From: an uncultured Planctomycetales bacterium
Lineage (GTDB): Bacteria; Planctomycetota; Phycisphaerae; UBA1845; PWPN01
DNA: 64,000 nucleotides
Direction of reading: 5' to 3'
Assembly: GCA_964569765.1 (NCBI GenBank)
Contig: CAZMVY010000001.1
Location: forward strand, 4-64,003
The notes under the pieces were generated by a model. The model had not been told where the DNA came from, searched no databases, and worked only from the letters and a program-made list of their open reading frames with translations. Numbering within the stretch: position 1 is the first letter of the stretch; the number at the start of each line of letters is the position of its first letter. The position numbers and the translations under genes were made by a program. Below are positions 1 to 64,000 of this stretch, piece after piece.

Positions 1-116
1 GCATGGCACCCGCGCGTTCTCCGTTCCCGCCGATGCTGTCACGGACCCCCGCCAACCGGTGTGGCAGGCGATGGCTGTGCGCGGTACTATTTCGCCGGAA
101 ACACGGAGGTTTACGC

Positions 117-1493
117 ATGAAGCTGACGATTGCCCTGTTGTCCGTCGCACTCGGCGCGTCGATCGCGGCCGCCGCCGACCGTCCGAACATCCTCTTCATT
201 CTCGCCGACGATGTGGGCCAGGAATGGCTCAGTTGTTACGGCGGAGAGCACAAGACCCCGAACCTCGACTCGCTTGCCGCAGGCGGCGTGCGGTTTGAAA
301 CGGCGTGGGCCACCCCGCTCTGCACGCCGACTCGGCACGAGCTGCTCACCGGGCGGTACCCCTTCCGCACCGGCTGGACCACGCACTGGGACACGCCCCG
401 CTGGGGCGGCCAGTACTTCGACTGGAACCGCGAGGTCACCTTCGCCCGCATGCTCCGCGATGCCGGTTACGCCACCGCCATCGCCGGAAAGTGGCAGATC
501 AACGACCTCCGTGCGCAGCCGGACGCGCTCGATCGGCACGGCTTCGACGAGCATTGCGTCTGGCCCGGCGTCGAGGCAGGCAACCCGCAGAGCGAGGCCC
601 GCTATTTCGATCCCTTTATGCAGATCAACGGCAAGCGCGGGATCCAGAAGGGCCGGTTCGGTCCCGACGTATGCCGCGAGTTTCTGATCGACTTCATGAA
701 GCGTAACCGGAGTCAGCCCTTTCTTGCGTACTACCCGATGCTGCTGGCGCACAGCCCCATGACAAAGACGCCGCACAATCTCGACACCGGTGCGAAGGGT
801 GCCGCTCTGTTCCCGGGGATGATCGACTACATCGACTTCGAGGTGGGCGATCTGGTCAAGGCCCTCGACGACCTGAAGATTCGCGAGAAGACAATCGTCT
901 TCTTCGCCGGGGATAACGGCTCGCCCGGGTTGACCGTGCGCATGAAGGGCCGTGAGGTCACCGGAGGGAAGAACAAGCTCACCGAAGCGGGCATCTGCAT
1001 GCCCTTCCTCGTGAACGGCCCCGGCCGCATCCTCGCCGGCCGCACGACCGACGAGCTCATCGACTTCAGCGACGTCTTCCCCACCCTTGCCGAGCTGACC
1101 GGCAGCAAGCTGCCGAAGGGCGTGATCCTCGACGGGCGGTCGTTCGTCTCCTTCATCACGGACAAGCCGCGCACCGGGCCGGCACGCGCCTGGATCTACT
1201 CGCAGTACGGACCGGCCCGCGTGATCCGCGACAAGCGGTACAAGCTCTACTCCGACGGCCGGTTCTACGACCTTCAGATGGACCCCGGTGAGCGGTTCGA
1301 CCTGGCCGACAGCGACAACCCCGACGTGATTACGAGTTCTCAGCGGCTGATGAAGGTTCTGAAATCCCTTCCGGCCGACGCGAGGCTCCCGTTCGAGCCT
1401 CGTAAGCCGCCGGAGCCGGAGCGCAAAGGCCGGCGTGAGCGGGCGAACGAAACGCCGATGGGTGAGGTCAAGGACCCCGGCGACCTGCGGTAG
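117..1493 (+). CDS. Cys-type sulfatase (arylsulfatase A family), secreted
   Basis: ORF 3..1493 trimmed to ATG 117, 7 nt after GGAGG (105-109). Signal peptide MKLTIALLSVALGASIAAAA. Sulfatase N-terminus NILFILADD and C-x-P-x-R motif CTPTRHELLTGR. Confidence 0.9.
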   Translation: MKLTIALLSVALGASIAAAADRPNILFILADDVGQEWLSCYGGEHKTPNLDSLAAGGVRFETAWATPLCTPTRHELLTGRYPFRTGWTTHWDTPRWGGQYFDWNREVTFARMLRDAGYATAIAGKWQINDLRAQPDALDRHGFDEHCVWPGVEAGNPQSEARYFDPFMQINGKRGIQKGRFGPDVCREFLIDFMKRNRSQPFLAYYPMLLAHSPMTKTPHNLDTGAKGAALFPGMIDYIDFEVGDLVKALDDLKIREKTIVFFAGDNGSPGLTVRMKGREVTGGKNKLTEAGICMPFLVNGPGRILAGRTTDELIDFSDVFPTLAELTGSKLPKGVILDGRSFVSFITDKPRTGPARAWIYSQYGPARVIRDKRYKLYSDGRFYDLQMDPGERFDLADSDNPDVITSSQRLMKVLKSLPADARLPFEPRKPPEPERKGRRERANETPMGEVKDPGDLR

Positions 1494-1596
1494 GCCGGGT
1501 TCGCGCAACGTAAGGTGGGCGCCGCGCCTGCCGCCCAGGTGGCGCCACAGTGGTCAGGTTGTCTGTACAGGTAGTTCACGCGGGAGAGTCACTGCC

Positions 1597-3090
1597 ATGT
1601 GTGAATCGTGTGGGGCACCCCTTCTGGATCGCCGTGAGTTCCTGGTCACCGCCGGCACGCTCGGGACGGCGGCCGCGCTCGGCGCGCGAGCGATGGCCGG
1701 ACAGCCGGAGACAATGCCCGCAACTCCGTTGCCGGAGCGTGAAAAGAAGCCCCCGAGGGTCCTCGTCGCCTTCCTGTATCCCCCGGCCGACGTCGTGAAC
1801 GAAGGCCGGATGGAGGATTCGTGGCGGAAGTACAACTGGTTCACGTGGCCGGGCAACCAGTTCGAGCCGGAGCAGCAGGAGCGAAAGTTCACGGCGAGAA
1901 TCCGGGAGATCGCGGAGAGGCTCGGCGTCGTCGTCGAGTTTCAGCCCCGGGCCATCTACCAGGAGGCGAAGGTCAGAGAGTTCGTCGCGACGGCCAGGGC
2001 TGCGAAGCCCGACGCCGTGCTGATCGTCAACTTCTGGAACACGTTCTCCAGATGGTCGCACACGATGGCGACAGAGTCCGGGGCGCCGACGGCGATCGTC
2101 TACCACTCGCTCGGCTCGAACCACCAACTGCCGCCGGATTACCTGCGAAACGCGGAAGGGCTCTACTACATCCACTCCGTCGAGAACTGGGAGGAGATCG
2201 CACGCGGCCTGTGCGCCGTGCGGGCGAAGAAGATGCTGGCGCAAAGCCGGCTGCTGCGCGTGTCGGGACGGGTGAGGTCACCGATGCGAGAGATGGAAAA
2301 GCGGCTCGGAACCGAGATCGTTGAGGTGCCGGCCGAGGAGTTCAACGCGACGTTCGACGGCATCGCCGACGACGAGGCGCTCGTCCGCGAGGCCATGGAT
2401 TTCAAGAAACGCGCGGCGCGGGTCATGGACGTGGAGGACAGGTACTTTGTGGACGGGATGCGGGCGCATCGCGCCGTGGCGGAAATGCGGCGGCGGTACG
2501 GCGCCGACGCAATCACGATCGAGTGCCTCCAGCTCAAGCACCGCAAGCCGTGTCTGAGCTTCGCCACGAACAACGGCGCGCTGATCCCGTCCGGCTGCGA
2601 GAACGATCTGAACGCCTCCCTCACACTCATGCTGGGGCGCTGGCTGCTGGATCGCGGCGGCTTTCAGCACAATCCGGAGTTCGACACGAGCGAGAACCGG
2701 TACTTCGGCGCGCACTGCACGTGCGCCTGGAAGCTGCACGGTCCCGACAGCCCGTCGCAGGACTATTTTGTGCGGCCGTTCTTCCACCAGTTGCCCAGGA
2801 CGGCGGCCCTCGATGTGCAGTGGACGCCCGGCGAGAAGGTCATCCTCGCGAAGTATCGATCGGAGGAAGGCATACTTTCGTGCTGGACCGGCACGGTGAT
2901 CGAATCGCCGACCTCGCCGCCGACGGGCGGCTGCGCGACACGGGTGCTGATGAACATCGACGGGGTGGACGACGTGTGCAAGGTGTACGCCGGACCGCAC
3001 CCGGTCCTCTTCTGCGGCGAGCGCGGCGACGCGCGGCGACTCAAGGCGTTCGCGCGGATGTATCGGCTGACGCTCCAGGGCAACGTGTAA
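1597..3090 (+). CDS. AraA/FucI-fold sugar isomerase-like protein with twin-arginine (Tat) signal
   Basis: ORF 1435..3090 trimmed to ATG 1597. Tat motif DRREFLVTAGTLGTAAALGARAMA. Blocks collinear with L-arabinose isomerase as I recall it: SGCENDLNASL vs GEGDWKTA, NPEFD..GAHCTC vs MEDY..GSHMLE, GPHPVLF vs GGAHHTVF. Product assignment is recall-based. Confidence 0.65.
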   Translation: MCESCGAPLLDRREFLVTAGTLGTAAALGARAMAGQPETMPATPLPEREKKPPRVLVAFLYPPADVVNEGRMEDSWRKYNWFTWPGNQFEPEQQERKFTARIREIAERLGVVVEFQPRAIYQEAKVREFVATARAAKPDAVLIVNFWNTFSRWSHTMATESGAPTAIVYHSLGSNHQLPPDYLRNAEGLYYIHSVENWEEIARGLCAVRAKKMLAQSRLLRVSGRVRSPMREMEKRLGTEIVEVPAEEFNATFDGIADDEALVREAMDFKKRAARVMDVEDRYFVDGMRAHRAVAEMRRRYGADAITIECLQLKHRKPCLSFATNNGALIPSGCENDLNASLTLMLGRWLLDRGGFQHNPEFDTSENRYFGAHCTCAWKLHGPDSPSQDYFVRPFFHQLPRTAALDVQWTPGEKVILAKYRSEEGILSCWTGTVIESPTSPPTGGCATRVLMNIDGVDDVCKVYAGPHPVLFCGERGDARRLKAFARMYRLTLQGNV

Positions 3091-3239
3091 GGATCTCCGG
3101 CGCCCGTTCGACGCGACTCGTCCGGTGCGAAACCGCTCCGGCGAAGAGAGTATCCTCACACCGAAGACGGCACTGGAACAGTTCCGGCCGATCCGGTACA
3201 AGTGTAGCCGGCGCGGCGCGGTGCCCGCCGTAAGGCAGC

Positions 3240-4301
3240 TTGAAGATGGAGGATGACTCTGTGGCCACACTCACGAAATACCGCTTCTCATTCGGTCCCT
3301 GGAACATCCATGAAGGCGCGGACCCGTTCGGCCCGACGGTCCGCCAACCGATCAGCTTTTCGAAGAAGCTCAAGGTCTACAAGAAGCTCGGCTTTGACGG
3401 CGTGCAGTTTCACGACGATGACGCCGTGCCCGACATCGACACGAAGTCGCCCAGGCAGGTATGCAACGAGGCTCGCCGGGTCCGTCGGATGCTCGACAAC
3501 GAGGGCCTCGAAGCCGAGTTCGTCGCTCCGCGCCTGTGGGAAAGCCCGATGACAATCGACGGCGGCTACACCAGCTACGACCCGAAGTGCCGCAAATATG
3601 CGAGCACGCGTTCGCTCCAGACGAGCGACATCGCCAACGAGCTCGGCACGCACAAGATCGGCCTCTGGCTCGCCCGCGAAGGGACGTACATTCGCGAATC
3701 CAAGAACGCCCGGGAGGCCTATCAGCGACTGCTTGATGCCATCAACATGATGCTCGATCACGACCCGCAGGTGCTCATCCTCATCGAACCGAAGCCCAAC
3801 GAGCCTATGGACCATGCCTACGTGCCCACGATCGGCCATGCGATCGCCATGGCGTACGAGACGAAGGATCCGGGCCGTGTCGGCGGGCTTATCGAGACCG
3901 CCCACGCCCTGCTGGCCGGCCTCGACCCGTCCGACGAGATGGCCTTCGCCCTGCAGCACAAGAAGCTCTGGAGCGTTCACCTGAACGATCAGAACGGTCT
4001 GAAGTTTGATCAGGACAAGAGCTTCGGCGCCGCGAATCTCCGTGCGGCGTTCAATCAGGTCCGCGTGCTTGAGGAGGGCGGCTTCGGCCGCAACGGAGAG
4101 TTCGTCGGCCTCGACGTAAAGGTCATGCGCACGCAGAAGCAGGCGAACAACACGGCCCACCTGGCCAACAGCAAGCGGTTCTTCGAGCTGCTCCTGCACA
4201 AGGTGCGAACGTTCGACCGCCGTGCCGAGGCGAAGCTCATCGCTGCCCGCGACTACGAGGGCCTCGAACGCCTCGTGATCGAGCACCTGCTCGGGGCATA
4301 A
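3240..4301 (+). CDS. Xylose isomerase family protein (class-I XylA-like TIM barrel), divergent
   Basis: Motifs shared with actinobacterial XylA: FSFGPW, FHDDDAVP, IEPKPNEP, PTIGHAIA, ETAH, HKKL..LN.Q.G.KFDQD, IEHLLGA. Start is TTG 3240 or ATG 3246. Confidence 0.85.
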   Translation: MKMEDDSVATLTKYRFSFGPWNIHEGADPFGPTVRQPISFSKKLKVYKKLGFDGVQFHDDDAVPDIDTKSPRQVCNEARRVRRMLDNEGLEAEFVAPRLWESPMTIDGGYTSYDPKCRKYASTRSLQTSDIANELGTHKIGLWLAREGTYIRESKNAREAYQRLLDAINMMLDHDPQVLILIEPKPNEPMDHAYVPTIGHAIAMAYETKDPGRVGGLIETAHALLAGLDPSDEMAFALQHKKLWSVHLNDQNGLKFDQDKSFGAANLRAAFNQVRVLEEGGFGRNGEFVGLDVKVMRTQKQANNTAHLANSKRFFELLLHKVRTFDRRAEAKLIAARDYEGLERLVIEHLLGA

Positions 4302-4343
4302 CGGCACGGTTCCTCGCACCCTCGGCCGGGCGGCGGGCCGCGA

Positions 4344-5090
4344 TCAGAGGCCCAAGAGGCGCCGGGCGTTGCCGGCGGAGACCGCTTCTCGTACGGTATC
4401 GTTCACCTTCGCCGAGGTCAGCTTGGCGACATTGCACGCAGGGTAGTGCAGCGGCATGCCCGTGCCGAACAGCACGCGGTGGGCGCCGACCGCCTCGACG
4501 GTCCGCCGCAGCGCTTCGAGGGCCTGCATGCACGTCAGCTCGATCGCGACGTTCGGACACCTTTGCATCACGATCACGGCAGCCCGGAATTCCGTGAGAT
4601 AGTTCGGCCCGCTGAGGATGAATTGTGCCGCCGGGTGTCGCTCGGCGAGCGCGCCGATTCCTTCGATCGGGTACGTGGCGAAGCGGAAGTTCATCATCGG
4701 CCGTGTGCAGACGATCGCCGGAATGTGAAGCTCTGCGGCCGCCTCGCACACCTCGTCAGCGAACGGATCGTACAACCGGTAGGCGTGGAGCAGCGGATAC
4801 AGGCGCACACCGCGAAACCCCTGCTCCGCCAGCGCCCGAAGCTCCGCGGCCCCGCCGCCGTTCATTGGACTGAGCACCGCAAGGGGCGTCAGCCGATCCC
4901 CGTGCGCCCGGGCCGCCGCCAGCGTCTCCGCGTTCGCCTCCCGCCGCTCGCCGTACATCCCGCGGAGCGACGTAATCGCCGCGCGATCGATCCCGTGCCG
5001 ATCCATGAGGCGCAGCACATCCTCGATGCCCGAATGCCGCAACGGCCAGAACTGCCACGGTCCGAAGAATGCGTTGATGTCGAACCGCAT
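4344..5090 (-). CDS. Amidohydrolase_2 family (TIM-barrel metal-dependent hydrolase)
   Basis: 248-aa ORF starting 2 nt after the upstream gene's stop. Family-typical length and C-terminal FGTGMPL / ..GNARRLLGL. Paralog-like to 5093..5824. Confidence 0.75.
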   Translation of the reverse strand: MRFDINAFFGPWQFWPLRHSGIEDVLRLMDRHGIDRAAITSLRGMYGERREANAETLAAARAHGDRLTPLAVLSPMNGGGAAELRALAEQGFRGVRLYPLLHAYRLYDPFADEVCEAAAELHIPAIVCTRPMMNFRFATYPIEGIGALAERHPAAQFILSGPNYLTEFRAAVIVMQRCPNVAIELTCMQALEALRRTVEAVGAHRVLFGTGMPLHYPACNVAKLTSAKVNDTVREAVSAGNARRLLGL

Positions 5091-5092
5091 CG

Positions 5093-5824
5093 CTATAGCC
5101 CCAGCAGACGCTCCAGATTCCCGCCCAGAATCAGCCGCTTCGCCTCTGCCGGTATCGCGGCGGCCTCCACCTTCGCCCGCTGCACCCAGGGATCAAGCAA
5201 CGGCATGTCCGAACCGAACAGAATCCTCTCGGGGCCCAGCCGCTCGACCGCATGCTCCAGCATCCCGTCATCCATCTGCGACGTGGCCGTATCGAGATAC
5301 AGGTTCGCGTGCCGCTCCGCCACCTCGACCGCCAGATGCCAGTTGCCGAACGCGTACGGTTGTCCCGCCATATGTGCCATCACCAGCTTCACATCCGGCA
5401 CGTGTCGCAGGAGATGGTCGCACTCGCCGGGTGTCAGGTGTCCGAGGACCACCAGCCCCAGCTCTGCCGCCGTTTCCAGCACGGGGTACGTCCACGCCTC
5501 CGTGACGGGCGCCTCCGGATGCGAGTAGAGCTTGACGCCCCGCACCCCGTACCTCTCGACGCAGCGCCGCACCTCGGCCACGGCCGCCGCTCCATACCGC
5601 GGCGAGGGAATCGTTGCATAACCGAACAGCCGGTCGCCATGCCGCGCCAGTTCCGTGCCGAGCCGGTCGTTACCTTCTCGCATGTCATGCCACAGCGCCG
5701 TTACGTGCGTCACGAAAAGACGATCGACGCCGACCTCGTCCGCCAGGGCAATCAGCATGTCCGCCGTCGCATCGATCTGGAGAAACTGCGACGTTCCGAT
5801 ATGTACGTGTCCGTCAATGATCAT
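5093..5824 (-). CDS. Amidohydrolase_2 family (TIM-barrel metal-dependent hydrolase)
   Basis: N-terminal metal motif MIIDGHVHIG. C-terminal FGSDMPL...LGGNLERLLGL. Confidence 0.8.
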   Translation of the reverse strand: MIIDGHVHIGTSQFLQIDATADMLIALADEVGVDRLFVTHVTALWHDMREGNDRLGTELARHGDRLFGYATIPSPRYGAAAVAEVRRCVERYGVRGVKLYSHPEAPVTEAWTYPVLETAAELGLVVLGHLTPGECDHLLRHVPDVKLVMAHMAGQPYAFGNWHLAVEVAERHANLYLDTATSQMDDGMLEHAVERLGPERILFGSDMPLLDPWVQRAKVEAAAIPAEAKRLILGGNLERLLGL

Positions 5825-5873
5825 CGACGCTCACGAGTCGACGGCCGGGCGAGGCCGGTACGGCATAGCCGTT

Positions 5874-8798
5874 TCAATGTTCCGCCCGCCGCTCCGTGCT
5901 TTCGCCGGCCGGCTTCGCCGCCTCTGGCGGCACGATTTCCACTTCGATCGGACTCCGCCACGAAAGTGCCAGCCGCTTCAGTTCTCCATACCAGTCGTCG
6001 ATCGTCGGGCATCGCGGATACTGTCGCCCGCGAAGCCAGTCCGCCTGGATGACATAGGCCAGTTCACGGCCCACCTGCGCCCGCAGCCGGACCCTGCGCT
6101 CACCGGGCAACTCGACCACGCCGGCGAATACCTCCGGCTCGAAGATCAGCCCCATCCCGATCGTACCGATGACCGTCGTCTGCCGCCCCCAGGTCGCAAA
6201 GACCCCCGCGTTAGCGTCCACAATCATTCGCTCGTCGCGCAAGCGCGTGAAGCCCGGCGCCAGGCACACCGGATCCGACGTCGCCGGCCCGCTCACGAGC
6301 ACGCGCACCGGTGACTCCTGCCGTCCTGCGACGGCCATGCAGCGGACGCGCACCTTGTACGGCCCGACCTTGTCCGCCGTGAACTCGATCGCCGCACGCA
6401 CGGGGCCTTCGGCAAGGGCCCTCTTCGTGAACTCGATCGTCCCCTTGCCCTCCGGGGTCTGTACGGGGTATTCCCGCTCACCGACGTACAGCGTCAGGCC
6501 GCCCAGCCCAGGGCCCGCCCCCACATTCAGCGCGTCGATGCCCCACTCCGTCTCGTCGTGGTAGCTCTGGCGGCCGATCGTCGGCAGAATCAGCCGATCG
6601 ACCTTCTTTCCGAAGAAGTCAAACTGTCCCCAGTACACCCGGTAGCAGATCCGCTCGGATTCCCACCCGATGTTCGGCGGTATCCAGTCCTGCGCGGTCG
6701 CCGTCCGGTTCACAAAGGGCGGCCGGGCTTCGTCCTTCGTCGCACGGCTCAACCAGTACGTCTCGCTTCCTCCGGGATCCAGCGAAGCCGTGAAGCACAG
6801 TTCCTCGCGATCGTCCGGCCCGGCCCTGTCCACCTGGTGCGGAATCCGCCGCCAGGCCAGCCATCGATTCCCGGCCAGCACGGCCACATCGCCCGGTTGG
6901 AAATCCGTCGCCGCCTTGCGGAGGGCCTCCGTGCTCACCGCCACCAGCTCGCCCTCGCGCAGAATATCTGCCGTGTTCACAAGGCGGACGCCGAGTCTCT
7001 CAATCGCTCCCTCGTCCGGCCCGGCCGGCCCGGCCGGAGTTTGCGGCAGGCCTGTGTGAATGGCCTCCCGGATCCATCGCGCCGTTGCCGTGAAGTCGCC
7101 CGCCGCGTAGAGTTTCCGCAGCTTCGAAACCTGTTCCGTGTCCGGCAACAGTTTCTCCAACCGGATGTAGTACCGATCCCGCACGAGATCCTGATAGTAT
7201 CGGGCGGTATTGCGGCTCGCCCGCATCCGCTCGCCGACGCGATGCTCCGGCAGGAAACCCGCGAGTTTTTCCGCATAAAACTGTTCGACGGCGTCCAGCG
7301 TGAAGACCGGCTCCTTCGCGTGCAGCACCGCCTTCATCAGGTCGATGAGCATCTGGTTGTCCGCCAGAGCCGTCGCCAGAGCCGCACGGTATGTGTCGGC
7401 GATGCAACCCTCCTCCAACGGTACATCGTCCACCTTCGGCGGCTCGCGATACAGGATCAGTTCCGGCTCGCCGGTGGCATCCATGTCGATCTCCCGGACC
7501 TCGAGAACTCCATCCGCATCGATGTCGCGGAACGTGTATCGCATATCGATCTTGTGATCGAGGTCGTAGTCCACGTCGATCCAGGCCTCATCGGCCCCGC
7601 GGAGGTGAATCCGATGATCCGCCGGATCGTAATAGAGCCGCGTGGGCCCGTCCGGAACCAGGTCCAGTTCGTTTCGCTTGTTGGTCGGGCCGCACGTCGG
7701 CCCGCCAATCCCCGGAAAGTTCTTTGAAGGGTGCGCAATGACGCCTTCCCACCGCAGATGCGGGTCGCGCTCATAATCCCCGTCGGTGTTCAGATCGTTC
7801 TCGTCCCATGTCAGCAGCGTCCGCGCCCACTGCGTCCGATTGACGAATTGCCGGGCTCGGTCGTGCGCGAGATACGGCCCGGTCGGAATCCCGCGGATCC
7901 GTGTTGCCGTGCACCATAACGGATCAGGCCGAAGGCGCGACTTGCCGGGCGTGGGCGACTTCTCGCCGAGCGTGTGACCCGGCGCCAGCGACGTCAGCGA
8001 GAAATCGTAATGGTGCGGCATCGTCCGGCAGCTTCCATTGTCCGCGTCGAAGCTGTACCGGATCGACTCGATCTGCTCCGCCTTGCCGCTGATCCGGAGG
8101 ACGACCTCCGACTCCCCGTCGCCGTCCGTGTCGTAGAAGAGAAACGGATTCTCGAAGATCGGCTCCCATCGCACGGCGCCGGGCGACAGAGCAAACAGGC
8201 AGAACATCTCGTCGCCGCCGAAGTGCGTTCGCCACTGGCAATCCGCCTGCCGGTATGTGTAGTTCACGTCGTACCAGACCCGGTTGCGGTCGGCGAGATC
8301 CCAGTCCCACCAGACGCGCAGCGCATCGGCGCCCATGTAACGGTCGTTCGGCGAAAAGAAGAAGATCCCCATCTCGTCCACGTCTCCGTCACCGTCGTCA
8401 TCTTGATAGGAGATTACGGAATCCACCGTGCCGTCCGCGTGCCAGTCGGCAAGGTAGAGATCCGCGTCCTGGTCCGGTTCGCCTCCCTTCACGAGATCTC
8501 CGTCTTCGTCAATCACCCGGACGAGAATCGGCCGGCACTGTTCCTGATGCCGCGAGTCCGTGTCGATGAACCAGACCTCGGCCGGACGCTCCGCGGTGCG
8601 GTCCACATAGTATCGCGTTCCCGGCGCGAGCGACTTCACCTCCGCCACCGTCGCCGGGTCGAGTTTCGCGTAGTCGCCGAACACCCGCTCGAAAAGCGCC
8701 TGCTTCGACGGCGGGTCGGTCGCTGCACCGGCCGCCGTACCGGCCGTGACGAAGATCAGCCAGATCGAGCTTGCGTATGATGTTCCGATCCGCATCAT
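5874..8798 (-). CDS. Large secreted protein P1: Asp-rich Ca-loop repeat region plus extra C-terminal ~400-aa domain (possibly DUF4861-like)
   Basis: 974-aa ORF with signal peptide MMRIGTSYASSIWLIFVTAGTAAGA. D-x-D-x-D-G loops: DDDGDGDVDE, YDTDGDGESE, DIDADGVLE. Paralogous to 13192..15078. C-terminal GWESERICYRVYWGQFDFFGKK resembles DUF4861 from memory only. Confidence 0.8.
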   Translation of the reverse strand: MMRIGTSYASSIWLIFVTAGTAAGAATDPPSKQALFERVFGDYAKLDPATVAEVKSLAPGTRYYVDRTAERPAEVWFIDTDSRHQEQCRPILVRVIDEDGDLVKGGEPDQDADLYLADWHADGTVDSVISYQDDDGDGDVDEMGIFFFSPNDRYMGADALRVWWDWDLADRNRVWYDVNYTYRQADCQWRTHFGGDEMFCLFALSPGAVRWEPIFENPFLFYDTDGDGESEVVLRISGKAEQIESIRYSFDADNGSCRTMPHHYDFSLTSLAPGHTLGEKSPTPGKSRLRPDPLWCTATRIRGIPTGPYLAHDRARQFVNRTQWARTLLTWDENDLNTDGDYERDPHLRWEGVIAHPSKNFPGIGGPTCGPTNKRNELDLVPDGPTRLYYDPADHRIHLRGADEAWIDVDYDLDHKIDMRYTFRDIDADGVLEVREIDMDATGEPELILYREPPKVDDVPLEEGCIADTYRAALATALADNQMLIDLMKAVLHAKEPVFTLDAVEQFYAEKLAGFLPEHRVGERMRASRNTARYYQDLVRDRYYIRLEKLLPDTEQVSKLRKLYAAGDFTATARWIREAIHTGLPQTPAGPAGPDEGAIERLGVRLVNTADILREGELVAVSTEALRKAATDFQPGDVAVLAGNRWLAWRRIPHQVDRAGPDDREELCFTASLDPGGSETYWLSRATKDEARPPFVNRTATAQDWIPPNIGWESERICYRVYWGQFDFFGKKVDRLILPTIGRQSYHDETEWGIDALNVGAGPGLGGLTLYVGEREYPVQTPEGKGTIEFTKRALAEGPVRAAIEFTADKVGPYKVRVRCMAVAGRQESPVRVLVSGPATSDPVCLAPGFTRLRDERMIVDANAGVFATWGRQTTVIGTIGMGLIFEPEVFAGVVELPGERRVRLRAQVGRELAYVIQADWLRGRQYPRCPTIDDWYGELKRLALSWRSPIEVEIVPPEAAKPAGESTERRAEH

Positions 8799-8970
8799 AT
8801 CTGCCCCACAGTATCAATCCCGCACAGTCAGCCTGCGTAGCTTATCGGCGTCCGTGCAGATACGGCCCGCCTCTGGAATTCTCGCGGACCGTGAACGCTT
8901 CAGGAAACAACAGTGCGGATTGCGGGTGTCTATGGCATCCGTGTCCTTCGTCGCACTGTCGCCTCGGCGC

Positions 8971-10257
8971 CTACAGTACCTTTGCTGCATCCTCCACGGC
9001 GACCAGCGTCCGCTCCACGTCGTCATCCGTGTGCGCCGTGGAAACGAACCATATCCCCTCCGGTACCACGCGGACGCCGCGATCCTGCAAAGCCACGGCG
9101 AAACGCCTGTACTTCTCCGCGTCGCGCGGCAGGTACGTACGGTAGTCACGGGCGTTCGGATCGCCGCCGAAGGACACATGGAACACGGCGGGCACCCCGC
9201 GAACCACCGCCTTCGGCATGGCCCGCCGAATCCCCTCCATCAGCCTCGTGCCGCGCATCCGCAGTTGCCGGTACACTGCCCCGTCGTCTGCGCTGAGTTC
9301 CTCGAGCGCCGCCAGCGCCGCCGCCATGCACGGCGCGCCCGCGTTGTACGTCCCCGCATGGGACACGCTCAGGTCGCCGAAGTATTTCATCAACTCGCGC
9401 TTCCCCGCGATCGCGCTCACCGGGAACCCCGCCGCCAATCCCTTCGCAAACGTGGCCAGGTCCGGCGTCACGCCGAAGTGCGCCTGCGCCCCCCCCGGCG
9501 CCAGCCGGAACCCCGTGATCACCTCGTCGAAGATCAGCACGGCCCCGTGCTTCGTGCACAGCTCGCGCATGCCCTGCAAATATCCCCGCTGCGGCATGAG
9601 CGCGCCCATGTTGCACATCATCGGCTCCGTGATGACCGCGGCGATCTCGCCGGCGTGCGCATCCATCGTTTTTCGCAGCAGGTCAAGGTCGTTCCACGGC
9701 AGCACGATCAGGTTGGCCGCGTCGCTGGCTGGCTGGCCCTTCGTGGCAGGAACCGGCACCGGCGCCTCGCGCGGCCCGGCCGCGTCGATTGGCGGCGCGT
9801 AGCTCCACATGTGGCTGTCGAACCAGCCGTGATAGTGGCCCTCGAATCGCACGATCTTCGTACGCCCCGTCACCGCCCGCGCCAGGCGGACCGCCCCGTG
9901 GATCGCCTCGGAGCCGCTGTTCGAGAAGCGAACCATCTCCGCGCACGGCACCATCGCGGCCATCTTCTCCGCGACGCGGACCTCCAGCTCGCTCTGTCCC
10001 GCGTACATCAGGCCCGTATCGATCTGCCTGTGCACGGCCGCGAGCACACGCTTCGGCGAGTGCCCCAGCAGCAGCGGCCCGCGCGCGAGCACATAGTCGA
10101 TGAACTCGTTCCCATCCGCATCCCAAACGTGCGAGCCCTCGCCTCGTTCGTAAAACATCGGGTGCGGTTGCCAGCTCGCGCGGACGTTGCTGGATATCCC
10201 GCCGGGGATCACCCTGCACGCCCGCTCGTAGAGCGCCTTTGAGCGATCAAATCTCAT
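8971..10257 (-). CDS. Class-III PLP aminotransferase (glutamate-1-semialdehyde aminomutase-like)
   Basis: ORF 8971..10362 trimmed to ATG 10257 (MRFDRSKALYERA..). Motifs PGGISSNVR, RFSNSGSEA, FDEVITGFR and PLP-lysine context ATFAKGLAAGFP. Confidence 0.9.
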   Translation of the reverse strand: MRFDRSKALYERACRVIPGGISSNVRASWQPHPMFYERGEGSHVWDADGNEFIDYVLARGPLLLGHSPKRVLAAVHRQIDTGLMYAGQSELEVRVAEKMAAMVPCAEMVRFSNSGSEAIHGAVRLARAVTGRTKIVRFEGHYHGWFDSHMWSYAPPIDAAGPREAPVPVPATKGQPASDAANLIVLPWNDLDLLRKTMDAHAGEIAAVITEPMMCNMGALMPQRGYLQGMRELCTKHGAVLIFDEVITGFRLAPGGAQAHFGVTPDLATFAKGLAAGFPVSAIAGKRELMKYFGDLSVSHAGTYNAGAPCMAAALAALEELSADDGAVYRQLRMRGTRLMEGIRRAMPKAVVRGVPAVFHVSFGGDPNARDYRTYLPRDAEKYRRFAVALQDRGVRVVPEGIWFVSTAHTDDDVERTLVAVEDAAKVL

Positions 10258-10358
10258 GCCCGTGCCGTTCCCTGACGCGAACCCGGTCGGTATGCCGGCC
10301 GGCCGTGAACACCTCGCCCAATCCGCGCGCAGGCGTCCGGAACCCGGACGCCGGTCCC

Positions 10359-11390
10359 TCACGCCGGCCGCACCTCCGCCCGCTTCTTCGACGACTCATA
10401 CGCCGCCAGCGCCACCGCCACCGACTGCCGCCCGTCGATGCCTGTCGCGCACGGCGGGCGCTTCTCGCGGATGCTTGCGAGGAAGTCGCTCATGTGGTCG
10501 CGGTACGACTGCATCCGCACCGGGTCGAGCTTGCCTTTGCCGGCCCAGTCGATCGGGGCCTGTGTCTCGATGACCTCCCACGGCCCACCGTCCGTCGAAA
10601 CCCGGAGTTCGCCGTACGCGTCGAGGTCGATCAACCCACGCTCGCCGACAATCCACGCGGCGAACGCCGACCGCGGGAACCCGGGTCTGGGAATCTGGAA
10701 CGATTCCCACAGGCTCGCCGTCGCGCCGTCGGCCAGTTCCATCAGCAGCATGCTCGTGCCCTCCACCTTCACCTCAGGCTCGATACTGCCGCAGCGGGCG
10801 TACACCGTCTTGACCTCGCTGCCGGTGAACCAGCGGATGCGGTCGATGCCGTGCACGCCGTGACCGAAGAGCGTGCCGAGGTTTTCCGGCGTATTCTGCC
10901 AGGGTGGCAGCGTACCCATCCCGCCGGGATTGAGCGCCAGCTCCTTGATCAGCAGGATGCGCCCGATCCGCCCCTCGTCGATGAGCCTTTTCGCGGCGAT
11001 GTTGCATTTGCGGAACCGCTGCGTAAACGCGATGGCGCAGTTCACCCGGGCCTTTTCGCAGGCCGCGTTGATCGCGTCGCACTCGGCGACCGTCGAGGCC
11101 ATCGGCTTCTCGATCAGCAGGTGCTTGCCCGCCTTTGCCGCCGCCAGCGCGTATTCGGCGTGCGTAGCGTGCGGCGTGGCCACGATGATCGCGTCGATGT
11201 CGCTGCGCCCGATGAGCCGCTCGGCGCTCGCCTCGCAGGCCGCGCCGTACTGTTTCGCCAGCTCCGCCGAGCGCGAGCCGCCCGTGATCGCCACGAGCCT
11301 GGCCTGCTCCGCGCAGTACTTCGTGAGCGTTTCCGAATACGTCAGTCCCATGAACCCGGAACCGATGATGCCGATGCCGATAGCACTCAT
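10359..11390 (-). CDS. Gfo/Idh/MocA family oxidoreductase
   Basis: Rossmann N-terminus MSAIGIGIIGSGFMG and EKPMA motif (LLIEKPMAST). The start ATG overlaps the upstream stop as ATGA (11387-11390). Confidence 0.9.
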   Translation of the reverse strand: MSAIGIGIIGSGFMGLTYSETLTKYCAEQARLVAITGGSRSAELAKQYGAACEASAERLIGRSDIDAIIVATPHATHAEYALAAAKAGKHLLIEKPMASTVAECDAINAACEKARVNCAIAFTQRFRKCNIAAKRLIDEGRIGRILLIKELALNPGGMGTLPPWQNTPENLGTLFGHGVHGIDRIRWFTGSEVKTVYARCGSIEPEVKVEGTSMLLMELADGATASLWESFQIPRPGFPRSAFAAWIVGERGLIDLDAYGELRVSTDGGPWEVIETQAPIDWAGKGKLDPVRMQSYRDHMSDFLASIREKRPPCATGIDGRQSVAVALAAYESSKKRAEVRPA

Positions 11391-13195
11391 GCGCGCCGCT
11401 CCGCAATCTGCTTACGATCCGCCGGCGACACGGGCGGCCGGCTGCGTCGAAACATCAGAATCCCCGCCGTGGCGAGGACCAGGCCGATCGCCGCGTCCAG
11501 GCCGATCGCGATCGGTTCCCGCGCCCACGGAAGGATGCCGAGAATCAGTACACCGATCAGAAACGTGCAGATCCCGGTCACGCGGAACGGCGAAATCGCC
11601 GCCCGGCCGGGTTCCGTTCCGGCGACCCGATCCTGCTCCAGTTGGCCGATCGGGATGCGGATGCGGGCCAGGAACTTCTCCGCCCGATCGAGGTCCTCTG
11701 CCGCCTGCGGGAACAGAGTATTGCCGGCCAGGACCCCGAGAAGGGTCACGGCGGCGGAAAGCCAGAAAATGGCGTTCTCCCGCTCCAGTACTACGGCGCC
11801 GATGCTGAGCCGCCCCTTCTCGAGCAGAAACCCCACGAGGTGCCGCGATTCGCCGTCCGGGATTCCCGCCATGCCCACGAGAAGCCCGAGACCTGCGCAA
11901 AGACCGACCCCAAACCCGAGCAGCGCGCCCCGGCTGCTCAGGCGACTGGAGACCAGGCCCCACAGCATCGGAATGGCGACCGGCGGGACGGCCGCACTGA
12001 ACAGAGTCACCATATTCTTGAACATGGCGGCGTCCTTGCCGCTGCTCAGCAGGAAGGCTACGCCGATACTCAAGGCGCCCACCAGCAGGGTGGTGAGCCG
12101 CCCGACAAAGACAAGCTCCCGATGGCCGGCCTTCGGGCGCAGCAGGCGGTTGTAGATGTCGTTGGTCAGCACGCTCGCGCAGACGTTATAGTCGCTGCTC
12201 AACATAGACATGGTTGCGGAGAACATGGCGGCGAGCATCAACCCCATCATTCCGACGGGCAGGATCGCCAGGCACATCTTCGGATACACCCACGTACTGT
12301 CTGCCAGGGGCGGCAGGAAGTGCCGCGCGGCCATCGCGGGAAGGAACATGACCGGCGTGGTCACGAGGTTGAGCACGACGACCAGCCAGCCGACCTTGAG
12401 CGCGTCGCGTTCCTTCGGCACGCAATAGAACTTCTGCACAAGCCCCCAATTGATGCTCCAGGACAGGGTATACAGAAAGATCAGCGAACCCAGGTAGAGC
12501 CAGGTGAACTCGCCGCCCGTCAGGCGGAAGAACCCCTCGGGCGAATTCTGGACGAACGCGTGGAGGCCCCCGGCATGGCTGATCGACAGGGGCAGGATGA
12601 TGATCACGGCGGCGAGCAGGACGACGAACTGCACGAAGTCGGTGACGGCCGCGGCCCAGAGCCCGCCCATAAACGTGTACGCGAGCATGATGACGGAGGA
12701 CCAGAACATGCCTTGCTTCGGGTTTTCCAGCCCCAGGCCCAGCGACAGGAGCGTCCCGATGGCGACGATCTTGAGGGCGTCGTCGATGATCTTGACCGGC
12801 ACCCCCTGCCAGGCGAAGAGCTGGCGGACCGCGGAGTTGTAGCGCGCCTCGAGGTACTCCACGGGACTGACCACGCGGGCGCGGCGCCAGCGGGTTGCGA
12901 AGAACAGGACGCTGAACAGGGCGGCCGGCACCGTGACCCAGTACATGCTCAACGCGACGCCCCCGTGCCGGTATGCAATAGCCGAGTAGTTCACGAACGC
13001 AAAGGCGCTGAAGCTGGCCATGTAATACGACACGCCGCTGAGCCACCAGGGGATGCGGTTGCCACCGGTGAAGTAGTCCTTCATGCCCTTCATGTAGCGG
13101 TAGAAGTACGCGCCGATGCCGAGCATCAGGGCGAAGTAGCTCACGAGAATGAAGTAGTCCGGCCCCCGGAGGTGCGTCTGCGCCAGGATCGTCAT
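11387..13195 (-). CDS. Sodium:solute symporter (SSS) family transporter
   Basis: ORF 11387..14059 trimmed to ATG 13195 (MTILAQTHLRGPDYFILVSYFALMLGIGAYFY). Multi-TM hydrophobic sequence typical of SSS. ATGA overlap with the upstream gene at 13192-13195. Confidence 0.9.
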   Translation of the reverse strand: MTILAQTHLRGPDYFILVSYFALMLGIGAYFYRYMKGMKDYFTGGNRIPWWLSGVSYYMASFSAFAFVNYSAIAYRHGGVALSMYWVTVPAALFSVLFFATRWRRARVVSPVEYLEARYNSAVRQLFAWQGVPVKIIDDALKIVAIGTLLSLGLGLENPKQGMFWSSVIMLAYTFMGGLWAAAVTDFVQFVVLLAAVIIILPLSISHAGGLHAFVQNSPEGFFRLTGGEFTWLYLGSLIFLYTLSWSINWGLVQKFYCVPKERDALKVGWLVVVLNLVTTPVMFLPAMAARHFLPPLADSTWVYPKMCLAILPVGMMGLMLAAMFSATMSMLSSDYNVCASVLTNDIYNRLLRPKAGHRELVFVGRLTTLLVGALSIGVAFLLSSGKDAAMFKNMVTLFSAAVPPVAIPMLWGLVSSRLSSRGALLGFGVGLCAGLGLLVGMAGIPDGESRHLVGFLLEKGRLSIGAVVLERENAIFWLSAAVTLLGVLAGNTLFPQAAEDLDRAEKFLARIRIPIGQLEQDRVAGTEPGRAAISPFRVTGICTFLIGVLILGILPWAREPIAIGLDAAIGLVLATAGILMFRRSRPPVSPADRKQIAERRA

Positions 13196-15078
13196 TGTGC
13201 CGATTCCTTGCCCTCGATGAGTTCCGCCAGCGACGAGCAGACGGCGTCCAACCGCCCTTCCCCGTACGCCTGGTCCATTTCCGCCAGTCTCTTCGCCAGT
13301 TCCCAGCCCTGCGTCGATGCGGCCAGATGCTCGCGGTGGCGGCGCAAATCGCCCGCGCCGGCGCGGTCGAGTATCTCCTTCGACCGCTTCAGCAGGGTTT
13401 CGCGGAGCAAAACGTAATGCAGTTCGCGGATTACGTCCAGCACGTACCGTCGCTCCGTCGCAGACGTTGCCGCCGCGAGCGCCTGGCTCAGGCCCGTCGG
13501 CGGCGTGAACGGCTCGACCCGGTTCATCACGGCGAGGAGCCGCTCGTTTGCGGCGATTGCCTCCGGAAGGATTCTCTCCGTGTAGAGGCCCTGTACCCGC
13601 CTCCAGTCGTTCGGCAATACCGTCGCCCGCGGATCGCGGACAGTGCAGACACGTACGGGCGACGCTCCGCTGCCGAGATACGTCTCCCAGTGGTCGAAAA
13701 AGCCGTCGCCGTTCGTGTCGAACATACGCATCTCGCCGATCGGCTCCCTGTCGCCCAGACAACCGATCTCGATCCAGCCCTCCGTCGCACCCTTCAGATG
13801 GATCCGTTGATCGACCGCGCTGTAGTACAGCTCGCGCCGCGTCGAGGGCGCCGGGCAGAACTCGCGGCGCATGTTCCACCGCTGCACCGGCCCGCCCGTG
13901 TTGTGCATGATCCGCCGGCCCCAGATCCAGAACACGCCCTCCCACCGCCAGTCCTGCTCGGCCTTCGGCGGGTAGCCGATCGCGATGGTGCCGTCCTCGA
14001 ACTCCCTCCAGGAGAAGCCCGTCTGCTCGGCCGGATATGTCTCGGCGATCCGCCGGCAATCGGCATGCCGGGCGCAGATCGTCGTCTTCGGCGAGCGCCG
14101 CAGCGGGTTCGTGTGCCGCATGCCGCCAAAATCGTACGGCAGCCTGCCGGTCATATTAAAGCCCATATCGTAGTGCAGCGGCGTCTCCGCCGAGTTCCTG
14201 TCGTCCATGTCGATGCTGTAGCGGACATTGACCACGCCGATGGCCCGCAACTCAGGATAGAACGGCCCTTCGTATCGGGCGGCGTCGTTCGCAAAGTCTG
14301 CGTCCTTCTTCGGATCGAAACTGATCGGCGCTGCACTAAACCGCACGACGGCCCCGCTCTGCCCGTTGCCCTTCGTGTCGTAGAACGCGAACGGGCACTC
14401 GCTGATCGGCCACCAGCACCGCCGCTCGGGGTCGTAGCGGTTCATGTAAAGCATGTTGTTGCCGTAAGGGTCGCTCGTGAAGCAGTTCGCCGAATACTCG
14501 TAGTTCAACAGGCTCCACATCACCCCGTCGCCGTCGAGGTCCTCCCAGAACCACGCCCGCCGAAGCTCGCCCTTCACGAAGTAGCGGATGTCCATCTCCT
14601 CGGCCCGGCCATCGCCGTTATTGTCGATGTAGTCCACCATGCGATCGACAAGGCCGTCGCCGTCGTAGTCCACGACGTAGCAGTCGGAGTCGTGATCGCA
14701 CTCCGGCCCGCCTACGCGCAGCACCGCTCCGGGTGGGATCCCCGCCGCTGCCATCATGTCGCCATCGTCGTCGATGTCCCACTCTATCGGTGACTGATTC
14801 GTCCGCTTGCCGGTCAGCCGCTCCCGCCTGACGTGCATCCAGCCTCCCCCGGGCTCCGACGACCGGACGGTGAATTCGCGCCCGTCCACCAGTTGCGCTG
14901 CCTTCGGCCACCAGGGCTTGGTCTTCAGATCCAGCACGCCGTGCGAATCAAGCTGCGTCTCTTTTTCCCACCAGGGCGTCGCCGCCTGACACCCTGCGGC
15001 TGCCAGCCCGAGCAGGCACACGAGCAGCCGTCCGCGCCCCCCACGAACCCGGCCGTCTTCGGTCGTCGCCACCACCAT
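13192..15078 (-). CDS. Secreted lipoprotein P2, paralog of P1 (Asp-rich Ca-loop repeat protein)
   Basis: Lipobox LLGLAAAGC. Loops YDGDGLVD, DNNGDGRAEE, DLDGDGV, DTNGDGFFD. Collinear with P1: RWEGV, LYY..D.RIHL.GA.E.WI, PF.FYDT.G.G. Start is ambiguous (GTG 15090, ATG 15078, GTG 15075/15072). GAGGAGG at 15082-15088. Confidence 0.8.
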   Translation of the reverse strand: MVVATTEDGRVRGGRGRLLVCLLGLAAAGCQAATPWWEKETQLDSHGVLDLKTKPWWPKAAQLVDGREFTVRSSEPGGGWMHVRRERLTGKRTNQSPIEWDIDDDGDMMAAAGIPPGAVLRVGGPECDHDSDCYVVDYDGDGLVDRMVDYIDNNGDGRAEEMDIRYFVKGELRRAWFWEDLDGDGVMWSLLNYEYSANCFTSDPYGNNMLYMNRYDPERRCWWPISECPFAFYDTKGNGQSGAVVRFSAAPISFDPKKDADFANDAARYEGPFYPELRAIGVVNVRYSIDMDDRNSAETPLHYDMGFNMTGRLPYDFGGMRHTNPLRRSPKTTICARHADCRRIAETYPAEQTGFSWREFEDGTIAIGYPPKAEQDWRWEGVFWIWGRRIMHNTGGPVQRWNMRREFCPAPSTRRELYYSAVDQRIHLKGATEGWIEIGCLGDREPIGEMRMFDTNGDGFFDHWETYLGSGASPVRVCTVRDPRATVLPNDWRRVQGLYTERILPEAIAANERLLAVMNRVEPFTPPTGLSQALAAATSATERRYVLDVIRELHYVLLRETLLKRSKEILDRAGAGDLRRHREHLAASTQGWELAKRLAEMDQAYGEGRLDAVCSSLAELIEGKESAQ

Positions 15079-15119
15079 CGCCCTCCTCACCCCTGCCGTC
15101 GATTCCCGAACGGCTCCCG

Positions 15120-15148
15120 AGTATCACCCAAGCTCGCCGCGGTATCAA
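15120..15148 (-). promoter_or_regulatory. Sigma70-like promoter for the P2-SSS-oxidoreductase operon
   Basis: Minus strand reads TTGATA (15148-15143), a 17-nt spacer, then GATACT (15125-15120). About 40 nt upstream of the P2 start. Confidence 0.4.
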
Positions 15149-15362
15149 TACGCCGGCAAGCCGCTCGTTCCCGAGACGCATAAGCCTGCGGCGCACATAA
15201 TGACCCGGCCTCAACCCGGCGCACCCGGAGCCCCGTCTGTCATCGTGCGGACGCGCTGCCCCCGGTCCCCCCTGCCAACCGCCGGCGTCGTCCCGTCCGC
15301 TCGCCACAGGCCCGCGGGGTCCCCCAGCCGGCGAGGAGGCATCACGCGGTCCGCAGGCGCAA

Positions 15363-15391
15363 TTGTCAATCTTCACCGTCCTGCTTATCCT
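15363..15391 (+). promoter_or_regulatory. Sigma70-like promoter upstream of the ComEA-like gene
   Basis: TTGTCA (15363-15368), a 17-nt spacer, then TATCCT (15386-15391). ATG 15440 lies ~45 nt downstream. Confidence 0.35.
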
Positions 15392-15439
15392 CACGCACCA
15401 GGTTGTCGTACCCGGGTCGGTTTGGGTAACAGCCCCGCG

Positions 15440-15901
15440 ATGCCGGCGGGAACCACGCCGGAGAGCCTGCGTACAAGGATGTCCGCCACGCCCGCGACAG
15501 ATCGTCCGCCCGAGCCGCGCGTGCCTTTTCGCGTGTACCTCGTGTGCTATGGCATCCTGGGCCTGCTCCTGATTTACGCGCTTGTGTTCCGCTGGCTCCG
15601 GCCGGTCGTTCTCGAACAGCCGATCCGCATCGAGCCCGAACGCATCGCTCAGGTTCAACAGCGAATCGACCCGAACTCGGCCACATGGGCCGAGCTGACG
15701 CGGTTGCCCGGCATAGGCGAGGCCGTCGCGAAGCGCATCGTGGAGTATCGCACGGAGCGACGTCGCGCCGACGGAGAAGGCGCAGCGCGCAAGCCCGTTT
15801 TCCGCACCCCCGAAGACCTGGCCGCCGTTAAAGGGATCGGTCGCAGCCTGATCGAACGGATCCGGCCGTACCTGATGTTCTCGCCGCCGGAGACGCCCTG
15901 A
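15440..15901 (+). CDS. ComEA-like helix-hairpin-helix DNA-binding protein, membrane-anchored
   Basis: ORF 15200..15901 trimmed to ATG 15440 (alternative 15479). TM segment FRVYLVCYGILGLLLIYALVF. HhH motifs LTRLPGIGEAVAKRIVEYR and LAAVKGIGRSLIERI. Confidence 0.75.
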   Translation: MPAGTTPESLRTRMSATPATDRPPEPRVPFRVYLVCYGILGLLLIYALVFRWLRPVVLEQPIRIEPERIAQVQQRIDPNSATWAELTRLPGIGEAVAKRIVEYRTERRRADGEGAARKPVFRTPEDLAAVKGIGRSLIERIRPYLMFSPPETP

Positions 15902-15918
15902 ACCGGCCCGACGGGGCC

Positions 15919-17016
15919 TCACACCGAATCGGGCTCGCTCGCGTACCGCCGTGCCGTCTCGCGCGTGATCCGGCCCGCCTGAACCAGCCGGCGAAGCGAT
16001 TCATCGAGTGTCATCATGCCGTCGCGCTTGCCCGTCTGCAGCGCCGAGGCAATCGCCTCGATCTTGCCCGTCCGGATCGCGCTGGCTACGGCGTAGTTGT
16101 TGAACAGAACCTCCAGCGCGAGCGCCCGCCGCTCGCCTTCCCGCGCCGGTGCCAGCAGGTGCTGGCTGAGCACGCACCGCAGGCTCAGCGAGAGCTGCGA
16201 CCGCACCGCCTCCTGCGCCTCCGAGCCGAACAGGTCCGCGACGCGGCTGATCGCGCCCTTCGTATCCAGCGTATGCACCGTCGAGAGGATCAGGTGACCG
16301 GTCTCTGCCGCGCTCAACGCGATCTGGGCCGTGTCGCGGTCGCGGATCTCGCCGACCAGGATCACGTCCGGATCCTGCCGCAGGCCGTACTTCAGCCCGT
16401 CGTAGAAGCTCGCCACGTCCACCCCGACCTCCCGCTGCGTGATCACCGATCCGCCCCCGTGGGGGAACACGTACTCGATCGGCTCCTCGATCGTGATGAT
16501 CCGCCGCGAGTGCCGCTCCGCCAGGAGCTTCACGAGGATCGCCATCGACGTCGTCTTGCCCGAGCCCGTCACGCCCGTGAAGAGCACCAGCCCGTTGTGA
16601 AGCTGAAGGATCCGCTCCGCCGTATCCTCGGGAAAGCCAGCCCACTCCAGCGTCGGGATCTCGCTCGGGATGTGCCGGAAGCACACGCCGATCCGCTCCT
16701 GGTGCTGGAACAGGTTGACGCGGAATCGCTCCGAGCGACCGCGATGCTCCAGCGCGAACGAGAAATCGCAGTTCTTCTGCTCCTCGAACCGCGACCACGC
16801 CGTCCCCGGCGTCACCGACCGCGCCATCGCCCCGATCGTCTCGCCGTCCAGCGGCGGCTGGTCGAGCGCCCGCAGCCGCCCATGTACGCGGAGGATCGGC
16901 GGATAACCCACCACCAGGTGCAGGTCCGACGCCTCCGTCGCGACGGCGGTCTGAAGCAGTCTCGCAATGTTCCCGGCAGCGGCGATCGGCGACGCGTCGG
17001 GCTTCGGTTTCGTCAT
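15919..17016 (-). CDS. pilT: Type IV pilus twitching-motility ATPase PilT
   Basis: ORF trimmed to ATG 17016 (MTKPKPD..). ASDLHLVVGYPPILRVHG, Walker A GVTGSGKTTS, and GEIRDRDTAQIALSAAETGHLILSTVHT. Confidence 0.92.
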   Translation of the reverse strand: MTKPKPDASPIAAAGNIARLLQTAVATEASDLHLVVGYPPILRVHGRLRALDQPPLDGETIGAMARSVTPGTAWSRFEEQKNCDFSFALEHRGRSERFRVNLFQHQERIGVCFRHIPSEIPTLEWAGFPEDTAERILQLHNGLVLFTGVTGSGKTTSMAILVKLLAERHSRRIITIEEPIEYVFPHGGGSVITQREVGVDVASFYDGLKYGLRQDPDVILVGEIRDRDTAQIALSAAETGHLILSTVHTLDTKGAISRVADLFGSEAQEAVRSQLSLSLRCVLSQHLLAPAREGERRALALEVLFNNYAVASAIRTGKIEAIASALQTGKRDGMMTLDESLRRLVQAGRITRETARRYASEPDSV

Positions 17017-17170
17017 GGCGGACTCCCTGTGCGGACAATCCGTGCCATGATTGTACACCGGGCCGGCGCGAAAGATGCAAGCGGCGTCCACTTGAACGTG
17101 TCTCCGGGACCGGCGATACTCCCGGAACGCGGCAAAAACGCGAATCGTTCAGAAGCTTCGGAGACAGACG

Positions 17171-18694
17171 ATGGTTTCGATTCCGGTGTCGCTGATTGTC
17201 GTAGTTCATGCGTCGGCGCTCGCGGCCGCCGAGGCGCCTTCACGTCCGGCCGATCGGCCGAACATCCTCTTCGCAATCGCCGACGACTGGTCATGGCCGC
17301 ACGCCGGCGTCTACGGCGACAAGGTGATCAGGACGCCGACATTCGACCGCCTCGCTCGCGACGGCGTTCTCTTCACGCACGCCTTCTGCGCCTCGCCGTC
17401 CTGCACGCCCTCGCGCGGCGGCATCCTCACCGGCCAGGCGATCCATCGCCTCGAAGCCGGCGGCAACCTCTGGAGCGCGCTGCCGAACCGGTTCCCGGTC
17501 TACCCCGATTTGCTTGAGGCGACGGGTTATGCCGTCGGCTTCACGGGCAAGGGGTGGTCGCCGGGCAACTTCAAGGACGGCGGCTGGACGCGAAACCCGG
17601 CCGGTCCGGCGTTTCCGAACTTTCAGACGTTTCTGAAAACCGTGAAGCCCGGTCAGCCCTTCTGCTTCTGGTTCGGCAGCCACGATCCGCATCGACCCTA
17701 CGAGAAAGGATCGGGGGCCAGCGCGGGCATGAAGATCGATGACGTCGTCGTCCCGCCGTTCCTCCCCGACACGCCCGAGGTCCGCAGCGACATCCTCGAC
17801 TACTACTTCGAGGTTCAGCGATTCGATCGCGAGGTCGGCGAGATCATCCGCGAACTGGAAGCGGTCGGGCGGCTTCAGAACACCCTTATCGTGATGACCA
17901 GCGACAACGGCATGCCGTTCCCGCGCGCGAAGGCGAACCTCTACGACTCCGGCACGCGGATGCCGCTGGCGATCTGCTGGCCGGCGAAGATCAAGGGCGG
18001 GCGCGTGGTAGATGACCTCGTGAGCCTGACGGACCTCGCGCCGACGTTTCTGGAGGTGGCGGGCGTGAAAGTGCCGGGGGCGATGACCGGCCGCAGCCTG
18101 CTCGACCTGCTGTGCTCACCTCGCGACGAAGGCCGCGCGGAACCGAACGCGCAGCGCGAGCAACCGCCCGAATCGAACGCGCAGCGCAAGCAACCGCCTT
18201 CTGGAGTGCGGCCTCTCCGAGGCCGCGACATGGTCTTCGTTGAGCGCGAGCGGCATGCGAACGCGCGGCGCGGGGACCTGAGCTATCCGGCACGGGCGGT
18301 GCGGACGAAGGAGTTCCTCTACATCCGCAACCTGCGGCCGGACCGCTGGCCCGCCGGCGACCCCGAGATGCACGTGGCCGTCGGGCCGTTCGGCGACATC
18401 GACGACTCACCGACGAAGCAACTGATCCTCGCTGGTCGCGATGATGAGAAGATCGGCCGCTTCTTCCGCCTGGCCTGTGCGAAGCGCCCGGCGGAGGAGC
18501 TGTACGATCTGGTGAAGGACCCGTGGCAGCTCGACAACGTGGCCGAGAAACCCGCATACGCCGAGGCGAAGCAGAAGCTCCGCGCCGCGCTGGATCGCTG
18601 GATGAAAGACACGGCCGACCCGATGCTCGACGCGAAAGACGATCCGTGGGACCACTATCGCTATTACGGCGATCGCCCGCCGAAGGGCCGCTGA
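17171..18694 (+). CDS. Cys-type sulfatase, secreted
   Basis: Signal peptide. NILFAIADD, and CTPSRGGILTG (C-x-P-x-R). Contains a tandem-duplicated insert (see the repeat at 18140-18199). Confidence 0.9.
   Translation: MVSIPVSLIVVVHASALAAAEAPSRPADRPNILFAIADDWSWPHAGVYGDKVIRTPTFDRLARDGVLFTHAFCASPSCTPSRGGILTGQAIHRLEAGGNLWSALPNRFPVYPDLLEATGYAVGFTGKGWSPGNFKDGGWTRNPAGPAFPNFQTFLKTVKPGQPFCFWFGSHDPHRPYEKGSGASAGMKIDDVVVPPFLPDTPEVRSDILDYYFEVQRFDREVGEIIRELEAVGRLQNTLIVMTSDNGMPFPRAKANLYDSGTRMPLAICWPAKIKGGRVVDDLVSLTDLAPTFLEVAGVKVPGAMTGRSLLDLLCSPRDEGRAEPNAQREQPPESNAQRKQPPSGVRPLRGRDMVFVERERHANARRGDLSYPARAVRTKEFLYIRNLRPDRWPAGDPEMHVAVGPFGDIDDSPTKQLILAGRDDEKIGRFFRLACAKRPAEELYDLVKDPWQLDNVAEKPAYAEAKQKLRAALDRWMKDTADPMLDAKDDPWDHYRYYGDRPPKGR
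18140..18199. repeat. Tandem 2 x 30-bp in-frame duplication inside the sulfatase gene
   Basis: gaaccgaacgcgcagcgcgagcaaccgccc / gaatcgaacgcgcagcgcaagcaaccgcct, 3 mismatches. Encodes EPNAQREQPP / ESNAQRKQPP. Confidence 0.9.
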
Positions 18695-18764
18695 ATCCAT
18701 CGAGCGCGTCGCCTCCGCGGAACGGACCCTGTCGGTACCCGCCCGCCCATTGCCGGCGTCTTTT

Positions 18765-19715
18765 TCAGCCACCGGCCGAATCGAACCGCCACAGGCCAGC
18801 CTCGCGGGCGAAGCGGTAGGCCACCGCGATCTCCTTGGCCGTCGGTCGGCGGTTGATGGCGGCGAACCGTTGCTCGTACCGCCCGTCACAGACGAACCCG
18901 TCCGGCCGGTATTGCCCCATGATGTTGACAAACGTGTCGCGCGAAAGGCCCGCGAGCCACTCGAAGACCCGGCGGCTCTCGTCGAGCAGGCCCGGCATGA
19001 CCAGGTGTCGAACCAGCACCCCGCGGCAGGCCAGCCCGTCCGGAGTGAACTTCAGATCGCCCACCTGCCGGTGCATCTCGGTGATGGCCTCGCAGGCGCG
19101 CTCGGCGTAGTCCGGCGCGTTGAGGTAGAGGGCACACGCCTCGGGCGACCACAGCTTGAAGTCGGGCATGTAGATGTCCACCAGGCCGTCGAGCAGACGA
19201 AGCGAACCCACCGAGTCGTATCCGCCGGTGTTGTAGACGATCGGCAATCGCAGCCCGCGCTCTGCGGCGGTGGCGATGGCCTCGACGATCTGCGGCACCA
19301 CGTGTGTGGGCGTGACGAGGTTGATGTTGTGGCACCCCTCGTCCTGCAGGTTGAGCATCATGCGGGCGATCGTCTCGGCGGAGCACGGCCGGCCGTCGTC
19401 GCCGTGGCTGATGTCCCAGTTCTGGCAGAACGCGCACCCCAGGTTGCATCCGCCGAAGAAGATCGTGCCGCTGCCGCCCCGGCCGCGGAGGCAATCCTCC
19501 TCGCCGAAGTGGGCGAAGGCCGACGCCACCCGCGCAAGCCGCCCGACCCGGCAGATCCCCGTTTCATCGGCCAACCGGTTCACACGGCAATTGCGCGGGC
19601 ATCCCGCGCACGCCCGAAGCGACTCCACCGCCGCCCGCGCCCGGCCGCGCAGGTCCCCGCGCTGCGGCTCTTTCAGATAGGCAGGCACGAACGACTCAGT
19701 CGTGAACCGGTCCAT
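18765..19715 (-). CDS. Radical SAM protein, PflX-like (COG1313-type putative activase)
   Basis: ORF trimmed to ATG 19715 (MDRFTTESFVPAYLK). N-terminal Cys cluster CAGCPRNCRVNR..GICRVG. Radical SAM motif GGCNLGCAFCQNWDISH (CX3CX2C). Confidence 0.85.
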   Translation of the reverse strand: MDRFTTESFVPAYLKEPQRGDLRGRARAAVESLRACAGCPRNCRVNRLADETGICRVGRLARVASAFAHFGEEDCLRGRGGSGTIFFGGCNLGCAFCQNWDISHGDDGRPCSAETIARMMLNLQDEGCHNINLVTPTHVVPQIVEAIATAAERGLRLPIVYNTGGYDSVGSLRLLDGLVDIYMPDFKLWSPEACALYLNAPDYAERACEAITEMHRQVGDLKFTPDGLACRGVLVRHLVMPGLLDESRRVFEWLAGLSRDTFVNIMGQYRPDGFVCDGRYEQRFAAINRRPTAKEIAVAYRFAREAGLWRFDSAGG

Positions 19716-19865
19716 GCCGCTATCATAACAGCGCAAGCACGCAGGGCGCGTAGGGGCTGCTGTGCGGACGGAATCCGCAAGCCGAAGGCTGCTGTGCTCT
19801 GGGTTACGTCCGCGGAGCGGACCCTACCGACTCAGTCGTGAACCGGTCCATGCCGTTATCATAAC
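19692..19865. repeat. 38-bp direct repeat (1 mismatch), copies at 19692-19729 and 19828-19865
   Basis: cgactcagtcgtgaaccggtccatgccg[c/t]tatcataac occurs twice, 136 bp apart. Copy 1 contains the radical-SAM start codon and its first 8 codons. Confidence 0.9.
19804..19851 (-). promoter_or_regulatory. Candidate 15-codon upstream ORF created by the duplicated gene start
   Basis: Minus strand: ATG GAC CGG TTC ACG ACT GAG TCG GTA GGG TCC GCT CCG CGG ACG TAA, giving MDRFTTESVGSAPRT*. The first 8 codons are identical to the radical-SAM gene. Whether it is translated is unknown. Confidence 0.3.
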
Positions 19866-19975
19866 CGCACCGGACGCGGACGACGGAGACGGGCAGGGAG
19901 AGCTGTTACGCACCGTTCCTCTCGGGCGCCGTTCAGGCGAACGGCACGCAATAGCGTGCCCTACATACTGCGGAC

Positions 19976-19995
19976 GCGGCCTCTGGAGAGGCCGC
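19976..19995 (-). terminator. Terminator-like hairpin after the TIM-barrel gene (no U-tract)
   Basis: GCGGCCTCT-GG-AGAGGCCGC, 11 nt beyond the stop at 20007. Two more perfect hairpins follow: 19944-19959 GCACGC-AATA-GCGTGC and 19928-19945 GCCGTTC-AGGC-GAACGGC. Confidence 0.35.
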
Positions 19996-20006
19996 ACTCC
20001 ACATGG

Positions 20007-20855
20007 TTACCGGGCGATTTCCTTGCGGAGCCATTCGAGGCTCTGCTCGATCTTGCCGGGGGCGGCCTCGGATTCGATCGAGAGGACACCGTCCCACTTC
20101 ATGTCCTTGAGGATCTCGATGCAGCCGGCGATGTTCTCGGCGTTGACGCCCTCGCCGATCGCGACGACGGACGTGCTGATGCCGGTGTCGTGGCCGCGGA
20201 GCCTGGCGGCCAGCTCCTTGCTGACGTCTTTGATGTGCAGGTGCGCGACCTTGTGACGGAAGCGTTTGAGGAACTTCACCGGATCCTGGCCGGCGATGAA
20301 GGTGTTGCCGGTGTCGAAGTTCAGGCGGAGCCGCGGCGTGTCGTACATGGACAGGATACGTTCCATCGTGTCGGGGTTGGTCGTGTAGGGGCCGTGGGGC
20401 TCGACGTTGATGATGATGTCGTGGGTCTCGGCCCATTCGAGCACGACGCGGTAGTACTGCCTGATGAGGGCCATCACCTCTTCGTCGCTGTAGCCGGCGG
20501 GCTTGCGGGCGCCGTCGGTGGTGTCGACGCAGGGGCAGCCGACGGCCCTGGCGAACTTGATCGTCTTGATCGTGTAGTTGATGCCGCGGTACTGGCCCTC
20601 GGGGAACGAGATCGGGTAGGCCGCATCGAGCTGCGACTTCTTCAGGCCCATCGAGTCGAGGTACCGCTTGAGCTTGAGCGGGTCGGAGTCGAGCGGGATG
20701 TGCGGGTTGTAGCCGAGGGCCTGGACGAAGTACTCGCCGTCGATCGTGCCGAACTCGATGTACTCCATGCCGTGCTTCTTCGCGAACTCGCAGGGAACTT
20801 CGTACGTCGCGTCCAAATGGCGCCAGTTATCGACATGCATGCCGAGCTTCAACAT
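20007..20855 (-). CDS. Sugar phosphate isomerase/epimerase (xylose isomerase-like TIM barrel)
   Basis: ORF trimmed to ATG 20855, 6 nt after GGGAGG. Family-like blocks EYIEFG, INVEPHG, LNFDTGN and HLHIKD. Confidence 0.85.
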   Translation of the reverse strand: MLKLGMHVDNWRHLDATYEVPCEFAKKHGMEYIEFGTIDGEYFVQALGYNPHIPLDSDPLKLKRYLDSMGLKKSQLDAAYPISFPEGQYRGINYTIKTIKFARAVGCPCVDTTDGARKPAGYSDEEVMALIRQYYRVVLEWAETHDIIINVEPHGPYTTNPDTMERILSMYDTPRLRLNFDTGNTFIAGQDPVKFLKRFRHKVAHLHIKDVSKELAARLRGHDTGISTSVVAIGEGVNAENIAGCIEILKDMKWDGVLSIESEAAPGKIEQSLEWLRKEIAR

Positions 20856-21091
20856 GCCGGGCCTCCCTTGTGTGACAACCGTGGGCGCCGGAGAGGATAA
20901 CCACACCGCAGACGCGGGTCCAGGGATCGCGGAATGCGGATTGCAAAGGTGGGGCGGTAGCAGGCGCTGGAAGTTCCGCCCGGGGCGATTGCTGCCGCTG
21001 CGCGATGCGTTTCCTTTGCCCGCGCATCGTGCTCCAGGAACGAAGCGCCACCCTCACCCGTTTCCCCTTCGTGGAAGGGACGAGGCAGCGA

Positions 21092-21117
21092 ATGAAAACG
21101 CCGTCGATGGCGACGGC
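21092..21117 (-). terminator. Rho-independent terminator after the DUF1571 gene
   Basis: Minus strand reads GCCGTCG-CCAT-CGACGGC followed by GTTTTCATT. Lies 35 nt downstream of the stop at 21153. Confidence 0.5.
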
Positions 21118-21152
21118 GTGTGCGCGGCCCGGATCGCTTTTTCGGAAAACGG

Positions 21153-22058
21153 TCATTGCTCGCTCTTGCGCGAGAAATCCCGATCGGTCAGCCCGACGTT
21201 GAACTTGATGTCGGTCGTGACGTACTTGCCGAGCAACTTCGTCTTCGCCTCGTCGGCGTACGAGATGCAGCACGTGGGCATCAGGTACTCCTGATCGATA
21301 TGGACTACGAGAACCCGATCGGGGTACAGGCCGTCGTCGTTCGTGTAGGGAAGCCGTCGCTCAATCACCCACGTGGGCCGGCCGCCGATCGCACCTTCGC
21401 CGACGTACTTGACCTCCAGTTCGTTTCGCTTCGCGCCGATCTCGCAATACCTCAGGATGAGCCGCAGGCTGTTCAGGAAACCGAACTGATCGATCTGGCG
21501 ACGGCCGGCCTTGCGAGCGTCAGGACCGTCAATGGGCCGCATCACGTCGTCTACGAGCAGACGGGCGATCGCACCTGCGGGTTCAACGACAGCAAGCTTC
21601 TCACCGTCCCGGCCGGTCCACTTGCCCTCGACATAGATGGCCCGCTGGGCCTTGTCGGCGTTCTTGACCCACACCATGTTCACGCTGAAGGGCTTCTCGC
21701 GGAACTTCACCTGCGTAACCTGCTCGGCAGTCAGTTGCCCGCCCACGAGCTCCTGCTTGGAGAACGTGCATACATAATCATGGACGCTGCGCTCATATCG
21801 CTCGATGGCACCGCGGAAGAAGGCGAGGGGGTTCGTTTTGACCAACGTTGCCAACGGGTCAATCAGCGGCTCCGGGGGTTTGACGGTGGCATAGGCGGCG
21901 CTGGGGTTGAGCTTCGGTCTTGCAGCGGCAGCTTCGCGCGGGGTGATCTTGCCTGCGGAAAGCTTCTGGCACTGGATGCAGAAACCCACGACCAGACCCA
22001 AACCGACGACCGCGCGAAGTTTCCGCCCCGTCGTCCAGCGCCCCTGCTTATTACGCAT
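21153..22058 (-). CDS. DUF1571-like protein (Planctomycete-type, N-terminal membrane anchor)
   Basis: ORF trimmed to ATG 22058 (MRNKQGRWTTGRKLRAVVGLGLVVGF). Normal amino-acid composition. Family assignment is from memory of DUF1571 proteins. Confidence 0.7.
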   Translation of the reverse strand: MRNKQGRWTTGRKLRAVVGLGLVVGFCIQCQKLSAGKITPREAAAARPKLNPSAAYATVKPPEPLIDPLATLVKTNPLAFFRGAIERYERSVHDYVCTFSKQELVGGQLTAEQVTQVKFREKPFSVNMVWVKNADKAQRAIYVEGKWTGRDGEKLAVVEPAGAIARLLVDDVMRPIDGPDARKAGRRQIDQFGFLNSLRLILRYCEIGAKRNELEVKYVGEGAIGGRPTWVIERRLPYTNDDGLYPDRVLVVHIDQEYLMPTCCISYADEAKTKLLGKYVTTDIKFNVGLTDRDFSRKSEQ

Positions 22059-22859
22059 GCTATACGCCCTCAGTGGCTTTCGAAACACCTGACCGCGCTG
22101 TCGCCCCCCCGGCCAACCCTGGCCATCGACAGTGTGAATTCGACACATACAGGAGCCTGTCGCAGCCGTCGCTCTCTACCGACAATATCGGCAGTTCATC
22201 AGAGACCGCTTCGGCTGAAGTCCGGAGCCCGCGCCCGCCCCAGCAGGCGGTCTCAGAACCGGCATTCCGCACCACACGCGCCGATGCCCGCGTTCGTTCT
22301 CTGCTGGCCAGCGGGGTAGTATAGCTGACGCGGCTCCCTCCGGCAATCACCCCGTTTCGCCGGCACCTTTCGCGAGCTTATACCATCGAAGCGCGTCGGC
22401 GGCTTCAGCCAAGCCGCCTGGCGAGAATACGTAGCGGTAACCTGCTGTCGGAGCGTGGATTATGAAACCACGCGAAAGGCGCGGACGGCCGTCCAGGGCG
22501 ATCGTTCCGGCAGGTAACGCGCGACGGCGACTGGTTTTGTTTCCGTTTGCGCCCTCGCCATTGTCGGGCAGGACGGTTCTCTCGCAACAGCCGGGCTCCC
22601 ACAGTAAAGACCCCGCCCTGGGGATATTCCGGCGCAGGAGGCCTCGCCCACGATGTGTTCGCGAGAAAGCCATCAAGTCCTCCAGCAGGCCGCTTCTCAC
22701 TACTGGCGGCGGGGATTCGGCGGTGAAGCCGTTTCACTGGCGTGAAGGGATCCCCATCTATCCCCATCGAGATATCGGTACTCGTTAAACCTTTGCGGCT
22801 GCATAACCGATCGTCATGTAACGGTGTATAAGTCTGTGGCGAGAGGCAACAGGAGAACC

Positions 22860-23126
22860 ATGATGAGTAGTCTTCCGCGGCTGACGCGGTTCGGATGGAA
22901 GTTGGCGCTTGTGCTGGGCAGTGGCACGGTATTCGCGCTGGATGGGTGCGACCCTACCGTGAAGAGCACGGTGCTCGGCGGCCTGCAAGACGCCAGCACA
23001 ACCTTGGCGGATACGCTGATTCAGGCGTTCTTCACCAAGCTGCAAACGGACGGCCAGACCACCACCACTGGCACCACGACCACGTTGCTGCAAACGGCCC
23101 ATGATCTGATCCGGATGCTGGCCTGA
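22860..23126 (+). CDS. Small secreted/lipoprotein-like hypothetical protein (88 aa)
   Basis: ATG 22860, 4 nt after AGGAGA (22851-22856). Signal-like WKLALVLGSGTVFALDGC. Thr-rich tract TTTTGTTTT. No family recognised. Confidence 0.5.
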   Translation: MMSSLPRLTRFGWKLALVLGSGTVFALDGCDPTVKSTVLGGLQDASTTLADTLIQAFFTKLQTDGQTTTTGTTTTLLQTAHDLIRMLA

Positions 23127-23335
23127 CGGCGCCTTGCCTGCGTCGTTGTCCTCGACGCCGCCGCTGCCGGTTCAGGCCGGCGCATCGCTCAACCCGCACC
23201 GCGACGCCGTTCGTCGGGCGGCCCGCCTCCTACACACACAGGTCTCCTCTTGCCGGAGCCCTGCGCGCCGGATTGTTCGGGATTGATGCCCGGGCGTGCT
23301 ATTCCCCTGCCGGCCGACTATGATGACCGGCTCGT

Positions 23336-24586
23336 ATGAGTCGCGAGATCACCGCCGTCGGGGTCGATTCCGTCGAAACGCGCCGCGAGTCGATGCTGCG
23401 CACATCGACCTTCCTCCTCTGCGCTGTGGCTTTCCTGGCGGATGTGGCCGCCGGCCTCGTGGTGATTGCCCTTCCCTTCGCCGCCACCCGACTGGGCGCG
23501 GAGTTGGGTCCGGTGGGCCTCATCGGCGGGCTTTATATGGGCGCATACGCGCTGGCCTGCCTCGCCGCAGGTCCCTTCATCGATCGGTTCCGGCCTGGTG
23601 GCGTGCTGGTCGCGGGCCAGTTTGTCCAGGCCGCCGTTTCGATCGGCATCGCCCTGACCGGTCGGCTGTCGGTGCTGATCGTCCTGGTCGGTGCGTATGG
23701 CGTGCTCATGGTCACGGTCTGGCCGCCGCTGATGAGCTGGCTCGCGCACGGCCACGAGGGCGCTTCGTTGAACCGGCGCATCGGCTGGTTCAACGTAAGC
23801 TGGTGCAGCGGGCTTGTGGTCGGCCCGGTTCTGGGAGGCAGATTGTACGAACTCAGCCCGATCGCTCCGTTCATCGCGGCGGCCATCGTGCTGGCCGCCG
23901 GCGCTCTCCTCACGACAGCCGTGACGCTGCCCCAGCCAGCGGCCATCCGCCCGCGTGGGGCGCCGTGCCCGGCGGCGCCGACGCCTGTGCTCAGGCCCGA
24001 TGCCGCTGTATTCCGCCTGATGGCCCGGATTTCGGTCGTGGTGTGCACGGCGATTGCAGGGATGCAACGATTTCAGGTATTTGGTCTGGCCGAGGCCCTT
24101 GAGGTTCGCAAGGCCACCTGGGGCCTGGTCATGGCCGGGATGAGCCTGGCGAATATGGCGGGGTTCCTGCTGCTTGGGCGGACACATCGCTGGCACTACC
24201 GCCCTGCCGTACTCTGGGGGGCCCAGATCATGCTCGCCGTCGCCACCGTCTCGCTCGTGCTGGCCCGCGGCGCCTGGCACCTGGGAACCGTTGCCGTCAT
24301 CACGGGACTCTGCGGGAGCGTAGCCTACTCCTCGAGCCTGTACTACGGTGTCTCGAGCGGACAGCGTCGCGGCGCGCTCACGGCCGTCCATGAGATGCTT
24401 CTTTCGGCCGGCTTCGTGATCGGCGCGATTGGGAGCGGGGCGATGAGCCAGCGATTCGATCTCTGGACGCCGTACCCGACCGCGGCGGCCGTGCTGGGGT
24501 GTGCGGTACTGGCGCAGGTGATCCTCTATCGGGCCGCTCGTCTGCGGATGCCGAGCCCGACCACGCATTCCCGGGAGACTACCTGA
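23336..24586 (+). CDS. MFS transporter
   Basis: About 12 hydrophobic segments. MFS loop-like AAGPFIDRFRPGG. Alternative start at ATG 23393. Stop TGA 24584-24586 overlaps the next ATG (TGATG). Confidence 0.85.
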   Translation: MSREITAVGVDSVETRRESMLRTSTFLLCAVAFLADVAAGLVVIALPFAATRLGAELGPVGLIGGLYMGAYALACLAAGPFIDRFRPGGVLVAGQFVQAAVSIGIALTGRLSVLIVLVGAYGVLMVTVWPPLMSWLAHGHEGASLNRRIGWFNVSWCSGLVVGPVLGGRLYELSPIAPFIAAAIVLAAGALLTTAVTLPQPAAIRPRGAPCPAAPTPVLRPDAAVFRLMARISVVVCTAIAGMQRFQVFGLAEALEVRKATWGLVMAGMSLANMAGFLLLGRTHRWHYRPAVLWGAQIMLAVATVSLVLARGAWHLGTVAVITGLCGSVAYSSSLYYGVSSGQRRGALTAVHEMLLSAGFVIGAIGSGAMSQRFDLWTPYPTAAAVLGCAVLAQVILYRAARLRMPSPTTHSRETT

Positions 24587-25275
24587 TGAAACTGCCTGAA
24601 CGGCGTGTTCTGATCGCGCTGCTGGCGAGCCTCTGGATGCTGACGAGCTGCAAAGAGGAGGGGCGGGAGACGCCTCCGCCGAAGCCGCCCCGCGTGACAC
24701 CGGCAGCACCGCTCCCCGCCACAACCCGGTCCGTCACGACGACCGTGCCGTTTGGCACGGACGTTCACAGTGGAATGATGGTGCCGCCCGGGCATCCCCC
24801 TGTTGGCGAAGGGGCAGGTTCAGTCACCACGGCGCCTGCGGCGGGCAAACCGCTCCAGTTCACGGCCCCGGTCACCTGGAAGGCCGAGCCGCCGGCATCC
24901 AGCTTGCGCGTGGCCCAGTACCGGATTCCGCGGGCGGCGGGTGATCCGCAGGACGGCCTCGTGGTCGTTTCGACGTTTCCGGAGATGCGAGGAATGACGC
25001 AGATGAACATCGAGCGGTGGATCGAGCAATTCGGTCAACCGGACGGCCAGCCCTCAAGGGAGCGAGCCAACGTGACGACAATCACCGTGAATGGGATGCC
25101 GGCCACGGTTCTCCGGATTACGGGTACCTACGAGGGCCATCCGGGTTGGGCAATGTGCGCCGCCGATATTGAGGCGCCCGACGGCCCGTGGTTCGTGAAG
25201 ATGACCGGGCCGGAGAAGACAATCCAGGAGAACGATGCCGCGTTCGAGGCGTTCGTGAAGAGCGCAAGGCAGTAA
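24586..25275 (+). CDS. Hypothetical lipoprotein (229 aa), translationally coupled to the MFS gene
   Basis: ORF 24499..25275 trimmed to ATG 24586. Lipobox LASLWMLTSC. Pro-rich linker followed by a globular domain. No family recognised. Confidence 0.7.
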   Translation: MKLPERRVLIALLASLWMLTSCKEEGRETPPPKPPRVTPAAPLPATTRSVTTTVPFGTDVHSGMMVPPGHPPVGEGAGSVTTAPAAGKPLQFTAPVTWKAEPPASSLRVAQYRIPRAAGDPQDGLVVVSTFPEMRGMTQMNIERWIEQFGQPDGQPSRERANVTTITVNGMPATVLRITGTYEGHPGWAMCAADIEAPDGPWFVKMTGPEKTIQENDAAFEAFVKSARQ

Positions 25276-25359
25276 CCTGCGCGTGTCAGACACCAGCCGG
25301 ACTTCGCCGCGATCGAAGCCGCTCTCGCACGGGATGCCGCAGGGAAACCGCGGGATCGT

Positions 25360-26178
25360 TCAGAGGATGCCGCTACCGAAGTCGGAATCGGGCTCCGGCG
25401 GCTCGCTTTCGCGAGGCGGCGGAGGCGGCGGCGGAGGAGCCGGCGCGGCCGGCCTCTCGGACATTGGCTCCGGCGTTCGCGGCGGGCGGGGCTCCGCGGG
25501 ACGCTCCGAAGAACGATCCCGGTCGCGATCCCGTCCGTTTCGCCCGTTGCTGCGGCGCTCCTGGTGGCGTTCCTCGCGACGCTCTTCGCGACGTTCCTCC
25601 GGCTCGGGCTCGCTCGGGAACGAAAGCTCTTCCATTTCATCGGCCTGTTCGCGGGCCTCGGCGGGGACATCGGACTGCGCCTCGGATCGCGAAACCTTTC
25701 GCTTGGCGGCCTCGCGTTTGAGGTCGGCGATCAGATCGTCATAGTCGGAGTCGGCGAACTCATCGTCATCCACGGCGACGGGCTTGTAATCGGGCGACTT
25801 GGCGCGTTCAAGCTCCTGCTCGTAAGCGGCCTTGACAGCCTTCTCGATCCGCTCGCGGCACTGGCTGTTGATCGGGTGCGCCACGTCCGCGTGGTATTTC
25901 GGACGGCCCTCCGGATCCTTGCGGACTCGCTCGCGGTTGAGCTTCGCGCCGCATTCATTGCAGAACCGGGCGCGAAGGTGGTTTTTGGCGCGGCATCGCG
26001 GACAGCGGTCGGCCAGTTTGCGCGACGGCATCGCCACGAAGATTCCATTGGCCCCGTCGATCACCTTGAGATCGCGGATGACGAAATCCCCATCGAGGGT
26101 GACACTGCAAAACGCCCTGAGCCGATCCCCGCTGCCTCTGTTCGGGATCAGTCTTACACGCACTTCGGTGATTTCCAT
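25360..26178 (-). CDS. spoVG: SpoVG-family protein with inserted zinc ribbon and long disordered C-terminal tail
   Basis: [43 protein letters not shown]...HPINS matches the SpoVG core. CPRC..x10..CNEC is inserted between FVAMPS and HPIN. The tail is rich in E/R/D/P, including [14 protein letters not shown] lies 5 nt before the ATG. Confidence 0.85.
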
Positions 26179-26200
26179 GACCGTCTCCTGCTCAATGCCC

Positions 26201-27187
26201 TCAATTCATCGCGCCGCTTTCCTGAAGCCGGGCCGTCTCCGCACGAATGCCGAACCGGGCGCGAACAGTCCTTGCACAACTCTCGGCTTCCTCGACGCTG
26301 TCACACGCGGTAAACATCGACGAGCCGCTCCCGCAGAGCTGCCACGGACGGTCGCACGCCCGCCGGAGAGCGGCGTGCAGTTCCGCTAATTTGTCAAATC
26401 GCCGAAACGCCGCCGCTTCCAGCCCATTACGGCAGCGCTCCAGCAGTTCCCTCGCCGTCCATCGCGAGGCGGCCGTGCCGTCGCCAAAGACGGACGCTGC
26501 CTCCGATACGACCCGAAGATCCTCCCGCCTCACGCCGGCATACACCTCGCGGGTAGGCACGTGGAGGGCCGGCATGGCCACCACCAGGAACCCCGGCCAC
26601 CTGAAGGTAAGCGGCTCGACGAACTCACCCCGGCCCCGCGCCACCGCGGTACCGCCGGTCATCAGGAGAGGAACGTCCGAGCCGATTGCGGCGGCAATCG
26701 GAAGGAGCCGAGGCAAGGACCAGTCCAGTCCCCACAGCCGATTCAGCCCCCGCAGGACCGCCGCCGCGTCGGAGCTTCCGCCGCCGAGACCCGCACCGGC
26801 CGGGATGCGCTTCGTAAGGTCGATCGATGCGCCGCAGCGGATACCGGATCGCCGCGCGAGCATTGCGGCGGCACGGCAGGCGAGGTTGTCGTCGTCGGTC
26901 GGCACGGAAGGGTCGTTGCAGGTGAGCAGGATCGACGAGTCCCCGGCTCGACTCGATACGACGACTTCATCGGCGAGCGTAATCGTCGAGGCCACGGTCT
27001 CCAACTCATGGTAGCCGTCGTCCCGTCGCTCGAGGATATCGAGTATCCAGTTGATCTTCGCAGGCGCCGACAGCCTGATCGCGCCGGCCGCTGTCGAGGA
27101 AGCAATCCCGACAGTTGAGCCGTCAAGTACGGAGGTCGCGCGGTCATCATTGGCCCGGGGCGGGGTCATGTCCGCTGGATGCTCCAT
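26201..27187 (-). CDS. ispE: 4-diphosphocytidyl-2-C-methyl-D-erythritol kinase IspE
   Basis: [25 protein letters not shown] and GHMP motif [19 protein letters not shown] 26201..27412 trimmed to ATG 27187 (alternative 27169). The promoter at 27357-27384 lies inside the longer ORF. Confidence 0.88.
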
Positions 27188-27356
27188 TTGCGCGGCCACG
27201 GGGTCGTCCGTCGCCTCACAACAGCCGTCAGGAATGCGAAAACCGATGAATTGGCCGGTGCGCGATCCCTCGCGCCGAATAGAAAAACCGGTGAAATGTA
27301 TCCGCAGGTGCCGCGCATGGTGCCGTCCGAACTCCGATCCCGCGTCAACTGCAATG

Positions 27357-27384
27357 ATTTTAGCTCGGGGGACCGCGCTGTCAA
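27357..27384 (-). promoter_or_regulatory. Strong sigma70-like promoter for ispE-spoVG
   Basis: Minus strand reads TTGACA (27384-27379), a 16-nt spacer, then TAAAAT (27362-27357). Implies a ~160-nt leader before ATG 27187. Confidence 0.5.
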
Positions 27385-27408
27385 GCCGTGACCGACGCCG
27401 CGCGATGC

Positions 27409-28431
27409 TCACCGCATCGATGTCGTGCCGGACGTCGTCAGGAAGAGATCCCTGGCGAACTGGACGTACCTGCCGGAAAAGGCGTCCAGGTCTTCGGTGA
27501 TGTATTTGCGGAACACGATCTCGCCGAAGCTGAGGTTTGCGGCGGCCGGCGTGGCGACGCGGTAGGCGTTCAACGCGACGCGCATGGTCTCAGTGCCCGC
27601 ATCGGCCAGCAGCGTGCGGAAACCATCGCGATACGTCTTGTCGGGGCCCTCCAGGAGGAAAAGGGTCATCGACCAGAGCTGCGCGTAGTATGTATCCGTG
27701 GGCCTTGCGGACGACTCGAGTACGTCGCCCGCGTTGATGCGGAGCAGTTCGGAGAGGTCGAAGAGGCCTTTTTCCTTGACGACCAGCGCCGTGCGGAGGT
27801 AGTTACGGCGAAAGTAATTCTTTCGCGGTTCGAAGCGGGGGATGCCGTTGGAGAGTTCGAATGCCTCCATCTGGGTCGCCAGGCCCTCGTTCAACCAGGC
27901 GGGGATCGCCAGCGGGAGATTGCGGGAGACGTACTGATGCCAACCCTCGTGAGCGGCCACGGCGAGCGTGCGGTCGCGCCCGAGCCAATACAGCACGGCG
28001 GTCGCCGTGGGAGAATCCGTATAGCCGCCGCTCTGGATGTTGCGATAAATCCTGGCCCGCTCGGGCACGAATTCGTCCGTAAAGCGGCCCCACTGCCACC
28101 GCGTTTCAAATACGTAGGTTGCCAGCGGTCCACGGGACTCGACGCGGGGCGGAATCAGTTCCTCATAGCGCCGGTAGCAGGACTCCAGGAAGCCGGGAAG
28201 CACATCGACGAGGACCTGGTCCTGCAGCGTGGTGCGAACGTCGAAGTGGTCCGTAATCAGGCGTTTGCCCTTCGCCCCGGCGTAGCCCCAGTCCTCCCGC
28301 GTCAGCGTGAAAGCGGGAGCACGGACGGGAGACTGGCAGCCCGCCAGGATCGCGGCGACCCCGACCGCCAGAATGGTGCGTGCCGCGCGTGGGCCCGCGC
28401 CCCGGAACACGGAACGTTGAATTTCGCTCAT
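27409..28431 (-). CDS. DUF1570-like putative metallopeptidase lipoprotein (HExxH)
   Basis: Lipobox VAAILAGC. HExxH in AVAAHEGWHQY, followed by NEGLATQME. Family assignment is from memory. Confidence 0.75.
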   Translation of the reverse strand: MSEIQRSVFRGAGPRAARTILAVGVAAILAGCQSPVRAPAFTLTREDWGYAGAKGKRLITDHFDVRTTLQDQVLVDVLPGFLESCYRRYEELIPPRVESRGPLATYVFETRWQWGRFTDEFVPERARIYRNIQSGGYTDSPTATAVLYWLGRDRTLAVAAHEGWHQYVSRNLPLAIPAWLNEGLATQMEAFELSNGIPRFEPRKNYFRRNYLRTALVVKEKGLFDLSELLRINAGDVLESSARPTDTYYAQLWSMTLFLLEGPDKTYRDGFRTLLADAGTETMRVALNAYRVATPAAANLSFGEIVFRKYITEDLDAFSGRYVQFARDLFLTTSGTTSMR

Positions 28432-28504
28432 ACCTCACCCGGGGGGAAAGGTTACGCGGCATCGCGAAGGCGGTCAAACCGCCGGTAGGCAGGGGTGGCC
28501 CGGC

Positions 28505-29554
28505 TCATTCAAGGCCCACGTAACGGTGAAGGAAGTAGCCCTGCTCCGGAATGCCCTCTTCGCGCTCGAAAACGGCTGCCACCTCGGCAAGCACCTCGGC
28601 GGGAAGGCGGCTGCCGTCCTGGAGCATGGGCGGCTCCACGCGGGACCAGTACGCACCGTGAGCGAGCAGGTGATCGACGGCGCGGCTGACATTGGAAAAG
28701 GCATTGCCGGACGGGCAGACCTTCACGATCTCGAAAAGGCGCGTCACGAGCCGTGTAAGCTTGCCGGAGAGCCGCGCGGCCAGTTCACGCTCGCCCGCCG
28801 ACACCATGTCCACCAGGGTGCGCAGCGAATAGGCAATGAAGTTCGCCGTGCTCAACAGCAGGCCGTCGTACGGCCCCCCGGCGGGCTTGAGCGCCTCAAA
28901 GTAGTTCCCCTCGGCGCCCCGGACCGCCACGATGCCGTCGAGGCCGGAGCCGGTCCGCGCGATCTCGTCGGTACCGCTACTGTCCTTGAAAAGGTAGATG
29001 CCCGGGCACTCGGCCGTGATCGCAGCAAACGTTTCGGGCTCGATGCGGCAGCCGGTGACCTGGGGGAGCTGATACACGGCCACGGGCATGCCCATCGCGC
29101 GGAAAACGCGGACGTAGTGGTCGTGAATGGCGTGCTGGGAAACGTTCGCGCCAACAGGCGGGCAGACGGCGACCCCAGCGAAGCCTCGCACCCGGGCGTC
29201 GCCCAGGTGCGTGCGAATGGCCTGTGCGCGACGAAGAACCTCCTGCGTCGAAGGAGCAAGGGCGCCGACAAGGAACCTGGCATCCGGCGTCCAGTAAGCC
29301 TCATGCGCGGCGAACGTCAGAAGTTCATCGAACTGCTGGGGATCGAGGCTCCATCCGTCGCCCGTAGAACCGGCGAGAAGAAACTGGCGGACGTAGGGCG
29401 CGAGGGTGCGCATCTGGGCCGCGATGCGGCGGCGATCGACGGCGACGCGCCCGTGCCGCACGATGTAGTGTGTGAGCAACGGGCACCACAGCGGATCGAC
29501 ACCGCCGGGGAAAAGCTCCACGATCAGTTCCTTGCGGTGCATGGCACCTCGCAT
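28505..29554 (-). CDS. Dihydrodipicolinate synthase/N-acetylneuraminate lyase family protein
   Basis: DapA-family-like blocks LLAGSTGDG and GVAVCPP, and a Schiff-base Lys candidate in IYLFKDSSG. Start is ATG 29554 or 29542. Confidence 0.75.
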   Translation of the reverse strand: MRGAMHRKELIVELFPGGVDPLWCPLLTHYIVRHGRVAVDRRRIAAQMRTLAPYVRQFLLAGSTGDGWSLDPQQFDELLTFAAHEAYWTPDARFLVGALAPSTQEVLRRAQAIRTHLGDARVRGFAGVAVCPPVGANVSQHAIHDHYVRVFRAMGMPVAVYQLPQVTGCRIEPETFAAITAECPGIYLFKDSSGTDEIARTGSGLDGIVAVRGAEGNYFEALKPAGGPYDGLLLSTANFIAYSLRTLVDMVSAGERELAARLSGKLTRLVTRLFEIVKVCPSGNAFSNVSRAVDHLLAHGAYWSRVEPPMLQDGSRLPAEVLAEVAAVFEREEGIPEQGYFLHRYVGLE

Positions 29555-29602
29555 GCTATCCCGCCGGTACCGGCGTTCGCAAGCCGCGCCGGTTCTGCGC
29601 GC

Positions 29603-30625
29603 ATGCCGTGCCCCCCAGCCGTCTGCAACGCAGCGCGTGGCGACGCTGGCAATCGCGGCACGCCACGGATATATTTCCGGTCAACCGGCCTCCGCCGGAA
29701 GGCAAGACGCAGCAAAGGACGAAGACGCGGATGCGCGTGGCGCGGAAGCCGTTGCCTCGAAGGACTGACGAAACGGAGGCGCACCATCAACCGCATCGAC
29801 CAGAAGTTCCACGAACTCGCTGCGACGGCGCGCAAGGGCCTGCTGCCGTACATCACCGCCGGTTTCCCGACCCCGTCCGCAACGACCGAGATCCTCCGTC
29901 GCCTTGACGCGCTCGGCGTCGCCGGCGTCGAGGTGGGCTTCCCCTACTCCGATTCCATCGCTGACGGTCCCGTGATCCAGACCTCCTTCACGCGAGCGCT
30001 GGAGCGGGGCCTTCGTGTGAACGACATTTTTCGCGCGATCGAGGCGGCACGTTCCCGCGTGTGTGTTCCGCTCGTGGCCATGGTTTCATTTTCGATCGTC
30101 AATCGCATCGGCACGGAGACGTTCTGTCGGCGCGCGGCCGCGGCAGGCTTCGACGGACTCATCATCGCGGACCTGTCGTTCGAGGAGGCCCCGGCCGTCG
30201 CCGACACGGCCGCGCGCAGCGACCTGCGCCTCATCCTGCTGACCGGGCCGACCTCCACGCCGCAGCGACGGGAGCAGATCGCCAGGATTTCCACAGGCTT
30301 CGTGTACTATATGTCCGTGGCGGGCACGACCGGCGAACGCGACCGGCTCCCGGAGGACCTTATCGAGAATGTGCGAGAGCTCCGGCGCGTCGGGGGCAAA
30401 CCTGTTGTGGTGGGCTTCGGCATCAGCAGGCCGGAGCACGTGCGGTCGGTCTGTTCCGTAGCTGACGGGGCAATCGTCGGCAGCGCGATCGTTCGCCGGA
30501 TGCTCGACGCCGCGGCCGATCCGCGCGGGTGCGACGAGTCGGCCATCGCGGATGCCGTGGAGGCGTTCGTACGGGAACTGATGACCGGGCTGCCACAGCC
30601 GGCCCCCCGGGAAGCGAGAGGATGA
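29603..30625 (+). CDS. trpA: Tryptophan synthase alpha chain TrpA (start uncertain)
   Basis: LLPYITAGFP, GVEVGFPYSDSIADGPVIQ, GFVYYMSVAGTTG and VGFGIS. The only canonical in-frame start is ATG 29603. Homology begins near 29786 (ATC, 6 nt after GGAGG 29775-29779). The 5' part of ORF 28526..30625 is antisense to the dapA-like gene. Confidence 0.85.
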   Translation: MPCPPAVCNAARGDAGNRGTPRIYFRSTGLRRKARRSKGRRRGCAWRGSRCLEGLTKRRRTINRIDQKFHELAATARKGLLPYITAGFPTPSATTEILRRLDALGVAGVEVGFPYSDSIADGPVIQTSFTRALERGLRVNDIFRAIEAARSRVCVPLVAMVSFSIVNRIGTETFCRRAAAAGFDGLIIADLSFEEAPAVADTAARSDLRLILLTGPTSTPQRREQIARISTGFVYYMSVAGTTGERDRLPEDLIENVRELRRVGGKPVVVGFGISRPEHVRSVCSVADGAIVGSAIVRRMLDAAADPRGCDESAIADAVEAFVRELMTGLPQPAPREARG

Positions 30626-31497
30626 GGACTCCCGAACCGCAGCAGTGGGGTGCCGGAGGGCAACCGGCTTCTTCGGCTCCGTCTGATGCCGCGCCCGCCG
30701 TGGCGGCGCACCGCCCCGACCGCATGATCGAAGATACGTCCGACGAGGAACCCCTCCTGCGCTTCAAGCACCTGGCGGCGGAGCCGGGGCTCGTTCATGC
30801 GTTCGCGAGCCGGCCGTGGAACCTGGCGCCCCACCGCGGGCCGCAGCGAGAACTGGCCGTCGAGCGACGCCGGAGGATCTGCGCGGTCCTCGGCGTGGCG
30901 TTCGATCGGCTCACCTCCCCGCAGCAGGTACACGGCGCGGAAATCCTGCGGGTTGAAGAAACGGACATCGGCGCGGGGCGTCTGGGGCGGGCAGAGGCCG
31001 TACCCTTTGTGGACGGCCTCATCACGGAGCGGCCGGGCGTGCCGCTGGTTCTCCTGTCGGCAGACTGCCCGCTCGTGCTGGCGTACGATCCGCGCCGGTC
31101 CGCGCTGGGTATTGTGCACGCGAGCTGGCTGGGCACGGCCGCGGGAATCACGACCCGGCTGGTGGAGCGGCTGCACGCGGAGTTCGGTTGCGACGCCGCC
31201 GACCTTCGAGCGGCCATCGCGCCCTGCGCAGGGCCGTGCTGTTACGAGGTCGGCAACGAGGTCCTGCGGATCTTCCGAACGCGATTTGCCGAGGGGGATC
31301 GGTTTTTCCGGCCCGCCGGAGATCGATTCCTGTTGGATCTGTGGGAGGCGAACCAGGCGCAATTGCTTTCGGCCGGGGTCCGGCCGGAGCGGATCGAACG
31401 CGCCGATCTCTGCACGATCTGCACCGGACGCTTCTGGAGCCATCGTCGCGACGGTGCCGATGCAGGGCGGAGCGCCCTGTTCGCCGCCCTCGTGTAG
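30622..31497 (+). CDS. pgeF: Peptidoglycan editing factor PgeF (YfiH/DUF152, laccase-domain protein)
   Basis: QVHGAEI, SADCPLVL, IVHASWLGTAAG, CCYEVG and WSHRRDG. ATG 30622 overlaps the trpA stop as ATGA. Confidence 0.85.
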   Translation: MRTPEPQQWGAGGQPASSAPSDAAPAVAAHRPDRMIEDTSDEEPLLRFKHLAAEPGLVHAFASRPWNLAPHRGPQRELAVERRRRICAVLGVAFDRLTSPQQVHGAEILRVEETDIGAGRLGRAEAVPFVDGLITERPGVPLVLLSADCPLVLAYDPRRSALGIVHASWLGTAAGITTRLVERLHAEFGCDAADLRAAIAPCAGPCCYEVGNEVLRIFRTRFAEGDRFFRPAGDRFLLDLWEANQAQLLSAGVRPERIERADLCTICTGRFWSHRRDGADAGRSALFAALV

Positions 31498-31616
31498 GCC
31501 GCCCGGGCGTAAGTAGACATACGCCGCAAGGCACTGGCCTGCCGGGGCATCACGGACGTAGAATGAAGGTCGGGGATCGTCGGGCTTGGACGAGATTCCG
31601 GAAGGCGGGTAGGACG

Positions 31617-32468
31617 ATGCCACTGCGGGTCATTTTCCTGTGCGGGCCACCCGGGGGAGGCAAGTCAACGCTGGCGGGCCTCCTGACCCGTGAGGTACTC
31701 CAGAGGCCGCCGCATTACATCCGGCTTTATCCTTCCGCGGCGAACGGCGAGCCGGCCCTTCATCTGGCCCCTGCGACAGACTTGCAGGGAATGGCATCGT
31801 TCCAGCAGACCGCCTACACGCCCGAGCGTGTTTTTGAAATCCTGCCGGAGGTGCTTCGCAACGTCCGGCGGCAGCAGCGCTACGCCACGGTGCTGATCGA
31901 GGCCGACGCCGATCCGTGTTTGCGACACGCGTTTCCGTACGATCACCGCCTTTTCGTCATGTCAGCGCCCGATGACGTCTACCGTGTATTCCGCCGGCCG
32001 GCGGAGGCGTCGGCAGCCCTCAAGGAAGTCATGGAAGACACCTCGGCGTTTGCCTCGGAGATTTTCGGCCTCTTCGAGGGCGCGGGGTGGGGCGACGAGG
32101 AGGGCGTTCACCACCGCAAGCGGGTGCGGACGGAGGATGGGGTCGAAGAGCAGCTCGAGGTGTCGGAGCAACAGGTCCGCCGGTTTCTGCTCTCCCCGCT
32201 GGGGGCGGAGATCGCCTCGCGGATTCAGCTCCAGCCGGAATACCACGGGATGGTGGAGAGCGATGTGGTCCTGATCAACACGGCCATCGGCCCGTGCACC
32301 GCCTCGGTGGAGGAGTGCGTGCGACGGATCGAAGTGCTGATGGGTCGGATCCGCAGTCAGACCCGGCGCGATAATGTTTTTTACTGTTGTGACCCGTTGA
32401 GCCCGGACGATCCTCGCCGCGACGCCCTTCTTCAGCGACTGCGCGGATTGCTGCTGGAGCCGCTGTAA
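31617..32468 (+). CDS. Orphan P-loop NTPase-like hypothetical protein
   Basis: ORF 31188..32468 trimmed to ATG 31617 (alternative 31563). Walker A in IFLCGPPGGGKST. Walker-B-like ATVLIEADADP. No further family motif recognised. Confidence 0.6.
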   Translation: MPLRVIFLCGPPGGGKSTLAGLLTREVLQRPPHYIRLYPSAANGEPALHLAPATDLQGMASFQQTAYTPERVFEILPEVLRNVRRQQRYATVLIEADADPCLRHAFPYDHRLFVMSAPDDVYRVFRRPAEASAALKEVMEDTSAFASEIFGLFEGAGWGDEEGVHHRKRVRTEDGVEEQLEVSEQQVRRFLLSPLGAEIASRIQLQPEYHGMVESDVVLINTAIGPCTASVEECVRRIEVLMGRIRSQTRRDNVFYCCDPLSPDDPRRDALLQRLRGLLLEPL

Positions 32469-32784
32469 ACGCGCTGGCCGTCAACGCGACCCGGGCGAGC
32501 CATCCGCGGCGGCGGATGCCGCAACCGGGCAGTGCCGTCTTGGGCAACAGACAGTCTCTCGCGCAGCGTGCAGCGCGGCGGATCGGGGTGCGCCCCCCCT
32601 ATACCGTGGTCGCCGGGGTTCCACTCCGCCGGTGCGGCATCCCGGACGGAGGCCGGCAACGAACGAGACTCTCGAACCGAAAAGGGTAGTAGCGCCGCAC
32701 GCGCCGGCGCATACAGGACCGGAATAGAGCGATTCGAGGGTGGTGCAGCAGAAGCAGAAAAGCCGACGGAGGGGTCCGAGCCGG

Positions 32785-33228
32785 TCAGAGGGTGGCCTCA
32801 CGGGCGGCCAGAGGCCGGCGGCCGGAAGCGCCATCGAGCACCTCGTGCCAGTATTCGATCGTCTCCTCGCCCAGCTTCCAGCAGAGATAGACCTGTCGGC
32901 CGTCCATGATTGCAGGGAAGTCCACCAGGCCGATCTCGTAATCCTTCAACTCGCATCCGATGAGGTCGAGCTCCTCTGCCAGCTCGCTGAGACGATGCGC
33001 CACTTCCTGGCGGCGGTCGCGTGCCGCCTCGAGCGCCTCCGACGGGCCCTGGCGCAACAGTTCCTGGTATCCCTTCTGGACGTCGAGGAGCATGAGATAC
33101 TGTCGGACGATGTCGATCACGATGCGTCGAACGAGCGGCAGCGCTCGCCGGGCCGTCTCGATAGTGAAGACCTTCTGGCCCCGGAATCCTTTGGCCGCCT
33201 TCGGGGCGGTCGCTTTGAATGCGTCCAT
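32785..33228 (-). CDS. DUF2203 family protein
   Basis: 147 aa. C-terminal GCELKDYEIGLVDFPAIMDGRQVYLCWKLGEETIEYWH matches DUF2203 as I recall it. Confidence 0.75.
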   Translation of the reverse strand: MDAFKATAPKAAKGFRGQKVFTIETARRALPLVRRIVIDIVRQYLMLLDVQKGYQELLRQGPSEALEAARDRRQEVAHRLSELAEELDLIGCELKDYEIGLVDFPAIMDGRQVYLCWKLGEETIEYWHEVLDGASGRRPLAAREATL

Positions 33229-33270
33229 GATCGGCGCTCCTGCACGTGATAGGCCTCGCCCGTTTCTTTC

Positions 33271-33299
33271 CTTGTATCAGCCGGACCGCGTGTTGTCAA
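33271..33299 (-). promoter_or_regulatory. Sigma70-like promoter for the DUF2203 gene
   Basis: Minus strand reads TTGACA (33299-33294), a 17-nt spacer, then TACAAG (33276-33271). About 43 nt upstream of ATG 33228. Confidence 0.45.
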
Positions 33300-33432
33300 C
33301 GCGGTAGACCGCGCTTTGCGGGAAACTATTAGAAAAGTTGCAGGTTTTCGGACTCCGAAGGTGCGGGGCGATAATGTCGGCGTTGTCCCGGCCGTCCCGG
33401 CTGCCGCCGACTGCCGCAGCCCGCGCGCCGGC

Positions 33433-34119
33433 TCACTCGCGTGGCAGTTCCGCGATCGCCTCGTTCGAGCCGATGATGATGAGAATGTCCTCGGGAAGAA
33501 TCATCGTGTCCGCATGCGGAATGATCACCACCTGGGTCTCGGCGACCCCGCGATAGTCGCTGACTTTCACGTCGACATGGCGGCGGATCGCGACGAGCAA
33601 CAGGTTGTGCTGCTGGCGCAGGCGAAGCTGCTCGAGCGTCTTGTGGTGAAAGCTCTTCGGCGCGATCAGTTCGATCAGGCCGTGCCCCTCGCCGAGTTCG
33701 ATGTAGTTGCTCAGCTCGGGCATCATCAGGCGTTGGGCCCAGCGGACGGCGGTCTCCCTCTCCGGGTAGATGACGGTGTCGGCACCGATGCGGCTGAGGA
33801 TCTCGCCGCGCACATGGCTGACGGCGCGGCTGATGACCCGGGGCACGCCGATCGCCTTGAGGTTGGCGGTGGTCAGGGCGGCGGCCTCAAAGTCCTCGCC
33901 GATGCCGACGATGGCGGCGTCCACCTTGTCGATACCCTGCGTGCGGAGCGCCTCCTCGTCCATGCTGTCGAGGCGGATGGCCAGAGTCACCTCGTCGCGA
34001 AGGTCCTCGACGAGCTGCCGGTTGGAATCGATGGCGATCACCTCGCCGCCGGCAGCGGTAAGCTCCCGCGCCAGCGTCGCGCCAAAGCGCCCCAGCCCGA
34101 TGACGGCAAATCGCGGCAT
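33433..34119 (-). CDS. trkA: K+ uptake RCK/NAD-binding subunit (TrkA/KtrA family)
   Basis: MPRFAVIGLGRFGATLARELTAAGGEVIAID (Rossmann GxGxxG). C-terminal RCK_C-like region. ATG 34119 lies 2 nt after the trkH stop. Confidence 0.9.
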   Translation of the reverse strand: MPRFAVIGLGRFGATLARELTAAGGEVIAIDSNRQLVEDLRDEVTLAIRLDSMDEEALRTQGIDKVDAAIVGIGEDFEAAALTTANLKAIGVPRVISRAVSHVRGEILSRIGADTVIYPERETAVRWAQRLMMPELSNYIELGEGHGLIELIAPKSFHHKTLEQLRLRQQHNLLLVAIRRHVDVKVSDYRGVAETQVVIIPHADTMILPEDILIIIGSNEAIAELPRE

Positions 34120-34121
34120 GG

Positions 34122-36047
34122 TCAACCGATGATTGGCTGCTCCTCAGGATACTCGTACCCGGCGCGCCGCGCCCGGCCCGCAAGGGCCACGAGCAGCGTC
34201 AGAGGGCCGACGCGACCGGCGAACATGCACAGGATAATCAGGATTCGCCCGATTTTTGTCAAATTGGGGGTGATTCCCGTGGAGAGGCCGACAGTGCCGC
34301 TTGCGGAAATCGTCTCGAAGAGAAGCTGCAACAGCGAATGCGACTCGAAATAGCACAACAGCCAGGTCACCAGGAACACCATGCCGAACATCAGCGCCGT
34401 TACCACGAAGGCGCGGCCGACGACCGCCGGCGAGATGGACCGGCGAAAGGCCTCGACGTGGTCGCGTCCGCGGAGGACCGCGGCGACGGAGGCGAGCAGG
34501 ACTGCAAACGTCACGGTCTTGATGCCGCCCGCAGTGGACGCCGGCGAGCCGCCGATAAACATCAGCAGACAGAGAAGGTAGTGCGTCGCGGGCGAGAGGG
34601 ACTCCTCGTCCGTGCGAACCGTGGTGAAGCCGGCCGTCCGCGGCGTCACCGCCAGGAACAGCGCGGCCCACGCCCGCTCCCCGGCCGACATGGATGACAT
34701 GCAGTCCGGTGCCGTTTTCACCAGCACCTGGCGGTCCATCCGCACCTCGTACCGTTTCGTCCATCGGGCGGGAGTCTCCAAAACCCAGAGAAGAACGGCG
34801 CCGCCGAGGATCAGCCCGGCGCTTGTCACGATCGCCAGCTTCGTGTGGAGCGAATAGTGCGGCAGGCGGCGTCGCGGCGGAGGAGGCAGCCGACACACCC
34901 GTGCCCAGAGCCGGCTAAGAACCCATCTTGCCCGCGCCATCGCGTGCGAATGCACCTCGCGCAGCACGGGGAAGCCCAGCCCCCCCAGCACGATGAGCGG
35001 CATGATCGCACCGTAGACCTGCCAGCATCGACGATACGGGACGAGGTTATTGTCGTTCAGGGCCAGGCCGGCATTGCAGAACGCGCTGACGGAATGGAAG
35101 ACGCTCCAGAACCATCGTCCCCCGGCCGCCGCATCCGCCTCCGTCCACATCGGATAGAGAACCACGGCGCCAACCCCTTCGATCGCCAGTGTGCTGATGC
35201 AGACGAACTTCACGATCCGACCGACCTCGCCGCCGGCCCTTTCGCTCAGGACATCCTGCACGACCAGCGACTCGCGCAAGCCGATCTGCCGACCGGCGAG
35301 CATCGCGAACACGGTGCCCATCACCATGATCCCCAGCCCCCCCATCTGGATCAGGATCAGGATGATGACCTGGCCGGCAAAGGTAAAGTCGTATCCCGTC
35401 CGGTAGACGGTCAACCCCGTGACGCATGTCGCACTCGTGGCGGTAAACAGGCAGTTGATGACATGCTCGCGCCACTGGTACGGGTGCTCACCCGCCAGGA
35501 TGGGCCGGGAAACCGTGGGCAGAGTCAGAAGGAAACCGCCGAGCAGGATTACGCCCGCGAAGCTGATCACCACCAGGGCAGGCGGCCGCAGGCCGGTCCG
35601 GATCGCACCGATCCGGACGCGATACAGGGCCAGACCGTACTGGATCACCACCACGACACCGAGCAGGATGAGATAAACGGTGGCGGCCCGGTGCACCGGG
35701 TGCAGATAAGCATCCGCGTCCAGTATCACCAGGATCGCCCCCGCCAGAATCAGGGTGTAGTCCAGCCAGCGGCGGCGCAGCTCGCCCACTGCCGCGGAAA
35801 ACGGCACAAGCAGCATCAAACGGTCAAGCACGAAGATGGCGACGGCGGCAATCTCGATCACCTCGAGCAGGCCGTTTGGCAACAGGGGCGGATCAAACCC
35901 GTACTGGAGAACCAGCGCAATCGCTGCGGCGATGACGAGAGCGGCAAGCGCCCGCGCAACGACCGTTCGCACCGGGTGCCGTGCACGGGGCGCGGAGGCC
36001 GCGGCGGAACGTCGGAAATCATCGATGCTGGACCTTTTCGGTGCCAT
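34122..36047 (-). CDS. trkH: TrkH/KtrB family K+ transporter with ~150-aa N-terminal 4-TM extension
   Basis: Selectivity-filter-like TATCVTGL, NAGL, TAGFTT and SASGTVGLSTG. Start is ATG 36047 or GTG 36065. Confidence 0.88.
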   Translation of the reverse strand: MAPKRSSIDDFRRSAAASAPRARHPVRTVVARALAALVIAAAIALVLQYGFDPPLLPNGLLEVIEIAAVAIFVLDRLMLLVPFSAAVGELRRRWLDYTLILAGAILVILDADAYLHPVHRAATVYLILLGVVVVIQYGLALYRVRIGAIRTGLRPPALVVISFAGVILLGGFLLTLPTVSRPILAGEHPYQWREHVINCLFTATSATCVTGLTVYRTGYDFTFAGQVIILILIQMGGLGIMVMGTVFAMLAGRQIGLRESLVVQDVLSERAGGEVGRIVKFVCISTLAIEGVGAVVLYPMWTEADAAAGGRWFWSVFHSVSAFCNAGLALNDNNLVPYRRCWQVYGAIMPLIVLGGLGFPVLREVHSHAMARARWVLSRLWARVCRLPPPPRRRLPHYSLHTKLAIVTSAGLILGGAVLLWVLETPARWTKRYEVRMDRQVLVKTAPDCMSSMSAGERAWAALFLAVTPRTAGFTTVRTDEESLSPATHYLLCLLMFIGGSPASTAGGIKTVTFAVLLASVAAVLRGRDHVEAFRRSISPAVVGRAFVVTALMFGMVFLVTWLLCYFESHSLLQLLFETISASGTVGLSTGITPNLTKIGRILIILCMFAGRVGPLTLLVALAGRARRAGYEYPEEQPIIG

Positions 36048-36089
36048 TCGACCGGCCGGGCACACAAAGGAAGAACCGCCGCGCGCGGA

Positions 36090-36485
36090 TCACTTCGTAC
36101 CGTATACCTTGCCGGGGTCGAAGAGCCGCTCTGCGATGACCGTCCACTCGCCGTCGTCCTGAAGCCGGCGGAAGAAGCAGCTCCTGTACCCTTCGTGACA
36201 GGCCGCGCCGGTCTGCCGAACCTTGATCAGGAGCGTGTCACGGTCGCAGTCAATGTACACGCCGACAACCTCCTGCACGTGACCGGACGATTCGCCCTTC
36301 ATCCAGTACTTCTGTCGCGACCGCGACCAGAAGTGGGTCCGCCCGGTGCGGATCGTATCCGCCAGGCTGTCCCTGTTCATGTAGGCCATCATCAGAACCT
36401 CGTTCGTGTCGGCGTCCTGAATGATGGCGGGGATCAGCCCGGCCGCGTCGTACTTGAGCCCTTCCGTTCCGTGCATGGTGAGCAT
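36090..36485 (-). CDS. hisI: Phosphoribosyl-AMP cyclohydrolase HisI (monofunctional)
   Basis: [40 protein letters not shown] and [20 protein letters not shown] 36090..36698 trimmed to ATG 36485. Confidence 0.9.
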
Positions 36486-36640
36486 GTTACCATTGCGGGG
36501 CGGCATTGGCCAGACGGCTACGGGACCGCATCGGCGCGTTCGTCCGCGGTCGGTTGCCTCGCCGAGCCGACGGTTCGCGGCGGCAGGGCGCATGGCATCG
36601 CCGCCCAGACCCGTCTCGCGCCGGGATACCGTCGGACCGA

Positions 36641-36829
36641 TCAGCCGCGCAAGGTGTGGGTGTGAACCGGTGTGTCGGTGCGTCGGCGATGCGAACACCG
36701 CGGACAGATCCGATTGCCGGGGCCGCTGGAGAGAAACTGATGATCGCAGACCAGGCAGATGCGGCGGCGGGCAAGCTGGGAATCAAGCGGATCGGGCTTG
36801 GAGTTGTTGGCATTTCGCTTACTCACGAG
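36641..36829 (-). CDS. Small basic zinc-ribbon protein (62 aa), hypothetical
   Basis: GTG 36829, 7 nt after GGAGG. CLVC..x13..CPRC. Lies within ORF 36641..36931. No family recognised. Confidence 0.45.
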
Positions 36830-37106
36830 CCTACCTCCTGCCGTGGGTTTCGCCACGGTCCGGCCCCGAGACCCGGCGGCGACCTCGTCGAACGTCGTCC
36901 GCACTGCACCGAGGCGCCGCATGACGGCCACTGGCGAATTGCGTTATGTCGAACATGCAGATGGCCTGAATGACCACCCTGTCCGGATCAGTATAGCCGA
37001 TATCTCCGCCGGGCACAACACCGGCGAGCCGCTACACACGGTCTATGACTATGACGCTCTCCGGCCTCACGCAGTTCTCGACAGTTCTTCCGGATTCCGC
37101 AGCGGC

Positions 37107-38891
37107 TCACCCGAGCCAGGCGATGAGCGGCTCACCCACAATCAGTCGCCACACATAATGGGCTACGAAGACAAGCCCGAGGGCCGTCACCGCCGCCCCC
37201 CCCCCCGTCGGCAGCACGGTCAGCAGCCAGCGGCGCGTGCCCGCCCGACCCATGAGCCGCTCCGCAAAACGACGGCTCGAAAGTGCGAGAAACCCGATCA
37301 TCATCAGCGTCAAGGCCAGCCCGAGTCCGAAGACCACGACCGCGAACAGGCCGGCCGCCGGCCGCCCCCTTGCGATACCTGCGAGCATCATCCAGATCGC
37401 CGCCGGGCATGGCACAATGCCTCCGCTGATCCCCAACCACAGGATCAACCGCATCGTGAGGCGAGGCGACCCCGAGTCGGCCGCCTCTTCTCTACTGGGA
37501 CCGCCATGTATGTGGGGATGGCTGTGCGTCAAGAGCGTCCGGACCCATCGGGACCAGCCGCGTGACCTGTCTGATTCCCTGTCGTGCCCGTGATCATGGT
37601 CGTGGTCATGTTCGTGGTCATGGTGATGCTCGTGTTCGTGCTGCTCAACGTGGGCGTGATTCCGCCGCAGCCTCCCGCTGAGGGCCCGAAACATGAGCCA
37701 GCCGCCCATGCACGCGATCAGGACGCCGGCCGTCAACCCCAGCCATAACTGGAGCCGCGAGCCGGCTGGCGCGCTGACCTTCAGGAACACAAGCCCCACG
37801 GCCATCACAAGGGCCGTATGCGTCAGCGTAACGATGAGGGCGAGCATCACTGCATGCCGGTACGTTCCTCGAAGCGAGATCAGATATGCCGCCACGATCG
37901 TCTTCGCATGACCGGGGGCGAGGGCATGAGCAGCGCCGTATCCGAAACACAACACGGCGATGAGCCCGAGCACCGGCATCGACAACCCCGTAGCAAACAG
38001 GTCCTCGATGCGCTGGGCCTGCCGGCGGTATGTATCGGCCCGGACGGGATTGTTCCGCGGGTCGATGAACCGCTCCCAGGATGGCGACCGGCTCGTCTTC
38101 TTCGCCGCCCGGCTCACGCTGAAAACCACCCGACCTGTACGGACCTCCGGCATCCTGGCCGGGTCATACAGCTCGTACAGGAACGGGTCCGGCGGCTCGT
38201 CAAGGTATTGGCAGTCGCGTTCGTGGATCGTGACCCCGGCGCCGCGTTCGAGAAGCACTCGTTTCAGCCCGCGTTCCCGCGGATACGTGGCGTCCAGGTA
38301 GTCGAGTACGTACCGGCGCCCCTCCTGGAGTTGTGGGAACTCCGCCGCATAGCGGATGAGAAGCCGGTACGTCGGCATGCCGCCGACGCCGGTGAGCGTC
38401 AGCAGCGTCCGCTGGGGCGGCGAGACCTCGGCTGCCGCCGTCGTCGCCGGGCTGCCCTCGTCAACGGGGCGAAGCGCCAGTGACTGTCCGTCAAAGCTCA
38501 CACGCAGATCCGGAATGAATGCCGTCGCCTTCCGGTTCAGCCACGCCCGCTGCTCCTCGGCGGTGTCTTCGCCATCCCGATTGGCATCGATCTCCTGACG
38601 CCGGATCGTGTCGGCCGGCATCTCGGCAAAATCAAGGTGGAAGTCTACCTCAATACGGTTCGGGCAGATATACAGCACGCTGAAATGAGTGATAGTGTCG
38701 TTGCCGAGCGGATGCGCGAATGCAAACCGATGGACCGGCGCAAGGAGCAGCATTATTGCGGCCCAACCGACCGGACGGCGTCTGTTGGCGATCCTTCGAA
38801 AAGATGCGCCATCGAGAACGCCCGGTGGCGGCTGGCGCAGGCCGTCCGGAACGACGGCACTGCTCATCCTGACTGCGCCTCGAAGATCCAT
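37107..38891 (-). CDS. NicO/RcnA-type Ni/Co transporter fused to an N-terminal ~330-aa extracytoplasmic domain
   Basis: NicO signatures HALAPGHAKT and GGIVPCPAA. His-rich loop HAHVEQHEHEHHHDHEHDHDHDHGH. Start is ATG 38891 or 38867. No family recognised for the N-terminal domain. Confidence 0.8.
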   Translation of the reverse strand: MDLRGAVRMSSAVVPDGLRQPPPGVLDGASFRRIANRRRPVGWAAIMLLLAPVHRFAFAHPLGNDTITHFSVLYICPNRIEVDFHLDFAEMPADTIRRQEIDANRDGEDTAEEQRAWLNRKATAFIPDLRVSFDGQSLALRPVDEGSPATTAAAEVSPPQRTLLTLTGVGGMPTYRLLIRYAAEFPQLQEGRRYVLDYLDATYPRERGLKRVLLERGAGVTIHERDCQYLDEPPDPFLYELYDPARMPEVRTGRVVFSVSRAAKKTSRSPSWERFIDPRNNPVRADTYRRQAQRIEDLFATGLSMPVLGLIAVLCFGYGAAHALAPGHAKTIVAAYLISLRGTYRHAVMLALIVTLTHTALVMAVGLVFLKVSAPAGSRLQLWLGLTAGVLIACMGGWLMFRALSGRLRRNHAHVEQHEHEHHHDHEHDHDHDHGHDRESDRSRGWSRWVRTLLTHSHPHIHGGPSREEAADSGSPRLTMRLILWLGISGGIVPCPAAIWMMLAGIARGRPAAGLFAVVVFGLGLALTLMMIGFLALSSRRFAERLMGRAGTRRWLLTVLPTGGGAAVTALGLVFVAHYVWRLIVGEPLIAWLG

Positions 38892-39129
38892 AGCGCACGT
38901 TTCCCGCTCTGCGACCGGGCGACTGCACACCGCAAACGCGGTCCGTCGCGCCGGCCAGCCCCTTTCCGCAGTGCGATCCGACACCGAAGAACGGGCCGCA
39001 TGCCGGACACATGATACCCGATCGGCGGCTCACGGGGAGAAAAAGAAGGGATACATACGCCCTGCCGCTGCGGAAAGAGGGTCGGTCCGCCGGGGTCAGC
39101 GACCCAAAGGAGATGGCCCGCACACCCCG

Positions 39130-41466
39130 CTATTTCGTCGCCGGCCTGCTGGTTGCCGCCGTCTGCTTCTGAATCGATTCCAGCCGGGCCACATAGGGCA
39201 GGCGATCGGGATTCGTCTCCTGCCCCGCCACACCGGCCTGATACGCCTTGATGGCGTCGTCCCGGTATTTCTGCGCCTCCGCTCCCTGCGTCAATTGCGA
39301 CAGGAGGTAGTATGCAGCGGCCTGATCGACCTGCAGGGTCCAGTCTTTCTTGAGGTCGGGCTCCGCCGTCTCATAGAGCTTCGCGGCCGCCTGCGCCGCG
39401 GCGACGGCCGGGGCCATCTGCTCATCCGCCGCCGCCCGCTCGGCCTGCGGATTCGCCTGGATACCCATCTGCCGGGCCGCAGTCAGCGTGTCAGCCAGCC
39501 GCCGCTTTGCTTCTGCCCGCTGATAGCGAATCCACGCCTGCAGCAGATGCAAATCCGCCTGGATGGCGTCTGCATCTCCAACCCTCCAGTTCTCCTGCTC
39601 GATCTTCTGAAGCCGCGGGTTCGGCTCCCCCTCGGGCGGCTGATCGGCCTTGGCATCGCTCTGACGCTTCACGATGGCCTGGCGGGCCTGCTTGGCCGCC
39701 GCGATACCCCGATCCGTCTCGGCGATCGCAGCCTCTTCGTGGGCGTCCGCCTGTGAGGCCAGATCCCGAATCCTGGTCATGAGATCCCGGAGTTCCCTGG
39801 CCAGGGCATCCCGTTGATCCCGGAGGCCGCGCACGCTCGGCTGCGATCCGGTCGGCTGCGTCGAGGCCCCCGCCCCGCCCGCGATACGGGTCTCAAAGTC
39901 AGCCTTCATCCTGCGGAGCCCGTCGAGCCGGTTCGCGATAAGGGCCGCCAGATCCCGCTCGCCGCGAAGGACCGCTTCGGCCGAACAGATCTCCTGCTTG
40001 TATTGGCGCAGGCTTTTCTGCGACCGCAGAAGCTCACCGGGGTTCGCCGGAGCGATCCGTGCGGTGTGCCAGTTTTCGTGCTCGCTGACCAGCGTCGCGT
40101 TCGGATAACCACCGTACTCGAGGAGATCGGCCTCTCGGGAGGCCTCACGGCTGCGCTTGGACGCCGCCTCATACGCGGCCGTCCGCTCCTTCAGGACCTC
40201 CGGGTGCGAAGGGTCAAAGCCTCGGTTCTCCAACTCTACCATCTCGCGATCGGCTTGAGCTGCCTCGGCGCGCTTCGCCCTGATCTTCGTCTCAAGGGCA
40301 TCGTGTGCGTCCTTCAGCGATTTGAGGTGCGCCTCAAGCATTGCGGCTCGGGCAACCACGTCGTTGCTGTCCTTTTCCAACCGCGCAATCCGCTCGGCAA
40401 GCGACTCCGCCGGACCGGATCGCGGCGTCGGGGTGATTCGCCGAGGATTCTGGCCCGCCTCCGCCGGCGGTGAAGCCGCCTCCGAGGGCTCTTCGGCCGC
40501 GCCCGCCTTGTCCATGCCGCGAAGGGCGCCAAAGAGGTTGTGCAGGAACCTGCCTTGTTTCACCGGGCCTGTAGTCGCGGTCGCTTCGGCGCCGGAGGCC
40601 GGCGCCGAAGCGGCCTGAGCCTCAGCCGGCGCAGACGACGCCCCGGGCGCGGTAGTCGTCTCCGGCACGTTTATCGCCTTGCCGGTGAGCGCCTGCTCCG
40701 CGATGGCCAAGTCGCTCGTGACTCCGATCCACCGGCCGTAGGCCTCCATCAGCCGCGTGGTCAAGCGTTCGATCTCGGCGCGATCAAGTAGTGCGCTGCG
40801 TCGCCGGGCTTCGGCGTAGTGATACGCGAGGATTGCGCGAAGGCGGCTTGCCTCGGGGACGTCGCGGCCGGAGAACGTGGTTTCGCCGGAGGTAACACTC
40901 ATCGTCAGCGCCGCATCGACGACCGCGATGGCCTCCTTGAGGCGGCCTTCGTTGGCCTTCAGCCACTCCTCCGTGCTCCGAACGGCCGAAGCGGCGTCGT
41001 TCGCCAGCGAAACGGAGGGCGCGGGAACGGCACCCCCCGCATACTGGGTCAGAAGGCGATCCGCTTCGCTCATTTGCTGCTGGACGGCAGATGAAGCCGG
41101 TTTGAGCGGACTCTCCTGATCGGCGTAAGAGGTGATCTTGCCCCACTCGGACGTCCACTTTGACAGGATGGCGTCCGTGACCTGAAGAGGGCCGGTCCTG
41201 CCTGAGAGGCGTTCCTGGGCGGCCAGTAGCATTTGCTCGCCCGGGCTGTACGAGGCGAGAATCCGCCGGGCCTTGGCCAGTTCGCGATCCACGTCGCGGT
41301 GTAACTGGTCGCCAGCCTGTTCGGCCGCGGGAACGGAGACAAAGACGAGGATCACGGCCAGCACGGCGGCGGCCGTTGCGACGATAATGGGCCAGTAGCG
41401 TTTCACCCGTGTGTCCAGTGCGGTCAGGGCCTCTGTTGGTACCTCTTGCCCACCGGCGGCAGGCAC
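39130..41466 (-). CDS. Membrane-anchored coiled-coil hypothetical protein (778 aa)
   Basis: One N-terminal TM segment (YWPIIVATAAAVLAVILVFVSV). Long A/E/R/Q-rich helical sequence and an Ala/Pro/Ser-rich linker. No family recognised. Confidence 0.7.
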   Translation of the reverse strand: MPAAGGQEVPTEALTALDTRVKRYWPIIVATAAAVLAVILVFVSVPAAEQAGDQLHRDVDRELAKARRILASYSPGEQMLLAAQERLSGRTGPLQVTDAILSKWTSEWGKITSYADQESPLKPASSAVQQQMSEADRLLTQYAGGAVPAPSVSLANDAASAVRSTEEWLKANEGRLKEAIAVVDAALTMSVTSGETTFSGRDVPEASRLRAILAYHYAEARRRSALLDRAEIERLTTRLMEAYGRWIGVTSDLAIAEQALTGKAINVPETTTAPGASSAPAEAQAASAPASGAEATATTGPVKQGRFLHNLFGALRGMDKAGAAEEPSEAASPPAEAGQNPRRITPTPRSGPAESLAERIARLEKDSNDVVARAAMLEAHLKSLKDAHDALETKIRAKRAEAAQADREMVELENRGFDPSHPEVLKERTAAYEAASKRSREASREADLLEYGGYPNATLVSEHENWHTARIAPANPGELLRSQKSLRQYKQEICSAEAVLRGERDLAALIANRLDGLRRMKADFETRIAGGAGASTQPTGSQPSVRGLRDQRDALARELRDLMTRIRDLASQADAHEEAAIAETDRGIAAAKQARQAIVKRQSDAKADQPPEGEPNPRLQKIEQENWRVGDADAIQADLHLLQAWIRYQRAEAKRRLADTLTAARQMGIQANPQAERAAADEQMAPAVAAAQAAAKLYETAEPDLKKDWTLQVDQAAAYYLLSQLTQGAEAQKYRDDAIKAYQAGVAGQETNPDRLPYVARLESIQKQTAATSRPATK

Positions 41467-41505
41467 CTTCCTCCCGTTATCGTGTATCAGGAAAACCGAT
41501 ATTCG

Positions 41506-42225
41506 TCAATGATCCCGCCCGGCGTCCCCTCCGAGCCGCCTCACGCAGACGCCCCGGTATTCTACGCCCGAGCCGTGGTTTTGAAAGCCGATGTAGCCGC
41601 GACGCGGCCGATCCTTCAGCGGGGCGGCGTCCTTTGCCATCGTCGTCGCGAATTCGTCGAGGTTGGCGTGTACAACCTGAACGCCGTTGATGATCACCCG
41701 CACGATCGGCCCCTCTGCGATAATCTCCATGCTCTGCCACGTCCCGGCGGGCTTCGTCGCGCGAACGGCGGGGGCCATCTCGTGATAGATTGAGCCGGTC
41801 AGTTGCCAAGGCTCAAGCGTTCCCCAGTGGCGGGCATCGTCGTCGATAACCTGGATCTCCATGCCCGTATAGGCGCCGTCACCGGCCAGGGGGCGGCGGA
41901 TGTACACGCCGCTGTTGCCTTCCTTCGGAATCTTGTACTCCAGCTTCAGGTCGAAGTCGCCGTAGTCATCCTCCCGAGTGCCGATCCAGCCGCCCTGCCC
42001 GCCCGAGCACCGGAGCACGCCGTCCACTCCGAGACTCCATGCATCCTGTGAACCGGCATGAACCACGAGGTGGCTGCCGGTCCGGCCGGCCCCTTCGAGC
42101 AGGTTTGTGTAGCCGGCACCGCAGGGCCCCTTCCCGGCACCCTTCGGGCCGAGGGCGGTGCATCCCGCAAGACCGGCAAGCAATATCGCCGGTGCGGCGA
42201 ACCCGTATCGCCGACTCGTTGTCAT
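41506..42225 (-). CDS. DUF1080 (3-keto-disaccharide hydrolase-like) lipoprotein
   Basis: ORF trimmed to ATG 42225. Lipobox LAGLAGC. DFDLKLEYKI..GNSGVYIR, EIQVIDD and GYIGFQNHGSGVEYR. Confidence 0.85.
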   Translation of the reverse strand: MTTSRRYGFAAPAILLAGLAGCTALGPKGAGKGPCGAGYTNLLEGAGRTGSHLVVHAGSQDAWSLGVDGVLRCSGGQGGWIGTREDDYGDFDLKLEYKIPKEGNSGVYIRRPLAGDGAYTGMEIQVIDDDARHWGTLEPWQLTGSIYHEMAPAVRATKPAGTWQSMEIIAEGPIVRVIINGVQVVHANLDEFATTMAKDAAPLKDRPRRGYIGFQNHGSGVEYRGVCVRRLGGDAGRDH

Positions 42226-42276
42226 CGTAATCCCTTTCGTACGCACCAGCCGTTCCGACAGACTTCCCACGTCGCC

Positions 42277-44247
42277 CTATCGGCCCGGCGCGGCCGTAAA
42301 CGGAACCCAGACAATCATCTGCGAATCACCGCGATTGGCCCACGCGTAGTAGGGAATCGCGATGAGCGTCGCCCGGCGCAGGGCGGGCATGCCCGACGCC
42401 GTGGCGGAGCGGTACAGCGGCCCCGAGGTAACCGAGTAATCCGGCCAGATGCCCTCGAATCTCACCTCGCATACGCCGCCGAGCCGGTCCGCCTTGAACG
42501 CAACCGCCGTATCGAGTCGTCCGGTCTTCGCCTCGATCGGCACGAGGACGCTCAGTACGTCAACGCCCGGATTGTCCACGCTCTCTAGGCAATACACGAC
42601 AGGACCGCGCTGGATCGCCATGCGCCCCCGGTTGTTGCGCACACGCGGATCGCACGTGCGAACCGCCACGGGCAGCGGCAGTTCGAGCGTCACCACGTCG
42701 CCCGGATGCCACGTCCGCTTCAGCCGGCAGTAGGAACCGGGCGCGGCTGCGGCATCGGCGGGCCGCCCGTTGACCGAGACCTTCGAGTCGGTACACCACC
42801 CGGGGATGCGGAGAAAGAGGCTGAATTCGCCGTCGGACTCCGGCGAGACGGTCAGCGTGATTGTGCCGTCCCAAGGGTAATGCGTCTCCTGCGTCATGCG
42901 GAGCTTACGGCCGTCCTCGAGTCGCCAGTCCAACTCGTTGTTGTCGTACAGGTGGACCCACACGCCCTCGGGGCTGGTGCTGTAGAGGTACCCCGGGATC
43001 GCGGCGAAGGTGCGGACCACGTTCGTGGGGCAACAGGTGCAATCAAACCACGGCACCCGCTTGTGGCCGCCGGCCGATTCGAGCGGATTCACGTAGAAGT
43101 ACTCCGCGCCACCAAGCGAAACGCCGGACAGAAACCCGTTATAGAAGACCCTTTCCATTTCGTCGGCAAAGCGGGCCTCGCCGGTGGCGGCCAGAAGGCG
43201 CCAGTTCCACATGGCGTTGGCGATGGCCGCGCAGGTTTCGGCGTAGGAGGTGGCGTTGGGAAGCTCAAAGGAGCCGCCGAAGGCCTCGCCGTGGCTCGTC
43301 GCGCCGATGCCGCCGGTGATGTACATCTTGCCGCCGACCATATCCTGCCACATCCGCTCCGAGGCCTCCAGGTACGGGACCTTGCGCGTCTCCAGGAAGT
43401 AGTCAACGCCGCCGCAGTTCAGATAGGCCGCGCGGACGGCGTGGCCTTCGATCACCCGGCGTGAGGCAAACTTGTTGACGTCGAGGAAAAAACCGCTGAG
43501 ATCCAGGTAGGCCGGCGTTCCGGTAGTCCGGAACAGCTCCACGAGGGCCATCTCGACCTCGGGATGTCCGTCGACCTGCTCGATCTTCCCCTTGCCGAAG
43601 GAGCGGGTAAGGTAATCGGCGTATCGCAAGGCGGCGTCGAGGAACTTGCGCCCACCGGTGGCGCGGTAGTGAGCGACGGCCGCCTGAAACAGGTGTCCCG
43701 CGCAATACAGTTCGTGTTCCGCGGCGAGGTTGGAGAATCGCTTGCCGGCACGTTGCTCGACAAACCAGGTATTGAGGTAACCGTCGGGCCCCTGGACGGC
43801 CAGCACGTCGTCGATGGCCTTGTCGAGCATGTTGCGAACGGCGGGGTCGTCCGTCGATTGAAGGACGAGGGCGCAGGCCTCCATCCACTTGTAGAGATCG
43901 GAATCGGTGAAATACGGCCCGCGACGCTCGCACTTCTTGCGGCCGGAGACACGGCGGAAGTTGTCGAGGATGCCGTGGTTCTCGAGCTGTTCGTAGAGCT
44001 TCGGGATCCCGTTGCGGCGGTTGGCCTCCATGCGAGGAAGCCAGAAGCCCTCCTTCATTTTCACGGCACGAATCGGGACCGCATGGAGCTTGGCGCCCGG
44101 GCTGCCGGCCGTGGCGACGAGGCCGGCGTCGCGCCAGGCATCCGGCGAGGGGGTGCCTGAATCATCGGTCGCCCGCGCTCCGCACACCCCCACCACCGCG
44201 CACGACAGGGCCGCTGCCAGAATCGAGGCTGCTGACCAGACCGCCAT
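42277..44247 (-). CDS. GH127 family (DUF1680) beta-L-arabinofuranosidase-like glycoside hydrolase
   Basis: ORF 42277..44670 trimmed to ATG 44247, 5 nt after AGGAGG. Signal peptide. FTDSDLYKWMEA, HELYCAGHLFQAAVA and the Cys-rich CCPTN motif. Confidence 0.9.
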   Translation of the reverse strand: MAVWSAASILAAALSCAVVGVCGARATDDSGTPSPDAWRDAGLVATAGSPGAKLHAVPIRAVKMKEGFWLPRMEANRRNGIPKLYEQLENHGILDNFRRVSGRKKCERRGPYFTDSDLYKWMEACALVLQSTDDPAVRNMLDKAIDDVLAVQGPDGYLNTWFVEQRAGKRFSNLAAEHELYCAGHLFQAAVAHYRATGGRKFLDAALRYADYLTRSFGKGKIEQVDGHPEVEMALVELFRTTGTPAYLDLSGFFLDVNKFASRRVIEGHAVRAAYLNCGGVDYFLETRKVPYLEASERMWQDMVGGKMYITGGIGATSHGEAFGGSFELPNATSYAETCAAIANAMWNWRLLAATGEARFADEMERVFYNGFLSGVSLGGAEYFYVNPLESAGGHKRVPWFDCTCCPTNVVRTFAAIPGYLYSTSPEGVWVHLYDNNELDWRLEDGRKLRMTQETHYPWDGTITLTVSPESDGEFSLFLRIPGWCTDSKVSVNGRPADAAAAPGSYCRLKRTWHPGDVVTLELPLPVAVRTCDPRVRNNRGRMAIQRGPVVYCLESVDNPGVDVLSVLVPIEAKTGRLDTAVAFKADRLGGVCEVRFEGIWPDYSVTSGPLYRSATASGMPALRRATLIAIPYYAWANRGDSQMIVWVPFTAAPGR

Positions 44248-44383
44248 TGTTACCTCCTGACGTACGGCGTGTATGCCGCTGGCATAGTATACCGCTGGGC
44301 GGGGGGTGATCCACACCCCGGTTCGGGTATACTGTCCGGCCGCCAGACCACGAGGAGAGTCTTTGGGATACGAGGGCAGCAGG

Positions 44384-46516
44384 ATGAACCGGTGCGTACG
44401 ATGGACGGTTGTCGGGATGGTGGGATTCGTGGCGTTTTCCCCGGCGATGGCAGCCGCTCCCGAGCTGTTGGGGGTGTATTGCCGGCCTGACGAAGGCTTT
44501 CCCGCGTTCGCGCCGTTCTGGAACGAGGGGGCGCCGATAGAGAACATGCCGGCCAACCCGAACGCCCTGGGTGCGGCGCGGCCGGCGAAGCTCGGATGCT
44601 CGATCCACATCTTCGTGCGGAACACCGGGGCACGGCCTTTGGCGATCGACGACCTTGCCCTTGCGGGCATCAGTCTGGAGAAGGCGATCGCCTTTTCGGA
44701 TCAACGCAAGAACCGCAAGCCGGCCAGCCTGTTTTTCTCCAGGCTGTCGGATGCTGAGCGACAGGCGCTGATCGCCGCCGGCGAACCCGTGTGGCTCCGC
44801 CGCGACCCGCGTGAACTGGCCCCCGGCGAAATCGGCGAGGTGACACTTCGGCTGCGAAGCATGCCGCAGACGAGTCCCCTGCGTATGGAACTGCGATACG
44901 CCGGCGGGACGATGCCTGTTACCGTCACGCCGGAGAACGCCACGCCGCGTTTCGAGGATGTCAGCTTTTCTCCCGGCCTTCGCGAGATCCTCGTATACCT
45001 CAAGCACCCCAGGGTACGCGGGCAGAAACCCATCAGAACCCTGCTGGATGGACAGGACGTCACGGCATCGGCACGGATAAACGCGGATGCCAAGGTGGAT
45101 GTCGTCGTCGCGGCAATCCCGTTGACCAAGCCCCTTGCGCCGGGGTCGTTTCATTGTCTGCACGCCGTGTATCGCGACGGGGCCGCCATGGCGGGCGTTC
45201 GCGCATGGTACGACGAATTCGCATATGGCGTATGGGGCGGCCAACCGGGGGAGGCATCCGACACGAGCGTCGCCGAGGCATACGTCCGCAACCTGCACGC
45301 GCACAACGTCAACATGCAGATGCCGCAGGTGGGCTCGGCCGCGCTCTCCGCCTTCTTCAAGACCGAGGCGGGGCAGCGATTCTGCCGGGAGCAGGGCTTG
45401 CGGTTCGTCATCGGCGATCTGGACAAGTGGGGCATCAAGACGCCGTACGCGTACTTCATCCACGACGAGCCGGACGCGGGCGACGCCCACATCACCGGGC
45501 TGCCGGGCGGGCACGAAGTCGGCAGCCTGGCGCGGTGGGCGATCGAGCGGAGCCAGGGCTGGCGGGCGGAGCGACCGGCCATCCCGCAGACGCTCAATGT
45601 CGACCTGACGTACAAGCCGTACAACTACTACATCTACGGACAGGTGCCCGACATCCTGATGGCGGATCCGTACTATCAGCCGCGGCTGCGAACGGCCTGT
45701 TGGGAACACCCCGAGCGCATCCCCTTATACAGAACCGCGCGGTTCGTGAACGCGGTGAGCACCGTCATCCACTCAGCCGCCGCGCCGAAGCCGACGCACG
45801 TCATCCTGTACGCGAATCGCTACATCGAGCAGGCGGACAAGAAAAAGGGCAGGCAACAGGCCAGAGGCGGCAAGCCCCGTCCGACCGAATCGGCGGACAC
45901 GCGGGAGTTCCGCTACCCCACGCCGGAAGAGAAGCGGATCGAGGTCTTCTACGCGTTGGCGGGTGGCGCCAAGGGGATCTCGTACTGGTGGTTTACACCG
46001 GGCAAGCCCGCATACGGGCTCGGCGGCAAGGGGCCGGAAGCGGCACGGCTGTGGCGCGAAGTCGGGTTGATCGGGGCCGAGGTGCGCACGGCGGGGCCGC
46101 TCATCGTGCGGAGCTGTCCGGCGGACGTCCCGGTACAGGCGCCGGCCGGCGTCATGGTTCGATGCCTGCTCTCCGGGCTCGACGCGATGGTCGTCATTGT
46201 AATCAACGAGCAGCACGTCAACGACGAGCGCGGGACGACGATCACGCCTATTCCCGATGCCACCGTGGACGTGAAGCTGCCGTCGTGGCTCGATGCGACC
46301 GACATCTTCGAGGTTCAGGCGACGGGGATTACGCAGACGCAGGCGTCGAGGAGCGATGCGACGGTGTTGCTCAAGCTCGGAACACTCACGCTGCCGCGGA
46401 TGATCGTGCTGACGGCGGATCCGAAACGGCGGGCCTCAATGGAGGAACAGTACCGGAGCCACTTCGCGGCCAACGTCGCGAAGCTCATCGGCGCCGGTCC
46501 GGGAAAAGCCGAATGA
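44384..46516 (+). CDS. Secreted hypothetical protein (710 aa), candidate glycoside hydrolase-like
   Basis: ORF trimmed to ATG 44384. Signal VVGMVGFVAFSPAMAAAP. Normal composition, unlike the Arg-rich antisense ORF 44162..45709. No family recognised. YAYFIHDEPD and GISYWWF are only reminiscent of clan GH-A strands. Confidence 0.75.
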   Translation: MNRCVRWTVVGMVGFVAFSPAMAAAPELLGVYCRPDEGFPAFAPFWNEGAPIENMPANPNALGAARPAKLGCSIHIFVRNTGARPLAIDDLALAGISLEKAIAFSDQRKNRKPASLFFSRLSDAERQALIAAGEPVWLRRDPRELAPGEIGEVTLRLRSMPQTSPLRMELRYAGGTMPVTVTPENATPRFEDVSFSPGLREILVYLKHPRVRGQKPIRTLLDGQDVTASARINADAKVDVVVAAIPLTKPLAPGSFHCLHAVYRDGAAMAGVRAWYDEFAYGVWGGQPGEASDTSVAEAYVRNLHAHNVNMQMPQVGSAALSAFFKTEAGQRFCREQGLRFVIGDLDKWGIKTPYAYFIHDEPDAGDAHITGLPGGHEVGSLARWAIERSQGWRAERPAIPQTLNVDLTYKPYNYYIYGQVPDILMADPYYQPRLRTACWEHPERIPLYRTARFVNAVSTVIHSAAAPKPTHVILYANRYIEQADKKKGRQQARGGKPRPTESADTREFRYPTPEEKRIEVFYALAGGAKGISYWWFTPGKPAYGLGGKGPEAARLWREVGLIGAEVRTAGPLIVRSCPADVPVQAPAGVMVRCLLSGLDAMVVIVINEQHVNDERGTTITPIPDATVDVKLPSWLDATDIFEVQATGITQTQASRSDATVLLKLGTLTLPRMIVLTADPKRRASMEEQYRSHFAANVAKLIGAGPGKAE

Positions 46517-46538
46517 CCGCCGGGCCTGACCGGCCCCG

Positions 46539-48443
46539 TTACGGCTCGCCGCCGTGTTTATGAACCCGGTCGCCCACATTCATCTCGCTCGTTTCGGTGG
46601 TGGCCTTGCGCTTCGCCTTGACCTCGGGGAGCAAGTCGAGGCCCAGCTCGCGGAGCTGCTCGGACGTGACCTCGCCCGGGGCATCCGTAAGCGGGCAGAC
46701 GGCCCGCTGGGTCTTCGGGAAAGCGATCACGTCGCGGATGCTGTTCGTGCCGCCGAGCATCATGATCCAGCGGTCGAAGCCGAAGGCGATCCCGCCGTGC
46801 GGCGGCGGACCGTAGCGCAGGGCGCTCATGAGGTGCTCGAACTTCGCGTGGGCTTCGGCCGGGGTTATACCGAGCAATTCGAAGACCCGGCTCTGCACGT
46901 CGCTGCGGTGGATACGGATGCTGCCGCCGGCCATCTCCTCGCCGTTGATGACGAGGTCATACGCCTGACTCCGCACCTTGCCCGGATCGGTGGCCAGCAG
47001 CGGAATGTCCTCCTCGATCGGCATCGTGAAGGGATGGTGGGAGCTGTTCCACCGTTGTTCCTCCTCGCTCCACTCGAAGAGCGGGAAGTCCACAACCCAC
47101 AGCGCATCGAAGCGGCCCCGGGGAATCAGCCCCAGCGTGTTGCCGAGGCGAAGCCGCGCGGCTGAGAGGTACTTGGCTACGTCCGCGGGCTTGCCGGGAT
47201 AAAAGAAGAGCTGGTCGCCCGGCTCCGCGCCGGTGGCGGCACAGATCGCGCGGCAGTAGTTCTGGATCTTCGCGCCGACGCCGGTGGCGAACTCCGGCGC
47301 GCCGGGCGTCCCCTGCACCTTGGTGGTTGGCATGCCGCCGCCGCCCATGCCCCTGATCTCCTCCGTCAGGGAATCGGTGATCTTCCGCGTAAGCTTCTCG
47401 GCCCCGTCGGCCTTCTTGACGCAGATTGCCTTGACCATGCCGCCGGCGGCGATGGCATCGGCGAAGACGCCGAACTCGTCCTTGGTGATACCCCGCAGGG
47501 CCGGCGTGACATCCTGGAGCTCGAGGCCGAAGCGCGTGTCCGGCTTGTCGATGCCGTAGCGTGCCATTGCGTCGGCATAGCTCAGCCGCGGAAGCGGAAG
47601 GGGAATCTCGTAGCCGAGGATCTCCTTCCAGACGCGGGCCAGGCAGCCCTCGACCACCGTCATCACGTCGTCGGCCTTGACGAAGGCCATCTCCAGATCG
47701 AGCTGCGTGAACTCCGGCTGGCGGTTGCCGCGGAGGTCCTCGTCGCGGAAGCAGCGGACGAGCTGGGCGTAACGGTCGAAGCCGGCGATCATGAAAAGCT
47801 GTTTGAAGAGTTGCGGCGACTGCGGCAGGGCATAGAAGCGGCCCGGCTGCACGCGGGAGGGCACGAGGTAGTCGCGGGCCCCTTCCGGGGTCGACTTGGT
47901 GAGGAACGGCGTCTCGATCTCGAGGAATCCCTGCTCATGGAAGTAGTCGCGGATGATCTTGGCGGCCTTCGACCGGATGTGGAACATCCTCGCGACCTTC
48001 GGCCGGCGGAGATCAAGGAACCGATACTTCCGGCCAACGTCTTCGTTAGCCAAGTTCTCCGCGAAGTCGGAGATCTCGAACGGGGGCGTTTCCGACTTCG
48101 AAAGCAGGTCGATCTCGTGAACGCTGACCTCGATCTCGCCCGTGGGCATTTCGCCGGTCTTGAACTTCGGGCTGACCTGGTCGCCGCGGTGCAGGACCTC
48201 GCCCCGGACGGCGATGCAGTACTCGTTGCGCAGCGTGCGGGCGATGCGCGTCGCCTCGGGATCGGTGTCCACATTGAAGCGAAGCTGCGTAAGGCCCTCG
48301 CGGTCGCGGAGGTCGATGAAGACCAGGTTCTCACCGTGATCGCGGTAGCTGTTCACCCAGCCGGCGAGAACGACGGTTTGCCCGACATGGCTCGCACGAA
48401 GCTCGCCGCAGGAATGGGTTCGTTTGTTGTACGGCACGGACAC
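46539..48443 (-). CDS. aspS: Aspartyl-tRNA synthetase
   Basis: GTG 48443, 8 nt after AAGGAG. HSCGELR..VVLAGWV, FIDLRDREG, FRDEDLR, class-II motif 3 GGIAFGFDR. Confidence 0.95.
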   Translation of the reverse strand: MSVPYNKRTHSCGELRASHVGQTVVLAGWVNSYRDHGENLVFIDLRDREGLTQLRFNVDTDPEATRIARTLRNEYCIAVRGEVLHRGDQVSPKFKTGEMPTGEIEVSVHEIDLLSKSETPPFEISDFAENLANEDVGRKYRFLDLRRPKVARMFHIRSKAAKIIRDYFHEQGFLEIETPFLTKSTPEGARDYLVPSRVQPGRFYALPQSPQLFKQLFMIAGFDRYAQLVRCFRDEDLRGNRQPEFTQLDLEMAFVKADDVMTVVEGCLARVWKEILGYEIPLPLPRLSYADAMARYGIDKPDTRFGLELQDVTPALRGITKDEFGVFADAIAAGGMVKAICVKKADGAEKLTRKITDSLTEEIRGMGGGGMPTTKVQGTPGAPEFATGVGAKIQNYCRAICAATGAEPGDQLFFYPGKPADVAKYLSAARLRLGNTLGLIPRGRFDALWVVDFPLFEWSEEEQRWNSSHHPFTMPIEEDIPLLATDPGKVRSQAYDLVINGEEMAGGSIRIHRSDVQSRVFELLGITPAEAHAKFEHLMSALRYGPPPHGGIAFGFDRWIMMLGGTNSIRDVIAFPKTQRAVCPLTDAPGEVTSEQLRELGLDLLPEVKAKRKATTETSEMNVGDRVHKHGGEP

Positions 48444-48684
48444 GATGCAGTCTCCTTTTGCGTATCGATACTGGTACGGGATTGTCGCTCAGCAACCGCC
48501 CCGCGGAAAGGGGCCTGATGAGGAGAGTCAGGCATCATTCGGGCGGCGGCCGTAGTGGGCATACTGCGAGGGTGTGCCGCACCGGCCGCCGATGGACCTC
48601 CCGGGATGCGCGATCGAGCACTGCATGACCCGTGTAGTATATGCTTATCTGCCCCGCGCCTGCAAGGACACCGAGCTACCGCGC

Positions 48685-48714
48685 TTGGAGACGCGCCGAA
48701 CCGGTCGCTACAAT
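48685..48714 (+). promoter_or_regulatory. Sigma70-like promoter, possibly giving a leaderless mRNA
   Basis: TTGGAG (48685-48690), an 18-nt spacer, then TACAAT (48709-48714). ATG 48722 begins 7 nt after the -10 box. Confidence 0.3.
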
Positions 48715-50740
48715 GCCGGGCATGGAAGGTATGCGGCAAGCGGATTCGCCGGGGTGTGCCCTGTCTGACCAGCCCCGTCGAGGCCGGCTGATCGCAGCCG
48801 CCGCGGGTGTCGCCGCCATCGTTCTGGTCGTCCACTGGCCGGTCCTCTCCGCACAGACCTTCTCCTTCGACGACAGAGAGGCCATCACCGAGAACTTCCT
48901 CATACACCGGCTGAGCTGGGGCAACGTCGGTCGCCTGATCGGGGAAGTCCTGAAGCCCTCTACCGTGAAGGGCTACTATCGCCCTCTGACCCAGATCTCG
49001 CTCATGGTGGATTGGGCGATGGGCGGGCGCCCCGACAACCTGCGTGCCTTCCACCGAACCAGTTTGGCGTTGCACGCCGCCAACACCATCCTCGTGGTCG
49101 TGCTGCTGTACCAGCTCTTTCAGAATGAATGGGTAGCGGCCGGGCTCGGCCTGCTGTTCGGGCTGCACCCCCTGACGGTGGAGCCGATTGCGTGGGTAAT
49201 GGAGCGGAAGACGCCATTGGCGGCGTTCTGTTCCCTCGGGTGCCTTGTGCTGTATCTCCGATATGCGCAGGGAAACAGATGGAAGTGGTACGCGGCATCC
49301 GTCTTGATGTATGTCCTGGCGCTGATGTCAAAGCCGATCAGCGTTCCCCTGCCCCTGGCGCTGCTACTGCTGGATTACTGGCCGCTCCGACGACTCGGCA
49401 GGCGAGCCCTGGTGGAAAAGCTGCCGTTCTTCGTCCTGGCGATTCTCGGAGGGGCCGTCACTTACGCCTGCGAGGGCCGCGTGCAGCCCCTCCAGGTGCT
49501 TCGAGCGGACACGCCGGGGCAGATCCCGCTGAGAATCTGCTACCTGATCGCTTTCTATGTCTCCAAGATCGTCTGGCCGACGAATCTGTCCTCGGTCTAC
49601 TTCCTGCCCGCACCGCTGGCCCTGTCGAACCTTCCGGTTCTGCTGGGATTCATCGGTACCTGCCTGCTGTTTGCGATCGTGATCGTCTCGCTCCGATGGA
49701 CCCCGGCCCTGCTGGTAGGAGCCTCGATCGCGATCCTGACCCTCGCGCCGACAATGGGGCTCGTCACGTACAGTTGGCTTTGTGCTTCCGACAAGTACCT
49801 GTACCTGCCCGCGATCGGCTTGCTGATTACGCTTGCGTGGGCCTGCGCGGGGATCGGGCGGGCGGCATGCCGCGCCTGGGGGCCGGCAAAGACCGGTGCG
49901 GTGTCGCTTGTCGTTTTGCTTGGGGTAACCACAGCCGAGGCCGTCGCAACGCGCCGCCAGCTCGCTCGCTGGCAGGATACCGAAGGGTACTTTCGATACA
50001 TGCTCACACTGAGCGAGAATCCGGGGCTTTCTCAAGTACATGGTTTTCTGGGCACATTCCTGCTGGAGCAGGGCCGCCTGGACGAGGCCGCCCGCGAGTT
50101 TCGTGAGGCCATCCGGCTGAAGCCGCACGTCTCAGACCCCCACAATAACCTGGGCAAGGTCTTGCTCGCCCAGGGCCGCATCCCGGAAGCCGTCGACGAG
50201 TTCGGCGAGGCGATTCGCCTGAAACAGGACTTCAGCCTCGCCCACGCGAACCTGGGGCTGGCACTGCTCCAGTCAGGCCGCGACGACGAAGCGGAACGTC
50301 ATCTGCGAGAAGCCATCCGCCTGGAACCCGGTCTCGCGGAGGCGCACGATTACCTGGCGGCGCTTCTGCTCAGGCAGCGAAAGTACTTTGCCGCACTGGA
50401 CACGTTCCGCGAAGCGGTGCGGCTGGCCCCTGGGAACTTCCGCGCGTTGAACAACCTCGCCTGGCTCCTGGCCACATGCCCGGTGGAAATGATCCGCAAC
50501 GGCCCAGAGGCTGTCGCCCTGGCACGCCGGGCCTGCGAGTTGACCGGCTTCCGTGAACCCATGCCCCTGAATACCCTGGCGGCCGCCCTGGCCGAGACCG
50601 GCCGGTTTGCCGAGGCCGTTCAGACGTGTGCGCGTGCCGTCGAGGCAGCGTACGCCCGGCAGGACGTTGCCCTGGCCGAATCCTTCCGCGCCGCCGCCCG
50701 ATCCTACGAAGCAGGCCGGCCTTACCGGCTGCCGCCGTAA
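48713..50740 (+). CDS. Membrane glycosyltransferase-like (GT39/TMTC-type N-terminus) protein with C-terminal TPR repeats
   Basis: FSFDDREAITEN..YYRPLT N-terminal block and ~10 TM segments. TPR repeats follow (AREFREAIRLKP.., VDEFGEAIRLKQ.., RHLREAIRLEP..). Start is ambiguous: ATG 48641, 48713, 48722 or 48731. Confidence 0.8.
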   Translation: MPGMEGMRQADSPGCALSDQPRRGRLIAAAAGVAAIVLVVHWPVLSAQTFSFDDREAITENFLIHRLSWGNVGRLIGEVLKPSTVKGYYRPLTQISLMVDWAMGGRPDNLRAFHRTSLALHAANTILVVVLLYQLFQNEWVAAGLGLLFGLHPLTVEPIAWVMERKTPLAAFCSLGCLVLYLRYAQGNRWKWYAASVLMYVLALMSKPISVPLPLALLLLDYWPLRRLGRRALVEKLPFFVLAILGGAVTYACEGRVQPLQVLRADTPGQIPLRICYLIAFYVSKIVWPTNLSSVYFLPAPLALSNLPVLLGFIGTCLLFAIVIVSLRWTPALLVGASIAILTLAPTMGLVTYSWLCASDKYLYLPAIGLLITLAWACAGIGRAACRAWGPAKTGAVSLVVLLGVTTAEAVATRRQLARWQDTEGYFRYMLTLSENPGLSQVHGFLGTFLLEQGRLDEAAREFREAIRLKPHVSDPHNNLGKVLLAQGRIPEAVDEFGEAIRLKQDFSLAHANLGLALLQSGRDDEAERHLREAIRLEPGLAEAHDYLAALLLRQRKYFAALDTFREAVRLAPGNFRALNNLAWLLATCPVEMIRNGPEAVALARRACELTGFREPMPLNTLAAALAETGRFAEAVQTCARAVEAAYARQDVALAESFRAAARSYEAGRPYRLPP

Positions 50741-50874
50741 GCGCCGCCCGCAGACGACGCAGATGCACGACGCTTGCCTGGCCGCGCATGCGTATGCCTT
50801 GCGAATCCCACGATGCGAGGTTCCCGCAAGTGGCGCCGTTTCATTTTTGCGCATCCTGCCCGTAATATGACCGC

Positions 50875-51846
50875 ATGCGAATCATCCTCTTCGCCTCCGG
50901 CGAGTTCGCGATCCCCACGCCCCGGTGGCTGGCGAACGGCCCGCACGCGGTGGCGGCGGTGGTCCGCCAGCCCAGCCGCCCGCAGGGCCGGGGCCGGCAG
51001 CCCGCGGCGACGCCGGCGGCCCGGCTCGCCGCCGAACTCGGCATGCCGGTTCTCGAGTGCGCGGACGTAAACGAGCCGGGCTTCGTCGGGCAGGTTCGGC
51101 GGATGGATGCGCGGCTGGGCATTGTGATCGCCTTCGGTCAGAAACTCCGGGGCGATGTACGGAACGCGATCCGATGCGGGTGCGTAAACCTGCACGGCTC
51201 GCTGCTGCCAAAGTATCGTGGCGCAGCTCCGATCGCATGGGCGATCCTCTGCGGCGAAGAAAAAACGGGCGTCACGGTCTTCCGCCTGGCGGACCGCATG
51301 GATGCCGGCGAGATCCTCGTGCGAAGGGAAACGATGATCCGCCCGGACGAAACGCTCGGCGAGTTGCACGATCGACTGGCCATGATCGGGCCGGACGCCA
51401 TCGCGGCGACGCTACGGCTGTTTGAAGACGACGACGCGCCCCGCGGGGAACCGCAGGACGAACGCTGTGCAAGCATCGCGCCGAAACTGAGCAAGGCGGC
51501 GGGGCGGATCGACTTCCGTCGGGACGCGATCAAACTCGTGCGGCACATCCGGGCCATGTGGCCGTGGCCCGGCGCGCGTTGCACGTTTCGCCCGTCGGAC
51601 GGCCGGCGTGCGGAGGAAGTTACCCTCGCTCGCGCTCGCCTCGCTGGCCGTAAGATCGGAGACGCAAGCGGCGAAACGGGCCTGATCCTGGATGGATATG
51701 ATGTGCAGGCGGGCCGCGGCGCAATCGAGATCCTGGAAATCCAGCCCAAGGGCGGCCGCGTGATGGGCTGGCGCGACTTCATCAACGGGCGGCACGTCAA
51801 GCCCGGCGACCGGTTCGAATCTCTCCCCTCTGAATCCACGACGTGA
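50875..51846 (+). CDS. fmt: Methionyl-tRNA formyltransferase
   Basis: MRIILFASGEFAIP, VNLHGSLLPKYRGAAPI, and GVTVFRL...MDAGEIL. Confidence 0.92.
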   Translation: MRIILFASGEFAIPTPRWLANGPHAVAAVVRQPSRPQGRGRQPAATPAARLAAELGMPVLECADVNEPGFVGQVRRMDARLGIVIAFGQKLRGDVRNAIRCGCVNLHGSLLPKYRGAAPIAWAILCGEEKTGVTVFRLADRMDAGEILVRRETMIRPDETLGELHDRLAMIGPDAIAATLRLFEDDDAPRGEPQDERCASIAPKLSKAAGRIDFRRDAIKLVRHIRAMWPWPGARCTFRPSDGRRAEEVTLARARLAGRKIGDASGETGLILDGYDVQAGRGAIEILEIQPKGGRVMGWRDFINGRHVKPGDRFESLPSESTT

Positions 51847-52035
51847 CACCAACGGATTCGTTGCCCGGCGCGGGCACGTTCACGTCTGTGCCGGTAAGAC
51901 GGCCTGCCCGAGGCGTACTGCCAGAGAAAGACGACCGTAGGCTGCCCGGGCGAATCGCAGGTTTTCCCCTGCACGGGCGTTCAATAGTAGGAGTGCTTCG
52001 AAAAACTGTGAACCGTCTATTGGAGGCCCCGCTTC

Positions 52036-52359
52036 ATGCGGCGCAACTGGATAAACCTGCTTGTTGCAATCGCAACCGCGACTACAACGCTCGGCGTGGC
52101 CGTCTCCGGCATCATACTTCGATACGGGCTGCCACGCGGCGGCGGCCGCCGTCAGGGTCGCGGCGGCCCGGCCTTCTGGGGATGGAGCCGCCATGACTGG
52201 TGTGACGTCCACTTCTGGCTCGCGGCCATTACGATAGGGCTTATCCTCCTTCACGTGGCCCTGCACTGGAACTGGCTGCGCACGATGTGTCGGCAACTTC
52301 GTCGCTCCAACAGCACATCCAACGCAGTGCAGCACGCGGCCGTGGACACACAGGCCTGA
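52036..52359 (+). CDS. DUF4405-like small membrane protein
   Basis: Two TM segments with His pattern HDWCDVHFWLAAITIGLILLHVALHWNW. GGAGG lies 9 nt upstream. Confidence 0.6.
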   Translation: MRRNWINLLVAIATATTTLGVAVSGIILRYGLPRGGGRRQGRGGPAFWGWSRHDWCDVHFWLAAITIGLILLHVALHWNWLRTMCRQLRRSNSTSNAVQHAAVDTQA

Positions 52360-52387
52360 TCCCGCAGGCCGGCGGCCGACGGCGGGC

Positions 52388-52645
52388 TCAGCGGGACCGA
52401 TCGCCGCCCCCCTGGCACGCTTTCCATCGTTCGCGAAGGGTCTGCCTCAGGCGGTCCTGGAACTCGGCCGGAATCTCGTAGGGCTTTCCCTCGCGGTACA
52501 GCGTGATGGTCTTCCGGATGTTGTCCACGACAAGCTGACAGGGGTTGCAGCCGGCAAGGTGCTGCTCGAACTCGCGACAGACGGCCGGATCGAGCCCGCC
52601 GTCCACGTACTCGTTCATCGCCTTGAGCAGATCCTCGCACTGCAT
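52388..52645 (-). CDS. Soluble zinc-binding anti-sigma factor (ZAS, RsrA-like)
   Basis: 85 aa, no TM segment. H-x3-C-x2-C (H29 LAG C33 NP C36). Cys3 lies 26 residues before His29, the same spacing I recall for RsrA C11-H37. Confidence 0.8.
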   Translation of the reverse strand: MQCEDLLKAMNEYVDGGLDPAVCREFEQHLAGCNPCQLVVDNIRKTITLYREGKPYEIPAEFQDRLRQTLRERWKACQGGGDRSR

Positions 52646-52689
52646 GGTCTCACTCGTGTTCTGATCCGCGACACGCCCCTGGGGTTACA

Positions 52690-53337
52690 TCAACCTTCGT
52701 GGTCATGCCGGGCGATCACCCGGTGCTCCGTGTCGCCCAGCGCCCGGGTGAGCTTCTCTCGCAGCATCAGGCGGGCGCGGAGCAGGCGGACCTTGACGTT
52801 CGCCACGGTAATGCCCAGCTCCCTGGCGGTCTCTTCCGTTGACAACCCTTCGACATCGCGTAAGAGGAACACCAGCCTGTACTTCTCATCCAGTTGATCC
52901 AGGACGGCATCGAGCAGTTCCTGCGTCTCCCGCCGCCGGGCCAACTCTCCAGGATCGTCCCGCCACGGGGCGATGAACTCCGGATGCGGCAGCGACGCAT
53001 CATCGTCCTTACCCGCCGCCCCGATGGCCGCGATCGGCAGGCCCCGACGCTTGCGCAGCGTCTTGAGCGCGTGGTTCGTCGCGATCCGGACCAGCCACGT
53101 ACGAAACTGCGACTGCCCCGCAAACCCGTTCAGGTGTTCGAGCACGCTCAGAAAGGTCTGCTGGACGACGTCTTCGGCATCTTGCTGGTTTCGCACAATC
53201 CGCAGAGCGAGCGTGTAGACCGCGTCCTCATGGCGGGCGACGAGCCGCTCGAAGGCCTCATAATCGCCCTGCCGGGCCCGGCGCACCAACTCCGCGTCGG
53301 GGTCCGGAACCTCATGCGTGGTTACGCGCTCGCTCAT
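52690..53337 (-). CDS. ECF (sigma-70 family group 4) RNA polymerase sigma factor
   Basis: Region 2: AFERLVARHEDAVYTLALRIV..DAEDVVQQTF. Region 4: LVFLLRDVEGLSTEETARELGITVANVKVRLLRAR. Confidence 0.9.
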   Translation of the reverse strand: MSERVTTHEVPDPDAELVRRARQGDYEAFERLVARHEDAVYTLALRIVRNQQDAEDVVQQTFLSVLEHLNGFAGQSQFRTWLVRIATNHALKTLRKRRGLPIAAIGAAGKDDDASLPHPEFIAPWRDDPGELARRRETQELLDAVLDQLDEKYRLVFLLRDVEGLSTEETARELGITVANVKVRLLRARLMLREKLTRALGDTEHRVIARHDHEG

Positions 53338-53427
53338 AAACCCTTATCGCCGCTCCCTCGGCGGCTCCTTGTAACCGATTGCGTACCCGCGGATCAAACG
53401 TTGTGTGACAGGATCGGAGGCTCTGCT

Positions 53428-53652
53428 ATGACGGTTGAGGAGGCATTACGGTCGCTCGCCGGCGCCTTGGTCCTGCTGCGCGTCGTGCTCGCCCACTATG
53501 TGAGCCCGTGGTGGCTGCTGTTCACCGCCTTTGTCGCATTGAATCTGTTGCAATCCGGATTCACCCACTGGTGTCCCATGATGTGGTTTCTCGAAAAGGC
53601 CGGGCTGCGGCACGAGGGCGCTGCCGGCGCATCCGGTGCACACAGGAGTTGA
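53428..53652 (+). CDS. DUF2892 (YgaP C-terminal-like) small membrane protein
   Basis: ATG 53428, 8 nt after GGAGG. LLQSGFTHWCPMMWFLEKAG motif. Lies within ORF 52894..53652. Confidence 0.7.
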   Translation: MTVEEALRSLAGALVLLRVVLAHYVSPWWLLFTAFVALNLLQSGFTHWCPMMWFLEKAGLRHEGAAGASGAHRS

Positions 53653-53654
53653 CG

Positions 53655-54173
53655 ATGAACATCGGAAGCATCACCCCGCAGGCGCTCTATCAACGGATGG
53701 CGGCCGGCGAGCCCGTGGACCTGATCGACGTCCGCTCGCCCCGCGAGTACCAGGCCGCCCACGTGCCGGGCGCCCGCCTGCTGCCCCTGAACACGCTGAC
53801 GAGGGAGGCCGTGCAGAACGGCCGTTCCTCTCACGGCGACAGCCCGGTCTACTTGATCTGCTGGTCGGGCGCCCGGTCGGCCGCGGCCTGCGCCCGTTTG
53901 GCAGGGCAGGGTCTGAACAACGTCGTCAATGTGGAGGGAGGCACGCGGGCCTGGCAGCAGGCCGGGTTGCCGGTGGAGGGATCGGGCGCCAGCACGGCCG
54001 CACGCTGGTTTCGGTGGGGCGGCCTGCTCGCCGTAGTTGCGACTGTCGTTCTGGGCAGCACGGTGCACTCGGCGTTCCTGTACGCGGCCGTCGGCATCTG
54101 GCTCGCCCTCATCGTCACGGGAAACGCCCCGTGCTGTGCGTCAGGGGCCTGCTCGACCGGGCGCGGCAGGTAA
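53655..54173 (+). CDS. Rhodanese-domain sulfurtransferase with C-terminal 2-TM region (YgaP-like)
   Basis: ATG 53655 after CAGGAG. DLIDVRSPREY..HVPGA. Active-site loop YLICWSGARS. C-terminal hydrophobic segments. Confidence 0.85.
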   Translation: MNIGSITPQALYQRMAAGEPVDLIDVRSPREYQAAHVPGARLLPLNTLTREAVQNGRSSHGDSPVYLICWSGARSAAACARLAGQGLNNVVNVEGGTRAWQQAGLPVEGSGASTAARWFRWGGLLAVVATVVLGSTVHSAFLYAAVGIWLALIVTGNAPCCASGACSTGRGR

Positions 54174-54220
54174 CTCGTCGTTCGGTCGTCCGTCGCAGTG
54201 CCGCCTGCGCCCCCCGCAGT

Positions 54221-54248
54221 TTGACGTTTCAGTCGGGTTGCTTATCAT
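54221..54248 (+). promoter_or_regulatory. Sigma70-like promoter for the RND efflux operon
   Basis: TTGACG (54221-54226), a 16-nt spacer, then TATCAT (54243-54248). ATG 54312 lies ~60 nt downstream. Confidence 0.45.
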
Positions 54249-54311
54249 CTGCCGAGCGGCGCGTACCGTTGCGCCGGCGACGGCGTCACATGGCATAACG
54301 GATCTGCACCC

Positions 54312-55418
54312 ATGAAACACTGGCAGGCAATCGCTCAATGGTCCGTGGCCACAGTAGTGGCAATCGGTGCCATCGTGCTCATGATCCTGTGGCTGGCAGG
54401 CACGTTCAAGTACAAGATTTCGCCGAGCCAGACGCATGCTGCTGCCGTGCCCGTGCCCCCCCACCGGCCCCTCGTGGAAGTCAAGTCGATGATGCGTCCC
54501 TATGCCGAGTGGGCCGTCGGAACGACCCGGGCCGTCCATGAGACGACGCTCGGCTCGCGCCTGCTGGCAAAAGTGGTCGCCGTGAACGTGCGCGCGGGAC
54601 AACTCGTCGAAAAAGGGGCGGTCCTCATGGAACTGGATGACGCCGACCTGAGGGCGCAGGTCGAGCAGGCGCAGGCCGTGGTGGCCGCCTCCTCGGCGGT
54701 CCTGGACCAGTCCCGTATCGAGTTCGAGCGGATCAGCCGGCTGATCAGGGAACAGGCCGCCTCGGACCTTGAACTCTCGCGTGTCACGAACGCCCTGCGG
54801 GGCGCAGAGGCAGACAAGCGCCGCGCGGAAGAGGCCCTGCGTGAGGCACAGACCCGCCTGAGCTACGCCACCGTCCGCTCGCCCATGGATGGCCGCATTA
54901 TCGACAAGAAGGTCGATGTCGGCGACACCGTGACCCCCGGCCAGCCGCTCGTGTCCATGTACGATCCGACCCGCATGCAGTTGGTCGCGGTCGTACCGGA
55001 ATCCCTGGCGTACCGGCTTGCCGTCGGGAAGTGGGTGGGAGTGCGCCTTCAGGCCCTGGACAAGGAATGCGAGGGCCGCGTTGACGAAATCGTGCCGCAG
55101 GCCTTCGCGGCAAGCCGGTCCTTCGAGGTGAAGGTCAGCGGCCCCTGCCCGCCGGGCGTATACCCCGGCATGTTCGGACGCATCAAGATCCCGCTGGACG
55201 ATCAACGCGTGACCTACATCCCCCGCGCGGCCGTCCGACAGGTGGGTCAGCTCGACCTGGTTGACGTGGTCACACAGGACCGGCTCGAACGCCGCCTCGT
55301 CCGGCTGGGACGGGAGTTTGACGACAACGTGGAAGTGCTGAGCGGATTGGCCGTCGGCGAGCAGGTCGTGCTCCCTGCGACGTCCCCCCAGACCCGTCCG
55401 AGCGACCATGACAACTGA
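54312..55418 (+). CDS. Efflux RND periplasmic adaptor (membrane fusion protein, HlyD family)
   Basis: N-terminal TM segment. Coiled-coil hairpin (LRAQVEQAQA...RAEEALREAQTRLSY). ATVRSPMDGRI lipoyl-like motif. 11-bp overlap with the RND gene. Confidence 0.88.
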   Translation: MKHWQAIAQWSVATVVAIGAIVLMILWLAGTFKYKISPSQTHAAAVPVPPHRPLVEVKSMMRPYAEWAVGTTRAVHETTLGSRLLAKVVAVNVRAGQLVEKGAVLMELDDADLRAQVEQAQAVVAASSAVLDQSRIEFERISRLIREQAASDLELSRVTNALRGAEADKRRAEEALREAQTRLSYATVRSPMDGRIIDKKVDVGDTVTPGQPLVSMYDPTRMQLVAVVPESLAYRLAVGKWVGVRLQALDKECEGRVDEIVPQAFAASRSFEVKVSGPCPPGVYPGMFGRIKIPLDDQRVTYIPRAAVRQVGQLDLVDVVTQDRLERRLVRLGREFDDNVEVLSGLAVGEQVVLPATSPQTRPSDHDN

Positions 55419-58400
55419 GCCCCGGCACAACATCACGATCGCGATCGTCAACAAGTTCCTCCGCTCGAACTTGTCGATCATCCTGATCATCCTCTCGCTG
55501 GCCCTCGGAGCCGTGGCGCTGTTCATTACCCCGCGCGAGGAAGACCCGCAGATCATCGTGCCGATGGCCGACGTCTTCGTGCAGTTCCCGGGCCGTTCCG
55601 CCAGGGAGGTGGACGAACTCGTCAGCACGCCGCTTGAGAAGCTACTCTACCAGATCGACGGCGTCGAGCATGTCTACTCGATGTCGAAGCCGAACCTCGC
55701 GATCGTCACCGTGCGGTTCTACGTGGGCCAGGATCGTGAGCGGAGCCTGGTCAAACTCTACAACAAGATCGAGCAGAACAGGGACATTGTGCCTCAGGGC
55801 GTCGCCGGCTGGGTAGTCAAACCGATCGAGATCGATGACGTGCCGATCGTCACCCTCACCCTCACCGGTGGCGACGGCTACTCCCTGCGCCGCATCGCTG
55901 AGGAAATGGGCAACCGCCTCGCGCACCTGCCGGACATCTCGCGGATCAACATCATCGGCGGCCGGCCCCGGCAGTTGCTGGTCCATCTGTCGCCGGACGA
56001 CATGGCGGGGCATAACATCTCCCCGCTCGAGGTGGAGCGGGCCATCCGGGCCGCGAACGTCACGCTCCCGGCGGGCAGCTTCGATCGCAACAATGTCGAG
56101 TTCCGCGTGGACGCGGGCCAGGCTCTCGTGCGGCCGGACGAACTCGGCGACATCGTGGTCGGCGTCTGGCAGCAACAACCGGTCTTCCTCCGGAGCGTTG
56201 CCCGCATCAGCGACGGGCCAGCGGAGCCCGCCGATTACGTCGCGTACGGCCGCGGGCCGGCGTGGTACAACCCCGACGCCGGGGGCATCGCCCCGCCCTC
56301 GGCCTCGCCGGCTGACTGGCCCTACTATGCCCAAACCGCTCCGGCCGTCACCATCGCGATTGCCAAGAAGAAGGGCACCAACGCCGTGTGGGTTGCCGAA
56401 GCCGTCCTGGAGGAAGCGAAGCACTTGCAGGAGGAGTTCCTTCCGGCGGGCGTGGACGTCGTGGTCACCCGCAACTACGGCGAGACGGCGGACGAGAAGG
56501 TCAACGACCTCGTCGAAGCCCTCGGCGTTGCCGTGGCCATCGTCATCATTCTGCTCGCGTTCGGGCTGGGAACGCGCCAAGCCCTCGTCGTGGCGCTGGC
56601 GGTGCCGATCGTCTTCGGCCTCACGCTCGCCGTGAATCTGCTTGCGGGCTACACGATCAACCGGGTGACGCTCTTCGCGCTGATCCTCGCTCTGGGCCTG
56701 CTGGTGGACGACCCGATCGTTGATGTGGAGAACATCCACCGCCACTTCCGCCTGCATCGCCGTGCAAGCGAGGAGATCGTGCTGGAGGCCGTCAACGAAG
56801 TCCGCCCCCCGCTTATCACGGCGACGCTGGCGGTCATCATCTCGTTCCTGCCCATGATGTACATCACCGGAATGATGGGCCCGTACATGCGGCCGATGGC
56901 GCTCAACGTCCCCGTGACGATGATCATGTCGATGGTCGTTTCGTTCACGATCACGCCGTGGCTGGCGTACCACGTGCTCAAGGGCGAGTACCGCACGGCC
57001 CCGACGGAAAAAGATACGACCGATCCGCACGATATGACGGCGGTGAAGAGCTCGGTTCTGTACCGGCTCTTCTACCCGCTGATGGCCCCCCTGCTGCACT
57101 CGCGCGCACTGGCCTGGTCCTTCCTCGGCATCATGGCCCTGGCAACGGTCGGCTCGGGGCTGCTGGCCCTGTCGCGGCACGTCCCGCTCAAGATGCTGCC
57201 GTTCGATAACAAGAACGAGTTGCTGCTCGTGCTCGATTTCGATCGGGGCACGACGCTGGAGCAGAGCGAGGCCGGCGTCCGGCAGTTCGAGGACTTCCTG
57301 CGGACGGTGCCGGAGGTCCGCGACTTCCAGTCCTACACGGGCATCGCTTCGCCCATGGACTTCAACGGACTGGTCCGGCACTACTACCTCCGCAAGGGTG
57401 CGAATGTCGCGGAGATCCGGATCAACCTGGCCCCGAAGAAGAACCGCAGCCAGCAGAGCCACGCCCTCGCCCTGCGGCTGCGCCCGGAACTGGACCGCAT
57501 CGCCGGGCAATGCGGCGCGAAACTGAAGGTCGTCGAGATTCCGCCCGGCCCGCCGGTCATCGCCACCGTGACGGCCGAGGTGTTCGGCGGCCCGTTCGAC
57601 TCCTACGAGGACATCATGCAGGCGGCGCGCACCGTGAAGGCACGGCTGGCGCGCGAACCGGGCATTGCGGACCTGGACGACACGATCGAGGCAAGGCAAA
57701 CGAAGTACGTCTTCGTCGTGGACAAGACCAAGGCGGCGCTCAACGGCGTCAGCCCCGACGACGTGGCCGGCACCCTCGCGGCGGCGCTCGGCGGCGAGGC
57801 GGTCGGCACCCTCCGCCTCCCGCGGGAGCGACAATCCCTGGAGATCATCATCCGCGTGCCCGAGGCCGGGCGGTCCTCGCGCCAGGACCTCTCCCGCATC
57901 TATGTCAAGGGGCAATCGGGCCAGCTCGTCCCGCTCCGCGAACTCGGAGAGTGGCAGGGCCAGACCGAGGACCAGACGATCTATCACAAGGATCTGCAAC
58001 CTGTGGTCTACGTCTTCGCGGAAGCAGCAGGGCGCCCCCCCGCCGACATCATCCTCGACACGGAGGCGGACAAGGCTCCCTCCGCCAAGGGTCCATCCGC
58101 CGGAAGCCCTGGCACGCGGGTCGGTGCGGGTTGGGTCTCTACGGCTGCGCCGCGGCCCGTGGAAGGACGCACGTTCTTCCGCTCCGGCGGAGGAATCCCC
58201 TGGACGCTGCCGGAAAGCTTTCGGGTACGCTTCTCCGGTGAAGGCGAATGGCAGATCACGCTCGACGTCTTCCGTGATCTCGGCCTGGCCTTCGCCGCCG
58301 CTCTGGTGGGCATTTACATCCTGCTCGTGAATCAGACCGGCTCGTTCACGCTGCCGCTGATCGTCATGCTGGCCATCCCGTTGACGATCATCGGGATCAT

Positions 58401-58809
58401 GCCCGGTTTCTGGCTGCTCAACGTCCTGGCCGCGCAGACCGTCGGCGGGTACTCCGACCCGGTCTTCTTCACGGCCACCGCCATGATCGGCATGATCGCC
58501 TTGGCCGGTATCGTCACCCGCGACTCGATCATCCTCGTGGACTTCATCCATCTGTCGCTCGCCCGCGGCCGGTCGCTCTTCGACGCGATCATGGAGAGCC
58601 GCGTTGTCCGGCTCCGGCCGATCCTGCTGACGGCGGCGACGGCCATGCTTGCGGCGATTCCGATTACGCTCGACCCGATCTTCTCCGGCCTGGCCTGGTC
58701 GCTCATCTTCGGCCTCCTGGCCTCGACGATCTTCACGCTCTTCGTCATTCCGGTGACGTACTGGCTGCTCTACGCCCACAAGCCGGGGCACGGGCTGCCG
58801 AGCGCCTGA
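55408..58809 (+). CDS. RND efflux permease (AcrB/AcrD/AcrF family)
   Basis: 1133 aa. FLRSNLSIILIILSLALGAVALF.. N-terminus, LGLLVDDPIVDVENI, and 12-TM RND architecture. Confidence 0.93.
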   Translation: MTTEPRHNITIAIVNKFLRSNLSIILIILSLALGAVALFITPREEDPQIIVPMADVFVQFPGRSAREVDELVSTPLEKLLYQIDGVEHVYSMSKPNLAIVTVRFYVGQDRERSLVKLYNKIEQNRDIVPQGVAGWVVKPIEIDDVPIVTLTLTGGDGYSLRRIAEEMGNRLAHLPDISRINIIGGRPRQLLVHLSPDDMAGHNISPLEVERAIRAANVTLPAGSFDRNNVEFRVDAGQALVRPDELGDIVVGVWQQQPVFLRSVARISDGPAEPADYVAYGRGPAWYNPDAGGIAPPSASPADWPYYAQTAPAVTIAIAKKKGTNAVWVAEAVLEEAKHLQEEFLPAGVDVVVTRNYGETADEKVNDLVEALGVAVAIVIILLAFGLGTRQALVVALAVPIVFGLTLAVNLLAGYTINRVTLFALILALGLLVDDPIVDVENIHRHFRLHRRASEEIVLEAVNEVRPPLITATLAVIISFLPMMYITGMMGPYMRPMALNVPVTMIMSMVVSFTITPWLAYHVLKGEYRTAPTEKDTTDPHDMTAVKSSVLYRLFYPLMAPLLHSRALAWSFLGIMALATVGSGLLALSRHVPLKMLPFDNKNELLLVLDFDRGTTLEQSEAGVRQFEDFLRTVPEVRDFQSYTGIASPMDFNGLVRHYYLRKGANVAEIRINLAPKKNRSQQSHALALRLRPELDRIAGQCGAKLKVVEIPPGPPVIATVTAEVFGGPFDSYEDIMQAARTVKARLAREPGIADLDDTIEARQTKYVFVVDKTKAALNGVSPDDVAGTLAAALGGEAVGTLRLPRERQSLEIIIRVPEAGRSSRQDLSRIYVKGQSGQLVPLRELGEWQGQTEDQTIYHKDLQPVVYVFAEAAGRPPADIILDTEADKAPSAKGPSAGSPGTRVGAGWVSTAAPRPVEGRTFFRSGGGIPWTLPESFRVRFSGEGEWQITLDVFRDLGLAFAAALVGIYILLVNQTGSFTLPLIVMLAIPLTIIGIMPGFWLLNVLAAQTVGGYSDPVFFTATAMIGMIALAGIVTRDSIILVDFIHLSLARGRSLFDAIMESRVVRLRPILLTAATAMLAAIPITLDPIFSGLAWSLIFGLLASTIFTLFVIPVTYWLLYAHKPGHGLPSA

Positions 58810-58816
58810 CCGGCTC

Positions 58817-58845
58817 TTGGCAATGCCGCGAGGGAGGCATACCAT
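58817..58845 (+). promoter_or_regulatory. Sigma70-like promoter upstream of purD
   Basis: TTGGCA (58817-58822), a 17-nt spacer, then TACCAT (58840-58845). AAGGA RBS precedes ATG 58867. Confidence 0.3.
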
Positions 58846-58866
58846 GGCGCCCGAGGTAAGGACACG

Positions 58867-60144
58867 ATGAAGATCCTGGTGATCGGCAGCGGCGGACGCG
58901 AGCACGCACTTGTCTGGAAGATCGCACAGTCTCCCGCGGTGAAGCAGATCTTCTGCGCCCCCGGCAACGCGGGCACGGCGGACCTGGCCGACAATATCGA
59001 CATCTCCGCGGAGGATGTCCCGAATCTCGTCGAGTTCGCCAGGCGAGAGAAGATCGACCTCGTTGTCGTCGGGCCGGAGGATGCGCTGTGCGCGGGCATC
59101 GTCGATGCGATGGCCGCCGAGGGAATCCGCGCCTTCGGACCGTCCAAAGGGGCGGCGCGGCTCGAGGGCGACAAGGCCTTCGCCAAACAACTGATGCGGC
59201 AGCACGCCATCCCCACGGCCGAGGCCCGGGTTTTCAAGGCGTACAAGGCGGCGCGGACGTACGTGGCCACGCGCGACACCGGTCTGGTGGTCAAGGCCGC
59301 CGGTCTGGCGAAGGGCAAGGGCGTGATCGTCTGCGACGAACCGTCGCAGGCCCTGCTCGCATTGGACCGCATCATGGTCCAGCGGGAGTTCGGCGCGGCC
59401 GGCGAGACCGTCGTCGTCGAGGAAAGGCTCGCCGGCCCGGAAGCGTCCGTCCTGGCCTTCGTGGACGGGCGGTCGATTTATGTCATGGAATCCGCGCAGG
59501 ACCACAAGCCCGGCGGTGAGGGCGACACCGGTCCGAACACCGGCGGCATGGGGGCCTACAGCCCCACGCCGGTCATCACCGATGAAATCCTCGCCCAGGT
59601 GGAGCGCCAGATACTCGTTCCGATCGTTGACGCCATGAACCGCGAGGAAACCCCCTATCGCGGCGTGCTCTATGCGGGCCTGATGCTCACGCACAACGGC
59701 CCGAAGGTCCTCGAGTTCAACTGCCGCTTCGGCGATCCGGAAACGCCGCCCATTCTGTTCCGGTTGCAGTCGGACCGCGTCGAGGGGATGGACGCGGTGC
59801 TCGCGGGCAGGCTTGACTCGATCACACTCCGCTGGGATCCGCGCCCGGCGATCTGCGTCGTCATGGCGGCCGGCGGGTATCCCGGGGAATACAGGAAAGG
59901 CGCCGAGGTCATCGGCCTGGACGACGTTGTATCGGATGACGTGATGGTCTTCCATGCGGGCACAAAACGCCTCGGCGGAAAGGTGGTCACCGCCGGCGGG
60001 CGGGTGCTGGGCGTCACCGCCCGCGGCCCCACGCTGGCCGAGGCGCAGAAGCGCGCCTATCAGACCGTAGAGCGGATTCACTTTGACGGCGCCTGTTATC
60101 GACGCGACATCGGCGCCAAGGCCTTGAGCGGTTCGATTCGCTGA
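58867..60144 (+). CDS. purD: Phosphoribosylamine-glycine ligase
   Basis: MKILVIGSGGREHAL.WK, VVKAAGLAKGKGV, GPNTGGMGAYSP, and EFNCRFGDPE. Confidence 0.95.
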   Translation: MKILVIGSGGREHALVWKIAQSPAVKQIFCAPGNAGTADLADNIDISAEDVPNLVEFARREKIDLVVVGPEDALCAGIVDAMAAEGIRAFGPSKGAARLEGDKAFAKQLMRQHAIPTAEARVFKAYKAARTYVATRDTGLVVKAAGLAKGKGVIVCDEPSQALLALDRIMVQREFGAAGETVVVEERLAGPEASVLAFVDGRSIYVMESAQDHKPGGEGDTGPNTGGMGAYSPTPVITDEILAQVERQILVPIVDAMNREETPYRGVLYAGLMLTHNGPKVLEFNCRFGDPETPPILFRLQSDRVEGMDAVLAGRLDSITLRWDPRPAICVVMAAGGYPGEYRKGAEVIGLDDVVSDDVMVFHAGTKRLGGKVVTAGGRVLGVTARGPTLAEAQKRAYQTVERIHFDGACYRRDIGAKALSGSIR

Positions 60145-60236
60145 TCCGTTACCCCGTGCAACCCGGGGCTCCGGCCTTCCGCATATGCGGGTAACGGATC
60201 AACCGGCGAACCCGACCAACGTACGAAGGAGACACT

Positions 60237-61196
60237 GTGGCAGAGAAACTGATCATCATCGGTTCCGGGCCGGCGGGCTGGACGGCCGCGATTTATGCCG
60301 CACGGGCGAACCTCACCCCGCTCGTCTACGAGGGCGAGGCCACACAGTACATGATCCCCGGCGGTCAGCTCATGTTCACTACCGAGATCGAGAACTACCC
60401 GGGATTCCCGGAGGGCATCGGCGGCCAGGAACTGATGGCGCGGTTTCGCAAGCAGGCCGAACGGTTCGGCACGCGTATCCGGAGCGAAGACATCGTGAAG
60501 ATTGACGCCTCCGCCCGCCCATTCAGGCTCCAGGGCTCCGGCGGCGGGACGGTCGAAGCGCACGCCGTCATCGTCGCCACCGGCGCGCGCGCAAACTGGC
60601 TCAACCTTCCGAACGAGCAGCGACTCGCCCGCTCCGGCGGCGGCGTCAGCGCCTGCGCAGTCTGCGACGGCGCGCTGCCCGTCTTTCGCAACAAGGAACT
60701 CGTGGTCGTCGGCGGCGGCGACAGCGCCATGGAGGAGACCGACTACCTCACCCGCTTCGCCTCCAAGGTTTACCTCATCCACCGGCGAGAGGAACTGCGG
60801 GCGAGCAAGATCATGCAGAAGCGCGTCCTGGAAAACCCCAAGGTCCAGGTCGTGTGGAACTCCGTCGTCGTGGATGTCCTCGGCGATTCCATGATCACGG
60901 CGGTCCGCCTGAAGAACGTCAAGACCAACGAGGTCCGCGACCTGCCCTGCGGCGGACTGTTCCTGGCCATCGGCCACACCCCCAACACCGAATTCGTCCG
61001 CGGGACGATCGACCTCGACGAAAAGGGCTACATCGTCTGCCCGAGGCCCTTCCGCACATACACCAGCGTGGAAGGAATCTTCGCCGCCGGCGACGTAATG
61101 GACTCCTACTACCGCCAAGCCGTTTCCGCCGCCGGAACGGGCTGCATGGCCGCCCTCGACGCGGAGCGATGGCTCGCCGCCAAGGGCGTCCATTAA
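60237..61196 (+). CDS. trxB: Thioredoxin-disulfide reductase
   Basis: GTG 60237, 5 nt after [24 protein letters not shown], redox centre [15 protein letters not shown], and FAAGDV. Confidence 0.95.
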
Positions 61197-61273
61197 GGCC
61201 GCGTCATCCGGCCCCGGGAGGACCGGAAAACCCCCGACCGCCCCCGGCGGCGACGGTGCCCGCCCAGGGAAAC

Positions 61274-62419
61274 CTACAGCCTCGCGTTCCTCCGCAGGCG
61301 CAGGAGCGCCTGCACGTACTCGTCGGGGATGAGTCCGTGCTCGTCCGGCGGCACATCGAGCAGCAGGTTGACGCCCCGCGCCCGGCACGCCTGGAGTTGA
61401 TCCGCCAGGACCGCGTCCGCCCGAGGCACATCGCCCGGCACATAGAACCATTCCTTGCCGATCGGGTCGCACACCTCGCCCGGCATGTAGTACTCCTTCC
61501 CCTCGATCGTCCGCCACTTCCGGTGCCCGGATTCCGGCGGCAGTCGCCGTTCGATCGCAATGAGATCCGACGGCCACGCGTAATCCACGTTGTAGGTCTC
61601 GCCCGTCGAGATCCCGCTGTTCATCATGATGACCGTCTGCGGCTGCAACTCGGCGATCTTCCGGTAGAGATACTCGCGATATCCGCGCCCGAGCACGCCG
61701 GGGATGTCGATCCACACCTCCGCGATCGGCCCGTACTGCGTCAGCAGCTCCAGGAGCTGCGCCGTCTGGAAGCTCTGATAGACCGAGGTCGTATAGGCCG
61801 GCATCGGCCCTGCCGGCCGCGTGTGTGTTACGCGCTCCATCTCGGCGAAGCGGTCGTTGCCCCAATACCACTGGAGGCCCGGGTCCGACGGTGTTCGGCT
61901 GCCGAACCGGTTGTGGTTGTCCCAGGAGCAGTAATACAGCCCGGCCAGAACGCCGTGTTTCTCGCACGCCTTCACGAAATTCTCCACGACGTCGGTCCTG
62001 TTCCCGCTATTCGCCACCGTGTACGTGGTGTGCCGGCTCGGCCACAGGCAATGGCCCGCCACGTGCTTCGCCGTCAGCACCGCGTACTTCATCCCGGCGT
62101 CGCGCGCAACGCAGATCCATTGATCCACGTCGAGCCGGTCCGGTGCGTACACCGTCGGGAGCGACTGGCCGTCGGGCAGTTCGTTACGGACGAACGTGCT
62201 CATGCCGAAGTGGATAAACATTCCGTACCCCAGGGCCTCCCACCGGGCGAGTTGCCCCAGGCTGAGCCGCTGGGCCCCTCTTGCCGACGCCGTGGCCTCT
62301 GCTGCATCGGCGTCATCTCGCGGGGAACGCAAACCGGAGGCGGCAGCCGTCGCCGCGATGACGCCGCCGGCCGTCCTTCTGAAAAGCCCGCGTCGGGAAA
62401 GCTGGTCATCCTTCATCAT
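61274..62419 (-). CDS. GH29 alpha-L-fucosidase with Tat signal
   Basis: ORF trimmed to ATG 62419, after GGAGG. Tat motif SRRGLFRRTAGGVIAATAAA. GYGMFIHFG, AGMKYAVLTAKH..G..LWPS. Confidence 0.88.
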   Translation of the reverse strand: MMKDDQLSRRGLFRRTAGGVIAATAAASGLRSPRDDADAAEATASARGAQRLSLGQLARWEALGYGMFIHFGMSTFVRNELPDGQSLPTVYAPDRLDVDQWICVARDAGMKYAVLTAKHVAGHCLWPSRHTTYTVANSGNRTDVVENFVKACEKHGVLAGLYYCSWDNHNRFGSRTPSDPGLQWYWGNDRFAEMERVTHTRPAGPMPAYTTSVYQSFQTAQLLELLTQYGPIAEVWIDIPGVLGRGYREYLYRKIAELQPQTVIMMNSGISTGETYNVDYAWPSDLIAIERRLPPESGHRKWRTIEGKEYYMPGEVCDPIGKEWFYVPGDVPRADAVLADQLQACRARGVNLLLDVPPDEHGLIPDEYVQALLRLRRNARL

Positions 62420-62534
62420 GCTGACCTCCCCGGCACCGGGATGCTGTGATCCCCAACAGCCGGCGTGCCGGCCCGTGCCGACGCGTATCGTAGCCAATGC
62501 TCCGCGCTTTCGGAAGTTGCGGCGGTTGCACGTC

Positions 62535-62564
62535 TTGACCCGACTTTTGGGTAGCTCTTACAAT
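62535..62564 (+). promoter_or_regulatory. Sigma70-like promoter for the terminal FG-GAP lipoprotein gene
   Basis: TTGACC (62535-62540), an 18-nt spacer, then TACAAT (62559-62564). Implies a ~155-nt 5' UTR before ATG 62726. Confidence 0.4.
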
Positions 62565-62725
62565 GCCCCGGCGACCGTGGTTCGGCGCGGCGAGCGGACC
62601 CTTGCGTGGAGCGGCCTGCCCGAAGCGAGCACCGCGGAGTGAGCGGCGGGGCTGCCGAGGGCGGCAACGCCCGGCCCCACCGCCACGGAAACTCTCCCTC
62701 TTTGACCTGCGGAGGTCTTCAACGG

Positions 62726-64000
62726 ATGGCGAGCCAAACAGGCAGCAATGAAAGCAGCCGCATCACCCGCGACCGTGTCTCGTTCAGCGGCGGGAACGCG
62801 GTTGTCGCCTCGCGCGTTGCGGTGCTCATCGTCGTGGGCAGCGTCCTGGTTGCCGGTCTTTCGCTGGGCGGTTGTCCGGGCTCGCCGCCCGTGATCCCCG
62901 TCGAAACCAACACCGCGGGCGGAACCAGCAAACCGGGCGCAAGCACCGGAAGCGGAAACGCGCAGCCGGTGCTCTCGTTCCTGGAGCCCGTTCTGGACCA
63001 GGAGGTCTCGCCGGGCGACGTCGTCGCCATCACGTGGACCGTCACGGACCCGGACGGCAACCCGCAATACACGATCCAGCTCGATCCGGACAGCATTCCG
63101 AACAACGGCAATGAGATCGTCATTGCACGCGGTTTCGCCAGCGATCTGCCCCCGTCGGGCCAGACATACCTGCTCGACACGAAGGGCCTGGCCACCGGCA
63201 CATACCTTGTCCGCGGCACGGCGGACGACGGCGTAAATGCGACGATTCTGATTACGGCCACAGGGCGTGTCCGGCTCTTCCCCGCCGGTCTTCAGCACCG
63301 CAATCGTCCACCCTTCATCCTCGTCACGCAACCCTCCAGCGTCCACGGTGTGGTCCAAGGCGACGTCGTGCAGTTCAGTTGGTGCGCCCGCGACCCGGAC
63401 GACAACGCCCGCGTCCTGCTCCTGCTCGACTACGACGACAACCCCGACAACGACGTGGTCTTCCATACGAAGTCCCAGGTGGACGCCATCTGCCAGGGAA
63501 CGCTGCCCCGGCAGGTCAACGGGGCCATCCTTCTCGCCTGTTCGCAGGAAAACGATTGCACCAATCCCGCCCAGGGCGACACGCTCAACTGGATAGTCGA
63601 CGTAGGCGACATCCCCCCGCGGCCTGATGGCCAGCCGTATCGGGTCCGCGCCGACATCACGGACATGACCACGGAGAACCCGACGCTCCATTCGTACGCA
63701 CCGGGCGGGCTCATGGTCCTTCCGATCGTCAGTACATCCCTCGTGGACGTCGGGAACGTCGGGCGGACACTCGCCGGAGCCGTGTGCGAGGGCTTTGACG
63801 CCGGCAGCCGCCTCGGACAGGCCTTTACCCCCGTACCTGACCTGAACAATGACGGGGCGGACGAGTTCGTCATGGTGGCCCAGTACGGCCATCCCTTCGA
63901 ACGCGGGCCGGTTGGCTCGGCCTATCTGGTCTTCGGGCGGCCCATGGCGCAGCCTACTACCCAGCCGTCCACCACGCCCCTGCCCGCCTCGCGCTTCGCC
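62726..64000 (+). CDS. Secreted lipoprotein with FG-GAP-like repeat, 5' partial (runs off the window)
   Basis: My own translation from ATG 62726 gives 425 codons with no stop to the window end. Absent from the ORF track because no stop lies in the window. Lipobox VAGLSLGGC. DLNNDGADEFVMVAQYG...GSAYLVFG is FG-GAP-like. Normal composition, unlike antisense ORF 62558..63892. Confidence 0.75.
   Translation, partial: MASQTGSNESSRITRDRVSFSGGNAVVASRVAVLIVVGSVLVAGLSLGGCPGSPPVIPVETNTAGGTSKPGASTGSGNAQPVLSFLEPVLDQEVSPGDVVAITWTVTDPDGNPQYTIQLDPDSIPNNGNEIVIARGFASDLPPSGQTYLLDTKGLATGTYLVRGTADDGVNATILITATGRVRLFPAGLQHRNRPPFILVTQPSSVHGVVQGDVVQFSWCARDPDDNARVLLLLDYDDNPDNDVVFHTKSQVDAICQGTLPRQVNGAILLACSQENDCTNPAQGDTLNWIVDVGDIPPRPDGQPYRVRADITDMTTENPTLHSYAPGGLMVLPIVSTSLVDVGNVGRTLAGAVCEGFDAGSRLGQAFTPVPDLNNDGADEFVMVAQYGHPFERGPVGSAYLVFGRPMAQPTTQPSTTPLPASRFA

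Follow-up and report, generated by a model that had tools for sequence, protein, structure and literature searches.

A conserved seven-gene cluster with a tentative role in catabolism of a glycan-derived amino sugar

Oxidative sugar routes of the L-fucose type combine a dehydrogenase with an Amidohydro_2 lactonase, an MR_MLE dehydratase and an FAH hydrolase, and a uronate version has the Amidohydro_2 lactone isomerase Gli. In the ong pathway, by which Pseudoalteromonas prydzensis uses C1-oxidised chitin (GlcNAc1A), an amino-sugar acid is processed jointly by an SSS importer, a deacetylase of the amidohydrolase superfamily and a PLP deaminase (PMC9537276). The published route for free glucosamine relies on NagX, NagP and NagA (PMC9007349), and Bacteroides thetaiotaomicron needs the gene for its DUF4861 protein BT3233 to grow on chondroitin sulfate, hyaluronan and heparin (PMC8121099). 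Here we present a seven-gene cluster from a 64-kb stretch of planctomycete DNA (hereafter the window). The first-pass annotation of this DNA knew of no described pathway combining its seven families, and none was found in the literature searched.

The cluster is a run of seven consecutive minus-strand genes (4344-15078) that encode, in order, the lipoprotein P2, an SSS symporter, a Gfo/Idh/MocA oxidoreductase (GFO), a class-III aminotransferase (AT), the secreted protein P1 and two Amidohydro_2 proteins (G2 and G1). All seven open reading frames (4344-5090, 5093-5824, 5874-8798, 8971-10362, 10359-11390, 11387-13195 and 13192-15090, all minus strand) display the GC3 bias typical of real genes. 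Gene content and order are as first annotated, and Pfam searches returned the expected families (Amidohydro_2 twice, DUF4861, Aminotran_3, the N- and C-terminal domains of GFO_IDH_MocA, and SSF). The features are:

15120-15148, minus strand: TTGATA-N17-GATACT, a putative promoter-like site; lies 42 nt ahead of the start codon of P2
13192-15078, minus strand: P2 lipoprotein, about 628 aa; P1 N-terminal domain present, DUF4861 absent
11387-13195, minus strand: sodium:solute symporter (SSS/SSF), 602 aa; PF00474, 134 bits
10359-11390, minus strand: Gfo/Idh/MocA NAD(P) oxidoreductase, cytoplasmic, 343 aa; PF01408, PF22725 and PF02894
8971-10257, minus strand: class-III (GSAM-like) PLP aminotransferase, 428 aa; PF00202, 205 bits
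5874-8798, minus strand: whole P1 gene, secreted protein of 974 aa with a signal peptide; signature of the locus family
7059-8720, minus strand: N-terminal part of P1 (residues 27-580), with a domain rich in beta structure and Asp and then a helical bundle; common to P2
5940-6977, minus strand: P1 C-terminal DUF4861 domain, residues 608-953; PF16153, 117 bits
5093-5824, minus strand: G2, Amidohydro_2; PF04909, 121 bits
4344-5090, minus strand: G1, Amidohydro_2 paralogue; PF04909, 95 bits

Three of the six junctions are tight: the symporter gene overlaps the P2 stop (13192-13195) and the GFO start (11387-11390) through ATGA, and 2 nt (5091-5092) separate G2 from G1. These details had been annotated correctly. 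The other junctions are loose (GFO-AT, 101 nt; AT-P1, 172 nt; P1-G2, 49 nt), so the translational coupling claimed for the operon is limited to part of it. Neither terminator-like sites between genes nor Rfam matches were found inside the cluster. The annotated promoter-like site is present on the minus strand (15148-15120), and its hexamers and spacing are kept, with a diverged spacer sequence, in locus L005 (TTGATG-N17-GATACT), a relative with a P1 that is 87% identical; the promoter scan overall was not above chance (3 sites versus 1.7 expected).

The cluster is a conserved functional unit and not a chance arrangement. Among the 43 sufficiently flanked genome loci that have a P1 homologue, the identical seven-gene order occurs in 9 and at least one partner gene in 29, and the gene set recurs, rearranged, in Hydrogenedentota, Omnitrophota and Bryobacteraceae. 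The neighbourhood comparison clearly contradicts the refuting case named in the first annotation, a gene order not kept in relatives, and bears out a genuine operon-like unit that spans several bacterial phyla. Hydrogenedentota keep the symporter, GFO and AT without the amidohydrolase pair, and a search seeded from AT found the core of AT, GFO and two adjacent amidohydrolases again. Across the 43 loci, class-III AT occurs in 23 (27 of 80 loci by clustering), the symporter in 21, and adjacent G2-G1 in about 19-21, as well as in L085-L087. The proposed link to a convergent trio (sulfatase, Tat protein and XylA-like protein) holds only in close relatives, with all three in L005 and the XylA-like protein in L015.

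P1 and P2 share a previously unannotated exported domain of about 550 residues. The two are 27% identical over about 500 residues (BLASTP, E=1e-35), and many Asp residues, together with R276, W305, E307, R323-W-E-G326, N347, R349, E351, Y363 and H372, are invariant across both. The AlphaFold model of the P1 N-terminal part has a pLDDT of 90.7 and a pTM of 0.89 (pLDDT 82 for full-length P1). This part falls in no Pfam family, the PDB contains no protein related to it in sequence, and Foldseek against the PDB gave no match (best E=4e-3, top probability 0.14, leading hits with TM-scores of 0.14 or less). In the full P1 model, the helical bundle and DUF4861 together resemble the C-terminal part of GH38 mannosidases (E=1e-8, but TM-score about 0.2). 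P1 homologues, mostly 930-990 aa long, number 298 at E<=1e-5 among scored candidates, and 485 relatives were confirmed in a 185,579-species genome set. P2 starts at the ATG at 15078, preceded by GGAGG, and bears the lipobox LAAAGC; it has no family in Pfam or NCBIfam, its matches at E<=1e-3 number only 255 of 1.84 billion cluster representatives, and its homologue stands first in 9 canonical loci. The two exported paralogues had been described as bracketing the operon; they are indeed exported and paralogous, but P1 is the fifth gene, not the terminal one.

No enzyme of the cluster reaches an NCBIfam equivalog threshold. The symporter, presumed to import the released sugar, scores 157 bits with TIGR00813 (cut-off 184 bits) and reaches no equivalog. 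GFO, in which no signal peptide was found, has IolG (myo-inositol 2-dehydrogenase) as its top NCBIfam match, and its closest solved relatives are 4,5-dihydroxyphthalate dehydrogenase, aldose-aldose oxidoreductase, inositol dehydrogenases and 1,5-anhydrofructose reductase. For AT, homology supports the ATG at 10257, inside the longer open reading frame (8971-10362). Its closest solved relative by sequence is HemL (5i92, 312 bits), with which it has the fold and the PLP-lysine region in common; others include D-phenylglycine aminotransferase and C-6' sugar aminotransferases. AT differs from HemL in its catabolic operon setting and in falling under the cut-offs of TIGR00713 (HemL; 370 versus 527 bits), GntE (423 versus 525 bits) and the HemL subfamily model NF000818 (393 versus 398 bits). 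In the alignment, a 2-residue deletion removes the HemL FEAGF/Glu motif from AT, as in 25 of the 27 operon-linked homologues; at the class-III alpha-carboxylate position, in ...RVVP..., AT has Arg where HemL has Tyr. The motif [PS]xG[IL]WF[VIL]S[TA]AH is likewise present in 25 of the 27. Identity of AT with HemL was rejected on the deleted FEAGF/Glu and the missed TIGR00713 cut-off.

G2 has a complete metal-ligand set (DxHxH, H129, H151 and D206) and by profile search lies nearest to 3cjp, 3nur and the ACMSD/gamma-RSD/LigW/LigJ group. G1, which is always paired with G2, is without the canonical HxH and Asp ligands (DINAF for DGHVH, FGTGMP for FGSDMP); most of its 21 homologues have the N-terminal motif D-x-N-x-[FCY], and it has invariant polar residues of its own (R130, N163, Y164, E167, E184 and K223). 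Its closest solved relative is 3irs. Judged by sequence, the pair is closest to the decarboxylase/hydratase clade and not to lactonases or deacetylases. The initial assignment as lactonases is not upheld, as the nearest solved structures are ACMSD-, LigW-, gamma-resorcylate-decarboxylase- and LigJ-type enzymes plus two uncharacterised proteins, and the fuconolactonase model gives 16 bits (cut-off 400 bits).

The neighbours of P1 homologues agree with the suggested link to glycans. They comprise heparinase II/III-like proteins (22 loci), CE15-like esterases (13), sulfatases (12), FAH hydrolases (10-11), MR_MLE dehydratases (3-4), PIG-L de-N-acetylases (4), beta-helix proteins, DUF4838/GH67N, and regulators of the GntR-FCD and IclR types. 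DegT aminotransferases occur in 6-7 loci, often alongside class-III AT and not instead of it (L030, L065 and L067); a DegT gene adjoins the P1 homologue in L064, L076 and L081 and is one gene off in L077 (Peptidase_M55 between), and all four proteins bear a Tat signal. Bacteroidota relatives lie in SusC/D PULs with GH20, NagP, a NagA-like protein and NagX. In Proteiniphilum and Petrimonas PULs, NagX/NagP/NagA-type genes stand beside the P1 homologues, and the hexosamine-specific GH20, NagX and NagP are confined to two or three Bacteroidota loci. None of these accessory genes was found in the window. Fucoidan and arabinan, once proposed as substrates, are unsupported; the neighbours suggest glycans that contain uronate and hexosamine. 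What stays constant is the handling of amino groups, through class-III AT, DegT, PIG-L and the GH20/NagP/NagX partners.

We tentatively favour the view that the cluster is the cytoplasmic and exported core of a utilisation system for an acidic, hexosamine-containing (glycosaminoglycan-like) polymer. Gene content, export signals, paralogy, conservation and glycan context are observed, whereas the substrate, all catalytic roles and the sequence of reactions are inferred. The cluster is best read as a non-phosphorylative pathway for an (N-acyl)hexosamine derived from a glycan, in which deacylation, PLP-dependent deamination and NAD(P)-linked redox are combined. Outside the cytoplasm, P2 and P1 would bind or cleave the glycan or its oligosaccharides, and the symporter would take in the released amino sugar or amino-sugar acid. 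The G2/G1 pair may then remove the N-acyl group or open a lactone, AT would turn the amine-bearing carbon into a carbonyl, with the nitrogen passing to a keto-acid, and GFO would catalyse the associated NAD(P) redox reaction. Two sequences of steps agree with the data to the same degree. In one, which would parallel the ong GlcNAc1A route, C1 oxidation to an aldonolactone precedes ring opening and deacetylation, and the 2-amino-aldonate is transaminated to a 2-keto-aldonate; in the other, deacetylation comes first, the hexosamine is transaminated to a 2-keto-aldose, and this is reduced to a neutral hexose. The original suggestion of uptake, redox chemistry and an aminotransferase is supported; the suggested direction, oxidation then transamination, is not established, and the context favours amino-group removal from an amino sugar.

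Several observations weigh against the amino-sugar reading, namely the missed equivalog thresholds, the nearness of G2/G1 to decarboxylases and hydratases, the Hydrogenedentota that dispense with the pair, the co-occurrence of DegT with class-III AT, the confinement of hexosamine-specific genes to a few Bacteroidota loci, and the absence of the accessory genes from the window. An oxidative uronate or aldose (sugar-acid) pathway, which we consider rather unlikely, would involve oxidation at C1, by GFO, of an aldose, uronate or unsaturated uronate taken up by the cell. The Amidohydro_2 proteins would serve as lactonase, lactone isomerase (Gli-like) or decarboxylase, and AT would work on a downstream keto-acid or aldehyde such as 2,5-dioxopentanoate, sending carbon to glutamate or proline rather than through an aldehyde dehydrogenase. 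It would account for the heparinase II/III-like proteins, CE15-like uronoyl esterases and DUF4838/GH67N, and for the need for BT3233 on all three uronate-containing GAGs tested (PMC8121099). FAH, MR_MLE, CE15 and the GntR-FCD and IclR regulators fit this pathway at least as well as the amino-sugar route, and the nearness of G2/G1 to the decarboxylase/hydratase clade also speaks for it. So does the N-terminal ...VRA... Arg of GSAM, which binds a distal carboxylate there and is kept in the AT alignment. The pathway leaves the DegT, PIG-L, GH20 and NagX partners unexplained, however, and FAH, MR_MLE, lyase-like proteins and CE15 are all absent from the window. To our knowledge, a transaminase has no precedent in uronate catabolism, and none was found in the literature searched.

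The IolG match of GFO and its solved inositol dehydrogenase relatives argue for a cyclitol or aminocyclitol route, modelled on rhizopine or scyllo-inosamine metabolism, in which the symporter would provide uptake and GFO and AT would convert inositol, inosose and inosamine into one another. We judge this very improbable: the match (152 bits) is far under its 355-bit cut-off, the window and related loci hold no iol/moc genes (IolE/B/C/D-like), the persistent partners are glycan-active proteins and, as far as we know, inosose aminotransferases are DegT-family enzymes and not members of class III. The pairing of a GFO dehydrogenase with an aminotransferase is also the chemistry of kanosamine and UDP-amino-sugar synthesis, and GFO matches UDP-GlcNAc 3-dehydrogenase weakly in NCBIfam (105 bits, cut-off 450 bits). 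Yet a role in biosynthesis, with oxidation followed by amination (kanosamine NtdC/NtdA-like) to supply an amino sugar to a secreted or cell-surface glycan that P1 and P2 handle, is hard to credit given an importer, no nucleotidyltransferase, glycosyltransferase, phosphatase or exporter found, and degradative neighbours in related loci (lyase-like proteins, esterases, sulfatases, GH20 and SusC/D). Incidental adjacency, with AT a housekeeping HemL among unrelated genes, would suit the annotation of AT in some sources as glutamate-1-semialdehyde aminomutase, its near miss of NF000818, and the URO-D-like or HEM4 genes adjoining the cluster in L006 and L087. That adjacency is sporadic (3 distinct loci), whereas the association of AT with GFO, P1 and the amidohydrolase pair persists across phyla and rearrangements; with its FEAGF/Glu deletion and TIGR00713 score as well, we give this explanation scant credence.

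Among the described systems, the oxidative sugar routes likewise set a dehydrogenase beside Amidohydro_2 proteins, and their FAH and MR_MLE enzymes appear in related loci, but the window has no dehydratase or FAH gene, G2/G1 lie outside the lactonase clade by available comparisons, and an aminotransferase is no part of those routes. The NagX/NagP/NagA route handles free (N-unsubstituted) hexosamine freed in the periplasm, and its genes flank some P1 homologues; it re-acetylates and proceeds through NagA/NagB, whereas the window is without these and has AT and an oxidoreductase. The match of the P1 C-terminal domain to PF16153 clearly exceeds the threshold, and the need for BT3233 on GAGs fits the lyase and sulfatase context of the related loci. 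Besides this domain, P1 has about 580 aa of exported sequence, and its score with the BT_3233 equivalog is 46 bits (cut-off 320 bits). That family represents the DUF4861 domain alone, because the NCBIfam model spans only 354 positions. From the ong pathway the cluster differs in all catalytic families: OngB is of the D-aminoacylase type where the Amidohydro_2 pair stands here, and OngC of the D-amino-acid-deaminase type where the GSAM-like class-III aminotransferase stands. KdgK, RidA and GH20 are absent from the window and no LPMO is involved; the cluster includes an NAD(P) oxidoreductase and has P1 and P2 as its exported proteins. On our best reading, it most likely encodes a route, not previously described, for uptake and breakdown of an amino-sugar product of an acidic, GAG-like polysaccharide. 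With these different protein families, it would resemble the ong pathway in logic, from periplasmic release, SSS import and cytoplasmic deacetylation to PLP-dependent removal of the amino group to a keto-acid, non-phosphorylative at the deamination stage.

Seven minus-strand open reading frames (ORFs) with a strong GC3 bias follow one another at 4344-15090, in a window of high GC content (~65%) and Planctomycetota-typical gene content (DUF1570, DUF1571 and many sulfatases). The cluster is composed of:

4344-5090, minus strand: G1, an Amidohydro_2 protein
5093-5824, minus strand: G2, an Amidohydro_2 protein
5874-8798, minus strand: P1, a secreted protein of 974 aa (DUF4861 domain, residues 608-953)
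8971-10257, minus strand: AT, a class-III aminotransferase
10359-11390, minus strand: GFO, a Gfo/Idh/MocA oxidoreductase
11387-13195, minus strand: SSS symporter (PF00474, 134 bits)
13192-15078, minus strand: P2, a lipoprotein of 628 aa without family assignment

The families named in the first-pass annotation were all borne out by Pfam and NCBIfam, and its ATGA overlaps and 2-nt gap are exact. Translational coupling, which it had extended to the whole cluster, holds for the three tight junctions; the other three measure 49, 101 and 172 nt, and coupling is therefore limited to part of the cluster. Likewise, P1 and P2 are paralogous as described but do not bracket the cluster, P1 being its fifth gene. 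Indirect signs of a single transcription unit are the shared strand of all seven genes, the three tight junctions, the 4-nt overlaps and gene order kept in relatives, and the lack of any intergenic terminator-like site inside the cluster. No Rfam family was found within the cluster either, and a regulatory RNA in the 101-nt and 172-nt gaps was rejected for want of a match at E≤0.1.

P1 homologues, mostly of 930-990 aa, are common in metagenomes. A genome scan with one genome per species confirmed 485 P1 relatives; the seven window proteins were mapped onto the best 80 of these 485 loci, and counts were taken from the 43 with enough flank. Gene-neighbourhood comparison bears out a conserved unit: the order P2-SSS-GFO-AT-P1-G2-G1 is identical in 9 of the 43 loci, and at least one partner gene is present in 29. 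Variants include loss of P2, insertions and rearrangements, the last spanning phylum boundaries. An inverted AT-GFO-SSS block adjoins P1 in Hydrogenedentota, Bryobacteraceae carry G1-G2, SSS, GFO, P2 and P1 in a different order, and P2 is placed at the end in Omnitrophota-type loci. Pfam-annotated contigs agree, with neighbouring genes overlapping by 4 nt. An independent search from AT again found its closest relatives beside a Gfo/Idh/MocA gene and an Amidohydro_2 pair; in two of these loci P1 is absent and GFO comes from another subfamily (24-26% identity). Because the AT-seeded loci keep these genes, two of them without P1, the enzymatic core is AT, a GFO-type oxidoreductase, G2 and G1, and the front end is P1/P2 and the symporter.

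AT is nearest to glutamate-1-semialdehyde 2,1-aminomutases (GSAM, HemL; 312 bits to 5i92) but falls below every HemL cut-off (TIGR00713, 369.7 versus 527.3; NF000818, 393.4 versus 398; NF009055, 317.7 versus 637). The C-terminal PSxFEAGF/Glu motif of HemL is lost in AT through a two-residue deletion: HMMER alignments place a gap opposite the 'EA' of the four HemL structures having the motif, and AT reads ...RVVPEGI--WFVSTAH at this position. In Synechococcus GSAM, the Glu of this motif disfavours α-keto-acid co-substrates. AT also has an Arg (...RVVP...) where HemL has a Tyr; in class-III transaminases this position is held by the α-carboxylate-binding Arg. The motif [PS]xG[IL]WF[VIL]S[TA]AH was found in 25 of 27 operon-linked AT homologues. 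Given the sub-threshold scores, the deleted FEAGF, the Arg-for-Tyr exchange and this shared motif, AT represents a separate GSAM-like transaminase subfamily. Its solved relatives include D-phenylglycine aminotransferase, PctV-type enzymes and C-6' aminoglycoside aminotransferases. Public annotation of P0287, P0291, P0317, P0337 and other homologues reads 'glutamate-1-semialdehyde 2,1-aminomutase'; in view of the motif deletion and the genomic context, this operon-linked subfamily has probably been misannotated as HemL in a systematic way. URO-D-like (uroporphyrinogen-decarboxylase/MtaA-type) or HEM4 genes do lie at or near the HemL-like AT cluster in a few loci:

L006:7416-8459, URO-D-like or HEM4 gene
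L087:13496-14266, HEM4 gene, overlapping the G1 stop
L001:19901-21085, URO-D-like or HEM4 gene
L086:19390-20355, URO-D-like or HEM4 gene

Their occurrence is sporadic (three distinct loci), and we rejected a tetrapyrrole link; one speculative possibility would be corrinoid-type O-demethylation of methylated uronates.

GFO is cytoplasmic, has the N-terminal Rossmann and C-terminal α/β domains of its family (PF01408, 83 bits; PF22725, 68 bits; PF02894, 56 bits) and the EKP motif (LLIEKPMA), and it reached no substrate-specific equivalog. Its sequence neighbours, 1,5-anhydrofructose reductase being one relative, modify C1, C2 or a ring hydroxyl in sugars and cyclitols.

G2 and G1 are paralogous and always adjacent, with pairs in ~20 loci. 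Amidohydrolase metal ligands were sought as HxH on strand 1, His on strands 5 and 6, and Asp on strand 8. G2 has the complete set (D4, H6, H8, H129, H151 and D206), invariant in 15 homologues. G1 lacks HxH and the strand-8 Asp (DINAF, FGTGMP) and retains D4 alone. It does have invariant polar residues of its own across phyla (R130, N163, Y164, E167, E184 and K223), for which reason a decaying pseudoenzyme was rejected; G1 is better described as a putative non-canonical partner subunit or metal-independent enzyme. The constant pairing, with one member lacking ligands, points either to a heteromer or to a second activity that is independent of metal. Profile searches place both proteins nearest to ACMSD, LigW, γ-resorcylate decarboxylase, LigJ, LigY and the uncharacterised 3cjp/3irs; the characterised PDB relatives are decarboxylases, hydratases and a C-C hydrolase, TatD-type matches are weak, and no lactonase is listed among them. 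Membership of the lactonase clade (L-fucono-1,5-lactonase, LigI type) was not found either (FuconLaconase, 16 bits versus 400, over 35 residues). The lactonase role assumed in the first-pass annotation is thus unsupported, though at the weak E-values of these searches it may still apply.

Both exported proteins carry signals, P2 that of a lipoprotein (LAAAGC) and P1 a signal peptide, and they are paralogous over ~500 residues (27% identity, E=1e-35). P1 matches Pfam DUF4861 (PF16153) at 117.3 bits versus a threshold of 22.3, over profile positions 3-380 of 380, but reaches only 46 of the 320 bits of the BT_3233 equivalog and is not single-domain, with ~580 aa of additional N-terminal sequence. 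The full predicted model of P1 has a pLDDT of 82, and its N-terminal 554 residues modelled alone reach a pLDDT of 90.7 and a pTM of 0.89. The full model matches just the helical-bundle and β-sandwich tail of GH38 mannosidase, and PL26 (TM ~0.2); for the N-terminal part, we found no credible PDB structure match, Pfam family or PDB sequence relative. Residues invariant across P1 and P2 include many Asp, which suggests Ca2+ sites, and a set of Arg, Trp, Glu, His and Tyr residues of the kind usual in carbohydrate sites. With 255 representatives at E≤1e-3 among 1.84 billion, the P2-type family is small. Genes of the P1/P2 family are often duplicated, in tandem or divergently (L047, L056, L057, L017, L064 and L081, at about position 10000), and fusions occur, such as the 1,663-aa P0103 (DUF4838, DUF4861 and GH67N) and those of at least 1,300 aa in L038 and L084. 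Carbohydrate-active families typically show such duplication and module fusion. B. thetaiotaomicron requires its DUF4861 protein BT3233 in order to grow on chondroitin sulfate, hyaluronan and heparin (PMC8121099).

The TTGATA-N17-GATACT site reported upstream of the cluster is present, 42 nt from the P2 start; the total of the promoter scan was not above chance. In L005, the closest related locus (P1 87% identical), the site reads TTGATG-N17-GATACT, with hexamers and spacing kept and the spacer diverged, a pattern that would be expected of a functional promoter; the site is a putative promoter. The heptamer TTGATAC has just two copies in the 64-kb window, each just upstream of one paralogous gene, P1 (8811-8817, minus strand) or P2 (15142-15148, minus strand, where it forms the -35-like hexamer). 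An operator common to both genes was rejected, since two copies are about as many as chance predicts (1.8 expected) and L005 has no counterpart of the P1 copy.

A plus-strand trio converges on the operon, ending 42 nt from the G1 stop:

3-1493, plus strand: sulfatase
1435-3090, plus strand: 551-aa ORF without Pfam family, weak Tat-signal match
3240-4301, plus strand: XylA-like TIM-barrel protein (AP_endonuc_2)

All three are syntenic in L005, and in L015 the XylA-like gene is far better conserved than the operon genes (84% identity versus 46% for P1). Upstream of the operon, 15919-20906 holds genes for an ATPase of the T2SS/T4P type (T2SSE), a second sulfatase, which carries an SGSH_C domain, another xylose-isomerase-like TIM-barrel protein and a small radical-SAM/4Fe-4S protein, a candidate sulfatase-maturating enzyme. 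SGSH_C on the flanking sulfatases was set aside as evidence of sulfamidase activity, the domain being common in S1 sulfatases.

All neighbours in the 80 loci were clustered and representatives scanned. The recurrent accessory partners, none of which is found in the 64-kb window, are:

heparinase II/III-like protein (~1,030 aa), 22 loci
CE15-like (glucuronoyl-esterase-type) esterases, 8 + 5 loci
sulfatases, 12 loci
FAH-family hydrolases, 10-11 loci
β-helix proteins, ~9 loci
DegT/DnrJ/EryC1 aminotransferases, 6-7 loci
PIG-L de-N-acetylases, 4 loci
aldose 1-epimerase, 4 loci
MR_MLE dehydratases, 3-4 loci
DUF4838/GH67N, 3 loci
stand-alone DUF4861, 3 loci

Regulators of the GntR-FCD or IclR type are found in related loci as well. 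Three Bacteroidota loci (Proteiniphilum sp. X52, Petrimonas sulfuriphila DSM 16547 and a Proteiniphilum MAG) and L064, from an uncultured bacterium, encode DegT/DnrJ/EryC1 PLP aminotransferases with twin-arginine signals (SRREFIK and SRRLFL in Bacteroidota, SRRNFV in L064):

L076:12529-13920
L077:11588-12973
L081:8590-9945
L064:14151-15605

The gene adjoins the P1 homologue or, in L077, is separated from it by one gene. The P1 homologues of Proteiniphilum sp. X52 and Petrimonas directly follow a SusC/SusD pair; such a pair is absent among the genes scanned around the window cluster. Several of these loci also encode GH20, β-helix/disaggregatase-related proteins, a Sec-signal GFO, NagP, a NagA-like amidohydrolase and NagX. 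NagX, NagP and NagA constitute a genetically defined free-glucosamine route (PMC9007349). For a PUL, an apparently periplasmic, Tat-exported sugar aminotransferase is unusual. Simple replacement of the class-III AT by DegT is weakened by their co-occurrence in L030, L065 and L067, and 'ceramidase-like' deacylases replacing G2/G1 in Bacteroidota are a hint, at sub-threshold Pfam scores (16 and 31 versus 32 bits).

Two themes recur among these partners. One is an acidic, uronate-containing, often sulfated glycan (lyase-like proteins, CE15 esterases, sulfatases and DUF4861), and the other is amino-group handling (two aminotransferase kinds, de-N-acetylases, GH20 and NagX). Both fit a polymer of uronate plus hexosamine, glycosaminoglycan-like or other, and we tentatively read the cluster as an amino-sugar deamination module. 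In the most economical scheme, P2 and P1 would act on a glycan or oligosaccharide outside the cytoplasm, the symporter would import an amino-sugar product, and G2/G1, AT and GFO would turn it into a sugar or keto-acid free of nitrogen. C1 oxidation might be followed by lactone opening, deacetylation and transamination of a 2-amino-aldonate, an order that would give each of the four enzymes a job and parallel the ong GlcNAc1A pathway. Alternatively, deacetylation could precede transamination of the hexosamine, an α-amino aldehyde like the GSAM substrate glutamate-1-semialdehyde, to a 2-keto-aldose that GFO would reduce.

The main rival, a sugar-acid or uronate route in which AT acts on a downstream keto-acid or aldehyde, is unlikely: it fits the FAH, MR_MLE and CE15 partners, the regulators and the decarboxylase-like affinities of G2/G1, but leaves DegT, PIG-L, GH20 and NagX unexplained and is without known precedent. 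The case for a cyclitol, a biosynthetic or an 'incidental HemL' reading is weak. A more specific form of amino-sugar deamination, quite doubtful as a whole, would be an undescribed NagB-independent removal of hexosamine nitrogen, in which the GSAM-like transaminase acts on an unphosphorylated amino sugar or aldonate with GFO as paired redox enzyme, fed by a new exported glycan-active P1/P2 family with a fold unmatched among solved structures. In the Bacteroidota and L064 versions, Tat-exported DegT would then convert amine to ketone in the periplasm, perhaps acting on the glycan directly and so opening an otherwise resistant glucosaminide linkage to cleavage.

Much of the breakdown of complex and sulfated glycans in sediments, soils and anaerobic digesters is due to Planctomycetota, Phycisphaerae, Hydrogenedentota and Omnitrophota, which are poorly understood in this role. 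The cluster would provide DUF4861, so far marked by a genetic glycosaminoglycan phenotype, with a defined set of partner enzymes, single out the unannotated exported domain as a candidate for a new family of carbohydrate-active proteins and correct the recurring HemL misannotation of AT. Were the deamination reading true, it would be a new amino-sugar catabolic route tying glycan carbon and nitrogen recycling, of greater interest still if transaminative removal of hexosamine nitrogen or the periplasmic DegT step is real. Targets for biochemistry include the homologues in cultured Petrimonas sulfuriphila DSM 16547 and Proteiniphilum sp. X52.

No literature on this gene combination was found. 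New here are the conserved combination, an exported domain in P1 and P2 that lacks annotation, the AT subfamily of GSAM-like transaminases and the canonical plus non-canonical G2/G1 pair. The ong GlcNAc1A pathway comprises an SSS importer, an amidohydrolase-superfamily deacetylase and a PLP deaminase (PMC9537276). The window cluster too has an SSS-family inner-membrane importer. However, OngB is of the D-aminoacylase type and OngC of the D-amino-acid-deaminase type, whereas the window has Amidohydro_2 and Aminotran_3 proteins instead, and the seven cluster and ten flanking genes scanned include no kinase, and hence no KdgK, and no RidA. In its predicted logic the cluster resembles a PUL back-end or the ong pathway, yet it belongs to no described pathway. 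None of its enzymes reached an equivalog cut-off, and it lacks the families that define ong.
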